Made by a program: the position numbers and the translations under genes
The notes under the pieces: generated by a model
The model's database searches: none
Told to the model about the DNA's origin: nothing
Seen by the model: the letters and a program-made list of their open reading frames with translations, nothing else
NCBI GenBank assembly: GCA_003971905.1
Contig: RSEE01000026.1
Span: 496,001 to 560,000, forward strand
DNA length: 64,000 nt
DNA from: Moniliella sp. 'wahieum'
Taxonomy: Eukaryota
Direction: 5' to 3'
In this document: positions 1 to 64,000 of the stretch, piece by piece
How the letters are laid out: each line of letters begins with the position of its first letter
Position numbering within the stretch: the stretch's first letter is position 1

Positions 1-1528
1 CTGGACATTTTCCGAGTCTTTGACTCACTTAACGACCTGGGGAGCCTGCGCCTGGGAATTGACGCAGCCAAGAAGGCGGGCGGCGTGGCAGAGGGTACCG
101 TGTGCTACACTGGCGATGTAGCGAACCCCAAGGCGCACCCCAAGTACACATTGGAGTACTACATGAACCTGGTTGACGAACTGGTCAAGACTGGAATCCA
201 CATTCTCGGTATCAAGGACATGGCAGGCCTTATGAAACCTGCGGCCGCTCGTCTCTTGATCGGTTCAATCCGGAAAAAGTATCCGGACCTTCCCATCCAT
301 GTTCACTCGCACGACACGGCAGGCATTGCGCTCAGCTCCATGCTGGCTGCCGCCGAGGCCGGAGCGGATGTGGTGGACGTAGCGATCGACTTCATGTCAG
401 GGCTCACGTCGCAACCGTCGATGGGCGCACTGGTGGCTGCGCTTGAACAGACGGGGCTCGGTCCCGGTATTCGCCATGAGGACATCATGGCTCTCAACCT
501 GTACTGGACTTCGGTACGCCAATTGTACCAGTGCTTTGCGCAGGAAGTCAAAGCGTCAGATTCGTCCGTGTTTGATCATGAGATGCCCGGTGGACAGTAC
601 ACCAACCTCATGTTCCAGTCCATGTCCCTCGGCCTCGGAAGCCAGTGGAGCGAAGTTAAGAAGGCCTACATTGTGGCCAATAAGCTGTGCGGCGACATTG
701 TCAAGGTCACACCCTCGTCCAAAGTTGTCGGTGACTTTGCTCAGTTCCTTGTTGCCAACAAGTTGACCGCAGCCGAGGTGGAGGAGCGTGCTGACAAGCT
801 CGACTTCCCCAACTCGGTCGTTGAATACTTCCAAGGTTATCTTGGTACGCCTCCCGGTGGCTTCCCTGAGCCGCTGCGGACCAAGCTCCTGCGTGGCAAA
901 CCCAGGATCGAGGGACGGCCCGGGCATCGATGGCGCCCGTTGACTTGCGGCAAATCAAGAAGACCCTGACCAAGAAGTATGGCAAGACGATCACCACTGC
1001 CGATGCAATCAGCTACGCCATGTATCCCAAAGTGTTTGAAGACTTGCAAGACTTTTTGGCCAAATACGGCGACCTTTCTCATCTTCCCACCCGTTACTTC
1101 CTCAGCAAGGCTCCCGTTGGCGAAGAGATTCACGCCTACATTGACCGTGGCAAACTGCTTATTATCAAGTTGTTGGCGGTGGTGCGGTCAATTCGGAGCG
1201 TGGCACACGCGAGGTGTTCTTTGAGCTGAACGCTGAGCCGCGGTCCATCATTGTCGAAGACAAGAATGCAGCGGTGGAGTCGGTGCACCGTGAGCGGGCC
1301 AAGGCGGGCGAACCAGGCCAGGTCGGGTCCCCCCTGGCGGCGGTGGTGGTAGAAGTGCGCACGCAGGTGGGTCGCGTGGTCAAGGCCGGCGACCCTCTGG
1401 CCGTGCTGAGCGCGATGAAGATGGAAACTGTCGTCTCCTCTCCCGTTTCGGGCAAGGTGAAGCGGATCCTTGTCGAGCCCAATGACTCGGTCTCGCAATC
1501 CGACTTGTTGTTCGAGATTGCGGCTTAA
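1..1528 (+). CDS. PYC: Pyruvate carboxylase, C-terminal part (carboxyltransferase + biotinyl domain); gene starts before the window
   Basis: Motifs IFRVFDSLND, IKDMAG, HVHSHDTAG, HEMPGGQYTNL, GDIVKVTPSSKVVGD and the biotin site AMKM. Spread over ORFs 85..969, 930..1229 and 1214..1528, joined by apparent 1-nt indels near 925 and 1180-1215. Confidence 0.96.
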
Positions 1529-2913
1529 CGCGTACCCCCTTCCCGTTCTTTTTTTCTCCCTTTGCTCTCTCTTCCTATTTCCGTGCCCTACCGCTGTCAG
1601 ACCATCTTCGGCACGCACATCCTCTTCCTGCCAGCGGTTTGTTTGTTCTTGAATATGCAGTCGATATAAACCAATCTATCTGCGTGGTACTCATGATCGA
1701 CGAGGCGAGCCAACATCGGTGTGAGACTGATGAACGGTTGATAGGTGATGTACTCCCGTTTTCAACACTCCTCTGCTTCCATACCTCGACAATCTTGATG
1801 GACTCGTAAGCTGGCTAGTATACGGAACATGATTATGACTGTGGTATGGCATCTGACATTCCAGAGCAAGGGAGAGGTTGAATGGTAGCTAACATGCAGT
1901 GTAGACCCTACAACTGCTGCACCTGCGAATCCCGGCTTGGTCGTGTGGCGGGTACATCTGGGATGTGTATACGCGTCCCACGGGACAATTGACGAAGGCA
2001 CCATTGGATGGATTCGATTTCCCATCCGACCGATCGAGGCATTATTTCTTTTCCTGTGTCGATCAACATTGTCCCTGTTGATGGGTTTTCGTACCATTTC
2101 TCAGAGAGACTGAGGGCGGCAGATCCCCGTCGGTTGCCGTTGGTGGTTGATGTGGTGGAGAGACAGAGACAAAGGCGGCCTGGGGGCGCGGGACGTACGG
2201 CTGGTGGATCTTGATGCTCGATGATCTATATCGAGAGATTAATCTCTTGGTTTTGCGTTGACTTTTTTCTCCGACTTTTGGGGCCAATTTCCTTCGACTT
2301 TCCCCGAGACAGTCGGTGGCACGCGACACCCTTGCTACTAAACACCAATCCCACCTTGGAATCCCACATCTCCAATCTCAGATCTCAGAATTGCCCACAA
2401 GTCCAACATCCAGCAGCAGGCGCCTGCCTCGGGGTTCCGGAGCTGGACCCGTGACATGCCAGGGTGCGCTCTGGTGTGCTTGCTTTGCGCGCTTCCACGA
2501 TCCGGCAGGGGGCATTGTGTCGATCACTTCAATCACATGGCAATCATCGACATCATGCATCGTGCATCAGCCAGCGCGCTGCTCAGCCTCAGCGCTGAGC
2601 CTCAGCGCGTGATGCGTGAACGATAATGTCGATCATCGATCATCGATCATCGCCATCTCATTCACCCAATCACTCACTTGACAAATCAGGAAGGTCGATG
2701 AAAAGCGTGTCTGTCTGTCCCTCCATTAGGAGCTTCAAGCTTCAAGTGCTTCCTGGCTCCAGAACGCTCCAGCTCCCCAGCTCCTGAGCCTGTCGAGGGT
2801 CCCAACGCGCTGATGGCGCTGATGCGCTCCTGGCTTACTCGCTGCGCGTTTTGAGAGGCAGTGCGTGTGGGGGCGATTGAATCTATCCACATGCAATGGC
2901 TGCGTGTGGGTAT

Positions 2914-3204
2914 TGATGTGACCGGATCCCGATGCCAAGCGAGACAGCAATCAAGAACTGGGCCAATAGACGATAGGGATTGATTGCTGGTGAGCGATAG
3001 TAGAGAGTAGCGGAGGGAGGAGGAGGGAGGGAGTGGAAGAGGGAAAAACTAAGAGCTACGACTGCCGGGGCTGCTAGATAGGAGGCCAGTCAGCCAGCCA
3101 CATTTCCGCCCGAGCGGAACTAGCGGAGCTAGCCGCTGGATTGAAGTGGCTGGGAGCGCCAGAGTCCGGCTATGCCTTTGGCACACCGCACTAGTGTCCC
3201 AACA
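2914..3204 (-). mobile_element. Probable solo LTR (291 bp)
   Basis: Termini TGATG...CAACA, flanked on both sides by GTAT (2910-2913, 3205-3208). The minus strand has GCCTCCTATCTAG, like GCCTCCTATATAG in the 4219/5353 LTRs, followed by a pyrimidine-rich tract. Confidence 0.6.
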
Positions 3205-3717
3205 GTATTCAGCGCCAGCCACAGCACACCAAGCACGAGACTAAAGCTAGTAAAGGTGCGGCCTGGTGTGGCAGGGTCCGGATCCACAGGGCTTCATTGA
3301 ATATTGACGCGCTGACGCGCTGAGCGCTCGCTGAGCGTCACGGTGACGTGCCGGCGCGAGTGATTACAATCGACGCCCCCCCCCTTTTCCTTGCCACAGC
3401 TTTTGCCCCTCTTGCAGCTTTGACACATTCGCGTATATCGCTGCGGGAATTACTTACGGGTGCATGGGATAATTGATGTAAATCCAAGTTGGTAAGCATT
3501 AATCGATAATCATTCGTCGCAAGGGAATGCCCTGCCTAAGCCAAGCTAGTCGCCCTATAGGTCTTCGATCAATGACGCTAGCGCGGCGCGCGTGAACCGT
3601 GAACTGAATAATGCACTGTGGTGTTTCGGCGTTCAAGTTGAACACGTTGAACGTGCCATTTCAACGTTCCCGCGTTGACGTTTAACATTTAAGGCTCTCA
3701 GATCTTGAGAGAGGTGT

Positions 3718-3761
3718 GTTGAGACGTTGAGACGTTGAGACGTTGAGATGTTGAGACGTTG
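3718..3761. repeat. (GTTGAGAC)5 tandem octamer
   Basis: Read directly: five units, one of them GTTGAGAT, inside a TTGA/TCAA/ACGT-rich stretch at 3630-3800. Confidence 0.95.
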
Positions 3762-4218
3762 GGGGTTGGACGTCAACGCGTCAACGTCGTTAACGTAGAG
3801 GCGCATGGACAGGAGCGAGTCTGATATAAATTTGACCCTCCATCGGCGTAGGAGGGTAGGTACCGGTAACCTCGGTGCCTTTTCAAATTTCACTAGCTCC
3901 ACAGCCGCTAGGAACTGTTACTAGGGTGACCGGTGATTGATGATTGATGATTGATGATGTCGATGATGCAATGATGTGCAGCTAGGAACTCGCAATGCAA
4001 ATGCAAAAAATTAACGCACAGGGGGTGCATACATTTTCTTTGCTACTAACAGCTCCAATCCTTAGATCCTACTCTACTCTGGACTCCGGACGCGATCGGC
4101 ACCTTGTGGCCTCAGCACGGCATCAGTACTCAGTTACTCAGGTGGCCTCAGCGCCAGCGCGCACCTCGGTGCCTACCCTCCCCACCACAGCCAGCCTCAG
4201 AGCATCACATGTCACACA

Positions 4219-4456
4219 TGTTGACTGTGATCCTCTGGCTCCCAGTCGGTAGACCAGGTTCGCCTCGGTTCCATCGGCTTCCACGCTGACGTCCCTGCGT
4301 GTCATGTCCCTGTGCCCTGCACTCTCTCCTGGTGACTCACTGTCCCTGTGCCTAGTCCAGCCTCCTATATAGATGCCTCTGTACCCAGACCCAACTCTGG
4401 CTCCAATCCATCACCTTCTCCTCATCCTTCTGCCCGTCCGGCTCCCTAGGCCAACA
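4219..4456 (+). repeat. 5' LTR of the deleted gypsy-like element
   Basis: Starts TGTTGACTGTGATCC, contains the TATA-like CCTATATAGA and ends CTAGGCCAACA; closely matches 5353..5587. Confidence 0.88.
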
Positions 4457-4574
4457 GAGCTACAATCTGATCCCCCGGAAGGGGAGCGCTCTTCAAGCAA
4501 GCCCCCCCCAGCCTACAAGCCCAAGCTAAGCCGCCAAGCCCCAAGACACACCCGTCCTCCCGCCCAACAACACC

Positions 4575-4654
4575 ACCGCCACAATCGGCACCTTACCGCC
4601 CACAATCGGATACTACCGCCACAATCGGCATACTACCGCCACAATCGGCACACT
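4575..4654. repeat. 4 x ~20-bp tandem repeat ACCGCCACAATCGGCATACT
   Basis: Read directly; lies in the gag-like part of the deleted LTR element. Confidence 0.9.
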
Positions 4655-5352
4655 CGTCCCCAAGAGGGCAATGATTTTTAGGGACAACACGACGACGGAA
4701 CAAAACGTGTCGGTATCGTCAACGAGACGAATTCCTCCAACGACAAAACGGCGCAGGCGAATCGCAGAAAGCGGGGGTGGTGCTCATCAAGTGCCCCACC
4801 CACGGCTACACGCCCCGGATTGCCAATTCATCCGGGGCACCTGGGGAAAGGATGGGGGGGGGTGGTACCCCACTTCTTCCACCCTCTTTTCAACACAAGA
4901 GAACCCAAACAGATCAAGACGGTTGACGCATAGCGCCCGTTCATTTCCCATGCCCAATGGACCCACTGGCACCAGGCATGCGGAACCAAACAACTACCAA
5001 ACGCATCCAATTTTGATGCCAAACGACCTTGGACCGCATTTACTCCAAGTTTCCAATTTTCTTTCACTACACCTATAACTGGTGCTTTTACTTTTGCCCA
5101 CCAAATCGCTTCGGGGCGCAACCCCTACTACTTTACTCTAAGACTTCTACAAGCATCTGGCGGTCGCACAATACACCAACCACAAGCGCTCGGCTCGTTC
5201 AGGTGTCATCCTGGACAGGGGGTGTAGGCCAGTCGTGTGGCCATGCACAACTCCAGGCCATTCGTCCGGTTGCCACTCGTCCTCCCCTCTCTACATCCAC
5301 TGGCGAGCTCATCCCACAACCGATGTCTCCGGGTTCCCTGGGCCAGCGGGGG

Positions 5353-5587
5353 TGTTGACTGTGATCCTCTGGCTCCCAGTCGGTAGACCAGGTTCGCCTC
5401 GGTTCCATCGGCTTCCAGCTGACGTCCCTGCGTGTCACTGTCCCTGTGCCCATGCATCTCTCTGTGTGACTCACCCTGTGCCTAGTCCAGCCTCCTATAT
5501 AGATGCCTCTGTACCCAGACCCAACTCTGGCTCCAATCCAATCACCTTTCCTCATCCTTCTGCCCGTCCGGCTCCCTAGGCCAAACA
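5353..5587 (+). repeat. 3' LTR of the deleted gypsy-like element
   Basis: Preceded by GCCAGCGGGGG (PPT); same sequence as 4219..4456 apart from small indels and substitutions. Confidence 0.88.
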
Positions 5588-5766
5588 ACATGCATGTCAC
5601 CAGCTCGCCACGGCGCGATTGGGCGACCCCGCGCACAGTGACCGGTGACCGGTGACCCAAGTGACCGAGTGTTCTCACGTTCTCCCGAAGTACCAGCGTG
5701 GTGGTCTAGTGTCCCCGGTGGTCAGCCGGTGGCGAACGCAATTCGATCTTCCTTCTTCCTTCTTCC

Positions 5767-5882
5767 TTCAAGCTTCAAGCTTCAAGCTTCAAGCTTCAAG
5801 AGCTTCAAGCTTCAAAGGCTTGAAACAATATCCACCGACCATCGAACAATCGATCATTGTTACTTCAAGCTTCAAGCTTCAA
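5767..5882. repeat. (TTCAAGC)n heptamer arrays (5767-5815 and 5864-5882)
   Basis: Read directly; the array reads TCA-AGCT-TCA-AGCT... Confidence 0.95.
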
Positions 5883-7009
5883 TAAACGTTTCGACAAAGC
5901 AGGAGACGGGTCTAGGTCTTAGATATTAGATCTTAGATCTTAGGATGCCTTAGCCTCCGCCTGTCTCCGCCCGAAAGGCCTGTGCGGGACAGAGAATGTT
6001 GGGTGGTGTAGAGGACAGAATCCATTTTCACTGGGACGTTGAGACAGAATGTGCGGTACAGGCGAAAAAACCATGCCAGGCTGACTGGCGCCGAGTAGCA
6101 CTAGTCACTAGTCACTGACATGTGGCCTACCAACGCGTAACCCTAGAGAGGATGTGATGCTACCGCCTAGAATGCGCTAATGACTAGCTTTACTGGTTGG
6201 CTACTCTATGTAAGCTGGTTACGGTGTTATGGTCAGGACGGGTGGCGGTGGTATGGGGCGCGAGGGGTTTTGACTAAATAGTGACTGCGCATCACTGGTG
6301 AGAGTATACATCATGCATGGCATGTTATAGGGGGATGCGGGTTAGTTTGGGTGTTGGATTGGCCGCGGTAGATCGATCTGCAGGAAAGAGCGATGGCTTT
6401 TTTTGTGGTTACCAAAAGATAAGTTTTGTGGGGGTGCGAGCTCCTGTGCGGATGCGTACTGTGAGTGTGGCAAGGGCGGTGCTGCCCCGATACGAAAGCT
6501 CTTCAAGCTTCAGGCTACGCCGGCTGCTCCTGAGGCCTCAGCCTGAGGGGCCTGAGTACCCTGAGTCCTGCGTGCTGAGTTCCGCGTTACCCGCACCCGG
6601 CGATGGGATGCGCTGATGGATGTGCTAGGGATGTGCTACTGAAGAATAAATACTGGCGGGGTTCTTCTGCGCGGTGATCGTTGCCTGAGTTGATGCGTGA
6701 TGCCGATGCAGCTCATGGCGCGGGCATCCGCCCACTGTCGGGTCCCGCAGTGTCTTCCCGCTTAGAGTGGCCTGGCGCCTGCCGCCCGCACCACCCGAGT
6801 GTGTCCAGGCACCGTCACCAGACCAGCCGGTGGCTGGGTGGTGGCATTTGATATTCGCCCAGCATTCACCTGCCCCTCCGACGCCGACAACCACGCCGAC
6901 AACCACCACTGCTACCACCACCACCACCACCACCACCACACCCTCCTCCAGCGCGTGTGGTTCCACCTCCACCCGTTGCGCGCGTCCGTCTCGGCGCCGT
7001 GGCCCCAAC

Positions 7010-10000
7010 ATGTCTGCTCCCCGCCACTCCTCGGGTTCGTCCCGCTTCGGACGGGCACGGGGTATATTTTCCCGTGCTGCCGCCCTCCTCAAGCCCTCGT
7101 CTGGATCAGGGTCAGCCCCCGTCCAGCCTACCCATGGAAGCAGTGTATCGGTCTTGCCCGTCACCCCTGCCTCCTCTTCCTGCAATCCCTTGGCCGTCGG
7201 CCCAGCCCACCAGCACTCCGACGGTCGTCATAGCTCCATCCAGCTTCAATGTTCCCCGCCTTCCCAACAGGATTTGCACCAGGATGGGGCCATTCCCCGC
7301 GACTCTTTTCCTTCCAACTCTGCCCTCTCCCTGGTCCCGCCCCGAGCCCCTTGGCTTCGACGTGACTCGTCTCGGTCCAGCAACGGGAACAGCTCTCCTT
7401 CTCTTTATCCCTTAGCGACCCGTTCTCCCAATCCAACGCCTCCGTCACAGCACCCTCCTCACCCGCCACTGACGTCCCCGTCTCGTCGCCCATGTCGTCA
7501 TCGGCCGTCATTGACACCATTACTTCCTCACCAACCAATAAAAAAAGGGCCCGCAAGGATTCGCGGTGGACCAGGTTTCGCTCCAGCTCTCTCAACCTAC
7601 TCAAGAAACCCCCCTCGGTCGATGCAGTTACCTGCCCGGTGTGGGAGGTGCAGCCAGCTTCCCCTTTGAGTGAGCCCACATCCCCTCTGTCCTTTCCAGA
7701 TGCATCGGTTCGGTCCTTACCGAAATTGAGTCTTGGGGGGGCATCGTCGCCGCTGCCCCGTAACGGGCAGAATGCTGTCTCCCAGTCCAGAGCGTCCAGC
7801 GTCGCGTCGTTCTACTCTACCGCCGAGGTCGCCGCCCCCAACGTGACCACAACTGCGGGCCAGCAGGTCGACGACCCGCATGACCCGTGTCCATCTTTGC
7901 CCCCATCCATGTCACAGTCGACTGCGTTACCGAGCCGTCCAAGTTTCTTGACTGTTGCTGCTCCTCTGGATGGCATGCTCCTTTCCCCGGGCCAGGTTGT
8001 CGACGTGGCGGGCCAGGTACATACCGTGCGTATTCCTCCCTTTGATCGATACACCGTCCGCTGAACTGTTATTGACATTCATTCGCCATCATACAGGTTA
8101 CTTCTGCGCCGGCCTCTCAACATGATTTGCTGGAGGGCGTGAAAGACGAGACGATGCCGACACGCCGTCCTTCGCTGCCCACCTCTTCAAGTGAGGTCAG
8201 CAGAGATGTTGGGGTGAGCGGGAACGCCGCAAGGGCTTCGCCGTCTCGGCCGTCTTCGCCGCGCCCATCGTTGCCAAATCATGTGCCTGTGCCGGACTTT
8301 CTTGCCGATGCACTCAACTTGGAGCCAGATATGACGCTTGATCAGCCTGTTTCTCTTGGTTCTCGGGATATGACGACTGCGCAACTAAACCAACCAACTA
8401 CTCAAATGCCTGACTCTGGTCTAGCCAACCCGCGCCGCTCTTCCGCTGCGTTCTTGTCCTCCCGGCTTCAAAAGGATGGCCTTGCACCTTCGGAAGACTC
8501 GGAGCTGGCCTCAGCGTCGATCTCTCCCGATTGCATTCCCCAAGATGTGGCTACCGATCGACTCGCCTTCACCAATCAAGATGCTGCTGCATCCTTGTCC
8601 ACTCCTCAGGACCAATCCATGGCAGCGTCTGCTCCATCTCGCTCGGCTTCGGGTGGGAACAGAGGCTCGGCCCTCACTACCCGTCCACTCTCCCCAATTA
8701 CCTTTCCCGCTCGACCTAATTCTCCTGGTATCAGGAGTCCCCGCGCGTCGGGCCTAGCTTCAGCAGCAGTATTCAAAAGAGTTCGATCCCCTCTTACGTC
8801 CACCCAAGAACGGAGAGCAAGTGTCCCATATCCTCCCACTTCCCCACAAGCCGGGCCCGACGCACTCTCCGTACTCGACTCGGGCGCCAAGAGGGCTTTG
8901 TACAACTGTACCTTGCTCAAGCTCCAGCCTCGGATTGCCGTTGCACTCAAAGAGGCGCTCGCTGCAGTGGAGGAGCCCAACTTGACGATCCGGGCCGGGG
9001 CGGAAGCACCACCTAGCTTGGGGACTCACGTGATGGCCGCGATCGTGGCTCCTTCAGGATCCGTGAGCTCACATATGCAAGCACTTATGCTCACCGCAAC
9101 CCAATTCGTTACAAACGGTTTGGTGACCGACCTGATGTTCCCACGGAGTATGAACCCATCGCGCGCCGTTCAGGTCCATGAAAGTGCCCATGGTGCTTCG
9201 CGGCACCTACGTGCCGCGCTCGGTCGGTCTTCCATCCTCGTTCGTCTCTTGAATCCGACCTTAACATCCTTCTCTCGTCCCCAAGCTCAGGAAATTGCTC
9301 CACTTCAGATCCGGTATGGTCGCGATCTGCTGCCCCCGGCAGTTGTCGGTTTGGCTGGGCGGGCAGGCATGAGAGCCAAGGCGGAAGCACTTGCTTCCCC
9401 AGCTGTCGTCTTGCCTACCACCACAGTCCCTGACCCATCGCATGGCTTGGCGCGCTGGGTCGCCCGCCCATCGTTTAAAGACCGGTGCTGCGAATGGGTT
9501 GTTGCGTCCGACGGCCAGGAGTTGATCACCCGTTCGGTCAACGCAAGGCCAGGCAAAGTATCTTTTTCTTTTAGTCCCCGGATGCAAGCCTGGTTGCGCC
9601 CACTACCCCAGAACACGAGACCATTCCTCGTCCCGCCAGTCGACACCAGCCTGGCCGCCAACGTCCCTTGTCGGCTCTTTCTCTTGCGCCCTCCCGATCA
9701 GCCTCTCCAGCCCCCGAGTCGCCTTTCCGCCGGCGTCGGCTTAGCCAGCCCGCTTTGTCCACCAGCTTTACCCAAACGCCAAAGAAGATCAAACGTTTGT
9801 CCCTCGCTTTCGTGAGTCCTGTTTCGGAGGCACCAGAGCGCGTGGCTAGCCCCGATTCCGACGTGTTTGCTCCATTGGAGCTCTCTGCCTCGGACAAACG
9901 ACGTTCCACCGCATCAACGATCACAATGGGTTCGACTGCCTCCAAACGCCGTTCAGCACCATGGCTGCCCCGGGTTGCTGTGCCCGAGGATGACGACGAT

Positions 10001-11738
10001 GGGGATAAGACGGTGACTGCATCTCTGCCGCTGTCCACGCCCATGCCCACGTCCAATCGGAGACAGTCGACGTACTCGCTTGTGTCTAGTTCAGGGTCTA
10101 TGGGTACTGTCTTCCCATCCAAGTTGTCTGTCGAGCAGACCGCCCCCGCTACACCGCGCAAACCGTCGCCTTTGTCCCTCGATTCCCCCAGCGGGGAGGA
10201 AGACAATGTGAGCCCAATGCGATCATCCATCCCACGTTCTACATCGGTCCCTTTGGTGGCTGGCCGGCCTGCTGGTCGCTTGTCTCATCGCAGGAGCGAG
10301 GTAATGACCGAATTTGGTACGGTGCCCGAAGCCCCCACCGAGTCGGACTCGGATGAGGAACGTCCCTTGTCGGCGTTATGGACGGGAAGAGGTAGTGAGA
10401 CGAGTCTCGCTCCCTTTTCCGCACCTGGATCCACCGTTTCTACCGCCCGCACTTCTCCTAGCCCTCACCGTGCTCGCGCTTCCACTGGGTCTCAACCCAA
10501 GCCCAGTCCCAAGCCCAAGCCCAACCCGTCTCACACTTCCCGCCCGTCCCAGTCTGGCAGTGCAATCGATGGGCGCCCTTCTCCCCTGTACCAGGTACGC
10601 AAGATCCCGTCCAGCCCACCTCCACCACGGATCATACCCTGCACACCACTTTGCCAGATCGGTACCAACACCAACGTAACCCTCTCCCCTCCGTTTCAGT
10701 GGGCCCGCGCACCAGCACCGGCACCCACATCAACCCCCGACCCCGAAGTTCGACAGGCTCAGTTGCACGAAGCCCACAAAAACTTGCTTCGCCAGAGTCG
10801 TCAACGGAGGAACAGCAATCGAACTTCCCATACCCTTCTGGATCCTACCTATGGTGCAGGTCACGCTTCGGCCCGCGCGCCAGCACAGGTGTTTGCCGGA
10901 TCCCATGCGCGAGTTGGGACAGGTCGTACGGCCCCTTCGGCTGCGTCGGACACTCGGATCTCCGGTGCCGGTCCTGGTTCACGCCCAGGTTCGGCATTGG
11001 GCAGGGGATCCGGCACCAGTGGTAGCATCACCACTCCGCCCCAGCCTGCCACACCTTCAGACTCTGCTCTTGCTTCCCCCGCTTCGTTTCCGTCTCCCTC
11101 GGGAGCGCACAGGGCCCAGTCGCCCACGCCCCGTACGCGCAGGGGCAGCACCACGCCGGGTGCCCAGCTCCCACACCGGTCTCCTAGCGTTCCCACCGCT
11201 CCTTTGATCGATCTCCGTCAGGATCTTGCCCTGGCCCACGTCGCTCCACGTTCGGTCCAGGAGGAAACACCCTCGTCCCGCCGCCACCAGAAGGAGGACC
11301 AGCAGCCCCGACGTACCCGTCATACGTCCCTTGTTTCTGCGCCGGGCGGGTTCGCCGGGATGCCCTCCTCGGCACGAGAGTTTGGGTGGGCAGGTCCGAT
11401 GGGCCCAATGGCTATGGGCATGCCGGGACCATCTTTGCCCTTGGCTCCTTTTCCCCAGATGCAGTTCCAGCACCTCCAGGCGCAGCAGCACCATGCGTAC
11501 CAGCATACCCTTCTTCAACAGCAGATGGGGATGGGGATGGGCATGGGCATGGGCATGGGGCATGGGCATGGGCATGGGCATGGGGATGGGCATGGGCATG
11601 GGGATGGGCATGGGGATGGGCATGGGGATGGGGATGGGTGTGGGAATGGGGATGCCCTCTCACCCCTTCCCTCAGTACGCCTCCTTGCCACCCCAACCGT
11701 CGTCGCAGCGGAGGCGCAAGTCCTCAGCTGTGATCTAA
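7010..11738 (+). CDS. Large Ser/Pro-rich, largely disordered hypothetical protein with a small ordered core (~8900-9600) and a C-terminal (GM)n tract
   Basis: Overlapping long ORFs 6767..7669, 7492..8064, 8127..9815, 9668..11857 and 11226..11738, with a probable intron at 8017..8096. Ordered-looking segments: LYNCTLLKL, LQIRYG, GLARWVARPSFKDR. No family recognised with confidence. Confidence 0.7.
11525..11654 (+). repeat. (ATGGGS)n hexamer microsatellite, about 21 units, coding Met-Gly repeats
   Basis: Read directly; one extra G near 11560 shifts the frame. Confidence 0.95.
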
Positions 11739-12506
11739 GTTATTCGGCATTTTGGGCCATTCCTGGCTTTCCTCCCCGCACAGTGCAATCAATCCATTGT
11801 CTACACACCTGCTCCTTTCCATTCTCATTTTTGTCGTGTCTCCCCCCCCTTCCTTAACCCCCCGAACTCTATAAGAAAATTGTTACAAGGCATGATTGTT
11901 TTGTTCCGTTTCCCTTCTTGCACATCCTCCACTCCCTCATTGTCTCTCCTTTTTAACACTTCTCATACCATTCTTCTTCTCTTGCACTGCATTCTATCAT
12001 TCCTTTCATCCGCTCCCTACTCTTTTTCGATTTTGTGGCGATTTCATTGGTCATGCCAAAAGGATGGGATGTCAGCAAAAAGATAAGAGGCCCCCGACCT
12101 AAAGCGCATCCGTACGTGCACAGAAGAGTAAATTGGGATGTGTATCGAATTGTTGATCCTGGGACCTTCCCTGGAAAGGATCTGCTACGAATTGTGAGAA
12201 TTTATAGGGGGTGTGCCACCGCCAGTAGCCGTTTTGGGATGGAAGCCAGAGGGAGTTGAGGACGTTGAGGCCTAAGAAACATTGTGAACTTGAATAGATT
12301 GGGATATGGTATGTACATGGTTCCCCATCAGGGAGGACGGATGCGGAGCGCAATGCTGGCCGAAGGGGGGTTTATGCATATAACAGAGAGCGTGGTTGGC
12401 ATACTCTCTGTGCGTGAACGGGATGCCGTCATGAGAATGAGAATGAGAAGAAAAGAGAGTAAGAGAAGATCAAGAAGGTGGCAGAGTAACAACAGGTTTG
12501 CGCATT

Positions 12507-14176
12507 TCACAGATCATCCTGATCCATCTGTAGGCCCATGAGCGAACGGCTGACGATGGGCTTCTGCTCACAAGTGTGAATGTGCTCGTACACAACACTG
12601 CGGGGGCATCGGCCCGTGTTGACGCACCGACTCACCACCCGGCCTGTGTGTCTCCCTTCCGACCAAGCCCCTTGGTAGTACCCGAACATGGCCACCGAGT
12701 TGGCCTCACCCGTAAAGAAAACCGCATTGTTCCCCACGGGCTGACGGAGGTTGGAATGATGTTGGTCCAATTGACCCAGGGGCCAATTGGAGTAAGAGCC
12801 ACGGAAGAGCGGGTCCTGATCCCAGCGAGGAATGACCATGTCCAGCGGTTCAGGTACATCGTCCCCATACATTTCCCGCAACTTCATCATCACTTCCTGC
12901 TTCACCTCAGCATCCGGCATGGCGCCTACCCGACGAGCCTCGGCATCCACGTTGGTCACGAACGTCGCCCAGCCTTGGGATGGGCCGTCAAAGAATCCTC
13001 GTGGTTGAGATTTTGCCAGAGCGGGTACCGCCCCCCTCCTCGGGGTCGGCATACAACTGGAACTGGGTGTCACGCCAAAACTTGCGCGGGAAGAGGAGGA
13101 AGATCTTTTGGTAGAGCGCCATACCAAATGTATAGATTGCTTCCTTTTTCCAGTTGGGCAAGCGCGGGGTCCAAGTCACCATGTTGTCTTGCAAGACACC
13201 AATGCTGAACGTGACAATGACATGCTTGCGAGCGACGAACGTGCCCTGGCTGGTACTAATGCGGGGCGAATCGCGCGAGTAATCAATGTTGCTGACGGTG
13301 GTGTTGAGCCAAAGACGCGGATCCGAGGTAAGCTCCTCCACGCCAAACGCTTCGCGCAGCTCCTGCTCGTAAATGTACTTGAACCCACGTTGATCGACCA
13401 CAAGCCGGTCGTGCTCAGGCTCCTCGGAAAAGGAGAAGGTGTTGTGCAGACTGCACAGTTCGGGAGGCTGGGCATAGGTAAAGTCGGTGTGGAACCACTC
13501 GTATACCTTTTCCAGCGGCGAACGCGGGAGCCAGTCCTTGATGCTAAACCCGGCCGGGTGGAGATATCCACCTGACTCGATTTGATCCGGCGCTTGGCAT
13601 ACTTGCGCACCCGCGCCATCGTCTCATCGAATTGCGGCGCAAAACTCAATGCCTCGTCGGTTTCTTCCAACCACCGACCCCGTGGACCTGGAGCCGCTTC
13701 ATCTTCATCGACACTCCACTTGCCATCGAAAAGTCGCGCTTGCCATAATTTTGCTGCACTGTCTCGAGGCCCCACTTATCTGCCAGCGCCGCAATCTGTT
13801 CTCGTCCAACCCCTTGGATCCAGTTGCCGCCCTTTCAATATACAGCGTGCGGCCGGTCGTTGGGTCGGTCAGCGATTCGCGGTACGCGCGCCCACCCACC
13901 TCGGGACGCGCATCGAGGATGAGAATGTCGGTCACGTTGTGCTTGATGAGTTCCGTCGCGGCTGCAATCCCGGACACGCCAGCACCCAGAATGATCACGT
14001 CAGCCGTCGCGACGGCTGAGGCGGGTGAGGCCGCGGAAGGTAGAGGGAATGTGGATGTCGTGTGACACTGTTGGCTGATCCTGCAACGGCAGTTGCTGCG
14101 AGGGCAGGGCTAGTGCCGCCGAGGCCGTTGCAAGCGCGGCGACGAGCAGGTGGAGCGGTTGAGAGCGAACACGCAT
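12507..14176 (-). CDS. Secreted flavin-containing amine oxidase (polyamine oxidase-like)
   Basis: Hydrophobic N-terminus MRVRSQPLHLLVAALATASAALA, FAD motif IILGAGVSGIAAA..EVGGR, VDQRGFKY, VIVTFSIGVLQ, KIFLLFPRKFW, WDQDPLFRGSYSNWP, FFTGEA. Several frameshifts. Confidence 0.9.
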
Positions 14177-16511
14177 TGCCGCCGAAAGGAGGAGAAGAAG
14201 ACGTTGGTTGGCGAAGGAGAGAGGGGTGATAGTCGCCAGCAGTTGGCACGGGAGAGATAGGACGCGTAATAGCGGGCTGGGGATATATACACTCTTCACA
14301 CCCCCAGTCATACTCCCACCCCCCAGCGCCGACGATTCAAGCTCCCAGCTTCAAGCGTCACGATTCGGGCCTCAGATTCAGATGCTCAATACTCGGGTCG
14401 GCTGGCGCCGGGTAAGATCTGAGAGACGGGGAGGGGACACTGGCGCAGTGCGTGGTGCTCCACACCAGCAGCGTGGTTGGGCTTTCCGATCCCACTGGCC
14501 CGATAGCGCGCTGCGTCTCATATCATCTGCGCACGGCGACAGTCTCCGCGCTTGCGGCGCCAGCCGTTGTCCCGAGCAGTGCGATTTCAAAATGCCCGGG
14601 CGCTGGCCTAGTGCCGAAGCTCGGTCGGGGCACGGGGGCAGCACGGGGCAGCACTGCGGCTGCAGTTCGGCGCCGTTCGGCGCCGCGCCAGCCAAGCCTA
14701 TAGCAGGGGATAGCAGAGCATGGTTCAGTAATGTCGTTGAAGGAATATGAATCTGGAATGAATCTGGCATCTTACTAGCTTCAGCCCCTCTCTCACCACC
14801 TCCTTCCCACAATCCCGTCCACCACTATGCCTATACTCAGATCCTAGATCTCAGATACCCGTGTCACATGGTGCATGAGCGCATCAGCTGCCAAAACTCA
14901 AGCTCCCTTTTACTGTACTCGTGTCATTTCCAGACGAGCTTACGCGTAAGGCTGAGACTCAGCCGATAAAGAAACGCTGCGCCTATCAGAGACTCGCTCG
15001 TCTGGCGTGTGCTGCCTTTTCGTGCCAACCCGCTCGAGAGGAAAATGGACTCGCCAGCAGGTCATGGCCCTCTGTCTCCGACCATTCGCTTCCAAACAGG
15101 ATGCAGCGCGAGTGGATACGAATGAGCGTGGTAGACATGCGAGCGATGAACTCGATGGACGATGAACGATATCCAAAAACTGAGACTTCAGTAAAAGATA
15201 GGGATCCTCAACATCTCGTTGGCCTTCTTGATGGCATAATACCTGCGCGTCGTCATTTTTTAGGCAGACTGCGCTTCAATTAGTGAGGTAGAACGTGTAT
15301 GCTGTCCCAAAAATGGGGACGGCAGCGCTTTGGGTCAAAGGAGGCGGCACAGAAGACTATTAGCGCAGAGACCGGCACACAAACTATGGATCCCTTTTGA
15401 AACCCACGGTACTAATCTTGCAGCAGAAAGTGGCTCGGGATGTGCATCGCCAGTGCATGGATGTGTCGACGCGGAAGAGTCGATCCCACTTCACATTCAC
15501 TCAGACCGCTGCCCCCTCCGAGGACACCATGTCCCACAAAGAGAGGACACTGCCGGACCCTGTTCTGCTAAGAACCTTTTCGTCCCATGGCCATCTACCA
15601 CTCGCTGCGTCCGTGGCATCCTGCGCCAGGTTGGTTGGCCTGAACGCTATGCCTGCTGCCATCGCGCCCCAAGCCGCTCGTTCAAGGGCAGACGAGCAGG
15701 CGGCTTCAATTCGGGCCGACCCATCCAAGTACAAATGCGTATGTGCCTACTGCCGCTTCACCCGGACCTAGGTCTTCAGAACCGTCGAATGATACACTGC
15801 TCTTCAATCACGAGTATGTTATTCGCCCCGAAGGGCTGGAAAGGGCTGATGCAGCCGTTGGCGAATGGTTTTTTGTTAGGAAGGGAAGCCAGGAACCTGC
15901 ATTTGCCCTGGGACGCAGCAACCTGCCTCAACATCTTCAACGTCCATTAGTACTTGGTGGTGGTATACGTCTCGCCGCAGAGCCCTACGCCCGCCCGTCT
16001 CGACGCGCCTCCACAACCTGCATCCGCCACCGCTGGGCGCTTTGAATCCACTGGGGATGAGGTAAGCTGCGCTAGGTCTCAATGTTGCAACCTGCTAACC
16101 TCCCACCCGGGGAAGGACGAAGCTTGAAGCTGAAAGGCTGAAGCTTGAAGGATGTCTGCGGGAGAAGAAGAAAGAGAGTGGCTGCTTCTTTTGTATACCG
16201 CCATATATCCTGCCCCTGGAGGTGGGGCACCCCACAGGTTCAGAGCCAGTCCCCGGCACCGCTGCTAGCGATGGCCCCGACGGGGGTTTACTGCTGTCCC
16301 GTTGAACCAAGCAAAAACAACCAGGATTTAGACGAGCAGCAGGGGAAGCCAGCCCGAAACCGTTAGGGTTGCTGCCTGACACTGCCCCCAAGCTGCCCTC
16401 AGCATCATCGGCCGTCGATTTCTGGGCCAACAAAAAGTGTTGCTTCGGCTTACGGGCGTGACGCTGCCTTTCCACCACCACCTAGGCACCTTGCGCGTCC
16501 CCCCTTTCACC

Positions 16512-18513
16512 ATGGCACCCAGACGCGCCCGTGCTGCCCCCAAGCCGTCGTCCAAAGACGCGGCATCTGCACCCACCGCCGCTGCTCCCACTGGAACGGC
16601 TTCGACCGAGACCAATGGCACGGCTAAGCGCGCCAAGCGTCCGCGCTCGGCCACCCCGGACGAAGGTGCTGACGAGCCAGCCAAGCAAGCCAAGCGCGAG
16701 TCCAGCCCCGCGCCAGCCCAAGCACAGCCCACCAAGAAACCCCGCGTGGTCAAGTCAGGATTTTCCAACCCGGCTCCTTCCCCCTTTCCTGCCCCCACCC
16801 ACCTGCACGCGGCAAAGCCGGCCGAAGGCACGCAAGCCACCCGTTCCCTTTCATCTGGGGCAACGGAGATATGGGCCAGCTCGGACTGGGCACCGATGCT
16901 CTGGATGAAATTCAGCGCCCGCGGATCCATGCGTGGGTTCAAGAGAAGACGGCAGAAGGAAAGCTCGGTCCGCATGGGTTGGAGCAGGTTGCTGCCGGCG
17001 GTCTTCACACGCTCGCCCTTGACTCAAACGGCACGGTACGTGCTACCCTTCCTTCTTTCATCGACCAATCGCGGCAGGTTCCAGATCCGACTCTGAATTG
17101 ATTTACTGACTCATTTTCTCCTCCCTACGCGTTACGACAGGTATGGACGTGGGGGATTAACGACAATGCTGCGCTGGGCCGTAGCACCACACGCGATCCG
17201 GAGCGCGATTCGGAAGAATTCGAAACTGTGCCCACTCCTGTTGAGGCCATGTCGCCTTCGGGCGAAGGCGTGATTGGCGGCGACGGTCCCGATGGCGGAA
17301 AGGTGGGCAAGGTGGAGAAGTTCCGTGCTACTCGTGTCGCCGCTTCTAACTCGTGCTCCGTCGCTCTGAATGAGGCTGGCGAGTTGCGCGTCTGGGCTCT
17401 TTCCGGGTACGTGGTAGCTATCGGGAGCACCGGGTCGAGCTGGCGGGCTACTGATGGAATGAACTAACTGTTTCCTGTTTTTTTGTTTTTTGTTTGTTTT
17501 TGTTTCCTTCTTTTCAGAGCAATGATGGCCTGCTTGGATTTGATCCGACCCCGACAGCAGCCAAGCTGCAGTTCACCCCTCGCCCGCTCCATGGTCTCGA
17601 GAAGATCAAGTTTTCAGCTGTGGTGTGCGGGGAGGACCACGTGCTTGCTCTTTCTCAACAGGCACAGTTTGGAGTTGGGGCAACGGCCAACAATCCCAGT
17701 TGGGTCGCCGTGTGATTGAGCGGCGCAAGCTCAACGCCCTGTTCCCAGCTAAGCTCGCGCTCCGTAAGATTGTTACGATTGGGTGTGGATCGTATCACTC
17801 TTTTGCGGTCAACGAAGCGGGAAAGGTTATGCCTGGGGCCTCAACACGTTTGGTCAGTTGGGCATGGAGACAGCCGAGGACCAAGTCGTCGAGCCTTTGC
17901 TCGTCGAGGCATTGTTGCCTGAAAAGCACAATGGCGCCAAAGTGATTCAGATCGACGCTGGCTCCCACTTCACCCTGTTCCTCTTTGACAATGGCCAGGT
18001 GTGGGGTCGGGACGGTGCGACGGCAATGAGCTCGGCCTGGGCGAAGATCATCCTGCCAAAATTACCCTGATCAAGGAACGCGAGGCCTGGGCGGCCGAGC
18101 GCGAAGTTCAGCTGCAGGAAGAGTTGAAGGCCTACGAAGCCATGAAAGCAAAGAAAGAGGCTCACATTGGTACTGAGGGCGCGTTTGCAGGCGTGCTCTC
18201 AGCGGAGGATTTGCCGCCGGTACGCGGTCCTCCCCCGGACGAGTACCTGACCGAGCCCGTTCATATTCCCTTCCCTGACAATCGCCACATTGTCCAAGTT
18301 TCCGCTGGCCCTCGCTACTCGGTCGCCGTGTCTCGCGATGGCCACGCTTACACCTGGGGGTTGGGCCAGAACTCGGAGCTCGGACAAGGCGGTGAGGAGA
18401 CGGTCGAGACGCCCACGCTGCTCACGAGCAAATCTCTACGCCAGGCTGTGAGCTTGGCTACCTCCGCTGGAGGACAGCACGCCATCTTGCTCACCCTGCC
18501 CCGCGCCGAATAA
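16512..18513 (+). CDS. RCC1: RCC1 family Ran guanine nucleotide exchange factor (Pim1/Srm1-like)
   Basis: Basic N-terminal tail, then RCC1 repeats: MGQLGLG, VAAGGLHTLAL, WTWGINDNAALGR, WSWGNGQQSQLGRR, YAWGLNTFGQLG, YTWGLGQNSELGQG, SAGGQH. Introns at ~17036-17140 and ~17407-17517. Confidence 0.93.
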
Positions 18514-19220
18514 GGCACAATCGAATCGATGCGATGCGACCCGGCGTGCTGGACCGTTCTGGATTATATCTTCTTTCGACTTGCAATGTCCCCAAGCCAC
18601 CCTGCCCTTTTCCAGTTGCTCCAGTAGACCTCTCTGCTTCCTCCGCCCCCGTGCGCCCTGGATGATGGATAACACCGCATTGGCCAACCAGCTCGCTCTG
18701 GCCAAGGCGGGGCAGGATGGTTTGTTTCTTGCCGAGCTAAAATTGCGTTTGAACCTGGACTAGCTGGACTGCCGCTCTCGGTTGTCGCTGCCTGGATTTG
18801 TCGGTAGTACGGTGTGTAGTCACTAGTCACTAGCTTCACTAGTCAAAGGTTGAAGGACGCAGGACGTAGGGAAAGGGTAGCTTGAGGGAACTGGAGGAGG
18901 CAAGTTGGGACCAAGCCTGGACTAGCGCTGCTTACCGCCAGCGCCCCTAGTGCATGTGTCGAGCGTGTTAGTGTCGATGGGAGGGTGCACGGCGCGCGAA
19001 CCCACAAGCTTGGCGGCTGTGGTGTTGCTTGCTGCTGTGGGGCAAATTCAGTTGCGCAGGTATCATGCATCAAACATCATGCATCGTACATCATGATCGA
19101 TCAGCAACTCCCTCACTTGAATTGAACGCTGGGTCCCATCTTGGCCGTCTCTACCATCGCACCCGTCTTCTGCTGTGAGTTGGTCAACACTACCTGGCTC
19201 GGGAGGTCAGCTGACGAGAG

Positions 19221-20620
19221 ATGAGGTCGTCATTGGAGCTGGACTACCAAGGGCAGCTGCCTTCGCTGCGCTTGTACACCCAGCTGGCACTGGTCTACTC
19301 CCTTCCCCCGGCCGGCGTCGAGGCAGGCCAGGTGGAGCAGATCGTGCGCGCCGGGCTTGTGCGCCTGGCTCATTTCTTGCCTTGGACGACAGGCGCAGTT
19401 GAAGTGCGTGGTGGCACCTCCACCCGCTCAGGAACCTACTTTTTGTCGTGGGATGACGCCCAGCCAGTCGAGCAGCGCATCCAGTTGGTTCTGCGGGACC
19501 GGAGAGGGGAACAGGTCGGCTCGGGTCTCACCCCGCTCCCCGAGCACTTGGTTTGTCCGTATCCTACGTTCCTGCCTGCCGGCGCGCCGGAGTATGCGCT
19601 CGTGACCCAGATCACCATCCTCGACCATACCCTGGTCCTTACCACCCTCACTTCCCATGCTACTGCGGATCTTATGGGCCAGGCGAGTCTCTTGCGTTGG
19701 CTCGATCGGTGCTGTCGCAACGCGCCCCTCACCACAGAAGACATGGCAGTGGGGATGCAAAAACGGGAGGAGGTCGTACCTATTTTCCCGTCTACCTGGC
19801 GTCCTGGACCCGAGATGGACTTCCCCTTGCCTCCTGCCGACATGGGCGGGGAGAAGCCCGAGCCCGAGCCTGAGCCCAGACACAGGAGGAGCGGAGCTGG
19901 GTCGTGTTTCGTTTTTCTGCGCCCCATTTGGCCCGGATCAAACGCGAAGCTCATCTTGCCCTTGCGGAGGATCAGTGGGTTTCGACTGACGATGTGCTGA
20001 CAGCAGCCGTGTGGGGTGCATTGACACGCATTCGTCTTCAAGCTGCTCCTTTGGCCTCGCATACTTCTCCTGTCCTCCTTTCCCGCGCCGTGGACATGCG
20101 CAGCGCATTCCATGTCGCTTCGTCGTACCCGGGATTGCTCGAGCACCTCCCCCTCCACGTTCTGCCAGCCGCCGAACTTGTCTCTGCTCCCTTGGGACGT
20201 CTGGCCTGGCACCTGCGCCAGCGTCTGGCCGACAAGCCCACCCTCGTGGCCCAGACGCGCGGCTGGGCGACGCTCATCCACCGTACCGCTCACAAGGACA
20301 CGGTGAACCTGCTGGGCCCACTCGATACCCAGCGGGGAGACATTATGGTTTCCTCCTGGGCCAAGGCAGATGTGTGGGGGCTACGGATGGGCTTGGACGG
20401 ACTGGGGATAGGACCTGCGAGGGCAGTGTGGCGGCCCACCTTCCCCGCCGTGCGGGGACTGGTGTACTTTCTCCCCAAGCACCCGGATGGGCAGGTGGAC
20501 GTGATGCTTTGTTTGACCCAGCAGGAATCGGAGGCGCTGGCGATGGATCCGGTGTGGGTGGGGGCCCAGAGGCTAAGCACTGACGCTCCGCTTGAGCCTC
20601 GTGCCCCATCACTTGCTTAG
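19221..20620 (+). CDS. BAHD-type acyltransferase, trichothecene 3-O-acetyltransferase (TRI101/AYT1)-like
   Basis: LDYQGQLPSLRLYTQL, HxxxD motif HATADLMGQ, RAVDMR, DIMVSSWAK, AVWRPTFPAVRGLVYFLPKHPDG. One frameshift near 19880; the exact start is uncertain. Confidence 0.85.
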
Positions 20621-21182
20621 CTCGTGCAGCCCCAGTCCTCCGGGCTGTGTTGAGTCGTGTGCTCCCGCGACTTGACCCGCCCCTTGCGACTCTCCAATGC
20701 AATGCGACCTCTTGCTTCTTCCACCTGCGGCTGGGAAAGGGGAGGGTTCGGCCGGTGCTGCGGCGACGGCTACGGATAGATAAGCGAGGCGTGGAGAGCC
20801 TGGCTGGGCGTCTGTCGATGCGGGGCGAGAGGGATGAGTACTGAGTAGAATATAGACTCGGCATAGGGCGGCAGGGCAGGCGAGGTGATGTGGCTGTCAC
20901 ATACTCCACCGACGCCGGATGGGACGACCGGGGGTCCGAAGCAGCGGAACAAGGGCGGAATGCAATTTTTTGCATCACGCATGAGGGCGCGGAGCCACAC
21001 CGAGAGACTGGCGCCGTGCCTGCCGCCGTTCTTCGCATGCTGGCGTGGGTGCGGGCCGCTGGCGCGGGCGTGGGCGCGGTGCTGGCGGGTGCGGATGGGC
21101 GGCACCCAGTGGCTAGCTCGTCTCGCCACCACCACCACACACCACACCACCCCGACCCGGTTCTCCCCGCCTGTCTTCCACC

Positions 21183-22577
21183 ATGTCGACCACCAACCCT
21201 AGCGGGCAGGACGCTGACAGCAACATCCAGGTATGCCCCTCCCCTTGCTGCCCTCGCTCTGCCTTGCGTCTCGTTCGCTGACCCCCTTCGTCCCTCAGAT
21301 TTGGAAGATCAAGAAGCTGGTCAAGAGCCTGGACAATGCTCGTGGCGCCGGTACCTCTATGATCAGTCTTATTCTCCCGCCCAAGTCCCAGATCAGCCAG
21401 GCGACCAACATGCTCACCGGTGAGTATGGCACAGCGTCCAACATCAAGTCGCGTGTCAACCGCCTCTCGGTGCTCAGTGCCATCACCTCGACCCAACAGC
21501 GTCTCAAGCTGTACAGCAAGGTGCCCCCAACGGCCTCATCGTCTACTGTGGCACGATTCTTACCGACGAAGGCAAGGAGAAGAAGGTCAACTTTAGCTTT
21601 GAGCCTTTCAAGCCCATCAACACTTCCCTCTATCTCTGCGACAACAAGTTCCACACCGAAGCGCTGTCGGAACTGCTCGAGTCGGACGCTGTGTTTGGGT
21701 TTATCATCATGGACGGCAACGGTTCCCTATACGGCACGGTGTCTGGAAACACCCGTACCGTTCTTCACAAGTTCTCTGTCGACTTGCCCAAGAAGCACGG
21801 GCGTGGTGGTCAGTCCGCCGTCCGTTTCTCCCGTCTGCGTGAAGAGGCGCGGCACAACTACGTTCGCAAAGTCGCCGAGTTGGCCACCCAACACTTTATC
21901 ACTGACAATAAGTGCAATGTTGCCGGTCTCGTCTTGGCTGGTTCGGCCGACTTTAAGACGGTCCTTGCTCAGTCTGATCTCTTCGACCCCCGTCTCAGCG
22001 CCAAGCTCATCCGCACCGTCGACGTGTCGTACGGAGGCGAGAACGGGTTCAACCAGGCGATCGAGGAGGCGTCCGAGTCGCTGCAGAACGTCAAGTTTGT
22101 CCAGGAGAAAAAGTTGATCCAAAAGTACTTTGACGAGATCAGCCTCGAGACGGGCAAGTACTGCTTTGGAATCGACGATACTTTCAAGGCGCTCGAGTTG
22201 GGTGCAGTCGAGACGCTCATTGTGTGGGAAAACTTGGAGATCACGCGGTACGAACTCAAAGACTCCGAGGGCCACACGGTCGTGCTCATGCTCAACAAGG
22301 AGCAGAGAAGGACCGGTCGCGGTTCATTGACCCACTCACCGGCGCCGACTTGGAGCAGGTAGATGAACCCATGCCGTTGCTCGAATGGCTCGCTGAACAC
22401 TACAAAGACTTTGGTACCAACCTCGAGTTTGTCACGGACCGTTCCACCGAAGGCAACCAATTCGTCCGCGGCTTTGGTGGCATTGGTGGCCTGCTGCGGT
22501 ACAAGGTGGCGTTCGAGGATTTGGCCATGTACGAGGACGAAGACGAGGAGTTTATGACGGACGACTCGGACGACTGA
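21183..22577 (+). CDS. SUP45: Eukaryotic peptide chain release factor 1
   Basis: [55 protein letters not shown]. Intron at ~21232-21298; 1-nt deletions near 21528 and 22305. Confidence 0.98.
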
Positions 22578-23240
22578 CTCGCTTGCGCGTCCTGCTCCTC
22601 CAGGGCGCGCCCAGATGGGCACGCCCGAGCCGCCCGGCTTCCCACCCGCTTGGGTCCGTCCTACCTGTCCGCCCAGGCCTAAGAGACTGAAACCTCTCCC
22701 CTCTCCCCATTCCCTCTGATTTTCCCCTTGCCTCTTTGTTTTGGGGCTGTTCGGTTTTGGTTTTCCTGGGCGGACGTGGGCGAAGAACGAGGGGGTTCCA
22801 CCTTGCTTGTGGTCTCTCTCTTGCTCTTCTTTCGACGGTCCTGTGCGGCTGGGTTGCATACCACGAGGCGTATCTCCCCTCCCCCCCCCCCCCCCCTTCC
22901 CATCCAAATCTATGATCCACCGTATTGCTTTCGCTGCTGGGCGCAGTGGCCAGGAAGCAACGAATGTCCGTAGTCACACGTTCCAAGGCAGGCGTAGGAT
23001 TCGAAGGGCTACCAGAAAATAAATTGAGGCGACTGCATCGAAATGTGCCGTCTTACCTAAGCTGGCTGGACACGGTTTCAAGCTTCAAGGGCGAACGTCT
23101 GAATGTGGGTTGCGATCACTTGGCCGGCCGCTCCCAGACCACGACCCACCACCATCACCACCCCTAGTTTTCGCGTCGCGCGGCCCAACACCCAACCCCC
23201 AACATAACATCCCCCATCCACCTCCCACGTTCGACCCACC

Positions 23241-24274
23241 ATGGCGCGCAATGAGGAGAAGGCACAGTCGATGCTCTATCGCTTTCGCGAGGCGCAAGCG
23301 GCCGAGATGGGCATCAACCTCCGCAAGCAAGTTCGTCGTCCACGCATGCCCAGCAGCGTCAAGAACATCAAGGCGGCCGAAAAGTGGCGTGGGCAAGTGG
23401 TAGCTGAGATTAGTCGCAAGGTGGCTCGGATTCAAGATTTGGTCTGACCGACTTTGAGGTGCGCGACTTGAACGACGAAATCAACAAGCTCATGAGCGAA
23501 AAGGGTCGGTGGGAACAACAAATTACCAGTTTGGGTGGACCACGGTGGAGTCGGACTCAGTTCGTCACGGACGACACTGGGTCAGAGGTGCCAGGCACAC
23601 GAGGGTACAAGTATTTTGGCAGAGCTAAGGATCTGCCGGGTGTCAAGGAACTGCTTGCCAAGCAGGCTGAAACCGCGGAGGAACGGCAAGACAAGCAGTA
23701 TACCCATTACCGTCAGTACTACCACCAAACGCCGGTCTACTATGGGTTGGAGGACGATCGCGATCCCTCACTCTTGGCCAACGAACAGGCACAAGAAAAG
23801 GACGATTGGAAGTCCCACGTCGGATTGGTTCTCGTCGAGTTGGGGTACGACCCAGAGGAGGTAGAAGGATGGTATACTAATGGTCACCCCGACCCTTTCC
23901 CCATGCCTCGACGCGAGGCTCACGTTGTCCCCTCCGACGCATCTGCCCCTTCTCGGTCACAAAAGGATAAGAGCAAAAGTAAGAGCAAGGGCAAGGGCAA
24001 GAGCAAGGACAAGAAGAAGGATGAAACACAGCAAGATGAGTCCATGGAGGTGGACGATGCAGAGGCGGCCAATGCGTTCAAAGCCGAAGTGGCCGATTAC
24101 TTGTTTGCTATCCCTGCTGAGCAATTACAGCCGCCGCAGCTACCGTCCAAGGAGGATACGGACAAGTGGCTCCTCCAAGCCCACAAGGAGACGCTTCGGG
24201 CAGAATGTGAGTCCCTCTTCTTTTGCTTGATTGTTCGGGCGAGACTGACCTGTTGCGTGGCAGATTTGCAATGA
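23241..24274 (+). CDS. ISY1: Pre-mRNA splicing factor Isy1 (NineTeen complex)
   Basis: MARNEEKAQSMLYRFR, AEKWRGQV, RDLNDEINKL, GYKYFGRAKDLPGVKEL. Frameshift near 23438; short terminal intron at ~24208-24263. Confidence 0.95.
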
Positions 24275-24408
24275 TTGGTGGGGGTTGATATTATGTTGAT
24301 GAAGTCTGCGCCGTTGGCTAGCCTATCATACCTATTGTAACAAGAACGAAAGCTGCCCAAGGGGCAAAGTACGCAGTTGATCATGTTCATCCCTAGGTAG
24401 GACTGTCT

Positions 24409-25035
24409 ATACGAGAGAGTCGCAATAGCTAGGGTGGTCGTGCAGACATGTCCCTTGCCGCTCTGGAGCACGCGCACCTTGGCTCGGCTGTAGCTGCGTT
24501 TTCGTCCGGTCCTATCCCTTTCCAACTCCAGATCTTCGTGTCGGTAGTGGGGGTAGTGGGGTAGTGGGGCACTGAGGCTGAACCGCTTCAAAAAGACTTT
24601 TCTTGGGGTTAAGCTGGACCTCGGGTTCAAATCCCTTGCACCCATCGACGTAGATCCGATCCCCAGGGACCGACCCAACAACAGCAGGGGGAAAGACCGG
24701 CTCGGCACTGCCACTTGGCTTATAATGGGTCTTGGCCTTCTCGGCCTTCTCGTTGGCTCGATCGGCATACTGAATCGTAGGGAGCCTTTCGTAGATCCGG
24801 CTGAAGACAGGAAGAGAAGCTCCGGTCTTGTTCACGGCTACCTGGACCAAGGGACGAAGGGGAGGGATGGGGGATGGGGGATGTGACGTGTACTAAGCAG
24901 GCGGTGGAAGCGAAACTGTGCTGGATAGAGGCGGGGGCTGAGGCAAGAATGGGAGAAAGCACAAGAAAGAGTGCCAGATCGGCTGCCGAGGGCTCAGTCG
25001 AAGCGGGACGGAAACGTAGACTGTAGCCTCAATGT
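24409..25035 (-). pseudogene. ARC1/AIMP1-like aminoacyl-tRNA synthetase cofactor pseudogene, 3' fragment
   Basis: GST-C-like PSAADLALFLVLSPIL, linker YERLPTIQYADRANEKAEKAK and an EMAPII-type tail GSVPGDRIYVDG..EVQLNPKKSLFEAVQP..GKGHVCTTTLAIATLS. The OB-fold core is absent and the frame is broken. Confidence 0.72.
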
Positions 25036-25189
25036 TGTTAATGCGAGGACAAAAGGCCTACGGAAAGAAGACAGAGGGAGGTGATGGATCTATTCCAAGA
25101 GAGGAGCCCGTTAGGGGCAGAACATAGAGGAGAGTCGGATAGAACAGCGCGATGCGTGATGCGTGATCAGCTGCATGATGGCGCTGACA
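25036..25189 (-). repeat. 3' LTR of the copia element (154 bp)
   Basis: TGTTAATGCG...GCGCTGACA on +; differs from 30276..30431 only by one A and one 3-nt indel in my reading. Confidence 0.97.
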
Positions 25190-25200
25190 GCCCCACCACG
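25190..25200 (-). other. Polypurine tract of the copia element
   Basis: Minus strand CGTGGTGGGGC directly abuts the TG of the 3' LTR. Confidence 0.75.
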
Positions 25201-25255
25201 ACTCGACGCTAGGATCCGACGAGATTGGAAGAGTGACAAATCAAGAGCCAGCTGG

Positions 25256-28200
25256 CTAGAAGGAATCTGAGCCGAAAATGGGCTTGATGCGGGAAGTCTC
25301 CTCAGCCCCACCAGGATCCGGCGTGAGCGTGAGGTAGCGACCTACACTGGAGCGTTGAACCGTATACGGTAGGAGCTTGGTAAAATCATTCGCGGGGTTC
25401 TCGGTTCCAAGAACCTTGTGCCACAAAATGCGCCCCGAATCGACATGCTCGCGGAACCAATGGTTGCGAATGTCCATATGACGAAGGCGTCCAATGAAAC
25501 CAGGGCGAGAGATAATTGACAGGGCAACAGCCGAGTCGCTATAGAGATCCACCGGACAGTTGGAAGGTACTAGTTGAAGCTCGACCATGAGGTTACGAAT
25601 GCGGAGAGCGTCGCGGGCGCCCTCACTAATAGCCATCATCTCAGCTTCAGCGGTCGACATTGCCGTAGTGGTCTGCTGGGCGCTGCGCCAGTGCACTAGG
25701 GCGCCAAAAACAAACACAGCGACCCCTGTTACCGACTTGCGTGTGACCTTGTCGCCGCCCCAATCGCTATCGGTAAATACGGCAATAGGAGGTGCCGTTC
25801 GATTGATCCTGAGACGCAGAGACCAATCCAATGTACCACGGAGGTAGCGCAGGACATGTTGTGCGGCGCTGCGGTGTGCAGCAGAGGGATCCTTGTTCCA
25901 ACGACTGAGAAGATGTACGACAAATGACAGGTCGGGCCGGCAGGTCTGCGCGGCCCAGCTGAGGCTCTGCACAATCGACATATAGCGCTTATGCTCGGCG
26001 ACAGTGGCAGGAGCTTCGTCTGGTGGACGTGGCGGGAGAGGTGTATCAGGATTGATAGGCAAACGAACAGGGTTGCACTCGAGCATGTCGGTGCGGGCGA
26101 GTAAAGCTAACAGAAATGCACGCTGGTCGCAGTCAAAACCATCAGGGCGAGTAACATAGTGCACACCCAGCATCTTACTGAGAGGACCCTTGTCGCCAAT
26201 CTTGATGTTGAGACCGAGTTCGTCCATGAATGCGTCAAAAGCAGCTTGGGACGGGGCCATGGCCATTCCGTCATCACAGTATATTGCGAGCATGATGGTC
26301 GTATTCGCTCGTTTGCGTATCCATACGTCCTGTTCTGTTACCGTCGAGCGGAAACCAATATCTCGTAGCTTGCTGGCGAGGTGGCGGTGCCACGCAGCGC
26401 CGGAGGCTGCAAGGCCATAGAGGGACTTCTTGAGTCGCCAAACGTTTGCTTTGTCGGTGAGAAAACGATCGGGAGGCTTAACGTATACCTCATAGGGAAT
26501 GGGTGCATGGAGATATGCACTCTTGCAGTCAAAATAATATGCCTGGAGGCCTTGCGCTTTACCTCCCACGGCTACGGTGCGAAAAGACTGATGCTGCGCC
26601 ACTCGAGAATGTGAGGGCCTTGGGCAACTCACTTGTATCCTCCTGGTTTCCTTGAACCACAATACGGGCTTTCCGTTTGAGGAACATATTCCTGGGGTGA
26701 CGCCAACACTGTAGACGGTGCGGGCACCCAAGATCTTCGTTCCGGCCGGAGGGCGTGGCACTTCTTCAAAGGCATCCATGGATCTGAGCCCGTCAAGCTC
26801 AATGTGTTCGGCCTGGCGCCACTGGGGCCACTCAGAGGTGGCCATTGCTTCACGCTCGGTCCGAGGGGCAAGGGGCACACCGTCAGCAGTGGTGCCGACA
26901 GTCGGGGGAGGGATGGCGGAAACGGCGTTGCCGGCGGGGAATGGCTTTCTTTTTCGGGCTTGGTGTAAGGGATGCGGTGGCAGGATCAGGGGAAGAAAAA
27001 CATAGTAGGGGGGATTGGGTGGGACAAAGGGGGATGACGCGCGGTGCGCGCATGGCCCGTTGGGCTCCAATCGGGATCAAGCTCGGCTGGCGGCTCATCC
27101 GTCAAGGGAGGCGCATGCGCATCCTTGGGTTGATAGAAATCAGGGGGCGACGCGCCCGAGCCGGATTGCGACGGGGGGCAGCTTCAGCCCCACCAGGCGT
27201 GGAAACTTCAGCCCCACCAGGTGTGGAAACTTCAGCCCCACCAGATGTGGAAACTTCAGCCCCACCAGGTGTATCCGGACGGTCGCGAAGCCCATCCGGT
27301 GGCGTACCCGGCAACGATTGGGCCTGGCGTATCGCCAGCCCGGGGTTTGTGGGATCCCACATGACGTCGGTGCACCACGCCCTGTACGAGCTGTGGCCGT
27401 CTTCTGTGATAAACTCAAATTCGTATCCCTTGGAGCGCGAGCGGATCGAATCCGACTAGCATGCCAGGGCGGGCGCGGCGCGGCGCGGTGGCCGCGCTCG
27501 GGACCTAACAAAGTACACCAGCCGGCCGCACCCAGGGTGCCCCAAAATAAGAGCTGCGTGGGAGGGGGCGGTCGTGATAGCGTTCAAATGGTGAGGGGGC
27601 GCCCAATGCGGCCGACACACTAACGTTGGCATACAAAGCGCCGCGACAGCGGCGTCGGCCCAGTACTGAGACGGTGCGCGGGCGCCGGCGAGGAGGACGC
27701 GGGTACGCTCCTGTATAGTGCGAGCGGCGCGTCGGCGTGGCCATTCTGTGGGAGGTGTAGGGGGTGGTGGTGGTGTGCTGGATCGGTGCATGACCGGCAG
27801 CAGTGAGGAGGTGCGGGACACGGGAAAACTCAGTACCGCCATCAGTGTGGAGACGGAAAAGACTGGCGCCCGTGGCGGGCGAGGAGGCGGCGCTCCTCGA
27901 GGAGAATAAGTTGGCTAGTGCCATTGCAGCGTCGCTCTTGCGCACCAGCGGAATGGCCAGAGATAGCCGGTGCAGTCGTCGACTACGACAAGTAAATTGC
28001 GCTCACCCTTCAGCCCCGTCGGCCAATCTGTCACTAGATCGGCATGCAAGTGCGCCAGTGGGGCAGCTGCACGTGCCGTGTGGCTCTCAGGGAACGGTGC
28101 GTCGGGTGCCCCGCCCCGCGCGCACGCCTGACAAACGCAGGCCGCGTCGGCCTCGGTGCATGGGCCTGGTGGAAGTGATGCGTTGCGCAACTGGCCCCGT

Positions 28201-30162
28201 GGCCGTGAGGCGGGGAAGCTGGCGCCAACCAACATGACCATGGCGGGCATGAGCAGCCAGTACCGGGTATCGGCCACGGCGCACGGCGTGGTGGGTGAAT
28301 GGGAGGTTGGGGACGTCGCAGTGGTAATCAACCACATAGCCATTAGCGATACGGTCGTAGCGAGCAACAATTGCGGGATCGCTATGGATACAGCGCCTTG
28401 GCGGTGTGCAAGGAACTCTACTCGATGACCAGCGGCATTGCCTGCGGTACAGAGGAGTAAGTCATGGTCAACTGGGGGACAAGCAAGCAGTACAAGTCAG
28501 GATGCATTCAGTTTGGACTGTGGAAGCGGGAGTCGAACCCGCTTCACCCCACAGCCTGTCACCGCAAGCTTCCGGACGCGCCAGCCAATCAACCCACCCA
28601 GTCGCAGGCTCGAGGAAAATGAAACCCTCGGGCGAGCGGACCATGCTCGGCGTCGCGCCGCTGTCAACTACCAGCTTGTGGAGCGCAGACGCAGTGGTGG
28701 GTGGTGGCAACCCCTGTGACAGGGCTGGAGGCGGGAAAGAAACGGGGGCTAGGCCTTGCGCGTTCGCGGTAGGGCTAGTTGGCTGTGGGAATGCCGGAGC
28801 TGGTAAAACCAGAGGTGAGGGGTAGTACGTCGGCATATAGCCGGGCGAGTACATCGGTGGCGGAGGGGTTCCTCCTGCCTGGGCGTAGCGACTAACTGCT
28901 GTGGCCGAATGGGAAGTATTGGAGTTATTCGAGCTGCTCGACATCGGCATGTTCTTCAACTCCGGATGCAGTGACCAGCATTGGGCCTCTGCGTGTCTGC
29001 CATTGGGGTGAAGACGGCAGGTACCATTGCGCTCTGCGCGCCCTCCTTTGCCCTTGTGCGAGGAAACAGCCTTGGTGACGAGCACTGTGTCCTCGATGTT
29101 CAAGAACTGCAGCGCTTGGCTCCGGGTCTTGCCCTGGAGCTGTTGCTCCTTCACGCGATTCGGCTCAGGGCAGCTATTGGCAAGAACGCTCCAGGCACGA
29201 ACGCTGAGCGGGAGTCCAATCATTTCACCCATACCCACGATCCGCTCGATGCGGGCAAGGAACTTCCGCGCCGTCTCATGCGCCGCAGGCTTAAGTGTGT
29301 CCAGGCGGGAACTGACATCACTCTCAAGTTTGACCTGGGTGGGACGATTGCGCTCGCACATCTTGCGGTACAGGCCTGAGGCCGAACCGCAGGCAACATG
29401 ACTCTGCGTGGTCGAGTCACATTTGGTCAAAAGGACATGCTCGAGCCGCCTGTCGATCAGCTCTTCCTCAGGGGAAGAGGGGCCGTTGACGACTAGGTTC
29501 AGGAACTGGTATGCCGAGAGCTGGTTGCGCGTATCATAGTCATAATCAAGCCAGTGCGTCGTTCCGAGTTCCCAGGAGGGTAAGCTGTTTCCTTTAGCCA
29601 GCGCCCTAATCATCTCCTCCTCCACAGAACGTGTCTGATGAGAAGGGATTTCCAGAGGTGGGAAAGTGTCAACACTGCTGGGGCTGTGGGCAGATGTTCG
29701 AACTGGGGGAAACCAATTGGGAATCAGCGCCGCGGTACCTTGAATGCGGTACTTGCGGGCAAAGTAAGCAAATTCGTGCATGAATGCGGGGTCGTGAATC
29801 GCATCTTGTGCCTGTTCCGTAGACCACTCGGGGTGTAAATCTTGAAGATGCAACAGGAACATGAGCTCATGGTGGGTTAGGTTGGTTTTCGGGGAGTGAT
29901 TTCCTTCGACAGAGGGGGGGGTGCCATCGTGGGCAATTTGGGCGTCTTCACCGTCCAGACGCTCGGGGGCGGCGGGGGTGGCGTGGGGAACTGCAGGCTC
30001 CTCTTGGGTAGCCTCGACACGAGGAATGGAAACTGCGGGCTCCTCATGGGTAGCTTCGACAGGGAGAATGGCGTCGGCAGACATGCTTTCGGCGCGCGGG
30101 TTACGCTTCTTCTTGGAAAGGGGTGGAAAAGCAGTATCGGCTCCGGAACGGAGACCAGGCAT
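25256..30162 (-). CDS. Copia gag-pol polyprotein (frameshifted in this assembly)
   Basis: Gag with knuckle CRLHPNGRHAEAQC; protease LVVDSGAT; integrase AHARHGH, LHADL, VVVDDCTGY, LHTDGGTEF; RT FDCKSAYL, LKKSLYGL, IYCDD; RNase H FTDSDWGGD, STAEAE, RHMDIR, NPANDFTK. Confidence 0.93.
27182..27272. repeat. ~4 x 24-bp tandem repeat CTTCAGCCCCACCAGGYGTGGAAA in the IN-RT linker
   Basis: Read directly; encodes TPGGAEVS repeats on the minus strand. Confidence 0.95.
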
Positions 30163-30263
30163 TCAGCCGTGTGGGGTGGGGGTGGGGTAGGGAAAAAAAT
30201 ATAAGTAGGGTTCAGGCGGGCAGACGAGAGAGGTGTAGTCTCCGCCTACTCAGAGGATAGTGT

Positions 30264-30275
30264 GGGCTCATAACC
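30264..30275 (-). other. Primer binding site GGTTATGAGCCC (half-tRNA-iMet, Ty5/copia type)
   Basis: Immediately follows the CA of the 5' LTR on the minus strand. It is complementary to the anticodon arm of initiator tRNA-Met rather than to a CCA end. Confidence 0.9.
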
Positions 30276-30431
30276 TGTTAATGCGAGGACAAAGGCCTAC
30301 GGAAAGAAGAAGACAGAGGGAGGTGATGGATCTATTCCAAGAGAGGAGCCCGTTAGGGGCAGAACATAGAGGAGAGTCGGATAGAACAGCGCGATGCGTG
30401 ATGCGTGATCAGCTGCATGATGGCGCTGACA
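30276..30431 (-). repeat. 5' LTR of the copia element (156 bp)
   Basis: Near-identical to 25036..25189. Confidence 0.97.
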
Positions 30432-30686
30432 AATGTCCTTTTCGACGAGCGCGAGACTGGACATGAGTCTGGCAGGGTCGGCAATCGATGGAGGAGAGGT
30501 AACGAGAGCGTTGGCAGTATCGAAAACTATGTTGACCACAGCTATGGCCTTCTTGTCGCCCACGACAACGGCAGTTGGATCAGGTACAGTAGAGAGCAGG
30601 TTCTGAGCTAATTCTTTGAAGCTACTGCAGGGGCGGGGGCAGCCGTGGGGGGCATAATAGGCGGTGAGGATGGCGCGCACAGACAT
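30432..30686 (-). pseudogene. ARC1/AIMP1-like pseudogene, 5' fragment (start of the GST-like domain)
   Basis: MSVRAILTAYY...LMSSLALVEKDI reads straight into EATVYVS on the far side of the copia once the element and one TSD copy are removed. Confidence 0.65.
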
Positions 30687-31032
30687 GGACGGTGGTGGTG
30701 GTAGTGGAGAGAGGTAGGAAGTGGTGGAGAGCAGGCCAAATCGACAGCGGCGAGGCTTCTGTGGGGAAAACTGCTAGAAAGCACTGCACTGCTTGTTGGC
30801 TATGGGAGAACAAGATAGCATCAGTGGCTATGGCAAACAAGTTGTATCTCTTCAAAGGCTAGGCACTAAGTCACAAAGCCACAAGAGCCACGGGCCTCGA
30901 AATTCAATTGATTGGCAGGGAAGTTTGATGCGCTTGGTAAACTTAAGGAACTTGGTGGGGAGCTTCCGCAAGCTCATGGCATGATGGATTCATACAGGGG
31001 AAAAAGAAGAAATGGACAGGATGTGTGGGCTG

Positions 31033-34000
31033 TTACTTGCCCGTCAGCAGGTAGTCAAGCGCTCGCAGAGACCGCAGTAGCACCGCCTGCGCACTCGCTG
31101 GCGAAGCAAGCGTAGCAAGCGCAGGCGACTGCAACTTGTTGTCTAGCCCATCTTGCGAGGTGTCGCCAGCTTCGACGCCTTGCATCGCCTCAGGCCCTCC
31201 GGCAGAGACCGGACCTGGCAAAGAGGCCGGCGCGGGTCCCGTCGGTGCCGTGGCCGGCGTCTCGCCGGCATCTTGTTCAACCGCGACCGGTTTGGGCGGC
31301 AACACTGCAAGTAGCGCGTCCAAATCCGACATGAGAGTCTTGGACGCTTCAGTCGCCGAGCGCACAAACGCATCCCGAATCACTTCCCGTGCTCCGGCCA
31401 CATGTGCCAGATTCGACGCCACCGCCAGAGTCGATTGGAAACCCCGAGCCGAGATAGGCGTCGCGAGTGGACGCACCACCGCTGCCAGACGCTCGGGCGG
31501 GATATGTGGAGTCAAAGCTGTAGGACCCTCACTCGTCCCCTCCTTCCACCCCAGGGGGAGCCTCGGTCGCCATGGTTTCGTCTCCTTCGTCCCCAGTAGC
31601 TCCTTCCGTGGGAGCAGCCGCAGGGTGCGCCACTCTCAGCAGCTCCTTCCGGTAGAGCGGCAGCCGAGGTGGCAGGGGCATCACTGGCACCCTGTTCGGG
31701 CTGCGCCGAAGGATTCTGAGTAGCTGAGGGGCCTGCGGTGGGTACAGACGGCCCACTTGCGCTGGCTGAAGCGACGGCAGAGTCTGCGATAGGAGGACGC
31801 TCTGCAGCGGGAGTGGCAACAGCTTGCTTGGCAAGTGGCTTGGTGATCAGGTGCAAAGCGTGGATCAGGCTGTCAAGCAGAGTGTTGTGCTCCGCAAATA
31901 CGGGCTGGTCAAGGAGAGCAAGTAGAAGCCCAACAGGAGGTTCTGCCGACGCCTTCTCTTTTTCTTTCTCCTTCTCCTTGCCCTTGCCCTTTTTGGACGA
32001 CCTGACTTCCTCCTTGAGGAACCACTCGCTCACGGCCGGGTTAACGTCGACAAGATAAGTGATTGCCGCAATGCAACGCAGGGCCATGAGGAACGGGGCC
32101 TTCTCTCCCTGAATGCTAATCGGGGAACCCGCCGACTGGTAAAGAGCGGGCCCACGCTTGGCACCCTTGCTGGGCGTCCCATGTGCTTGGTGGATGCGAC
32201 AGCTGATTGCGGCGTAAGACCGATCAACTGCCGCGGGTGTGCTGGTCCCTTCGGTCAAAATGGTAAGCAGCAGACGCAGCACATCGGTGCGAGTCTTTGC
32301 GTTCTCCGAAACGGAAGCCAGAACCCGATGGAGGCCTGAGGCCGCGGGATCCAGGTCAGGGAAGAAGAGGATCCGAACCAGCGTCAGGACACCAGCACGG
32401 TCTAGCAGTTGAATCGCGTCCCGGCGTGAGTCTTTGTCGGCAGCAGGGGCTGCGACAGCCGGAGTCGTCGAAGCAGCGGGAACGGCCGGGTTGGCAGGTA
32501 CACCCGGCTGAGAAGCACTCGCCTCCGTCGTTGGCCGAGCTTCATGGACCGCACTCTGCTCTGCTTGGCGCTCTTGCTCCTCTTGCTCGCGTTGCTGCTG
32601 CCGACGAGCACGATTGGCTGCCATGAGCTCGCTCTGTAGTACCTCCACACGGATCTCGGGTGGCAAGGCAGCGAGGAACTCAGGCTCGATTGCCGTCACG
32701 CCTTGGTCGCGACTCATCGTCTCAGCATGACGTTCGCGCAGGTGCTGTTCCACAATCTCCTCCCGCATAGCGTCTGGGAGGGCCAGCAGGAATTCGGGAT
32801 CCATTCCGGTACCCGTAATATCCACCACCTGGCTACCGATCGTGATCGTTTGCCGCTCCCCCTCTTCCTCTTCCTCTTCATCCTCGCCCTCACCGGCATT
32901 TCCGGCCCTCCCTAGGTACTCATGATCGGAGGGTACCCCATCCGAAAAGGGTGAGTTTGCCCGGTGCGGGGGCAGGCGATCCGCCATTTCCGTGTCGGAG
33001 GCTTGCGCCGGCGGCTGGTTTGCTTCTGGTGCCTGGATGCGCTCATGATCTCCACTCTCCTCCTGCTTCCGACGATGCGCTTCTTCATCCTCTTGGAGCT
33101 TACGCTGAAGCTGAGCAGCTCGTTCGGCCTCCTTTTCCTTCTGCTTCTTCTGAGAGTCCCAGTAGGCAGGAAGCAGAACCGCTTGCAGTTCGTGTCGGAA
33201 AAACGATGCGTGCTCCAGCTTGTTGACAGAGCGTGCATGGGCGAGGGAAGCATCTTGTAACCAACGGTTCGACGTGCTCATGGGCTTGAAGGTTTGGAGT
33301 AGTGATACTGGATCCGCAGCTGCAGCTTTATCCGCATCGGTTCATTCGGTCGACCGCGATTGGGGCCGGACGCGCCGTTGGTTTCCTCAAACCTGAGCGG
33401 GAACGGGCCGTGTCGTCGCTCCGCGTCAACCCCTGAGCACGCTCGAGTATCGTCTCTAGAAGATGCATGGTCCTATTGCCCATCATATCGAATGACAAGG
33501 CGCTGAGGTCCGTGCCCGAATGGTGCAGGCCGCCATGGAGACGACGCCGCCGACCGGGGAGACGGCTGGCCAGGGCAGAACTTCCGTCGGGCACGGCCGA
33601 CTGGTCCACCAAAAGTGGGTGCGACGCCGCCTCGTCTATCCCGTTCCGGCGCCCGGACCCAGTGACAAGACGAGACCGCCAGCCTTCCGGTTCGTGACCC
33701 CACAGGCTTCCATGTCTCCCACGCGCCGGGCTGTCCGAATGGTTGACCCACGCCCAATTGGCACCAAACAGATCCAGTGTGTTCGATGACGGGTTGTAGC
33801 CATCCTCGAGCGAGAGGTCGCCAAGGCCGGCAGCATCGTACCCATCATTGGAGGACCCCTCGTCCTCATCGATCACGTCCATACCGTCTTCCCCTTCACT
33901 AAAGACAGAACGAAGTTCCGATGGCGCCCACACCTCGTCAATCTCGAGCGTCGGAACCAGAGGGTCGCTGCCACTCGTTCCATCGTGCTCTAGGACAATA

Positions 34001-37000
34001 TCCAGTTCGCCATTGTCCGAGTCGCCATCGCTATCATTGTCCTGAAAGCACTCTGGGCGTCAGTATTCATAGTGCAGAGGCGAGGGGAAGCTGGAAAAAA
34101 GGGACATACCTCATCCGTCCATTCGGCCTCAAGCATGTCGCTGTGATCATGATCGTCATCATCGTCGTCATCGTCCTCGTCCTCGTCTTCCGAAGACGAA
34201 TCGTCATCCACCGAAGACATGTCCTCCAGGTCAATGTCGTCATCGTCAATGGTATCCTCACTGTCATCCGACTCAGAGCTGTTCAGATGGGGTCAGTATG
34301 AATGCAACATCAGTGCGAAGCGCAAAAAGAGGAGGCAAGACGTACGTCATATCGCTGTTGGAGTGGTCATGATCATACTCCTCCATCTCAATGTCCTCTT
34401 CATCCTCGCCGCTCTCGCCATCGCCGACATCGTCATCGTAGTTGCCCGACTCGAGGTCGCCAGTGTGGATGCCCAACGACGAATTGCGGTAGAAATCGGG
34501 GTGTCTCGCGACGGGAGCCACGGCCATGCTCCATGTCCTCCATCGAAGAGGACGTGCTTTCATCGTCGGAAGAAAGTTCGATCGGCACATCTTCGCGCGA
34601 ATCTCTTCTCTGCCCGGCCCATGCGGATGGCAACCTTGGTAAAAAGTCGAGCGGCTTGAGAACGCTGGTCAGAATCGATTTGGCCGGCGAAACGGACAAA
34701 TCAATGTCGGTGATGGTATTAGTCAAGACAAGGACAAAGTTCTTCTCCAACATCAACTGGCCATGTGAAGGCTTAGGTCCTCATTTTGACGCAGTAAAGA
34801 GCTCTGGTTGGGCTTGACCGTCAGCAAACGGAAGCACAGGTCGGACAGCACCAGGATCTTGCCACCCTTGGATGCCAGTGGCTCGGTCGAAGTTGTCACG
34901 TCGCGAATGCTCTTGCTCAGACCGTCAAGGACGGCCTTGCGCACCGAAATGACGTCTGCACTCAGATCTTGAAGCGAAACGTTGCTTGCCGTATCCGACG
35001 TCAGAGCCACAATGACCGACATGAGCCAATTGGTAAGCGCCTTGCACTTTCTCCAGTCCTTGTCGCTATACGCTCCGAGCGCAACGAGCTCATGGAACAG
35101 AGTCGAGACAGTGGTCCCACGAAGCTTAGCGGGGGTTGTAGAGGGCGTGGCAGGCGCAGCTGGGGCAGCAGGCTGGGTGCGCTTGCGCGTGTAGTTCATC
35201 AGACTCAATTTGCAGCAGTCGTACGAAGACAAGAGCTCGGCTAAAATTTGGAGGATGAAGCCATTGTAATAAAGCGACTGGTCCGCTTGGCTTTGCTCTT
35301 TTGCGGAGGTAGGCTGGGTTGCTTCAAGACGGGGTTCGTATTGACTCCATCACCGCTCGACGGAGCAGCTGCACCAGCGTCGGGCTCAGAGGGAGGCGGG
35401 ACACTCGCCTTGTCCTTCCCAGTTTGGGATTCGCCCGAGGACGCCTCAACCGATTCCTTCGTCTCTTGCTCGGCCGTCTCGCTTGCCACGACAGATGATG
35501 ACACGGAAGGTCCCATGGTGAGCTCCGAAATGAGGAAGTGGATCAGATGATCCGACACCTCCGTGGTCTGAGGGAGCTTGTGGATCAGCTTCTCGTCTCC
35601 CACCACTACTGGTTTCGGGCACGTCGAAAACGGGTGGTTTGGGCGCAGTAGGAAGGGACGTTCCAGATGGCCCGGCTGCCCCTACGGGAGTTTGAGGCAG
35701 AGCAGGAGCCACGGCAGGCCCCTCAGTGTTCGACTCGGTTCCCTCCTTTTGTCCTCGGACTCACGATCATCAATCAGCCGAACGCGGGGGGCGGTGCCGG
35801 TGCGATTGAAATCGATGAGCTCAAGATGGTTCTTGGCGACACCAAAGAACGTGTTCGGGTCCCGCCACACGGCCGAGCTCACTTGACCGAGTAAGTTGGG
35901 GATCACAACTTGGCTGCGGGTCGAGTGGACCGCCGAGCGCAGCATTTGGAACATGAGCTGTTGCAGCACTTCAGGCTGCTCAATCACATGCCGTAAAATG
36001 GTGACCAAATACGACTGGCAGAGCGGCACGATCGACTCGGGAACACCCTTCTTGAAAGGCCGAACAAGAACGACAAGCTCATCGTCCCCTTGACCCACTT
36101 TGCCCGCTAGAAGGGGTCGCCGGGTAAGGATGACCAGAAGGCGGTACGTGGCCAAAAGAGTTTCCGTGCTCCATGCGTCAGGCACTTCCTCCCGTAAGAC
36201 GGCAAAGGCCATTTGAAGATAAACGTCTCAAATTGGCCTAGGCGATTATCTGGATCGACCCGCGGTCGAGACGGGGGTGGGGTGCCTGCTTGCCACTCGG
36301 ATTCGAGGTAGGGAGGCGTCGGCTCGATTTCTCACTCCAGCCAAAAATTTCGCTCGCGATCAAAAAGATGTGAGGAGTGAACTCGCTCACCCACTTCTTG
36401 CCAGTTGACCCAACCGCTGCAAAGTTTGGATGATGGTAACGGCCGTGTCAATGTCGATCACCTGCCGCAGGCCCTCCGAGTTGTGCACAATGGCCAAGAA
36501 GTGAAGATAGACCCGCATCTTGCCCAGCAACGCATCACGCTCGTTTGTCTTTCCTTCCATATCCAACCTCTCCACCTCGGCTGGGACGAACGAATGAAGT
36601 CGTTAGCGTGGCGAATGGGGGTGAGCTTGTCGGAAACGAGATGGACAGCGTCGCGTGCCTCAAACACAAAGGTTCGTGCGTTTCCGCAAGTTCAAGAATA
36701 AGAGCGACGACGGTAGAGCTAATCTCCTTTGAATCGAGTGCAGTTCATCCGAAAGAACTTGCTTAGAAACCGTGCCTTCCGATCCCGGTTGCCACAGGGA
36801 TGAGGAGGGGGAGCTTGCGAGCGTTCCGGAGCAGACGAAGAAGGCTCTGAAGACGATCCTGCCTCCGTCGATGGACAGCGGGGTCGGTGCCGTGACAGGA
36901 GGGGTGGGAGTGGATTCAGCCCCTTGTTGGTTCAACAGCCGCAGTAGCCCCGCCGCGAGTCCTCTCCGCTTCCAAACGCCGACTGGACGGAGCCGGAAGT

Positions 37001-40000
37001 GAAGCCCAGGTCGGTGAGGACTACGTCGCCGCTAGACTGCACAGGGGGGAAGGCGCCCGAAGAGCGAGCAGTGCTGCCGTCGCGAGCGAGTGGACTCAGA
37101 GGGTTGCTCATGCCCGGAAGGGTCATGTTAAGCAAGGGAAGAGGTAGAGAACTGCCATTCCCACTGCCCGAGCCGGACTCGGGGCTAGCATCATCCTTGT
37201 TGAGAGTAGCGAGGATGATCTTGACCAAACTGCGAATGATGACGAGCGGCAAAGTGGGCAACCAACTCTTACGCCAGATGGTCTGGACCGCCATGATGAC
37301 CTGGAGGCGAATGATGTCAACCACGCACTCTTGGTTGGAGGAAGGGTACTGCTGGTTCAGAGCAGAGAGCTGGACCAGGTCGTTCGTGATGCGGTACGTG
37401 ACCAGGTTGTGCATCAGCCGGAGGCAGACGTGCAAGCCGCCGCACGCTTGGCTCAGGTGCTGGCAACATCCTCGTTATCGGGCACCGTCGTCTCCCCCGA
37501 TGAGTGTCCAAAATCCGGTCCATCTGGGCCAGCATCAAATGGAACTGGCTCAACAATGCGCTAACACCGCCTCGGTGGAAGAACTCGTACAGCAGCAAAC
37601 AGCTCACGGTAACCCGCGACCCCTTCCGCTCGTAAAGAAGATTGTCGATCCAATCCACCACGACAGTGGTGTAGGCCATATCGTTGGGCAAGTTGCCGCT
37701 CTTGCGCGATTCGAGCGCTTTGAACATCGTGTCGGCAATGGTCCCCAATGTGGTGAACGTGTTTTTGCGAGTCGTGGGTCATTCGCCGGCTTGGACAGGA
37801 GGCGGACCACCTCGCGGTGCATGGCCTTGAGCGACTGAGTCATATGCGACATTGTACCGCACTACCTTGACGTTCTGCCGGACCGCCTCAGACACCTCGC
37901 AACTCTTGTCCGCCTGACCTGGCGGGTCTGCTGCTTCCAACAACGCGGATGAGCTCGAAGGCGCATTGGACGACCACTAGAGGAAGATGATCCACAATAT
38001 CTTGCACAGGGCCGGATACCTTGCTGGTGGCCGTGTTGCCTTCCACCCCCGCCTCCCGAGGGGGCACAGCTGCTTTGAGCAACATGTTCATCCAGAGTGA
38101 ATGCCGCAGCAACGTGCCGAGCTTGCGCATGAAGGGCCCTTCGCCCAGGCCACGGTTGGTATTGAGGGCAGGGAAAAGGGCCGAAACGGACGCGAATATG
38201 AATGGTAGCTGAACGGCTGATACAGTTCACCAAGAACATAGAGCTTGGTATTGAGGTAGACCAAGTTGCGGAAGACACCATTGGTTTTTGTCCAGGTTGC
38301 TTCGTCAGAGGGGGCGAAGAAGTCGAGCGGCGAAAAGGGCAGTTCCTGTCCGTTCGACGCCCAGGTTTTGTCGTCCCACAGCGCACTCGTTTGTTGCATG
38401 GACTCGGAAATTGAATCCATGAAGGCGTAAACGACCGAAATGGCCCTGGACTCCGTCATGAGCACCAGCAGGTTGGCAACTGAGTCTGCGGCGAAGGAAG
38501 AGAGGAAGTTGTATGGCAGTGCCGTGGCATCGTAGAACTTCAGCAGCTCTACCAACCCGCCCTTGGTGATGAAGGCATGACAATGCGAAGCGGTGGTAAA
38601 GAACCCTTCCATGAATCGGGCCGCGACGTCCATCTGCGCGATAACACCGTTGTAAATATTGGCATCGTCCTTCTTACCTTGCCGCTCGTCCTCTCCATCA
38701 AACAGGTCGGCCAAGGTAACAGAGGGGCGGGCGAGAGCGACTACTTTAGTGGCCTCGGTCTGGGGGACTTGCTCCAGATCAAAAATTTGCTTGGGCGGCT
38801 CGGGAAGGCCTGCTTGGCGACAGGCATCGTCAATCGAAGGATGCCGCTCCATACGGCGAGCGATGCTCTTAGCATTCTGTTGGTCGCGTTCAAAGCCGTA
38901 AAGATGCCCGAGATAACATCGCCCCGCGCCGACGGTTGGTGACGGACAAGCTCATCGATCGAGGTGCCAAACAAAATGGCATTGTCCATGTCCTCCAACA
39001 CCTCAATGTGCCGGTGGTCTAGAAGGAGACGCATGAGCTTGCGCGCCACCATGCAGCGGTTAAACAGGTCCAAACCAACCGGGTTGAGGCACATGGCCGA
39101 ACAGACGCTGGGCAGGGTGCTGATCAAATCGAAATTGGCTTCAATGTCGTCGGTAATCAGGTCAAAGAGCATCTCGGGAATCCGTTTCTCCTGCACCACC
39201 ACCAGACTCGTGGGCTCATTGTGCACTAAATGGCCCACCACGCCGATCGCAACAGCGAGGATTTGTGGGCCAAAAATGAGGCGGTGCGCCATGATTTGGA
39301 TGACAGAGTCTGGCAGAGACGTTTCAATCAAGTTGCGCAACTGATCCGTTCCCGCCGACGTGATCATGTTGCCAATGTACTTGAGGATGTTACGCAGCAG
39401 GGTTGCACTCGGTTGCGACAGGTACCCGTACAAGTTGTCAGCCGGCTTGGCCCACTCGCTCCGCACGGTCGTCAGCCGATCACCCTCGGGCTCGGGATGA
39501 GCAATGTCGTATTCCACCTCTGCTTTGATGCGTTCCACGTACACGTCGGGCCCACCCGCGTCACAGAATTGGGTAAAAGCCGGCGGTGAGGTGGAGAAGA
39601 TGAAACTGTCGATCAAGCCGAGAGCACGAGCGACGGATCTTTGGGCCAGGTGGACCCGCGAGCGACATTGTTGGACAATCTTGACCAAGAGAGGCATGAG
39701 GCCGCACCGACGATCATCGTCATGTGGCTTGCGTTGCGGCCATTTACGATTGCCCCCAGTAAGCCAAAGATGGAATCGGCGTAGGTGCCGAGAGAGGTAC
39801 CCGGATCACTCCAGGCATACGGAGGTGGAAGCAATGTAGCGTCGGGTGGGAGGAAGGGCAGGGCATCCATACTGCTAGTAAGCATGCGCAGATTCTGCAA
39901 CAGTGCACCATGATTGACTGACACGCCAATGGACGTAAAGACGTCGGAGGAGCGGGTACGGAACTTGGCCAATCCTTCCAGCGCATAAAACGCACTCGAC

Positions 40001-41359
40001 ACAATGTTTCGGTCAATCTTGTGTTCAGGCGACACGAGCGTACCAATCAAGCGAGCAATCTCCGGGGCCAACATGAAGAGCTCATTAAGCGCCGTATCCT
40101 CCAACACCACATGACCATACACTGCCAAAGCTAACAAGCGGCATGACATGAGTTTCTTGCGGGCAGAAGGGTCATAACCCGCGAGAACGGAGCGCACTCG
40201 TTGGAACAGCTCAAACTGGGATTCGGGTGGAATCTTGTACGCCTCAATTGCGTCGGTAACAACATCCATCAATGGGTTGCCCTGGGACGCCAGGTTGCGC
40301 AGCTCGATCACCGACGCCGTCTCCGGAGGGGGCGCCGATGGGCCGTGTGCCGATCCCACATTGGACCCAGACCCTGTTCCGGGTGCAAAGGAAACGTGGT
40401 GTGAATGGCTGCGGGCTGGACGAGGAGGGCGTGGGTGGGCAGGAGAAGAGGAAGAGGCCGCAGCCCGAACCGGTTCGCCCAGGTCGATGGACATTGACAG
40501 ATCGGGATCAATGGTAGGCGCTGTTGTTGTGAACTTGGTGTAGCTGGGGCCCGATGCGCCGGAGATTGGCGGTGGGCCGAGCGAGAGGGCTTGTCATGAG
40601 GCTCGGGTAGCTTGTCGGATGCGGGGCGTTGGATGGCAAGACGGACCGTGTCAAAGCCGGGTCCAGGCTCAAAGTTGTCACTAGCAAGGTCGACCAAAGT
40701 TAAGCCCGATCCCATCGGAGCCCATGTGGCACCAAGGGTGAGGAGGCGCTGAGGCACAGTACCCTGCTCAACCAGCTCCTGGGCACGAGAACCGCCTTTT
40801 GCAGAGTGCTGTTGGGCCAAGCGCTGAAGGAGCCGCAGCGTTTCTTCAAGCACATCCAAATCGTCGGTTACGAGTAAGCTGCGGAGATGCTGTAGCGGGA
40901 AGGAGAGAGTTAGAACCGTCCGACGGGGCAAGCAAACCTTGAGGGAGGCGAGAGAGAAAGTACGTACCTCATACGAGTTGTAGATCTTACGGTTGGTGCA
41001 GCTCTCTAGGAGAAGGCGGCTAAAACGAAGTATGGAGACAAGCAGGCGCTTGGTGTGCGGGGTGAACTGATGGTACTGCAAATCTGTCACACCGTACTGG
41101 GTCAGGGTGTGCTCGAGGATGGCATCGAAGCGGTTCAGCGTCTGGGTCCAGTGGTGAGCATCGCCGCGGGGCCAGGGCCAGTCGTAGACGCTGTCCAACA
41201 CGCCAGGAAGGTCCTCGTCCGGGGCCGCCTGGACACGCTCAATAATCGCGGCAATCTGGGGCAACTGCGAGGGAAAAAGAGGGTGAGTAGGGGGCACAAA
41301 GGGGCCAGGGGCACACGCACCGGAGGCCACAGACGCTTGGGTGGGCGTGTGATCTTCAT
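31033..41359 (-). CDS. TOM1: Tom1/HUWE1-family giant ARM-repeat protein (DUF908, DUF913, UBA-like, UBM repeats); no HECT domain found
   Basis: WPWPRGDAHHWTQTLNRFD, LLLESCTNRKIYNSY, LVHNEPTSL, SAMCLNPVG, DELVRHQP, UBA-like LTDLGF, DPEFLLALP and EPEFLAALP, RRDAIQLLDRAG. Ends AQAVLLRSLRALDYLLTGK-stop. Several introns and many indels. Confidence 0.92.
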
Positions 41360-41662
41360 GGCTGCTGGAGCGGGTGGGTGGGGACGGGGGGATGGGAGAT
41401 GGGGGAATGCGGGTGGGGGGTTGGTGGAGAAGGTGGAGGAGGGTGGTGTGGGATGGGCAGAGGGATGGGGGGGGAGGACCCGGATGGGAGGGCGGAGGGA
41501 TGGTGGCGATGCGAGAGACCGCTTCGGTGGCCACTCGCCTTCGTATTCCGATGCGTCGCTTCCGCAGCCAAAGCTTCAGCTCTGCAATGTTCAACCGGCA
41601 ACGCCCAACCTTCAATCTTGCCGCCGCGTCGGCCCGCGGGCGGAATAATGGAGCGAGCGGAA

Positions 41663-41670
41663 TGACGTCA
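41663..41670. promoter_or_regulatory. CRE-type palindrome TGACGTCA about 300 bp upstream of the HUWE1-like ATG
   Basis: Exact match to the ATF/CREB bZIP consensus; a single 8-mer could be chance. Confidence 0.3.
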
Positions 41671-43439
41671 CGCCTTGTGAGCCCCCTGGTTCTGACAGCA
41701 GCTTATGGCAGCAGCACGTCAGCGCAAACACTCCATATGCTCATTCGTCGGCGGGCTGCTAATCTACTCTTCGTCACCGCGTGTGGAGACAGACGTTGGC
41801 CGCAGGAAGTGATGCACATGGGAGCTGGGAAGGGAGATCCCGATCGAGCTGACAAACCTGTGGCTTACACCAGAGAGCATGACAACGATGTTTGCCTTAG
41901 GCTTATTGAGTTTGGTCCAGGCAAAACGGATTCCTTTGATGGGACGAGAGAGACTGGCTGGTATGAGATAATGGATGCGACTTCTGCAGGGGCCTGGTGA
42001 CTTTTTGTGGATGAGTATCTAGAGTGATGCAAAGTGCACCAATGGGGGCAGGCTAATATTCAGAGTGAAGGCGCTCAGGCTGAGCTTTGAGGGACCAAAG
42101 GGAGCTTTTGGCCCTACCTCCACGGACCACCCCATCGGTCGACAGCACCTTCGCCCGAACGAGCTAGCTTGCGGATGCGAAGAGAGGCATCTTTTAATGC
42201 ATGTGGGAGTCAAACGCCCACCCTATTGATTGCATTCATCAGTTGTCATTTACAGAGCTTGGATCGAGACAAGAAACGGCTCAAACCAGCCAAATCATCG
42301 AGCTCATCCGGCGCATGCTGCGGGTTGGCGCCTAACCCGTTTATAGGAACGAGAAGGGTTACCAGTAGGTCACGACCCTCTGCACCCCCCCATTCAGTTC
42401 CAAAACAGATGTAGAGGCGTGGATACATCTCGCTCTCCCTGTATCCCATGTCACAGAAAAAGAAAGGATAGAGAGGGAGTCTTTCGCCACTCAAATCTCA
42501 CCCTATAACTCAGCAGCCGAAGGCGGAGAAGGCTCTATAGAAGCAATATATATGCCGTACACAGTGACCATACCTCTCTTGAAAGCTCAACCACCCATCT
42601 GATCTCGACTGTTCCAAAAGTGTGGTTCGCAAGGGCAACGTTCCGCGTAGATGATATTTTGGTGGTATAAAAACGAGAGTGTGGTCCCAGAAAGTTGATG
42701 CGATGATCTTGATATGCCAAGACGACGAGACAAGACGAGATAAGTTTACAACGGTGTGTGTATATGTGTCGAAAAACAGATCACAGCGAGTTGGTGAGAT
42801 CGAGGTGTTCCGCTCCTCAGAATGGATCCGCGTACGCGCGGGATGAAGGATGCCTGTTTTTTTCAGGGGTTGTGGAGGCGCATTACTACTAGTATAGGAA
42901 GGTCCCTTCTCCTTCTGCCTTTTGCTTTTTGCGTTGGTACTTGGACACCCCGGACTACCCCTGTTCCTTTTGAAAAAGCGCTGTTTTGGGTTTTCCACAC
43001 CTTGGCCATACCAACAGAGCACGAGCTCTCATTGAGAGGCGTCTGTGTACCAGCAGTGGTCTAAGCCAATACAGCATTCATTTTGTAGAGACGGTGTCAC
43101 AAATTTTGCACTGGGTTGTGGTATATGTGCACATCGTATGGGGATTGAGTGGGTAGGTTTTATGAACCCTCTCGGACTGAGCCCAATAAAACAGTGTTCA
43201 CGGTGTAGAGTTGGACGTAAGGGTGTGATGGCTCTGACGGATGTTTAACTGGCCTGAAGAACCCCTTTGAGAGGAAGAGAGGCTCTTTAAGTGGTATCAT
43301 AGCCGATGTTAGGAAACGTGAGATGGAGGAAAGGGAGACAGCCGATATAGGATAGCAAAACGGCGGCTATTGCGACTGACTGACTCAAGCTCCATCCCTC
43401 GAGTCTGTGGTGATCCAGGCTGTGAAAGCGCCTACTGTT

Positions 43440-45661
43440 GCGTCCCGCTCGCATGTGTCGATCGAAGAGAGTTCTTCCTCGTCACCTCCCTTCACCATCC
43501 CTTGGGCCTTGGCCTCCCTTTCTTCGGGGCCCCAACCGGCCGAACTGAACTATAGTACTATCATATCAGAGAAGGTGTGTTGGGCCGTTGCAGAGCGACG
43601 CCACTACGTCAAGAGTGCCGGTACGATACGTACACATTCACGGATCATAAGGTGATCACCACCTTCCTCTCTCAAAGAACCGTTGGCAAGGCGAGTGGTC
43701 ATAGTCCTTATCCTGGCCCCACCGGATACTGATGGGGGCATATCGGCCCGGGAAGAGCATGTTGCACCCGATGGCTTGTCTTATCACCCCCACCTAATCG
43801 TTCAACTCTGCTGGAGCCCGTGTCAGAGCGCTGGGCCACGGTCTTCCCTCGATCCATGGCCAGTCAACCCAATCTGCCGACAATAGAGAGCGCGTATTAT
43901 CCGCGAAAGAGGGACCCAACAGTGCATTAACGATTTGGCTCTCCGAGACCCCACTCCTTAGACGCTTGCGACCGCCCAGCGACCTCCAACACACCGTGCT
44001 CTCACGGTTCACAATTGTCTCCTGTGGAACGTGAGTAAGTCAGTGTGCCTCTGTCCACTCACCTCTTCCCGTGGATATCCTTTTACCGGTCGACGGTTCA
44101 ACGCTGACGGGACATGAGGTGCGCGACAAGGCACGGCTGTGTGTGCAGATGCCGTTAGTCCCCTCCTTGTCAACCGGTGTGTATGGGAGAGGGTGCCCCC
44201 CTGCAACCGTTTTCACCGGACCAAAACACCGCACTGCATTCTCCCGCTGGCCTGTTCTAACCTCTGGCCCTACCTCAAAGCCGGCCGACCGATTTGACGA
44301 TGATCCGGCTTCACCGCCTTTTCCTCCTCGAAAGGGTAGACTGCGAACCGGGTCTTGATTTTGAGCGGTTCCCCAAGATGGTTCACGTTATCCCTGCTCA
44401 CACGACTGACATTGTGGCCGGGGCTTGCTCACCATGTTTTTCACCACACTTGCTCTGCCACCATAACCTTTTCCCCGCGACTTTGGGAGCCACCATTCCC
44501 CCCCACACGCCCCTTTTGGGGATGTTATACAGTGACTTGGGATTTCCACTCGTGCCTCAGCACGGCGTATCACCCCCCGATAGGATGGACAGCCAGAGCG
44601 CCGGGTCAACCGGGTTATCGAGAGCAATACCTTTATCGCAATATGGAGATGGGCTGCAGTCTAAAACTGGGACGCTCTTCTTCCAACGGACGAGCTCTTT
44701 CGCTGATTCCAATTCCTTTCCTCCACCCACGCACGAGTGTATTCACTCCCTCCTTTCTTCATTTTACGTATAACATGAAGGCTCTCTCCGGGCAGTGTTG
44801 GACCCAGCCTCGTCGAAGACCGCAAAGGACACCGCATCGGCATCGTCCCTTCAGGATCTCCGCGCGGCTCAGGGCCCCTATCTCGAAACTTGCCGCCGTC
44901 CAGGAGTGGCATTGGTACTGCGCTGATTGTGCACTGAGGCAAATGATACCTTTTCAGCTCGGTCATTAACCCGTTTTGGCCCGTCGGGATGGATACTTGC
45001 CACCCAACGCCCCCCCGAGAGACCGATGGTTTCGGCTATCCCCATCTGGGTCCCTTTCTCATTATGTGCACCATATAGGAAGTGCTGCGGACCATAAGGT
45101 CACCGGGGTTTGATTGGCGCATCATATATCCATGATGTATTCCTTGTCTTCCAGTTTGCGTGCCTACAATGCAGGCGATCAGATCTCGAACCGCTTTTGG
45201 CCAACCCCCCCCCCTCTTTCCCGAGTATCCCGAACACGAAGCGGTTCACCATAAGTCTCTACCCCTGAAGAGAAGCCTGTTTTCCGCATGACACCGCATT
45301 ATTCCACCGTATCCGCGTTGAGGAGGTGAGGCCTGAGGCCAGAACGGGGATAATGTCACGAGATGTCTCAAGCTTGTCTCCGTCCACAATATGGAATTGT
45401 CTGCATCTCTCCCGTGCATCTTCCTCTTCCCTCCCCCCCCCCTGTTTCTCTTGTTCCCTACGTGACGCTTCTTGTTTCCTCCCGGGATGCATGAACGATC
45501 TTGCCATTCTCCCCGTCTCTTTAATTGGACCTTGGTCGCTTAGCCCCACTGGTACTAACAGATGTATAAGCGATGGTGGGGGTGCTTTGGTGTGGTCGAA
45601 GTTTTTTGTACCAGCCATCAGTAGGTCCGCGTTGCGCTTGGTGCCCCGGCACGTGGTGACA
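43440..45661 (+). mobile_element. Heavily degenerate Ty3/gypsy pol remnant (RNase H + integrase) with PPT and probable 3' LTR
   Basis: RNase H-like QPAELNYST..VCWAVAERRHY and YRPGK..APDGLS; IN zinc finger STLTGHEVRDKA..RGC; IN core ERFPKMVHVIP and CLSTAYHP..EQYL; LGPFLI and IHDVF. AGAACGGGGATAA is followed by TGTCAC (45354), with a candidate GTGACA end at 45661. Confidence 0.82.
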
Positions 45662-47406
45662 GGTTCCTGCGACATGTGGCGGCTGCTTAGGACGATCGAT
45701 GATTGCATTGTTCGCACCGCACAACCGGGGCTTGCGAGGACCTGCGAGGACTTCTTGCCCAGGCCTGCCCTGACCTGCCAAGGCCTGCCCTGGCCTGCCA
45801 TTGGAGGTTGGAAGGGTGGGAGCCACAGTGGCAATCACAGTGGCTACTTCTATACTAACCAGAGTAGTACCACACGTGATAGTGACATTGCATGTGACAT
45901 GTGATGCATGTGATACCTGTGACGAGGGGTTGTACCGATCTGTGACACGCAGCCTCAGCGTCTCAGATCTCAACGTTAGATCAACGTTTTTCAACGCTCA
46001 GCGCCAGCCGTGCCAGATTGAGGCGATCTGATCTGATGTGATGCATGTGATGAAGGCCAAAGCAAGGCAACTCGGACTGGGCTCGCAGGGAATGCTGAGG
46101 GGGATTTTCCGCTCCCATCTGATAAGAAAAAAATAGGAAAAAATACAGCTGATTTAGCGGTTAATGATGGGATCTGTGCCGGCAATCTACACTGCGTGCG
46201 TGGATAACTGAGTGCTCGAGTGTTCCTGGGTCGTGTCGGCATATCAACGTTCGCGTTCACCGTACGTTCAACCAGCTCAGAGCTCGCGGGTGTTCTGGAA
46301 AGCGTACGGCTGCGTAATCAGTTGGCTGCGAGCTCATGTCCATGTCACTGACATGCCCCTGCCGAAGTTGCCGAACCATGCGGCCAAACTGCCTCAGGCG
46401 GCCGCTGAGAGACATTGTGAGACCCCCTAAGTACGCCGTGTTCGCTCGCTTTGGGGTTAATCTCTGTTTCTTCCGCCGGGATCCCCCAGATGGTCCTTTC
46501 CCAACTCAGTAACAGCAACCTGATCTTTGGAATTGGACGCGTGATCAAGTGCCAGGGACACATTCTCAGTTCTCAGTCTTGGTCCGCCGGCCAAGCTTTT
46601 TGACCTCAATTGTCTCAAGGCCATGAAAATTAAAGTCTTTTGAGGCTCTGAGGCCTGAAGCTTGAAGCTTGCTCCAGCGTCTGCGAAGTGCACTGCTCTC
46701 ATTGCAAATGGCCGGTGATCATATGGGTGCGAGTCCTTCGTAGAGGACATTATGGTTCCGTGCCCTATGCTGAGACGGCCTGAGCGCCTGAGCCTCAGGC
46801 CTGAGCGAATGAGTGACTGAGCACCTGAGCGCGAGCGAGCTCGTGCACTCATCGGTGAGATCACGCGCGGGTTACTGAGTGAGATTGGAGAGAGTGGACG
46901 AGGGGGGGGAGTTGCACGTACGCCCTGGTCCTTGGTTCTTAGGTTACCGCGGGTTACCCCGGTTATTCCGGTTACTCTTCCCTCGTCCCGCATAGGTCGC
47001 TATGATCATCGATCCTCGATCATACGGGGCTCTGCAGCCCTCTCTCAACATTCACTAGTCACTTCACAAGCTTCAAGCATTCTCGCAGACGCTTGCGACC
47101 ACTCTCTCGCTCTTGGGACCAACTGTGACATCCATGACGCGGCAGGGTGGAACCGTGATGCTGCCCCGGCGCCTTGCTCCCCAGGGTCCGAAGCAGGGCA
47201 ATTTTACTGCATTTAAGCGTTCACTGCGAGCGATATATTCGCCAGACCAAACCCACCACCACCGCTTGGGCCGTACCCCCATTCTTCCCTCCATCCTCCG
47301 GATCAGGTACGTGTATCATTACTACCCCCACCTCTCCCCCTCTCTCCACCCAAGCGAACTGTACACCACACGATAATTGACACGTGCACCTCGTCCCGCA
47401 GACAGG

Positions 47407-49164
47407 ATGGCGGAACTAACCAAATCGGCGCCTCCATGGACCCCGAGTACCAACCAAGCGCTCACAAGGAGCCGAGCGACAGCTACGGCGACTCGAGCCC
47501 CTCGTTTTCGGAGAAGGGCGAGGGGGCAGGATGGACGAAGAGCTGACCCCGCAAGAGCGGCGCAGGCTCAAATTCAAATGCGGGCTGTTGATGGGCTTGC
47601 TGCCGGGCATGAGTTATTCGCTGCAGTACTTGGACAAGGCATGTGTTGCCTCGGCTTCTGTCATGGGTATCCGCAAAGACCTCAATATGAAAGGCGATGA
47701 TTACTCGTGGACCACGTCGAGTTACTTTATTGGTTACTTGGTTTGCAACATCCCTTTCTCCTTGCTTCTCTGGAAAAGGCGGGGCCACGTTGGAACGGGG
47801 TTGCGCTGTTGCTATGGGGCATTATTGTCGCTTGCAGTGCCGGGCACAGAGTTATGGGGGGTTCATTGCGTGTCGAGTTCTGCTCGGTGTACTGGAAAGT
47901 GTATGCGAGCCCTCGATCACCATCATGACCCACCAGTGGACGCCGCCCGATCAGCATTACGGTTGGATCGAAACTTGGTTCGCTTGGAACGGGTTCACTG
48001 CCATCTTTCTCAACGCCATTTCCTATGGGCTGTACCGCGGACAGATTCACCACGAGTACTCAATGCCAGGCTGGCGCATCCTTTTCATCATCTGCGATTG
48101 ATGTCGGTGGTGGGCGCGATTTGTTACATTTTCTTGTGCGTCCGATCCTTTGTCTTCACCATTCCCTGCGGAATGGGTTACCCATTAGATGTGCATGCTA
48201 ACACCCGTTGCCTGAATTCTGTCTTCCAGAGTGCCTAACAGTCCTCAAGATGCCTGGTTCCTGAGCGAAAAGGAAAAGCGGGCTATGGCCCGGCAGGACG
48301 TGGGATCGAAACGTCGGTTTCAGAGGTCTGACATTGAATGGAACCAAATTTGGAGGCGCTCACCGTCGACCTCCACAAGACTGTACTCCTCTTCCTTTCC
48401 ATCTTTTGCAACTCGCTCAATGGTGGTGCAGTGTATGTCTTGCGTCTACTCTTTTTTGGGGGGGTGACAGGCCGATTTCGCGGGGGGAAACTAACACTTA
48501 CTTTTTACAGGAACACGTTCATCTCGCTCATCATTAAAAACTTTGTGGTACAGGGCAATCGGAAGTTGACGGACGTCCAGGCCAACGAGCGCTCGCTTCT
48601 GTATGGCATGATCCCCGGCGGGATCAAAGCCGGAGGTGCACTCTGATCGTCTTCATTTCCTTGATGGGCTTTATGAAGCGGTTCCGCTTCTTTACATTCT
48701 CACTTTTTCGGCTCTGCATGTGGCAGCAGCCTTTATGCTTACCTACGGCTCCCACAACAAGGACAAGCAACCACTGGGGGCGCCAATGTGGCCCTGGCTG
48801 GTACGTACATTTACAACTTTTCGGTAGAGGTGGCCCATGGCGGCATCATCTCTCTTATGGCCACCAACACCCAAGGCTACACCAAAAGATTTTTGTCAAC
48901 GGCTCACCCTGATCGGATTTGGGGTGGGCAACGTTGTTGGGCCCCAAATTTTCCCTTCGAGCCAAATCAAGACCAACTGGCCAACGGGACGCCGAGCCCT
49001 GGCAGCCTTGTCGGTGGTTTCCTTTGTTTTGCCTGGTCGGACTGCTTATCTCCTATGTGGTGGAGAACAGATTGAAGGACAAGAAAGACGAAAAGTTGCC
49101 TCCAGACGCCGATCCCGCGCTTCTCACCGACAAGCAGAATCCCGAGTTCCGATACCACCTTTAA
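47407..49164 (+). CDS. MFS transporter, allantoate permease (Dal5-like, anion:cation symporter family)
   Basis: LQYLDK, YSWTTSSYFIGYL, GWRILF, PNSPQDAWFLSEKEK, NTQGYTKR, GNVVGPQIF, C-terminal LTDKQNPEFRY. Two short introns and several indels. Confidence 0.9.
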
Positions 49165-50031
49165 CTTACACTTACACCCCCCAGCCCACCGTATATGCAT
49201 CTCTTGCTATCGTGCGGCTTTCGCTGCGCGCCTTGGATCTATATTGCCCTCGATGTCTTATATAATCGGAACTTGCCCTCCAAGCTGTCATAAGCGTTTT
49301 TTAAGACACATTTTTAAGACACAAGATGTATAGCAAGCCGTAAATCCCGCTGGGTCTCACCGTGGCAGCTGAGTAACAACAGAAAGGGGCGGCGGGGTTG
49401 ATCTGCCTCAATATAGTACCCTCGATAAGCATTTCGAGAGTTTCAGTATGGATACGAGTTGGATTTGAAGTTCGGCCTAGGACGACCACATCTTCCTGCT
49501 ACCATGGATCGGTAGCAGGCCGCACCGGATTGGGTGAGGTGGCATGGGTTGCTGACTCCGAGGTGCCAAGGACGGCGGGGCGTACCGCCTTTCGCCTTTC
49601 TCATCTCTCAGCTAAAAGCTGCTATATTCACGCTCATCGATGATTTTTGTTGTAGCGTGCGCGTGATTCTCACAAGTTCGTCCTCGTCGAAGTGTTCCTC
49701 TTTGCCACCCTGCGGCCTGATGGGTCGGGGCACGGGGCGTGCGTGAAGTGGCGTTGCGGATGCGCTCGGAAGGGTGGATGGGAGGACGATCCACCGGACA
49801 ATGCGGGATGCGTACGTACTCGATACACAGTCACCGCCTGCGGAAGCCGGCCGCAGCCAGGGGCAGGCCAGGGCAGGCAGGCACCAGGCGACGACCATCG
49901 GTGTCCGCTGACCGGACCCCCCTGCCTGCGGCGACTATTTCAATGTTCACACGTCAACCCGCGTTCGGCTGCTAAAAGGCGACGAGAGACAGAATGCAGC
50001 CGCCTGCTCTCTCCCTCCTCCTGCCGCCGCC

Positions 50032-51924
50032 ATGGCCTCCCTCCCCAACCCACCCCCCCGGCAGCCTCTGCTGTGTGGACGCGCGGCGCTGCCCCCCCCC
50101 TCCTCCTACCCCCTCCACCCCTCCGACCCTCCGATCACGACACCAGCACGACAGCGAGCGTGCCGACATCGTCTATGACCTCCAGCCCCACAGCGTGGAC
50201 CCACTCCCCCTCTTCCCTCTACTGGCGACAGCGCCAAGGACTCGCTCCTTGAGCCATCCAATCTTCTACTTGAAGGCAGTTACGGTTTCATCCCTCCTGC
50301 ATCTGACCTGGCGCGGCATGACGACGACAATGTGTCCATCGACGATGCCTATCCCACGCCACCTCTCCACCGGCTCCTTTGCCTCCCTCTCGTACCCTCC
50401 CCCCAGTCAGGCTGCTCACGCAGGAGACGATGACGATGACGCTGACGTTGAAGCGGATGACGACACGGAGCGCGACATTGCCTTTGCCACCCATAATCTT
50501 ACCGCCGATGAATTGCGTGAGATGATGGATGAGCAAAACCGACAACGCAGCTTTCCTTCGCGCGTGTGGCACCTCATTCGCTCTTCGTTCTACTACTGGT
50601 TCCCGCTCCTTCTCGAGTCATCCTGGATCGCCCGCGCTTGGATTGCGATGGCTGTCCCGAGGCCGCAGCCAACATCACCATTGAGATCATCCTCTTTCGA
50701 CGATTCCGTCATCGCCGAAGCGAAAACGATTACCAGAGCATCGCCGCCACCCTTCCCACCTTTGTCGCTGCCTTTGCCTTGGCACACGCATACAATGTCG
50801 TGCTTAGCATCGACGCCTGTGTCAACAAGAATCTTATCATGATCTGGGGCATCATGCTGTTCAATGCGTGCATGTTGGTCTATGCCGGCATCCAGACTTC
50901 GGAAATCAGCAAAGTTCTTTCTCATGGCGTCAAGGGCAAGCCGATCAACCACGGCATTCCAGCACACGTTTACACGAGCTTGACTGCCGCCGTGATTGGC
51001 CTGTCGTTGGCCGTCTACCTCGTTTTGAGCTATTTTCTCCGAAAAGAATTCGGTGGCCGCATTGTACCGCATCGTCAGCGCCTCGATCGATCTGCGCAAA
51101 CGTTTTGTCGACTACAACGTCTACGTAGTGCTTTGAGTACGATCCTTCACCTCCCTCCCCCCCCTGTACCCCGATCTCCCTGGGCCTTCAACTGACCTCC
51201 CGTTGATGCACAGAGTTTGATCTGTTCATCTTTTTTGCGTTTTGCGTCCAACTAATCATCGTGGTCCTGGACCAAGGCCACAATGTGGAGCGCATATCAC
51301 CATCATCGCCACACCATTGTCCTTCGTCGCGGTGCTACTTGCTCTGTGGGCTGTGCGGGTGGAGAACAAGCCGTTCATGTACATTTGGATTGTGGGTCTC
51401 CTTGTTGGTATGGCCTACTTTATCTTCAAGCTGATCCGAATCTGGGTACTGCACAATGCTTCGGACCAGTCCAAAGACATTTACCGTTACACGTACGCAC
51501 CTTTTTCATTTCCTTTTTATCCTGCTGATCACAGCAACCTGCTACTGATGCTGACGCTCTCTTAATCTTGCCTGCCAACTGTAGCTTCAAGTCCCTTACC
51601 GTGTTTGCTGCCTTGGCGTTGGCTTTGTTGATCACCTCGGTGGCCATGGCCATCCGTTGTCTATACAACTTTGACCGCGGTCTCAAAATGGTCATTGTCC
51701 GCTCCCACCTCAGTCGCAGCGTAGAGGCACGCAAAAAGCAAGAAATGCGACGCCGCACGCGACATCAGAAACTCCGGGGGGCAAAGCGGACACTAGCTTG
51801 GAGCTGCAGAACGTGTCGCCGCCATGACAATCGATCATGGCCCGTCAGTGCCGTTACTGTCTCTTGTGTCTCCCCATGGTGGGGCCTGCTGCCGCTACAT
51901 GCGCCTACGTATGGGACACATTGA
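50032..51924 (+). CDS. Multi-pass membrane protein, UPF0658 (fungal Golgi membrane protein)-like
   Basis: TLPTFVAAFALAHAYNVVLSIDACVNKNLIMI..YAGIQ, LRKEFG, WAVRVENK, YFIFKLIRI, KSLTVFA, RCLYNFDRGLK. Start and stop are uncertain because of indels. Confidence 0.72.
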
Positions 51925-54900
51925 GGCCATGACTGTGAGTCCTCCCCCTTCCGCAGTTCTAATGTCAGAGATTGAATCACGATACCCCCCCCTCCCCTTT
52001 GCCTCGGGGGATGTAAGCCTAGGCCTGCCCCCCCCCCCTCTTGTTTGTATATCTTTTGAATTGGAAACATGTCGAGTAAAAGCGCTGTGATACGATCCGT
52101 CTGCTCCTTCGGGTGTGCATCGTCCAAGGAAGCTGGCAGCCGGCTGCCTGGATCCCGTGAGTGATGGTGAAAGCTCCTCAAACGACAATTCAGATCGACC
52201 GCGGTACAACGCGGATGAGAGATACCCTGGCCCTTACTAAGCATTGATGCCTGTAGCAGATATTGCTGGCTTGGCTGGGGTGGCTTTCGCCTCCGCCTTC
52301 TCTCTGCATCTCCCACGGCTTGGTAATCGAGCCGACCACTGTGGGACCCCGCTTTCAGTGTGATTTCCCCCCTCCCCTCCCCTTCAGACTAGGAGGTTCT
52401 GTCTGTGGAGCTGGGCCTATGGACGTCTCGAAGGTCTCTTTGTTGCCACGTTACCCACCAATGTCTTTTGCCTGACTCGTAGATGTGAAAGCTAGACCTA
52501 GAGTTGCCGCGCGCAGGCCAGCAGGCCACGTGTACATTCCTGTCCCACTGCTTGCTCTGTCCTCTTCGCCGCACCTCTCCTTCCCCCTTCCCCTTCTTCT
52601 CACTCACCTCGTTACTTGATTACTACTCGCTGATCGTCTGTGGTTTATAGAGACTAGGTGTCTCAGGTCAAAGCCTTCACGCGTCGCTACAGCTGTCCTC
52701 ACATCCCCTCTGGCTTGGTCTTGGCCTCCATCGGCATTGGCATGGGGCTATCTCGCTTGATTCAGTCTTGGCGCTCTGGCGTAACCTAATGGGGCAAAAG
52801 GAAATCACGGACGAGACCACAAGTTGAACGATCGAAGGCTCGTTTCGGCACTATGAGTTGGTGGTCGATCTCCAACGCAGGCGTACACACGAAGTGTGAA
52901 CCCCCTTGCAGACTTTTGCGAGGTTAGCGAGTAAAGTAACTAACTAGCGCTCCATTCTGCGCAAGCGCAGACTTGTTGTCAAAGGCCTCTATGAGTGACG
53001 GATCACACACACATTCCACAGGATGTGGGTTATGCTTGTTCTAGATCTTCCTTGCCCCTTTGTGTCTCTTTCCCTCATCACGCGTGGCCTACCGTGTGAT
53101 AGCTTATCCTTCTTTCTGGTATTAAGGCGCCATTCCCATGCAGCCTGAATGAATACCTGTCGGCATCCGAAGCAATTTCCCTTCACACTGAGGAAAGCAT
53201 AACAGACCGGCTCCTCACGATGCATCTTCCGATGAAGTCGTACTATAAAATACGGTGTAGGGTTCATATGCTTCTCCCCCGCACTGCATAGCCGCGGCGG
53301 AGTCGTGGCACTGTTCTCGTTACCCCCCCTCCGCGTCTCCAACTGGTATAACTGATGCTACTTGGTCTCTCGCGCACCCTACTATGGGAAAGAGAGTCAG
53401 GGTTAACATGTACACAATGAAGCGTTTAAACCCACAAAGGATCCATGGCCATGTGGCTCTTTATCTGAAGTAGGTGTTGGACAAGAAGGACGGTTCTGGC
53501 CTTTGCTTCATTCTCATAGTATTAACGCAAACCCCTCCTGTGACCGATCTGGTGCATTGAACTATGATTGGTACTATGTTTTGGCCCAGGCCCCGTTCTG
53601 AGGGTCTGCCCGGAAGCAGTTATACTCTGATGCAAAATAGGACAGAAGGGTCAATCACAGTATGCTCGTGCTTGGGCGGGGCTTCGTGAATCCAAGCGGA
53701 GCTGGGAAGAACGAGAGGTTTCTCTCGGTGTGTAGCATAGGCAGCTGCTCCTGTGGCGCTGCCCAGCGTAGCAACCGGCGTGAGTAATAGTCTCGAGGAC
53801 GGTTACAAAGGAAGGAGGGGTGACAACCACTACCCGAACTTGGACTGTAGGAGGGACCCTGATTGGTACAGACTGATGAAAGATGGGACAAAAAGCTCCA
53901 AACGTAATTGCATCCGGGAAAGCCAACATATAAGAGGATGATATGCTCGAACTGAGAGACACTACGGGCCTCTTCTTGAGCTCTCATACTTCACTGGCCG
54001 GCATAGTGCCCTTGATCTCCACCATGGCAAAAATCTTTTTTTATGAGATCCACAGTATACTGGCGCTTACCGGATGGGTTTCGGGGTTAATCAGGAGGCC
54101 AGTGAAGTCAATGAGGTTCTTGAGCGATGCGTCGGTCAAGTTCCGCTTCTGTTCCCTCTCCTTGTTTGAGCCCAGGGAGCGTCTTAGTCTGATTATCAAT
54201 TACCTCTCTTATTGTCATAGCACAGCCCTCTAACACGGGTCAGGACATGACTTGCGGATCGGCATTAGCACAGGACTGAAGAGGGTAGCGCCTGAGTGAG
54301 CATGGTTGGCAAGCACAGAAGACCGGCATGACACGCGCGACAAGCTAAAGCTAACGATTGTGAGTTGTTGAGACCTCCTACTGGTGGTGCCTTTAGTTGG
54401 CTTGGACGGGGCGCTCCTCCTCACCCTTCCTTACCACCACTAAACCACGTAGTAATGCAATCATTGTATCACCCTCAAGACCAAATTCCAGGATCCGCTT
54501 CAGGTCACAGAGTTTTCAATAATCCTTTTGCTTTGTTAGCACTCATCCATTAGAACCAGAAGGTGATTTCGTCGATACTCATGGTCGCTGTTCGAAATTT
54601 ATCGTTCAGTCACGAGCCTGGATAGACCCCCCCCCCCCCCTTGCAAGATCGTAATGAAGCGGACATTCCCAGACTCGGTTTATTTGCCTTCGCCGCCCTT
54701 CGAAGTCGTCATAGCTTTGTCTGTGCCCATACACAACACTGAAGCAGAGCTTTTATATACTCGCTTCGAAAACCTCAGCACAGCCAGTTAACAATCCTAT
54801 AGAGAACGCGAGTGATTTGAGGTCAGAAAAGTATAACCACTTCATGGATGGTATATCCGTACTCTGGCATAATGCTCCCGAATTCTCCTTGTCCCGCATC

Positions 54901-57167
54901 CGTTTTTCTTGTGCGTGTATTGGTTTGGTTTCGCATCACCCTTACTCTCCGACACTAGACAAACGGGATTCCGAGAAAGCGCTGGGCCGGAGCAACTCAT
55001 CATTTCATGCTGTTATGGGCGAACAGTGTTCTGGTCCAGAGACTCGACTGTTGCTTATGGGATGAGGGGTAGGACACGAGCATCGCTTCATGATCAGGGT
55101 GGTGTTGGCATTCCACACTAAGAAGCCATTGATGATTTGTGTTCTATCCCTGGCTTCGAAATGGGCGACTACATGCTTACGTCTTTCGACACAGGGTAGT
55201 AGGACCATCGAACTATTTGCCATGCAACAAAATACATGTCATGGATTCCGGTACTTTTCTTCGGGTTATTTCTAATAGAAGAATTATGGACTAATCGACG
55301 AGACAAACACCGAATGGCGAAGATAATATTACTGGAGTGCTACTTGAGAGCACTCGCAATCATCTATGGATCAGCAGCAAAGCAGCCTTTATATATTGCG
55401 TGAAGGTAATCGTGCGAGGCTACAACTGTTCAAGCAATGATAAGTCGTGGTGGGCCTCGGCCAAGGGCCAAAGAATGAATGAACGGGAAACGATGTCTCC
55501 AGGCCCTCTGGTTAAAAAGTGAATCAAAACCATAATTGGTAAAAGACGTTGCCAAATCGAGGGAAAAGAAACACGATATGGAGATCAGGACAAAGCGTCG
55601 AAAGCCTGACTTGTCTCTCGTTACCAGTGTAGCGCTAGGAGAGTAAGCAGCTCAACTGCCTCTACTCTCTCCAGCGTGGAGGCAGCTTGATCAAGACAGG
55701 TCGAGATGGGGAACGATAACAATTGAATCTTGTTGATCGGGTGAACTGAGGTTGACGTCTATACCCTTCGAAAATGAGGGGACCATATTCCGTAAGTCAC
55801 ACGGAGGCATATAAGCTGAAGAATCGCAACCCCCGGTTCCGCGAATCTGGTTACTGTGGATAGTCTGATCCTCAGATTTCACATGAGCAGGCGGGTGCTC
55901 TTGTTCGTTCGGTGGAAAAATCATCGTGAAGGGCATAAACCATTTGGTGGGCCTTGGTTCTTCCCATGATTAGAACTGAGTTCACATGCACGTTTGATGT
56001 CCGCCGGATACACATAATGCGACCATCTTCCCTGCCTAATTACTTTGAATTCTACATTCACGACCTGCGGTTAAATGATCAAGTTGTACTAGTTCCGGTC
56101 TCTTGCACTTTCGTTGTCGGTCATCAACGTGGTTTCTAACCTTTTAAGCATATGCGGTCATGCTATGAGGGTGTATTTGATAATTGCATAATGCCTCTCG
56201 TGCAAGAGAATTGGACGTGAAATGGGCGTTGAGTCATACATCATGGGTAATCTACGTGACGTTTGATACTTAAACTCTCACTGCTTCGACAACACAGAGT
56301 CTTTGTCAAACAAATCGTTTGCACTGAATTCATTTCAGCCACTTTTGTGGAATTGGCTGACTAAAGTCACCGAATTACTAGAGGGTTGCCTTTCACAAGG
56401 TATATAAGGAGAAACGCTCACATCCTGCTCATGGACAGATCGAAGATCCATATGCTGGAGGTGATACGCTTGTGTAGTCTTTTGTATCATAGCAAAGAGG
56501 ACAGGCAAATCATGGACGGGCACTGTTAACGGGATATCATATTGTTAGTTGGAAATGGTGGACAGAGCGCCAGTACGATTCTACTTCGTATAACCAGCTA
56601 CCATTTCCTGGGTACCTCTTTAGTTACAACGCTGAACGTATTTTCCAATTTAGACAGGATGGGCTCATGTCAGAGGAATTAATAGCCCAATGCAATTCTG
56701 TGGAGGAGGGTTTCCACCAACACTTGTGATAGGAACATGGGACTGTGATACTCGGTTGACTACCAATGTGACAGGGGTGAAGACGGGCTGGCAAGCCCAG
56801 CGGGAGCCTACGGGCGCCCCTCGCGTTCCTGACCCCCTTCCCCAAGGTTTGGATTCGATCATCTCAACTGAGGCCCCTCCGCTCTTCCCACCAATAGAGC
56901 ACGCCCCTAAATTCAACTCCAAGTTAGATCGTGACTGGCAAGCGCCCCAGTTCTACGTATCCGCGCGACAATGGCTAGTCGCCTCTTTCCACAAGTGAAT
57001 TGGTGACTGCCCCATGGCCTCCCAATTGTGAGTATTTTCCTTTGCGACATTAGTCGCCGCGGCCCTGTTTACCTTCCCTTCTAGATTGCCCGTCCGCATC
57101 CGTCTCCCCTATTTTCTGATGCCCCCCGTTCCTCCTCTGTTGCCTTGTTGCTCTCTTAGTCCTTGTC

Positions 57168-57338
57168 TGTTAGCAATGGGTCGCGATATTCCTCCTCGGT
57201 CCATTGGCGTCCTCCCCCTACTCTCCTCGTCAATTGATCAACCCTGGCAGTACAGGCAACTCATCCTCTTATATTCCTCGAGCTCCCATCTTCAGCTCTC
57301 CCTTCCTCAGTCCACACACCGTTCGCGCGTGCCTAACA
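57168..57338 (+). mobile_element. Possible isolated LTR (171 bp)
   Basis: Perfect 6-bp inverted termini TGTTAG...CTAACA, an internal CTTATATT and a pyrimidine-rich 3' part. No TSD or partner seen. Confidence 0.35.
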
Positions 57339-58200
57339 GGTGCCACGCCGAAACCCAGTTCAGTTCAGTCGGGTGTGATCCTCTCCTACAGCCACGCCCC
57401 CAGTCCCAGTCCAGTTCCAATCCAGCATCTGATGTCCTCCACTGCCTCCTTCCCCTTCCTGAGCCCGAAGGCTTAAAACACGCTACTGACTGCTGCTTAG
57501 CCTTCAGTGCCTTGCCACATTGGCAGCCGCCGCTGCTATACGCCGAGAGACCTCTCCTTGTCCCTAGCTCCGCTCGGACCCACCAACCAGCCCAAGCGCG
57601 TGACTATCGTGAGTCGACCTTAGGACCCTCCAAGGGAGTGTAGACGGAAGGAAAGCTGGAGGACGAGGTCAGCAATAAATATGGTAGCGAAGGGGAGAGG
57701 AGGGTGCATATACTGAATCAATTGGGTGGAAAAGGGGGCAGGGACAGGAAAGGCGGGAAGGGATGAGAAGGGCCGAGAAGGGAAGGTGGGGAAAAGGCAC
57801 CAACCAGGGGTACCGGTTAGATCAGAAGGGAAACCGGATACAATAAGGGGCCGTGGAGAAGGAAGAAAACATATCCAAAGAGGGATTGGGTGCCGAAGGC
57901 GCAACAGAGAAAGTAAATGAATTGGTGACGGGGCGACGGTCATCGCAAACATACTGGAAACTTGGTGGCCTCATTTAGGCCAACCGACTTGGACTTGGGC
58001 GGGGGCTACTATTGTCGCGCAGATGCATGGCCACTCTTCGGGCCACTTTATACATATGGTTTATCCAACCATCTCGTCTAATGACTATCCTGCTGACCCA
58101 GCGATTCCCTAAGTGCAGTTAGGCAGTGGTAGAGAGAAGACAGGAGCTGGGTTGAACCCAGACTGAGGTTCAGAAGAAGAAGGAGTATAAGGAGAAAAGG

Positions 58201-58236
58201 AGAAGAAGGAGAAGAAGGAGAAGAAGGAGAAGAAGG
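58201..58236. repeat. (AGAAGAAGG)4 simple repeat
   Basis: Read directly. Confidence 0.9.
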
Positions 58237-59604
58237 AAGAGTGGCACACGGCCAGTAGAGGATAGGGATACTCAGCTGGCGTGGTGCCCGGATGAGTAAG
58301 ATGGTCAGGAGGGCCTTGGAGGTGGCTGTGGCCCAGACTTCGGAGGGCGGACTACTGGGCAAGAACAGAGCAGGCGACGGTCCTTAGCTTGGATCAACAA
58401 ACCATCTTGGATCCACCGCAGCCCGTAGAAGCCATACGGAGACGCATAGACGGCAACTAATGCGTTCATGACACAACACCAACAGCGCTGTCAAGATGTG
58501 AGTGAGAGAAAAGTCCACAGAAGGAGTTACTCCAAACCTCGATGTGGTCACAATGAGGGTGCCAGCAGTCAATGACCAGTAGTCAAAGTACTTTGAAAGC
58601 AAAATACACATTTTCACTTTGCTCTCCTGATCTGGGTACTCTATGCCGCCAGTGTAGGTGCGGTCTGGCGTCATTGCTTGAACAAGCCTTGGCTTGCACT
58701 TGTACCCAGTGCAGCAGGTTTAGTGCGGTGCAGACTATAAGGGAGAGCCGGCTTCGCACCCGGGGACACCGAGTCCATTCCGGGACACACTGGCACATAA
58801 GGGAGATGAGATACGGCTTTGGTGGAAGGTGAGGAGCATGCGGAGGACCGAATGATGGAACCCCGTACATTCGGAGGATCAGCAATGGAGGTGAACCACG
58901 CCTTGTTAGGCTCGGGCACAAAGGAGGTGATCGTTGCGCACCGGAAGGTGGTACACGAACTGGGACCGCAACGCCGTTGTGGAACGCCGAGAGAAGGAGC
59001 TGCTTCAACTGTTGGAACAAGTGGAATATAACAAGTACGTCAAATACCCTGGATACACGGATCCGCTTTTTTCCCCTTTTCGTCATGACGACGCTGCAAA
59101 AGATAGTACTAAGCCACCAAAACGGTATCACAAAAAGTGTGTGGGCACTGGAAAGAACGTAGTCTTCTTTCTCTTTGGAGAGTTTACGTTCTTATCCCTC
59201 CTACTACGTTTCGTGTTCTGTTGTTATGTCGGCCTTATACGCCGATCCTGCAACCGATAACTCTCGCTACCTGACGATACCTCTTGCCGCGCCTGTTGAC
59301 TGGCGTCGATCGCCTGAAGGATCAGAGGCTCCCATACCATAACTTGCTGTGCCGCGAGGGTGAAATGGCACCTTACCGAAATGAGTTTCATGATTGTTGA
59401 CCTTCCATTTGGCTCTTCCATGATCGCTGCCTCTGCCCGTGTCCTATATCATCTATCACCTGAGACTCGGACACATTCGCATGGGAAATGACGTCGCTCT
59501 AAGGATGTGAGACGAAGATCTTGGTCCTAGTAGTTCTGTAGTGGTCATCGTCCACTGCTCCTGCGATAAACAGTACCTCGTAGTGATCTGTATTTTCTCT
59601 TCCT

Positions 59605-62600
59605 TCACCTACCTACCAAGTCAAATCGCCTGCCCGCAATGCGTATCCTACCTTCCTTCTTCCTTCCTTTTCTGCAGCGAGAAAACACATGACAATGAAT
59701 GAAGAAAAGAAACGACACAACTCCAGTACGACGAAGAGGGATAGGGATAGAGATAGAAAAAAAGATCATCAGAAGATCATCAGAGATGGAGAGCAACGAT
59801 GGAGTGCGAAGATGGGGCCGAGAAGATGGGGAAAGAGACAGAAGCAAAAACAAACAGAAACAGAACAGAAACAGAAAATGAAACAGAAACAGAGACCGGG
59901 ACGTAGACGGGGGAAAAATCAGATCTCAGGCGAGCTCAAAGGACTCACCCAACGTGCTGGCCTAAAGGTGATCTTACGAGGACTGGTACCGGGTGTGTGT
60001 GTACGGTCGCGGTGGGGACGCCGACGCGGTCGTGTGCTGGAAGTTGATCTGCTGCGACGTTGCGCGCGCATGGGAAGCAGACGGGTTAACAGGGTGCGAG
60101 CGCGGAGGCCGTCTCCAAGCGCCGGCGGGGCCGGGGCCGGGGACAGGGGTGGTGGTAGAGGCCGTCGGTGCACCGGGGGCCTCTTGGCCCTGTGTGGGGG
60201 CCGCCGTGGACGAGAGGACGTAGGACCCATGTGGCTCATTGGCAGGTGCCTGTCCCAGCTGAGGGCACGTCAGTGGGTGACCCCGTATGCTGGCCAAAAG
60301 GCCCGGCGCGAGCGGTGGGCGAAGGCAACGAAGGTGGCCACTCGGTACTGGTGGTAGGGAACGGCGGTGGGGGGAGGAAGGAGCCACTGTCCTTGGTGGA
60401 GCGAAGGGACAAATGGGATCGAGTGGGGTCCTTGTCTGATGCTTTGGTTTGTACTGGCGAGGAGGAAGTGAAGCTGGGTTGGAGACGAGGGAAGCCGAGG
60501 CGAGGCGGGTAACATTCTCCCCAGAGATGTATCGGGGGGCGCCAGGACTCTTTCGCGGGGAAGTGGCGGTGGCAGGGTACCGGTTCCGCGTCGCTGTTGG
60601 GGAGGAAAGCGGATGGTGGCGGAGGGTACTGTTTGGGTTGTCCCGCGCTCGGGGAAGCCACTTCGGCCGCGGGTGGGGTTTGGGTGGAGGAGGCAACGAG
60701 GTGGGGGGGGAGGAGTGGGTTGACCAAACAGGCGGTCCATAACTGTTTCCTAGCCGAGACGTTGGGACCCGGGTACGGTCCATGGATCTGTGGCAGCTCA
60801 TGACGACCATCGAGGTCGTACAAGTTAAGTTCGGTCAAGGCGCGTGCGCCCTTGACTTGGAGCGGGTACGGATCTTTGCCCTCGGCAGCGAGCAACATGG
60901 CCTGGCCTCCAACGCGCGTGCGCGCCGTACGCGTTTCCGTGCCTCGGCCTCTAAGCCGCGCATAAGCTGGGCATGCACTACCTCTTTCTTCTTGGTCTTG
61001 TCACCGCCAATCCAGATCAACAAGCCGGCCAGCGCATTGCACGAGAGCGAGCAGGAGATGATGGCCGCGGTCAGTGCGTGGGGCGGTGGTGGTGGTACTC
61101 GATCCCCCATGTCACACCGCACAGGGCGATCTGGAGACAAGAGTGCATGTCGGAGAGGATGACGATCGCGATGGCCAGCTTGGCACTAACGCACGATGGG
61201 TCTCCGTTTCGTGGTAGCGGTAGTAGGTGAGCGAGCGGAACTTGCGCTGTTGATATACCAACTGACTTTCTTCCGATAAAGACAGCACGGCTGGTTCAGC
61301 ATCGCCGGAACAGCGTATGCCACCCGGCCCTCTTGCCCCCACCAGTACCGCCGCCCCAGTAGCCAGGGCGTGGGCCGTGCTCTGCTGCGCCTGGGGTCGT
61401 GCTGTGCAACGGCACCACCGTTGCTAGGCGAGCGGATAACTTCCGTCCGAAGGCAACGTGACCAACAAGTTCCCCGGCGTACCATCCGCAGGAGAAACGT
61501 ACGTCACTTCTTCTCCGGGAATGATCTTTGGTGCATGATACTCGGACCGGGAGCGGACCAAAATGCGCGGGCGCACCACGGTGGGAGGGGTGGGCGTAGC
61601 GGAAGAATGCGGGCTTTCCTTGTTCCACAAAGCCGGGACCTGTGCCCCATCGAGTTTGGCACCAGGATCCTGTTCGGTAGCGAGGGCGAGATGAGGCATC
61701 TGCCCAGGCGGAGGTTGGTACTCATCCGGGTAGTGAGGGAGGGGATGGACGATCCGTGTGTGAGGGAGCGAGGAACCTGAGGGGTGTTGCGCCGCTGACG
61801 GATGAACGGAGGCACGGACGTGGGCAGGTGAGGGCGGAGGGTACTGAACCGACGAGTCGTTGCTTTCCACAATGTGTGTGGTCGACCCATCTGGCAGGGC
61901 CATCCTACCAGACTGATGATCGTTGTGCGGGGTCCAGCTGGTCACCACCCCCATGGGCGTGGGCGCGGGCGAGGCCGAAATTGTGATGGGAGGAGTTTGG
62001 GTATGGGACAGTCTTTTGAGACTCTTGCTTGGCCGCAACATGCGCGTCACAACGTTGGGCTTGTGTACGGGCGGGTTGGCCAGATCGACGGCGTGAATGG
62101 CACTGCCCATGGATTGGAAACTGACGTTAGACTCTGAGGGGTGGTGATGCGTGCGCCGCCCCAACTCGTTCACGGGCGAGTTGGCGGCACTCATTCGATA
62201 CACTGGCGAGGTGGCTGTGCCATGAGCAACCGCTACGGCCACTGCGGCCGCTTCCTCTTCCACGCGCATCTCAGCTTCGGCCGCAGTTTTGTGATGAACA
62301 CGGTCGTGTACGCCCGCCGCATCCTTCGCTTGCTTTTTGAGGGCACGGCGCTGCTTTGGAGTCATGGTTGCCTTGCGGTCAATCTTGTGAGCCTTGTTCT
62401 TGGCCTTGAGTTTGGCCACCTCATCCTCTGCCGCTTGAGCCGCTTCTGCCGGAGGGAGGTGACGGCGACGATTTGTGTCGTAGAGACGATAGGCATAGGA
62501 CCTGGGAATGTCATTGTTGTCCGGGAGGGGCAGCATACCGAGTTTTGTCCTGCGTCGAAGGGCCCGGCGACGGAGCATGGTAATGCGGAACATGCGATAC

Positions 62601-64000
62601 GAGTCGCGCAGTCGCGACGGGGCCAAGAGGAAACCGGTGAGGTTGAACAGCACACAAAATCTTGTCGATTCTCTCGATCCAAAGACGCCGATGAGGCGGA
62701 GTCCACCAATGGACAATCAAAATGAAGATGGCAATGCCCCACGCGGCCACCAACAACCCGTAAAAGACCATCAAGAATCCCAGAGCTGGCAAACAATGAA
62801 CGAAAGGCATGGTGAGTATAATTAGAACGGAACGAGAGGGAGGGGTATCCACATACGAGTCCGGAGGTATCGACCGAACCCAATCAGGCCCCGACGGAAG
62901 CGTTCGCGCGGGGTTTGAAGTCTGGTAATCGCCGCCTCTACTGCCTCATCCTCCTCGGCTTGCTCTTGAGACAAGCGTGCTTCGTCCTCCAACTTGCTTT
63001 TGGGAGAGGCGGGAGCGTCAGAATTAAGTATCTCTTCCTCCGCCGGCGGAGAGAGGCTGTCCAAGGCATTGAAAGGGGGAGGTGGTGGTACCGCACCAGC
63101 CTCCTGTGTTGTTGTCTGCCGCCAGCACCCAGTAGTGGGACCTGGCCCAAAAGTCCATGTCGCTGGTCCGAGCCAGGCTGCCCTGGGGAAGGAAGAACCG
63201 CAGATTGACCCACTGCCTCGCCAGAATATGTGGTGTAAGTGTAGGGGACACCCAAGGGCGTACCCGTGGTAGGGTCAATTTTTGCATCGCCGGGGGATTT
63301 GGCAGTGGACTCGTCCGAAAGAACAGGGTTCAACTCCAACTGGGGCTTACCCAACAGATCCGAGGCGTCCCCAATTGTTTGCCCTGCACGCATATCTCCA
63401 TGGGACGCAAGGGGATCCACGGCGGGAGGAGGCGCTGTCGTCCCAGACGGTCGGTCAGGTGTGGTGACGCCCAAAGGGTCGGCGGCCTGTGTGGCAACGT
63501 CTTCTGTCATGGGCGTTAAGGCCTTGGGGGGAGGCACGACCTTGGGAGAGGCTGCCGCGGTTGACTGCCACGACGGCTAAACGACCCGAACAGCGGCGCG
63601 GCGGCGGCTGGTCAGGAGAGTCAGGGTCGTGACTAAAAGAGGGAAGGCGGGCACGGAGACGGCTGTGGGTCGAAGCGGCCGAAGCGCGGCGGGAAGACAG
63701 AGCGACGGGTAAGTGCTGAGGGCTGTTGGGCGTGTGGGCGAGGGTGAGGTGGAAGGGTGGAGAGGGTCGGTACCCGGGGCGGCAGGGTCGATTTCATGGT
63801 CATCATAGCCATCGCGGAGCGTCCCCGGGACAAGGTCAGACCAGGAGGGAATGGGGGGCGGGTGAAAGGAGGGCGCAAAGAGCACGCCCTGGATGTTGCT
63901 CCATGTGTTCATGGCGGCATAGGCTGGGTCTACCACGTCCCATACATCGGCCTCCTGGGCACGCTGGGCCTCTGCATCGGCCGCAGCTTCGGCGCGGGTC
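59605..64000 (-). CDS. Fungal integral membrane protein, DUF2985-like; 5' end lies beyond the window
   Basis: DVVDPAYAAMNTWSNIQGVLFAP, GFLMVFYGLLVAAWG, RRLWIE, FNLTGFLLAPSRLRD, YYRYHETETH, ALTAAIISCSLSCNALAGLLI..DKTKKKEV. Introns near 62780-62850 and ~59672-59949. Confidence 0.8.
59845..59893. repeat. Imperfect (AAACAG)n microsatellite in the last intron of the DUF2985-like gene
   Basis: Read directly. Confidence 0.85.

What the first reader, a model, noticed from the sequence alone, without database searches (positions are those of the whole stretch)
30690..41359. Tom1/HUWE1 giant E3 scaffold that ends just before the catalytic HECT domain: possible split (two-gene) ubiquitin ligase
Seen: a ~10.3-kb gene with recognisable Tom1 segments from the N-terminus through the UBA-like and UBM repeats to LLRSLRALDYLLTGK, then TAA at 31033-31035. 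After it come a pyrimidine-rich 3'UTR-like tract containing TGTA and, ~350 bp on, the ARC1-like ATG. I see no HECT motifs downstream on either side of the copia insertion, and the only donor-like site at the stop (GTAACA) is weak. Known: Tom1/HUWE1/UPL1 proteins normally continue several hundred residues past this LLRxLxALDY helix and end in a HECT domain. Inference: either a gene fission with the HECT module encoded elsewhere and acting in trans, a catalytically dead adaptor, or a recent rearrangement or misassembly at 31030-30690. The clean stop at a structural boundary and the lack of obvious decay upstream favour fission.
Basis: partly seen in the sequence, partly recalled or inferred. Interest (0 to 1): 0.75.

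Follow-up and report, generated by a model that had tools for sequence, protein, structure and literature searches.

The report
Scaffold half of split Tom1 ligase
This gene encodes only the giant scaffold part of the Tom1/HUWE1 ubiquitin ligase because smut, Malassezia and related fungi carry the enzyme as two separate genes, with the catalytic part encoded elsewhere.

Summary
A 10.3-kb minus-strand gene (41359 to 31033) carries DUF908, DUF913 and UBM and ends ...LLRSLRALDYLLTGK-TAA. No HECT sequence lies anywhere in the 64-kb window.

The stop is not local damage. Of 53 HECT-less orthologues examined, 44 end at exactly this residue. All 32 that carry a name are Ustilaginomycotina (Malassezia, Ustilago, Tilletia, Tilletiaria and others). 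The same species have a separate 540-680 aa Tom1-type HECT protein. It starts with Met and a variable leader, then the segment that follows this helix in fused Tom1.

The two genes lie on different contigs in 8 of 11 species, and 11 locus tags apart in Exobasidium. The 18 HECT halves tested form one clade (100/100), so this is one ancient fission. It maps inside the ARLD4 solenoid of yeast Tom1.

A same-species fold supports re-docking of the two halves (0.66; best control 0.00). That pass may reflect likeness to solved fused structures.

Two caveats. This genome's own HECT half could not be searched. The frame is broken by +-1 homopolymer shifts, which also hit eRF1, so they are probably assembly errors.

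My literature searches found no paper on the split.

The parts
31033..41359 (-). Gene for the N-terminal (scaffold) half of Tom1/HUWE1, 10,327 nt from ATG to TAA. Read-through length is about 3,400 codons.
   Evidence: tblastn of 56 relatives; closest is Tilletiaria anomala P0183 (42.5% identity over HSPs; 46% in the global alignment). Gene models are rough.
41357..41359 (-). Start codon (MKITRPPKRL...).
   Evidence: aligns with residue 1 of the orthologues.
39883..41054 (-). DUF908 (start of ARLD1).
   Evidence: PF06012, E 4.9e-18 and 2.8e-35 in two ORF pieces.
38508..39628 (-). DUF913.
   Evidence: PF06025, E 5.2e-55 and 1.5e-08.
32610..32813 (-). Two UBM (DUF4414) repeats: GMDPEFLLALPDAMREE and IEPEFLAALPPEIRVE.
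   Evidence: PF14377, E 1.4e-17, 2 stretches. Coordinates.
31036..32423 (-). N-terminal portion of the ARLD4 solenoid (from RDAIQLLDRAGVL... to the end), with one probable intron at about 31633-31518.
   Evidence: Alignment with orthologues. ARLD4 boundaries of yeast Tom1 come from 10.1101/2024.11.25.625210 and the PDB mapping of the partner half.
31036..31119 (-). Terminal helix LATLASPASAQAVLLRSLRALDYLLTGK, predicted to be the docking surface for the HECT half.
   Evidence: L, R, L, R, A of LRxLRA are invariant in 34 orthologues. 22 of 31 predicted interface residues are identical in the window.
31033..31035 (-). TAA stop at the conserved fission point.
41265..41320 (-). Probable intron (56 nt, GTGCGT...CAG).
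   Evidence: 56 extra nt between collinear HSPs..
39703..39709 (-). -1 frame shift inside conserved IVGA|GLMPLL (GCGGCC where GCGGGCC is expected).
   Evidence: (37 homologues, extra nt = -1).
34759..34765 (-). -1 frame shift inside conserved HMAK|LMLEKNF, creating a TGA.
   Evidence: (45 homologues, extra nt = -1).
34495..34503 (-). +1 frame shift in a C run inside conserved ETPDFYRNSSLG.
   Evidence: (8 homologues, extra nt = +1).
30432..30686 (-).
   Evidence: No Pfam match.
25036..30431 (-). Ty1/copia LTR retrotransposon. LTRs at 25036-25189 and 30276-30431; 5-bp target duplication AATGT.
   Evidence: (RVT_2).

Best explanation
The gene is the scaffold subunit of a two-gene Tom1/HUWE1 ubiquitin ligase.

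In the common ancestor of at least three classes of Ustilaginomycotina the single TOM1 gene broke. The break fell in the variable linker after the LLRxLRALDY helix. By alignment, that is inside the fourth armadillo-like domain (ARLD4), about 130 residues before the HECT module of yeast Tom1.

The upstream gene, present in this window, keeps ARLD1-3, UBA, UBM and the first part of ARLD4, and stops at ...TG(K/R). A second gene elsewhere in the genome encodes Met, a variable leader, the last ARLD4 helices and an intact HECT domain.

I infer that the two proteins re-form ARLD4 by stacking the scaffold's last helices on the first helices of the HECT protein. That would rebuild the ring-shaped ligase non-covalently.

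Shown here: gene identity, the conserved stop, the separate HECT genes in relatives, their non-adjacency, and a single origin.
Inferred: that this genome also has the HECT gene, and that the two halves bind.
For: - Domains DUF908, DUF913 and UBM are present.
- No HECT lies in the 64-kb window.
- Of 56 relatives checked, 53 lack HECT. 44 of these end 4 residues after LRxLRALDYx as the window does, 2 end 5-6 after, and 7 have 31-57 aa low-complexity tails. The 3 that end in HECT are Agaricomycotina.
- In one search, 53 of the 120 listed hits lack PF00632. All 32 that carry a name are Ustilaginomycotina. The other 67 have PF00632 and none is named as Ustilaginomycotina.
- One search lists 24 named Ustilaginomycotina stand-alone Tom1-type HECT proteins of 540-680 aa, on contigs up to 5.45 Mb. 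They begin with Met and a leader ahead of the conserved motif, which starts at residues 31-176 where the regex found it (21 of 24). EDEAKLAKIYESFEFDPLW follows, which is the segment after the linker in fused Tom1.
- The catalytic Cys is invariant in 24 of 24.
- The two halves lie on contigs of different length in 8 of 11 species with both listed. In Exobasidium the locus tags are 003625 and 003636.
- In the tree, the 18 halves form one clade at 100/100, with 1 change.
- M. caprae HECT half residues 38-544 align to yeast Tom1 2761-3268 (E 1e-175). ARLD4 is aa 2456-2889 (passages of 10.1101/2024.11.25.625210).
- Fold of the M. caprae pair: score 0.66, best of 3 controls 0.00. This mark was reached by 51 of 78 solved complexes and 2 of 108 mismatched pairs. 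The runs agree in >=85% of contacts and partner pLDDT is >=81. The interface is scaffold 2668-2755 with HECT-half 44-97.
- The window keeps 22 of these 31 scaffold interface residues.
Against: - No whole genome is held for this window, so its own HECT half was not seen.
- No RNA data are available, so separate transcripts are not shown.
- The fold pass may come from likeness to solved fused Tom1/HUWE1 structures. It used a Malassezia pair, not this organism, and the tool did not use my alignments.
- The window's reading frame is interrupted at three or more conserved places. I attribute this to assembly error because eRF1 shows the same kind of shift, but without reads real decay is not excluded.
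- Short HECT-only gene models also occur sporadically outside the clade (Cerrena, Mycena, Xylaria, Claviceps, Caulochytrium), so a short model alone is weak evidence.
- Moniliellomycetes, Peribolosporomycetes and Pucciniomycotina did not appear in my lists.
Confidence: 0.72

Rival explanations
1. The fission is real, but the halves no longer work together. The scaffold would be a non-catalytic ubiquitin-binding adaptor, and the 550-680 aa protein a free minimal HECT ligase.
For: No binding data exist. The HECT halves have long, variable leaders that could carry their own targeting. The genes are unlinked in most species.
Against: The helices on both sides of the break are among the most conserved parts. 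They are consecutive repeats of one domain in fused Tom1, and a half solenoid domain would expose its core. The predicted docking uses exactly these helices.
Confidence: 0.17
2. The two parts are joined at the RNA or translation level (missed cis-intron at AA|GTAACA, trans-splicing, or read-through), so the protein is still fused.
For: The stop overlaps a GT (caaGTAACA). A conserved K/R plus stop could mimic a conserved splice site.
Against: There are no HECT exons within 31 kb downstream or 22 kb upstream. The halves lie on different contigs in 8 of 11 species. The HECT genes have their own ATG and 30-175 codon leaders. Read-through of TAA meets another stop after about 31 codons (sequence). 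That trans-splicing is not established in fungi is recalled, not tested.
Confidence: 0.04
3. A local artefact or decay: this copy is a pseudogene, or was truncated by misassembly or by the neighbouring retrotransposon.
For: Three or more +-1 frame shifts lie in conserved coding sequence. A copia element sits 600 bp downstream.
Against: The stop sits at the residue where 44 of 53 orthologues stop. The retrotransposon has a clean 5-bp target duplication inside another ORF and does not touch the gene. The shifts are at short homopolymers, and an identical kind of shift breaks the essential eRF1 gene, which points to base-calling errors.
Confidence: 0.05

Closest known systems
Saccharomyces cerevisiae Tom1 (PDB 9EGK, 9MHP, 9ELD, 9DNS) and human HUWE1 (7JQ9, 7MWD)
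   Same: Same domain order: DUF908, DUF913, UBA, UBM, ARLD4. A profile of the orthologous scaffold halves hits HUWE1 at E 4e-176 and Tom1 at E 4e-148. The partner half aligns end to end with Tom1 2761-3268.
   Different: Those are single chains of 3,268 and 4,374 aa. Here the chain stops inside ARLD4, and the last ARLD4 helices plus HECT are a separate gene product.
Tilletiaria anomala UBC 951 DUF913-domain protein (KDN52289.1 / XP_013245128.1, 3,365 aa)
   Same: The closest relative found (42.5-46% identity). It has the identical end ...LRSLRALDYLLTGK and no HECT.
   Different: A different species, only distantly related. Its gene model has no frame interruptions.
Ustilago (Mycosarcoma) maydis UMAG_03442 (571 aa) and its relatives in Malassezia, Sporisorium, Exobasidium and others
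   Same: The complementary half of the same ancestral gene: leader, last ARLD4 helices and HECT.
   Different: It is the other subunit. No counterpart could be looked for in this genome.
Split HUWE1 of hot-spring red algae
   Same: A scaffold without HECT, with the catalytic part as a separate gene.
   Different: According to that note, the two genes face each other as neighbours and the scaffold is the N-terminal two thirds. I did not test it. It would be an independent fission.

Membership tests
Tom1/HUWE1 family of giant HECT E3 ligases | N-terminal DUF908 and DUF913 armadillo-like domains | tested here: met
   PF06012 (E 2.8e-35) and PF06025 (E 5.2e-55).
Tom1/HUWE1 family of giant HECT E3 ligases | UBM (DUF4414) ubiquitin-binding repeats | tested here: met
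   PF14377, E 1.4e-17, two stretches.
Tom1/HUWE1 family of giant HECT E3 ligases | UBA domain | tested here: inconclusive
   No Pfam hit at E<=0.01 in the ORF pieces. Orthologues carry PF22562/PF00627. The region near 36955 sits at a probable frameshift.
Tom1/HUWE1 family of giant HECT E3 ligases | C-terminal HECT domain with catalytic cysteine on the same polypeptide | tested here: not met
   Stop at 31033. No HECT in the window.
Scaffold half of the split Tom1 of Ustilaginomycotina (orthogroup defined here) | Ends within a few residues of LRxLRALDYx, with no HECT | tested here: met
   the same end as 44 of 53 HECT-less orthologues.
Scaffold half of the split Tom1 of Ustilaginomycotina (orthogroup defined here) | Conserved docking residues in the last helices | tested here: met
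   22 of 31 identical and 24 of 31 similar to the M. caprae interface.
Scaffold half of the split Tom1 of Ustilaginomycotina (orthogroup defined here) | A separate Tom1-type HECT gene in the same genome | not testable with these tools
   No genome is held. Shown only for relatives.
HECT E3 ligase (PF00632) | HECT fold with active-site Cys | tested here: not met
   Database names such as 'HECT-type E3 ubiquitin transferase' given to HECT-less Malassezia orthologues are by similarity only.

The most novel reading that the evidence does not exclude
In a whole subphylum of fungi (smuts, Malassezia, Exobasidium and kin), the HUWE1/Tom1 ring ligase is a true two-subunit enzyme that has been stable since the clade's origin. 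The catalytic subunit may be made, dosed or exchanged independently of the substrate-binding ring. If the red-algal split noted earlier in this scan holds, the solenoid next to HECT would be a recurrent, fission-tolerant seam of this enzyme.
Probability: 0.35. Interest if true: 0.7.

Novelty: new variant of a known kind. Interest (0 to 1): 0.6.

Why it matters
Tom1/HUWE1 is studied as a single giant chain whose closed ring is needed for full activity (passages). A natural, ancient two-gene form would matter in several ways.
- It shows where the ring can be cut and still be kept by selection.
- It offers smaller, separately expressible pieces for structural and biochemical work.
- It raises the question of whether subunit assembly regulates the ligase.
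- It corrects annotation. Many scaffold halves are named HECT-type transferases although they lack HECT. A survey based on HECT-domain alignments counted one TOM1 in Ustilago without noting the split (PMC5913265: passages, and supplement passages that consist of HECT-domain alignments).
- For this window, it shows that the 'missing' HECT domain is expected, not an error.

Tried and rejected
- Whole-genome search for the HECT half: no genome is held.
- RNA evidence: no RNA holder is listed. The one run (X1) shares 0.07 of the words, and laying it gave two contigs of 197 and 151 nt inside the gene, nowhere near the stop. This is uninformative.
- PDB search with the window's last ORF alone: no hit at E<=1. 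The mapping had to go through the partner half and an orthologue profile.
- Splice-only gene models (16-18 GT-AG introns, 2,814-2,931 aa): rejected as over-spliced. Many donors are poor, and conserved residues were spliced out where homology shows plain +-1 shifts.
- Model with frameshifts allowed (about 3,400 codons, 21 X, 2 introns): over-uses shifts, some only to skip stops. The true intron count is therefore unknown.
- 'ARC1-like' identity of the downstream ORF: no Pfam support.
- Literature searches found no paper on the split: Ustilago+Tom1+HECT, HUWE1+gene fission+fungi (16), UMAG_03442 (26), HUWE1+split+two polypeptides+HECT (27), gene fission+Ustilago+ubiquitin ligase (46), Malassezia+HUWE1 (47).
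- Term search in a 2026 review of HECT structures (PMC13196369) for split, fission and two genes found nothing relevant.
- Earlier scan notes by place and by sequence: none.
Full report
**What is in the window.** On the minus strand, homology to Tom1/HUWE1 proteins runs from an ATG at 41359 (MKITRPPKRL, aligned with residue 1 of the orthologues) to a TAA at 31035-31033.
- Pfam finds DUF908, DUF913 and two UBM repeats in the ORF pieces.
- The last residues are ...LATLASPASAQAVLLRSLRALDYLLTGK.
- No HECT sequence exists anywhere in the 64 kb. Three fused Tom1 proteins aligned only up to the LDY helix. Seven stand-alone HECT proteins plus one fused C-terminus gave a best E of 0.31. A profile of 24 HECT halves on the six-frame translation gave E 0.55 with a negative score.

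**The stop is conserved, not local.**
- The first homology search returned three Malassezia-type proteins ending ...LRCLRALDYLYMGK without PF00632.
- A second search with the tail of one of them listed 120 of 380 hits. 53 of the 120 lack PF00632, and all 32 of these that carry a name are Ustilaginomycotina: nine Malassezia species, Ustilago, Sporisorium, Pseudozyma, Thecaphora, Testicularia, Violaceomyces, Tilletia, Tilletiaria, Microstroma, Sympodiomycopsis, Parajaminaea, Exobasidium and Meira. The other 67 have PF00632, and their names are Agaricomycotina, Glomeromycotina or Mucoromycota. Lineages were checked for four names; the rest are recalled.
- I read the C-termini of 56 of these proteins directly. 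44 end four residues after LRxLRALDYx, exactly as the window does. Two end 5-6 residues after. Seven (Exobasidium and Meira type) have 31-57 aa low-complexity tails. The three that end in HECT are Agaricomycotina.
- The closest relative is Tilletiaria anomala (3,365 aa; 42.5% identity over HSPs, 46% in a global alignment), with the identical end LLTGK.

**The other half exists as its own gene in those species.**
- A search with the post-linker part of a fused Ceratobasidium Tom1, restricted to short proteins, listed 24 named Ustilaginomycotina proteins of 540-680 aa. Among them are U. maydis UMAG_03442 (seen on 160 contigs) and M. sympodialis. They lie on contigs up to 5.45 Mb, so they are not cut by contig ends.
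- Each starts with Met and a variable leader. The conserved motif starts at residue 31-176 where my regular expression found it (21 of 24). Then comes EDEAKLAKIYESFEFDPLW..., the segment that follows the 20-40 aa variable linker after the LDY helix in fused proteins. No structured sequence is lost at the break.
- The catalytic Cys and most of HECT are invariant in 24 of 24.
- Short HECT-only models also occur sporadically outside the clade (Cerrena, Mycena, Xylaria, Claviceps, Caulochytrium). There, relatives have fused genes, so I take those to be fragmentary models. Only in Ustilaginomycotina is the pattern consistent.

**The two genes are not neighbours.**
- In 8 of 11 species with both halves listed, the contig lengths differ: Thecaphora, Testicularia, U. 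loliicola, Ps. flocculosa, Violaceomyces, and M. yamatoensis, M. vespertilionis and M. caprae.
- In Exobasidium, Meira and Parajaminaea the contig is the same. The locus tags are 003625 and 003636 in Exobasidium, and the accessions are about 1,800-2,200 apart in the other two.
- This, together with the empty window, argues against a missed intron.

**Single origin.** In a maximum-likelihood tree of the last 490 residues, the 18 halves form one clade (100/100, one change) apart from 15 fused proteins. The inner branching follows taxonomy, and the stem branch is no longer than that of the Agaricomycotina.

**Where the cut lies in the structure.**
- The M. caprae HECT half, residues 38-544, aligns with yeast Tom1 2761-3268 in four solved full-length structures (E 1e-175).
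- A preprint on that structure (passages read) gives ARLD4 as aa 2456-2889 and the catalytic module as 2890-3268. It describes ring closure through an ARLD1-ARLD4 interface.
- The break therefore falls inside ARLD4, and the HECT protein carries roughly the last 130 residues of that solenoid.

**Do the halves bind?**
- I folded a same-species pair: M. caprae scaffold 2412-2756 with the HECT protein 40-544. The score was 0.66 (runs 0.68, 0.66, 0.65) against a best of 3 controls of 0.00. This mark was reached by 51 of 78 solved complexes and 2 of 108 mismatched pairs. The runs agree in at least 85% of contacts, and partner pLDDT is at least 81.
- The interface is scaffold 2668-2755 (the last helices, including LRCLRALDYL) with HECT-protein 44-97 (the first helices). 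This is the stacking expected for consecutive repeats.
- Because fused Tom1 and HUWE1 structures are solved, the pass may reflect that likeness and does not show binding. The tool did not use my alignments.
- The interface columns are largely invariant in 34 scaffold halves, and the window has 22 of 31 identical.

**Frame interruptions.**
- Homology passes straight through a -1 shift at about 39706 (37 homologues).
- It passes through a -1 shift at about 34762 that creates a TGA inside HMAK|LMLEKNF (45 homologues).
- It passes through a +1 shift at about 34500 in a C run inside ETPDFYRNSSLG (8 homologues).
- Other junctions are ambiguous. Only 41320-41265 and about 31633-31518 look like real introns.
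- The same kind of shift (C5 where C6 is needed) breaks the essential eRF1 gene at about 21520. There the Pfam profile continues at the same nucleotide in another frame.
- I therefore read the shifts as homopolymer errors of the assembly. Reads are needed to prove it.
- My gene models (2,814-2,931 aa spliced only; about 3,400 codons with X at shifts) are rough.

**Context.** A Ty1/copia element occupies 25036-30431 (minus strand). Its 154-156 nt LTRs match at 153 of 157 aligned positions, and it has an AATGT target duplication. It sits inside the ORF that starts at 30686. It is recent and unrelated to the Tom1 stop.

**Known or new.**
- Both gene sets are in public databases, but six full-text searches found no paper on the split. 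A term search in a 2026 review of HECT structures found nothing relevant.
- Marin 2018 counts one TOM1 in U. maydis. Its supplement, as far as the passages show, holds HECT-domain alignments, which would hide a split.
I did not test it.

**Verdict.** The window holds an ordinary member of an apparently unremarked, subphylum-wide two-gene form of Tom1/HUWE1.

Noticed in passing
window 25036-30431 (-): Ty1/copia LTR retrotransposon with gag (28471-30162) and RVT_2 pol (25259-27076) ORFs. Its 154-156 nt LTRs start with TG and end with CA and match at 153 of 157 aligned positions, and it has a 5-bp target duplication AATGT. It is inserted in an ORF that starts at 30686, so it looks like a recent insertion.
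   Followed up: yes
window ~21517-21521 (+), eRF1 gene about 21218-22359: The essential release factor eRF1 is frame-shifted at a C run ([12 protein letters not shown]). The Pfam eRF1_1 profile continues at position 71 in another frame at the same nucleotide. This points to homopolymer indel errors in this assembly.
   Followed up: partly
window 27153-27272: Four tandem 24-nt units inside the retrotransposon, between the gag and pol ORFs.
   Followed up: no
window 23414-24271 (+) and 19215-19997 (+): An Isy1-like splicing factor (PF06246, E 2e-47) and a trichothecene 3-O-acetyltransferase-like N-terminal domain (PF22664, E 1.6e-18).
   Followed up: no
proteins P0280 and P0282: Two proteins labelled as from the fern Adiantum nelumboides fall in the same 90%-identity clusters as the Meira miltonrushii scaffold and HECT halves. 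This suggests that Meira-like fungal DNA is present in that fern assembly.
   Followed up: no
proteins P0196, P0197, P0200-P0204: In Exobasidium and Meira-type scaffold halves the protein runs 31-57 low-complexity residues past the usual end. This may be a remnant of the ancestral linker, or a later loss of the stop.
   Followed up: partly
proteins P0051/P0200: In Exobasidium rhododendri the two halves are only 11 locus tags apart on one 5.45-Mb contig, whereas they are on different contigs in Ustilaginomycetes and Malassezia. This may preserve a trace of the original rearrangement.
   Followed up: no
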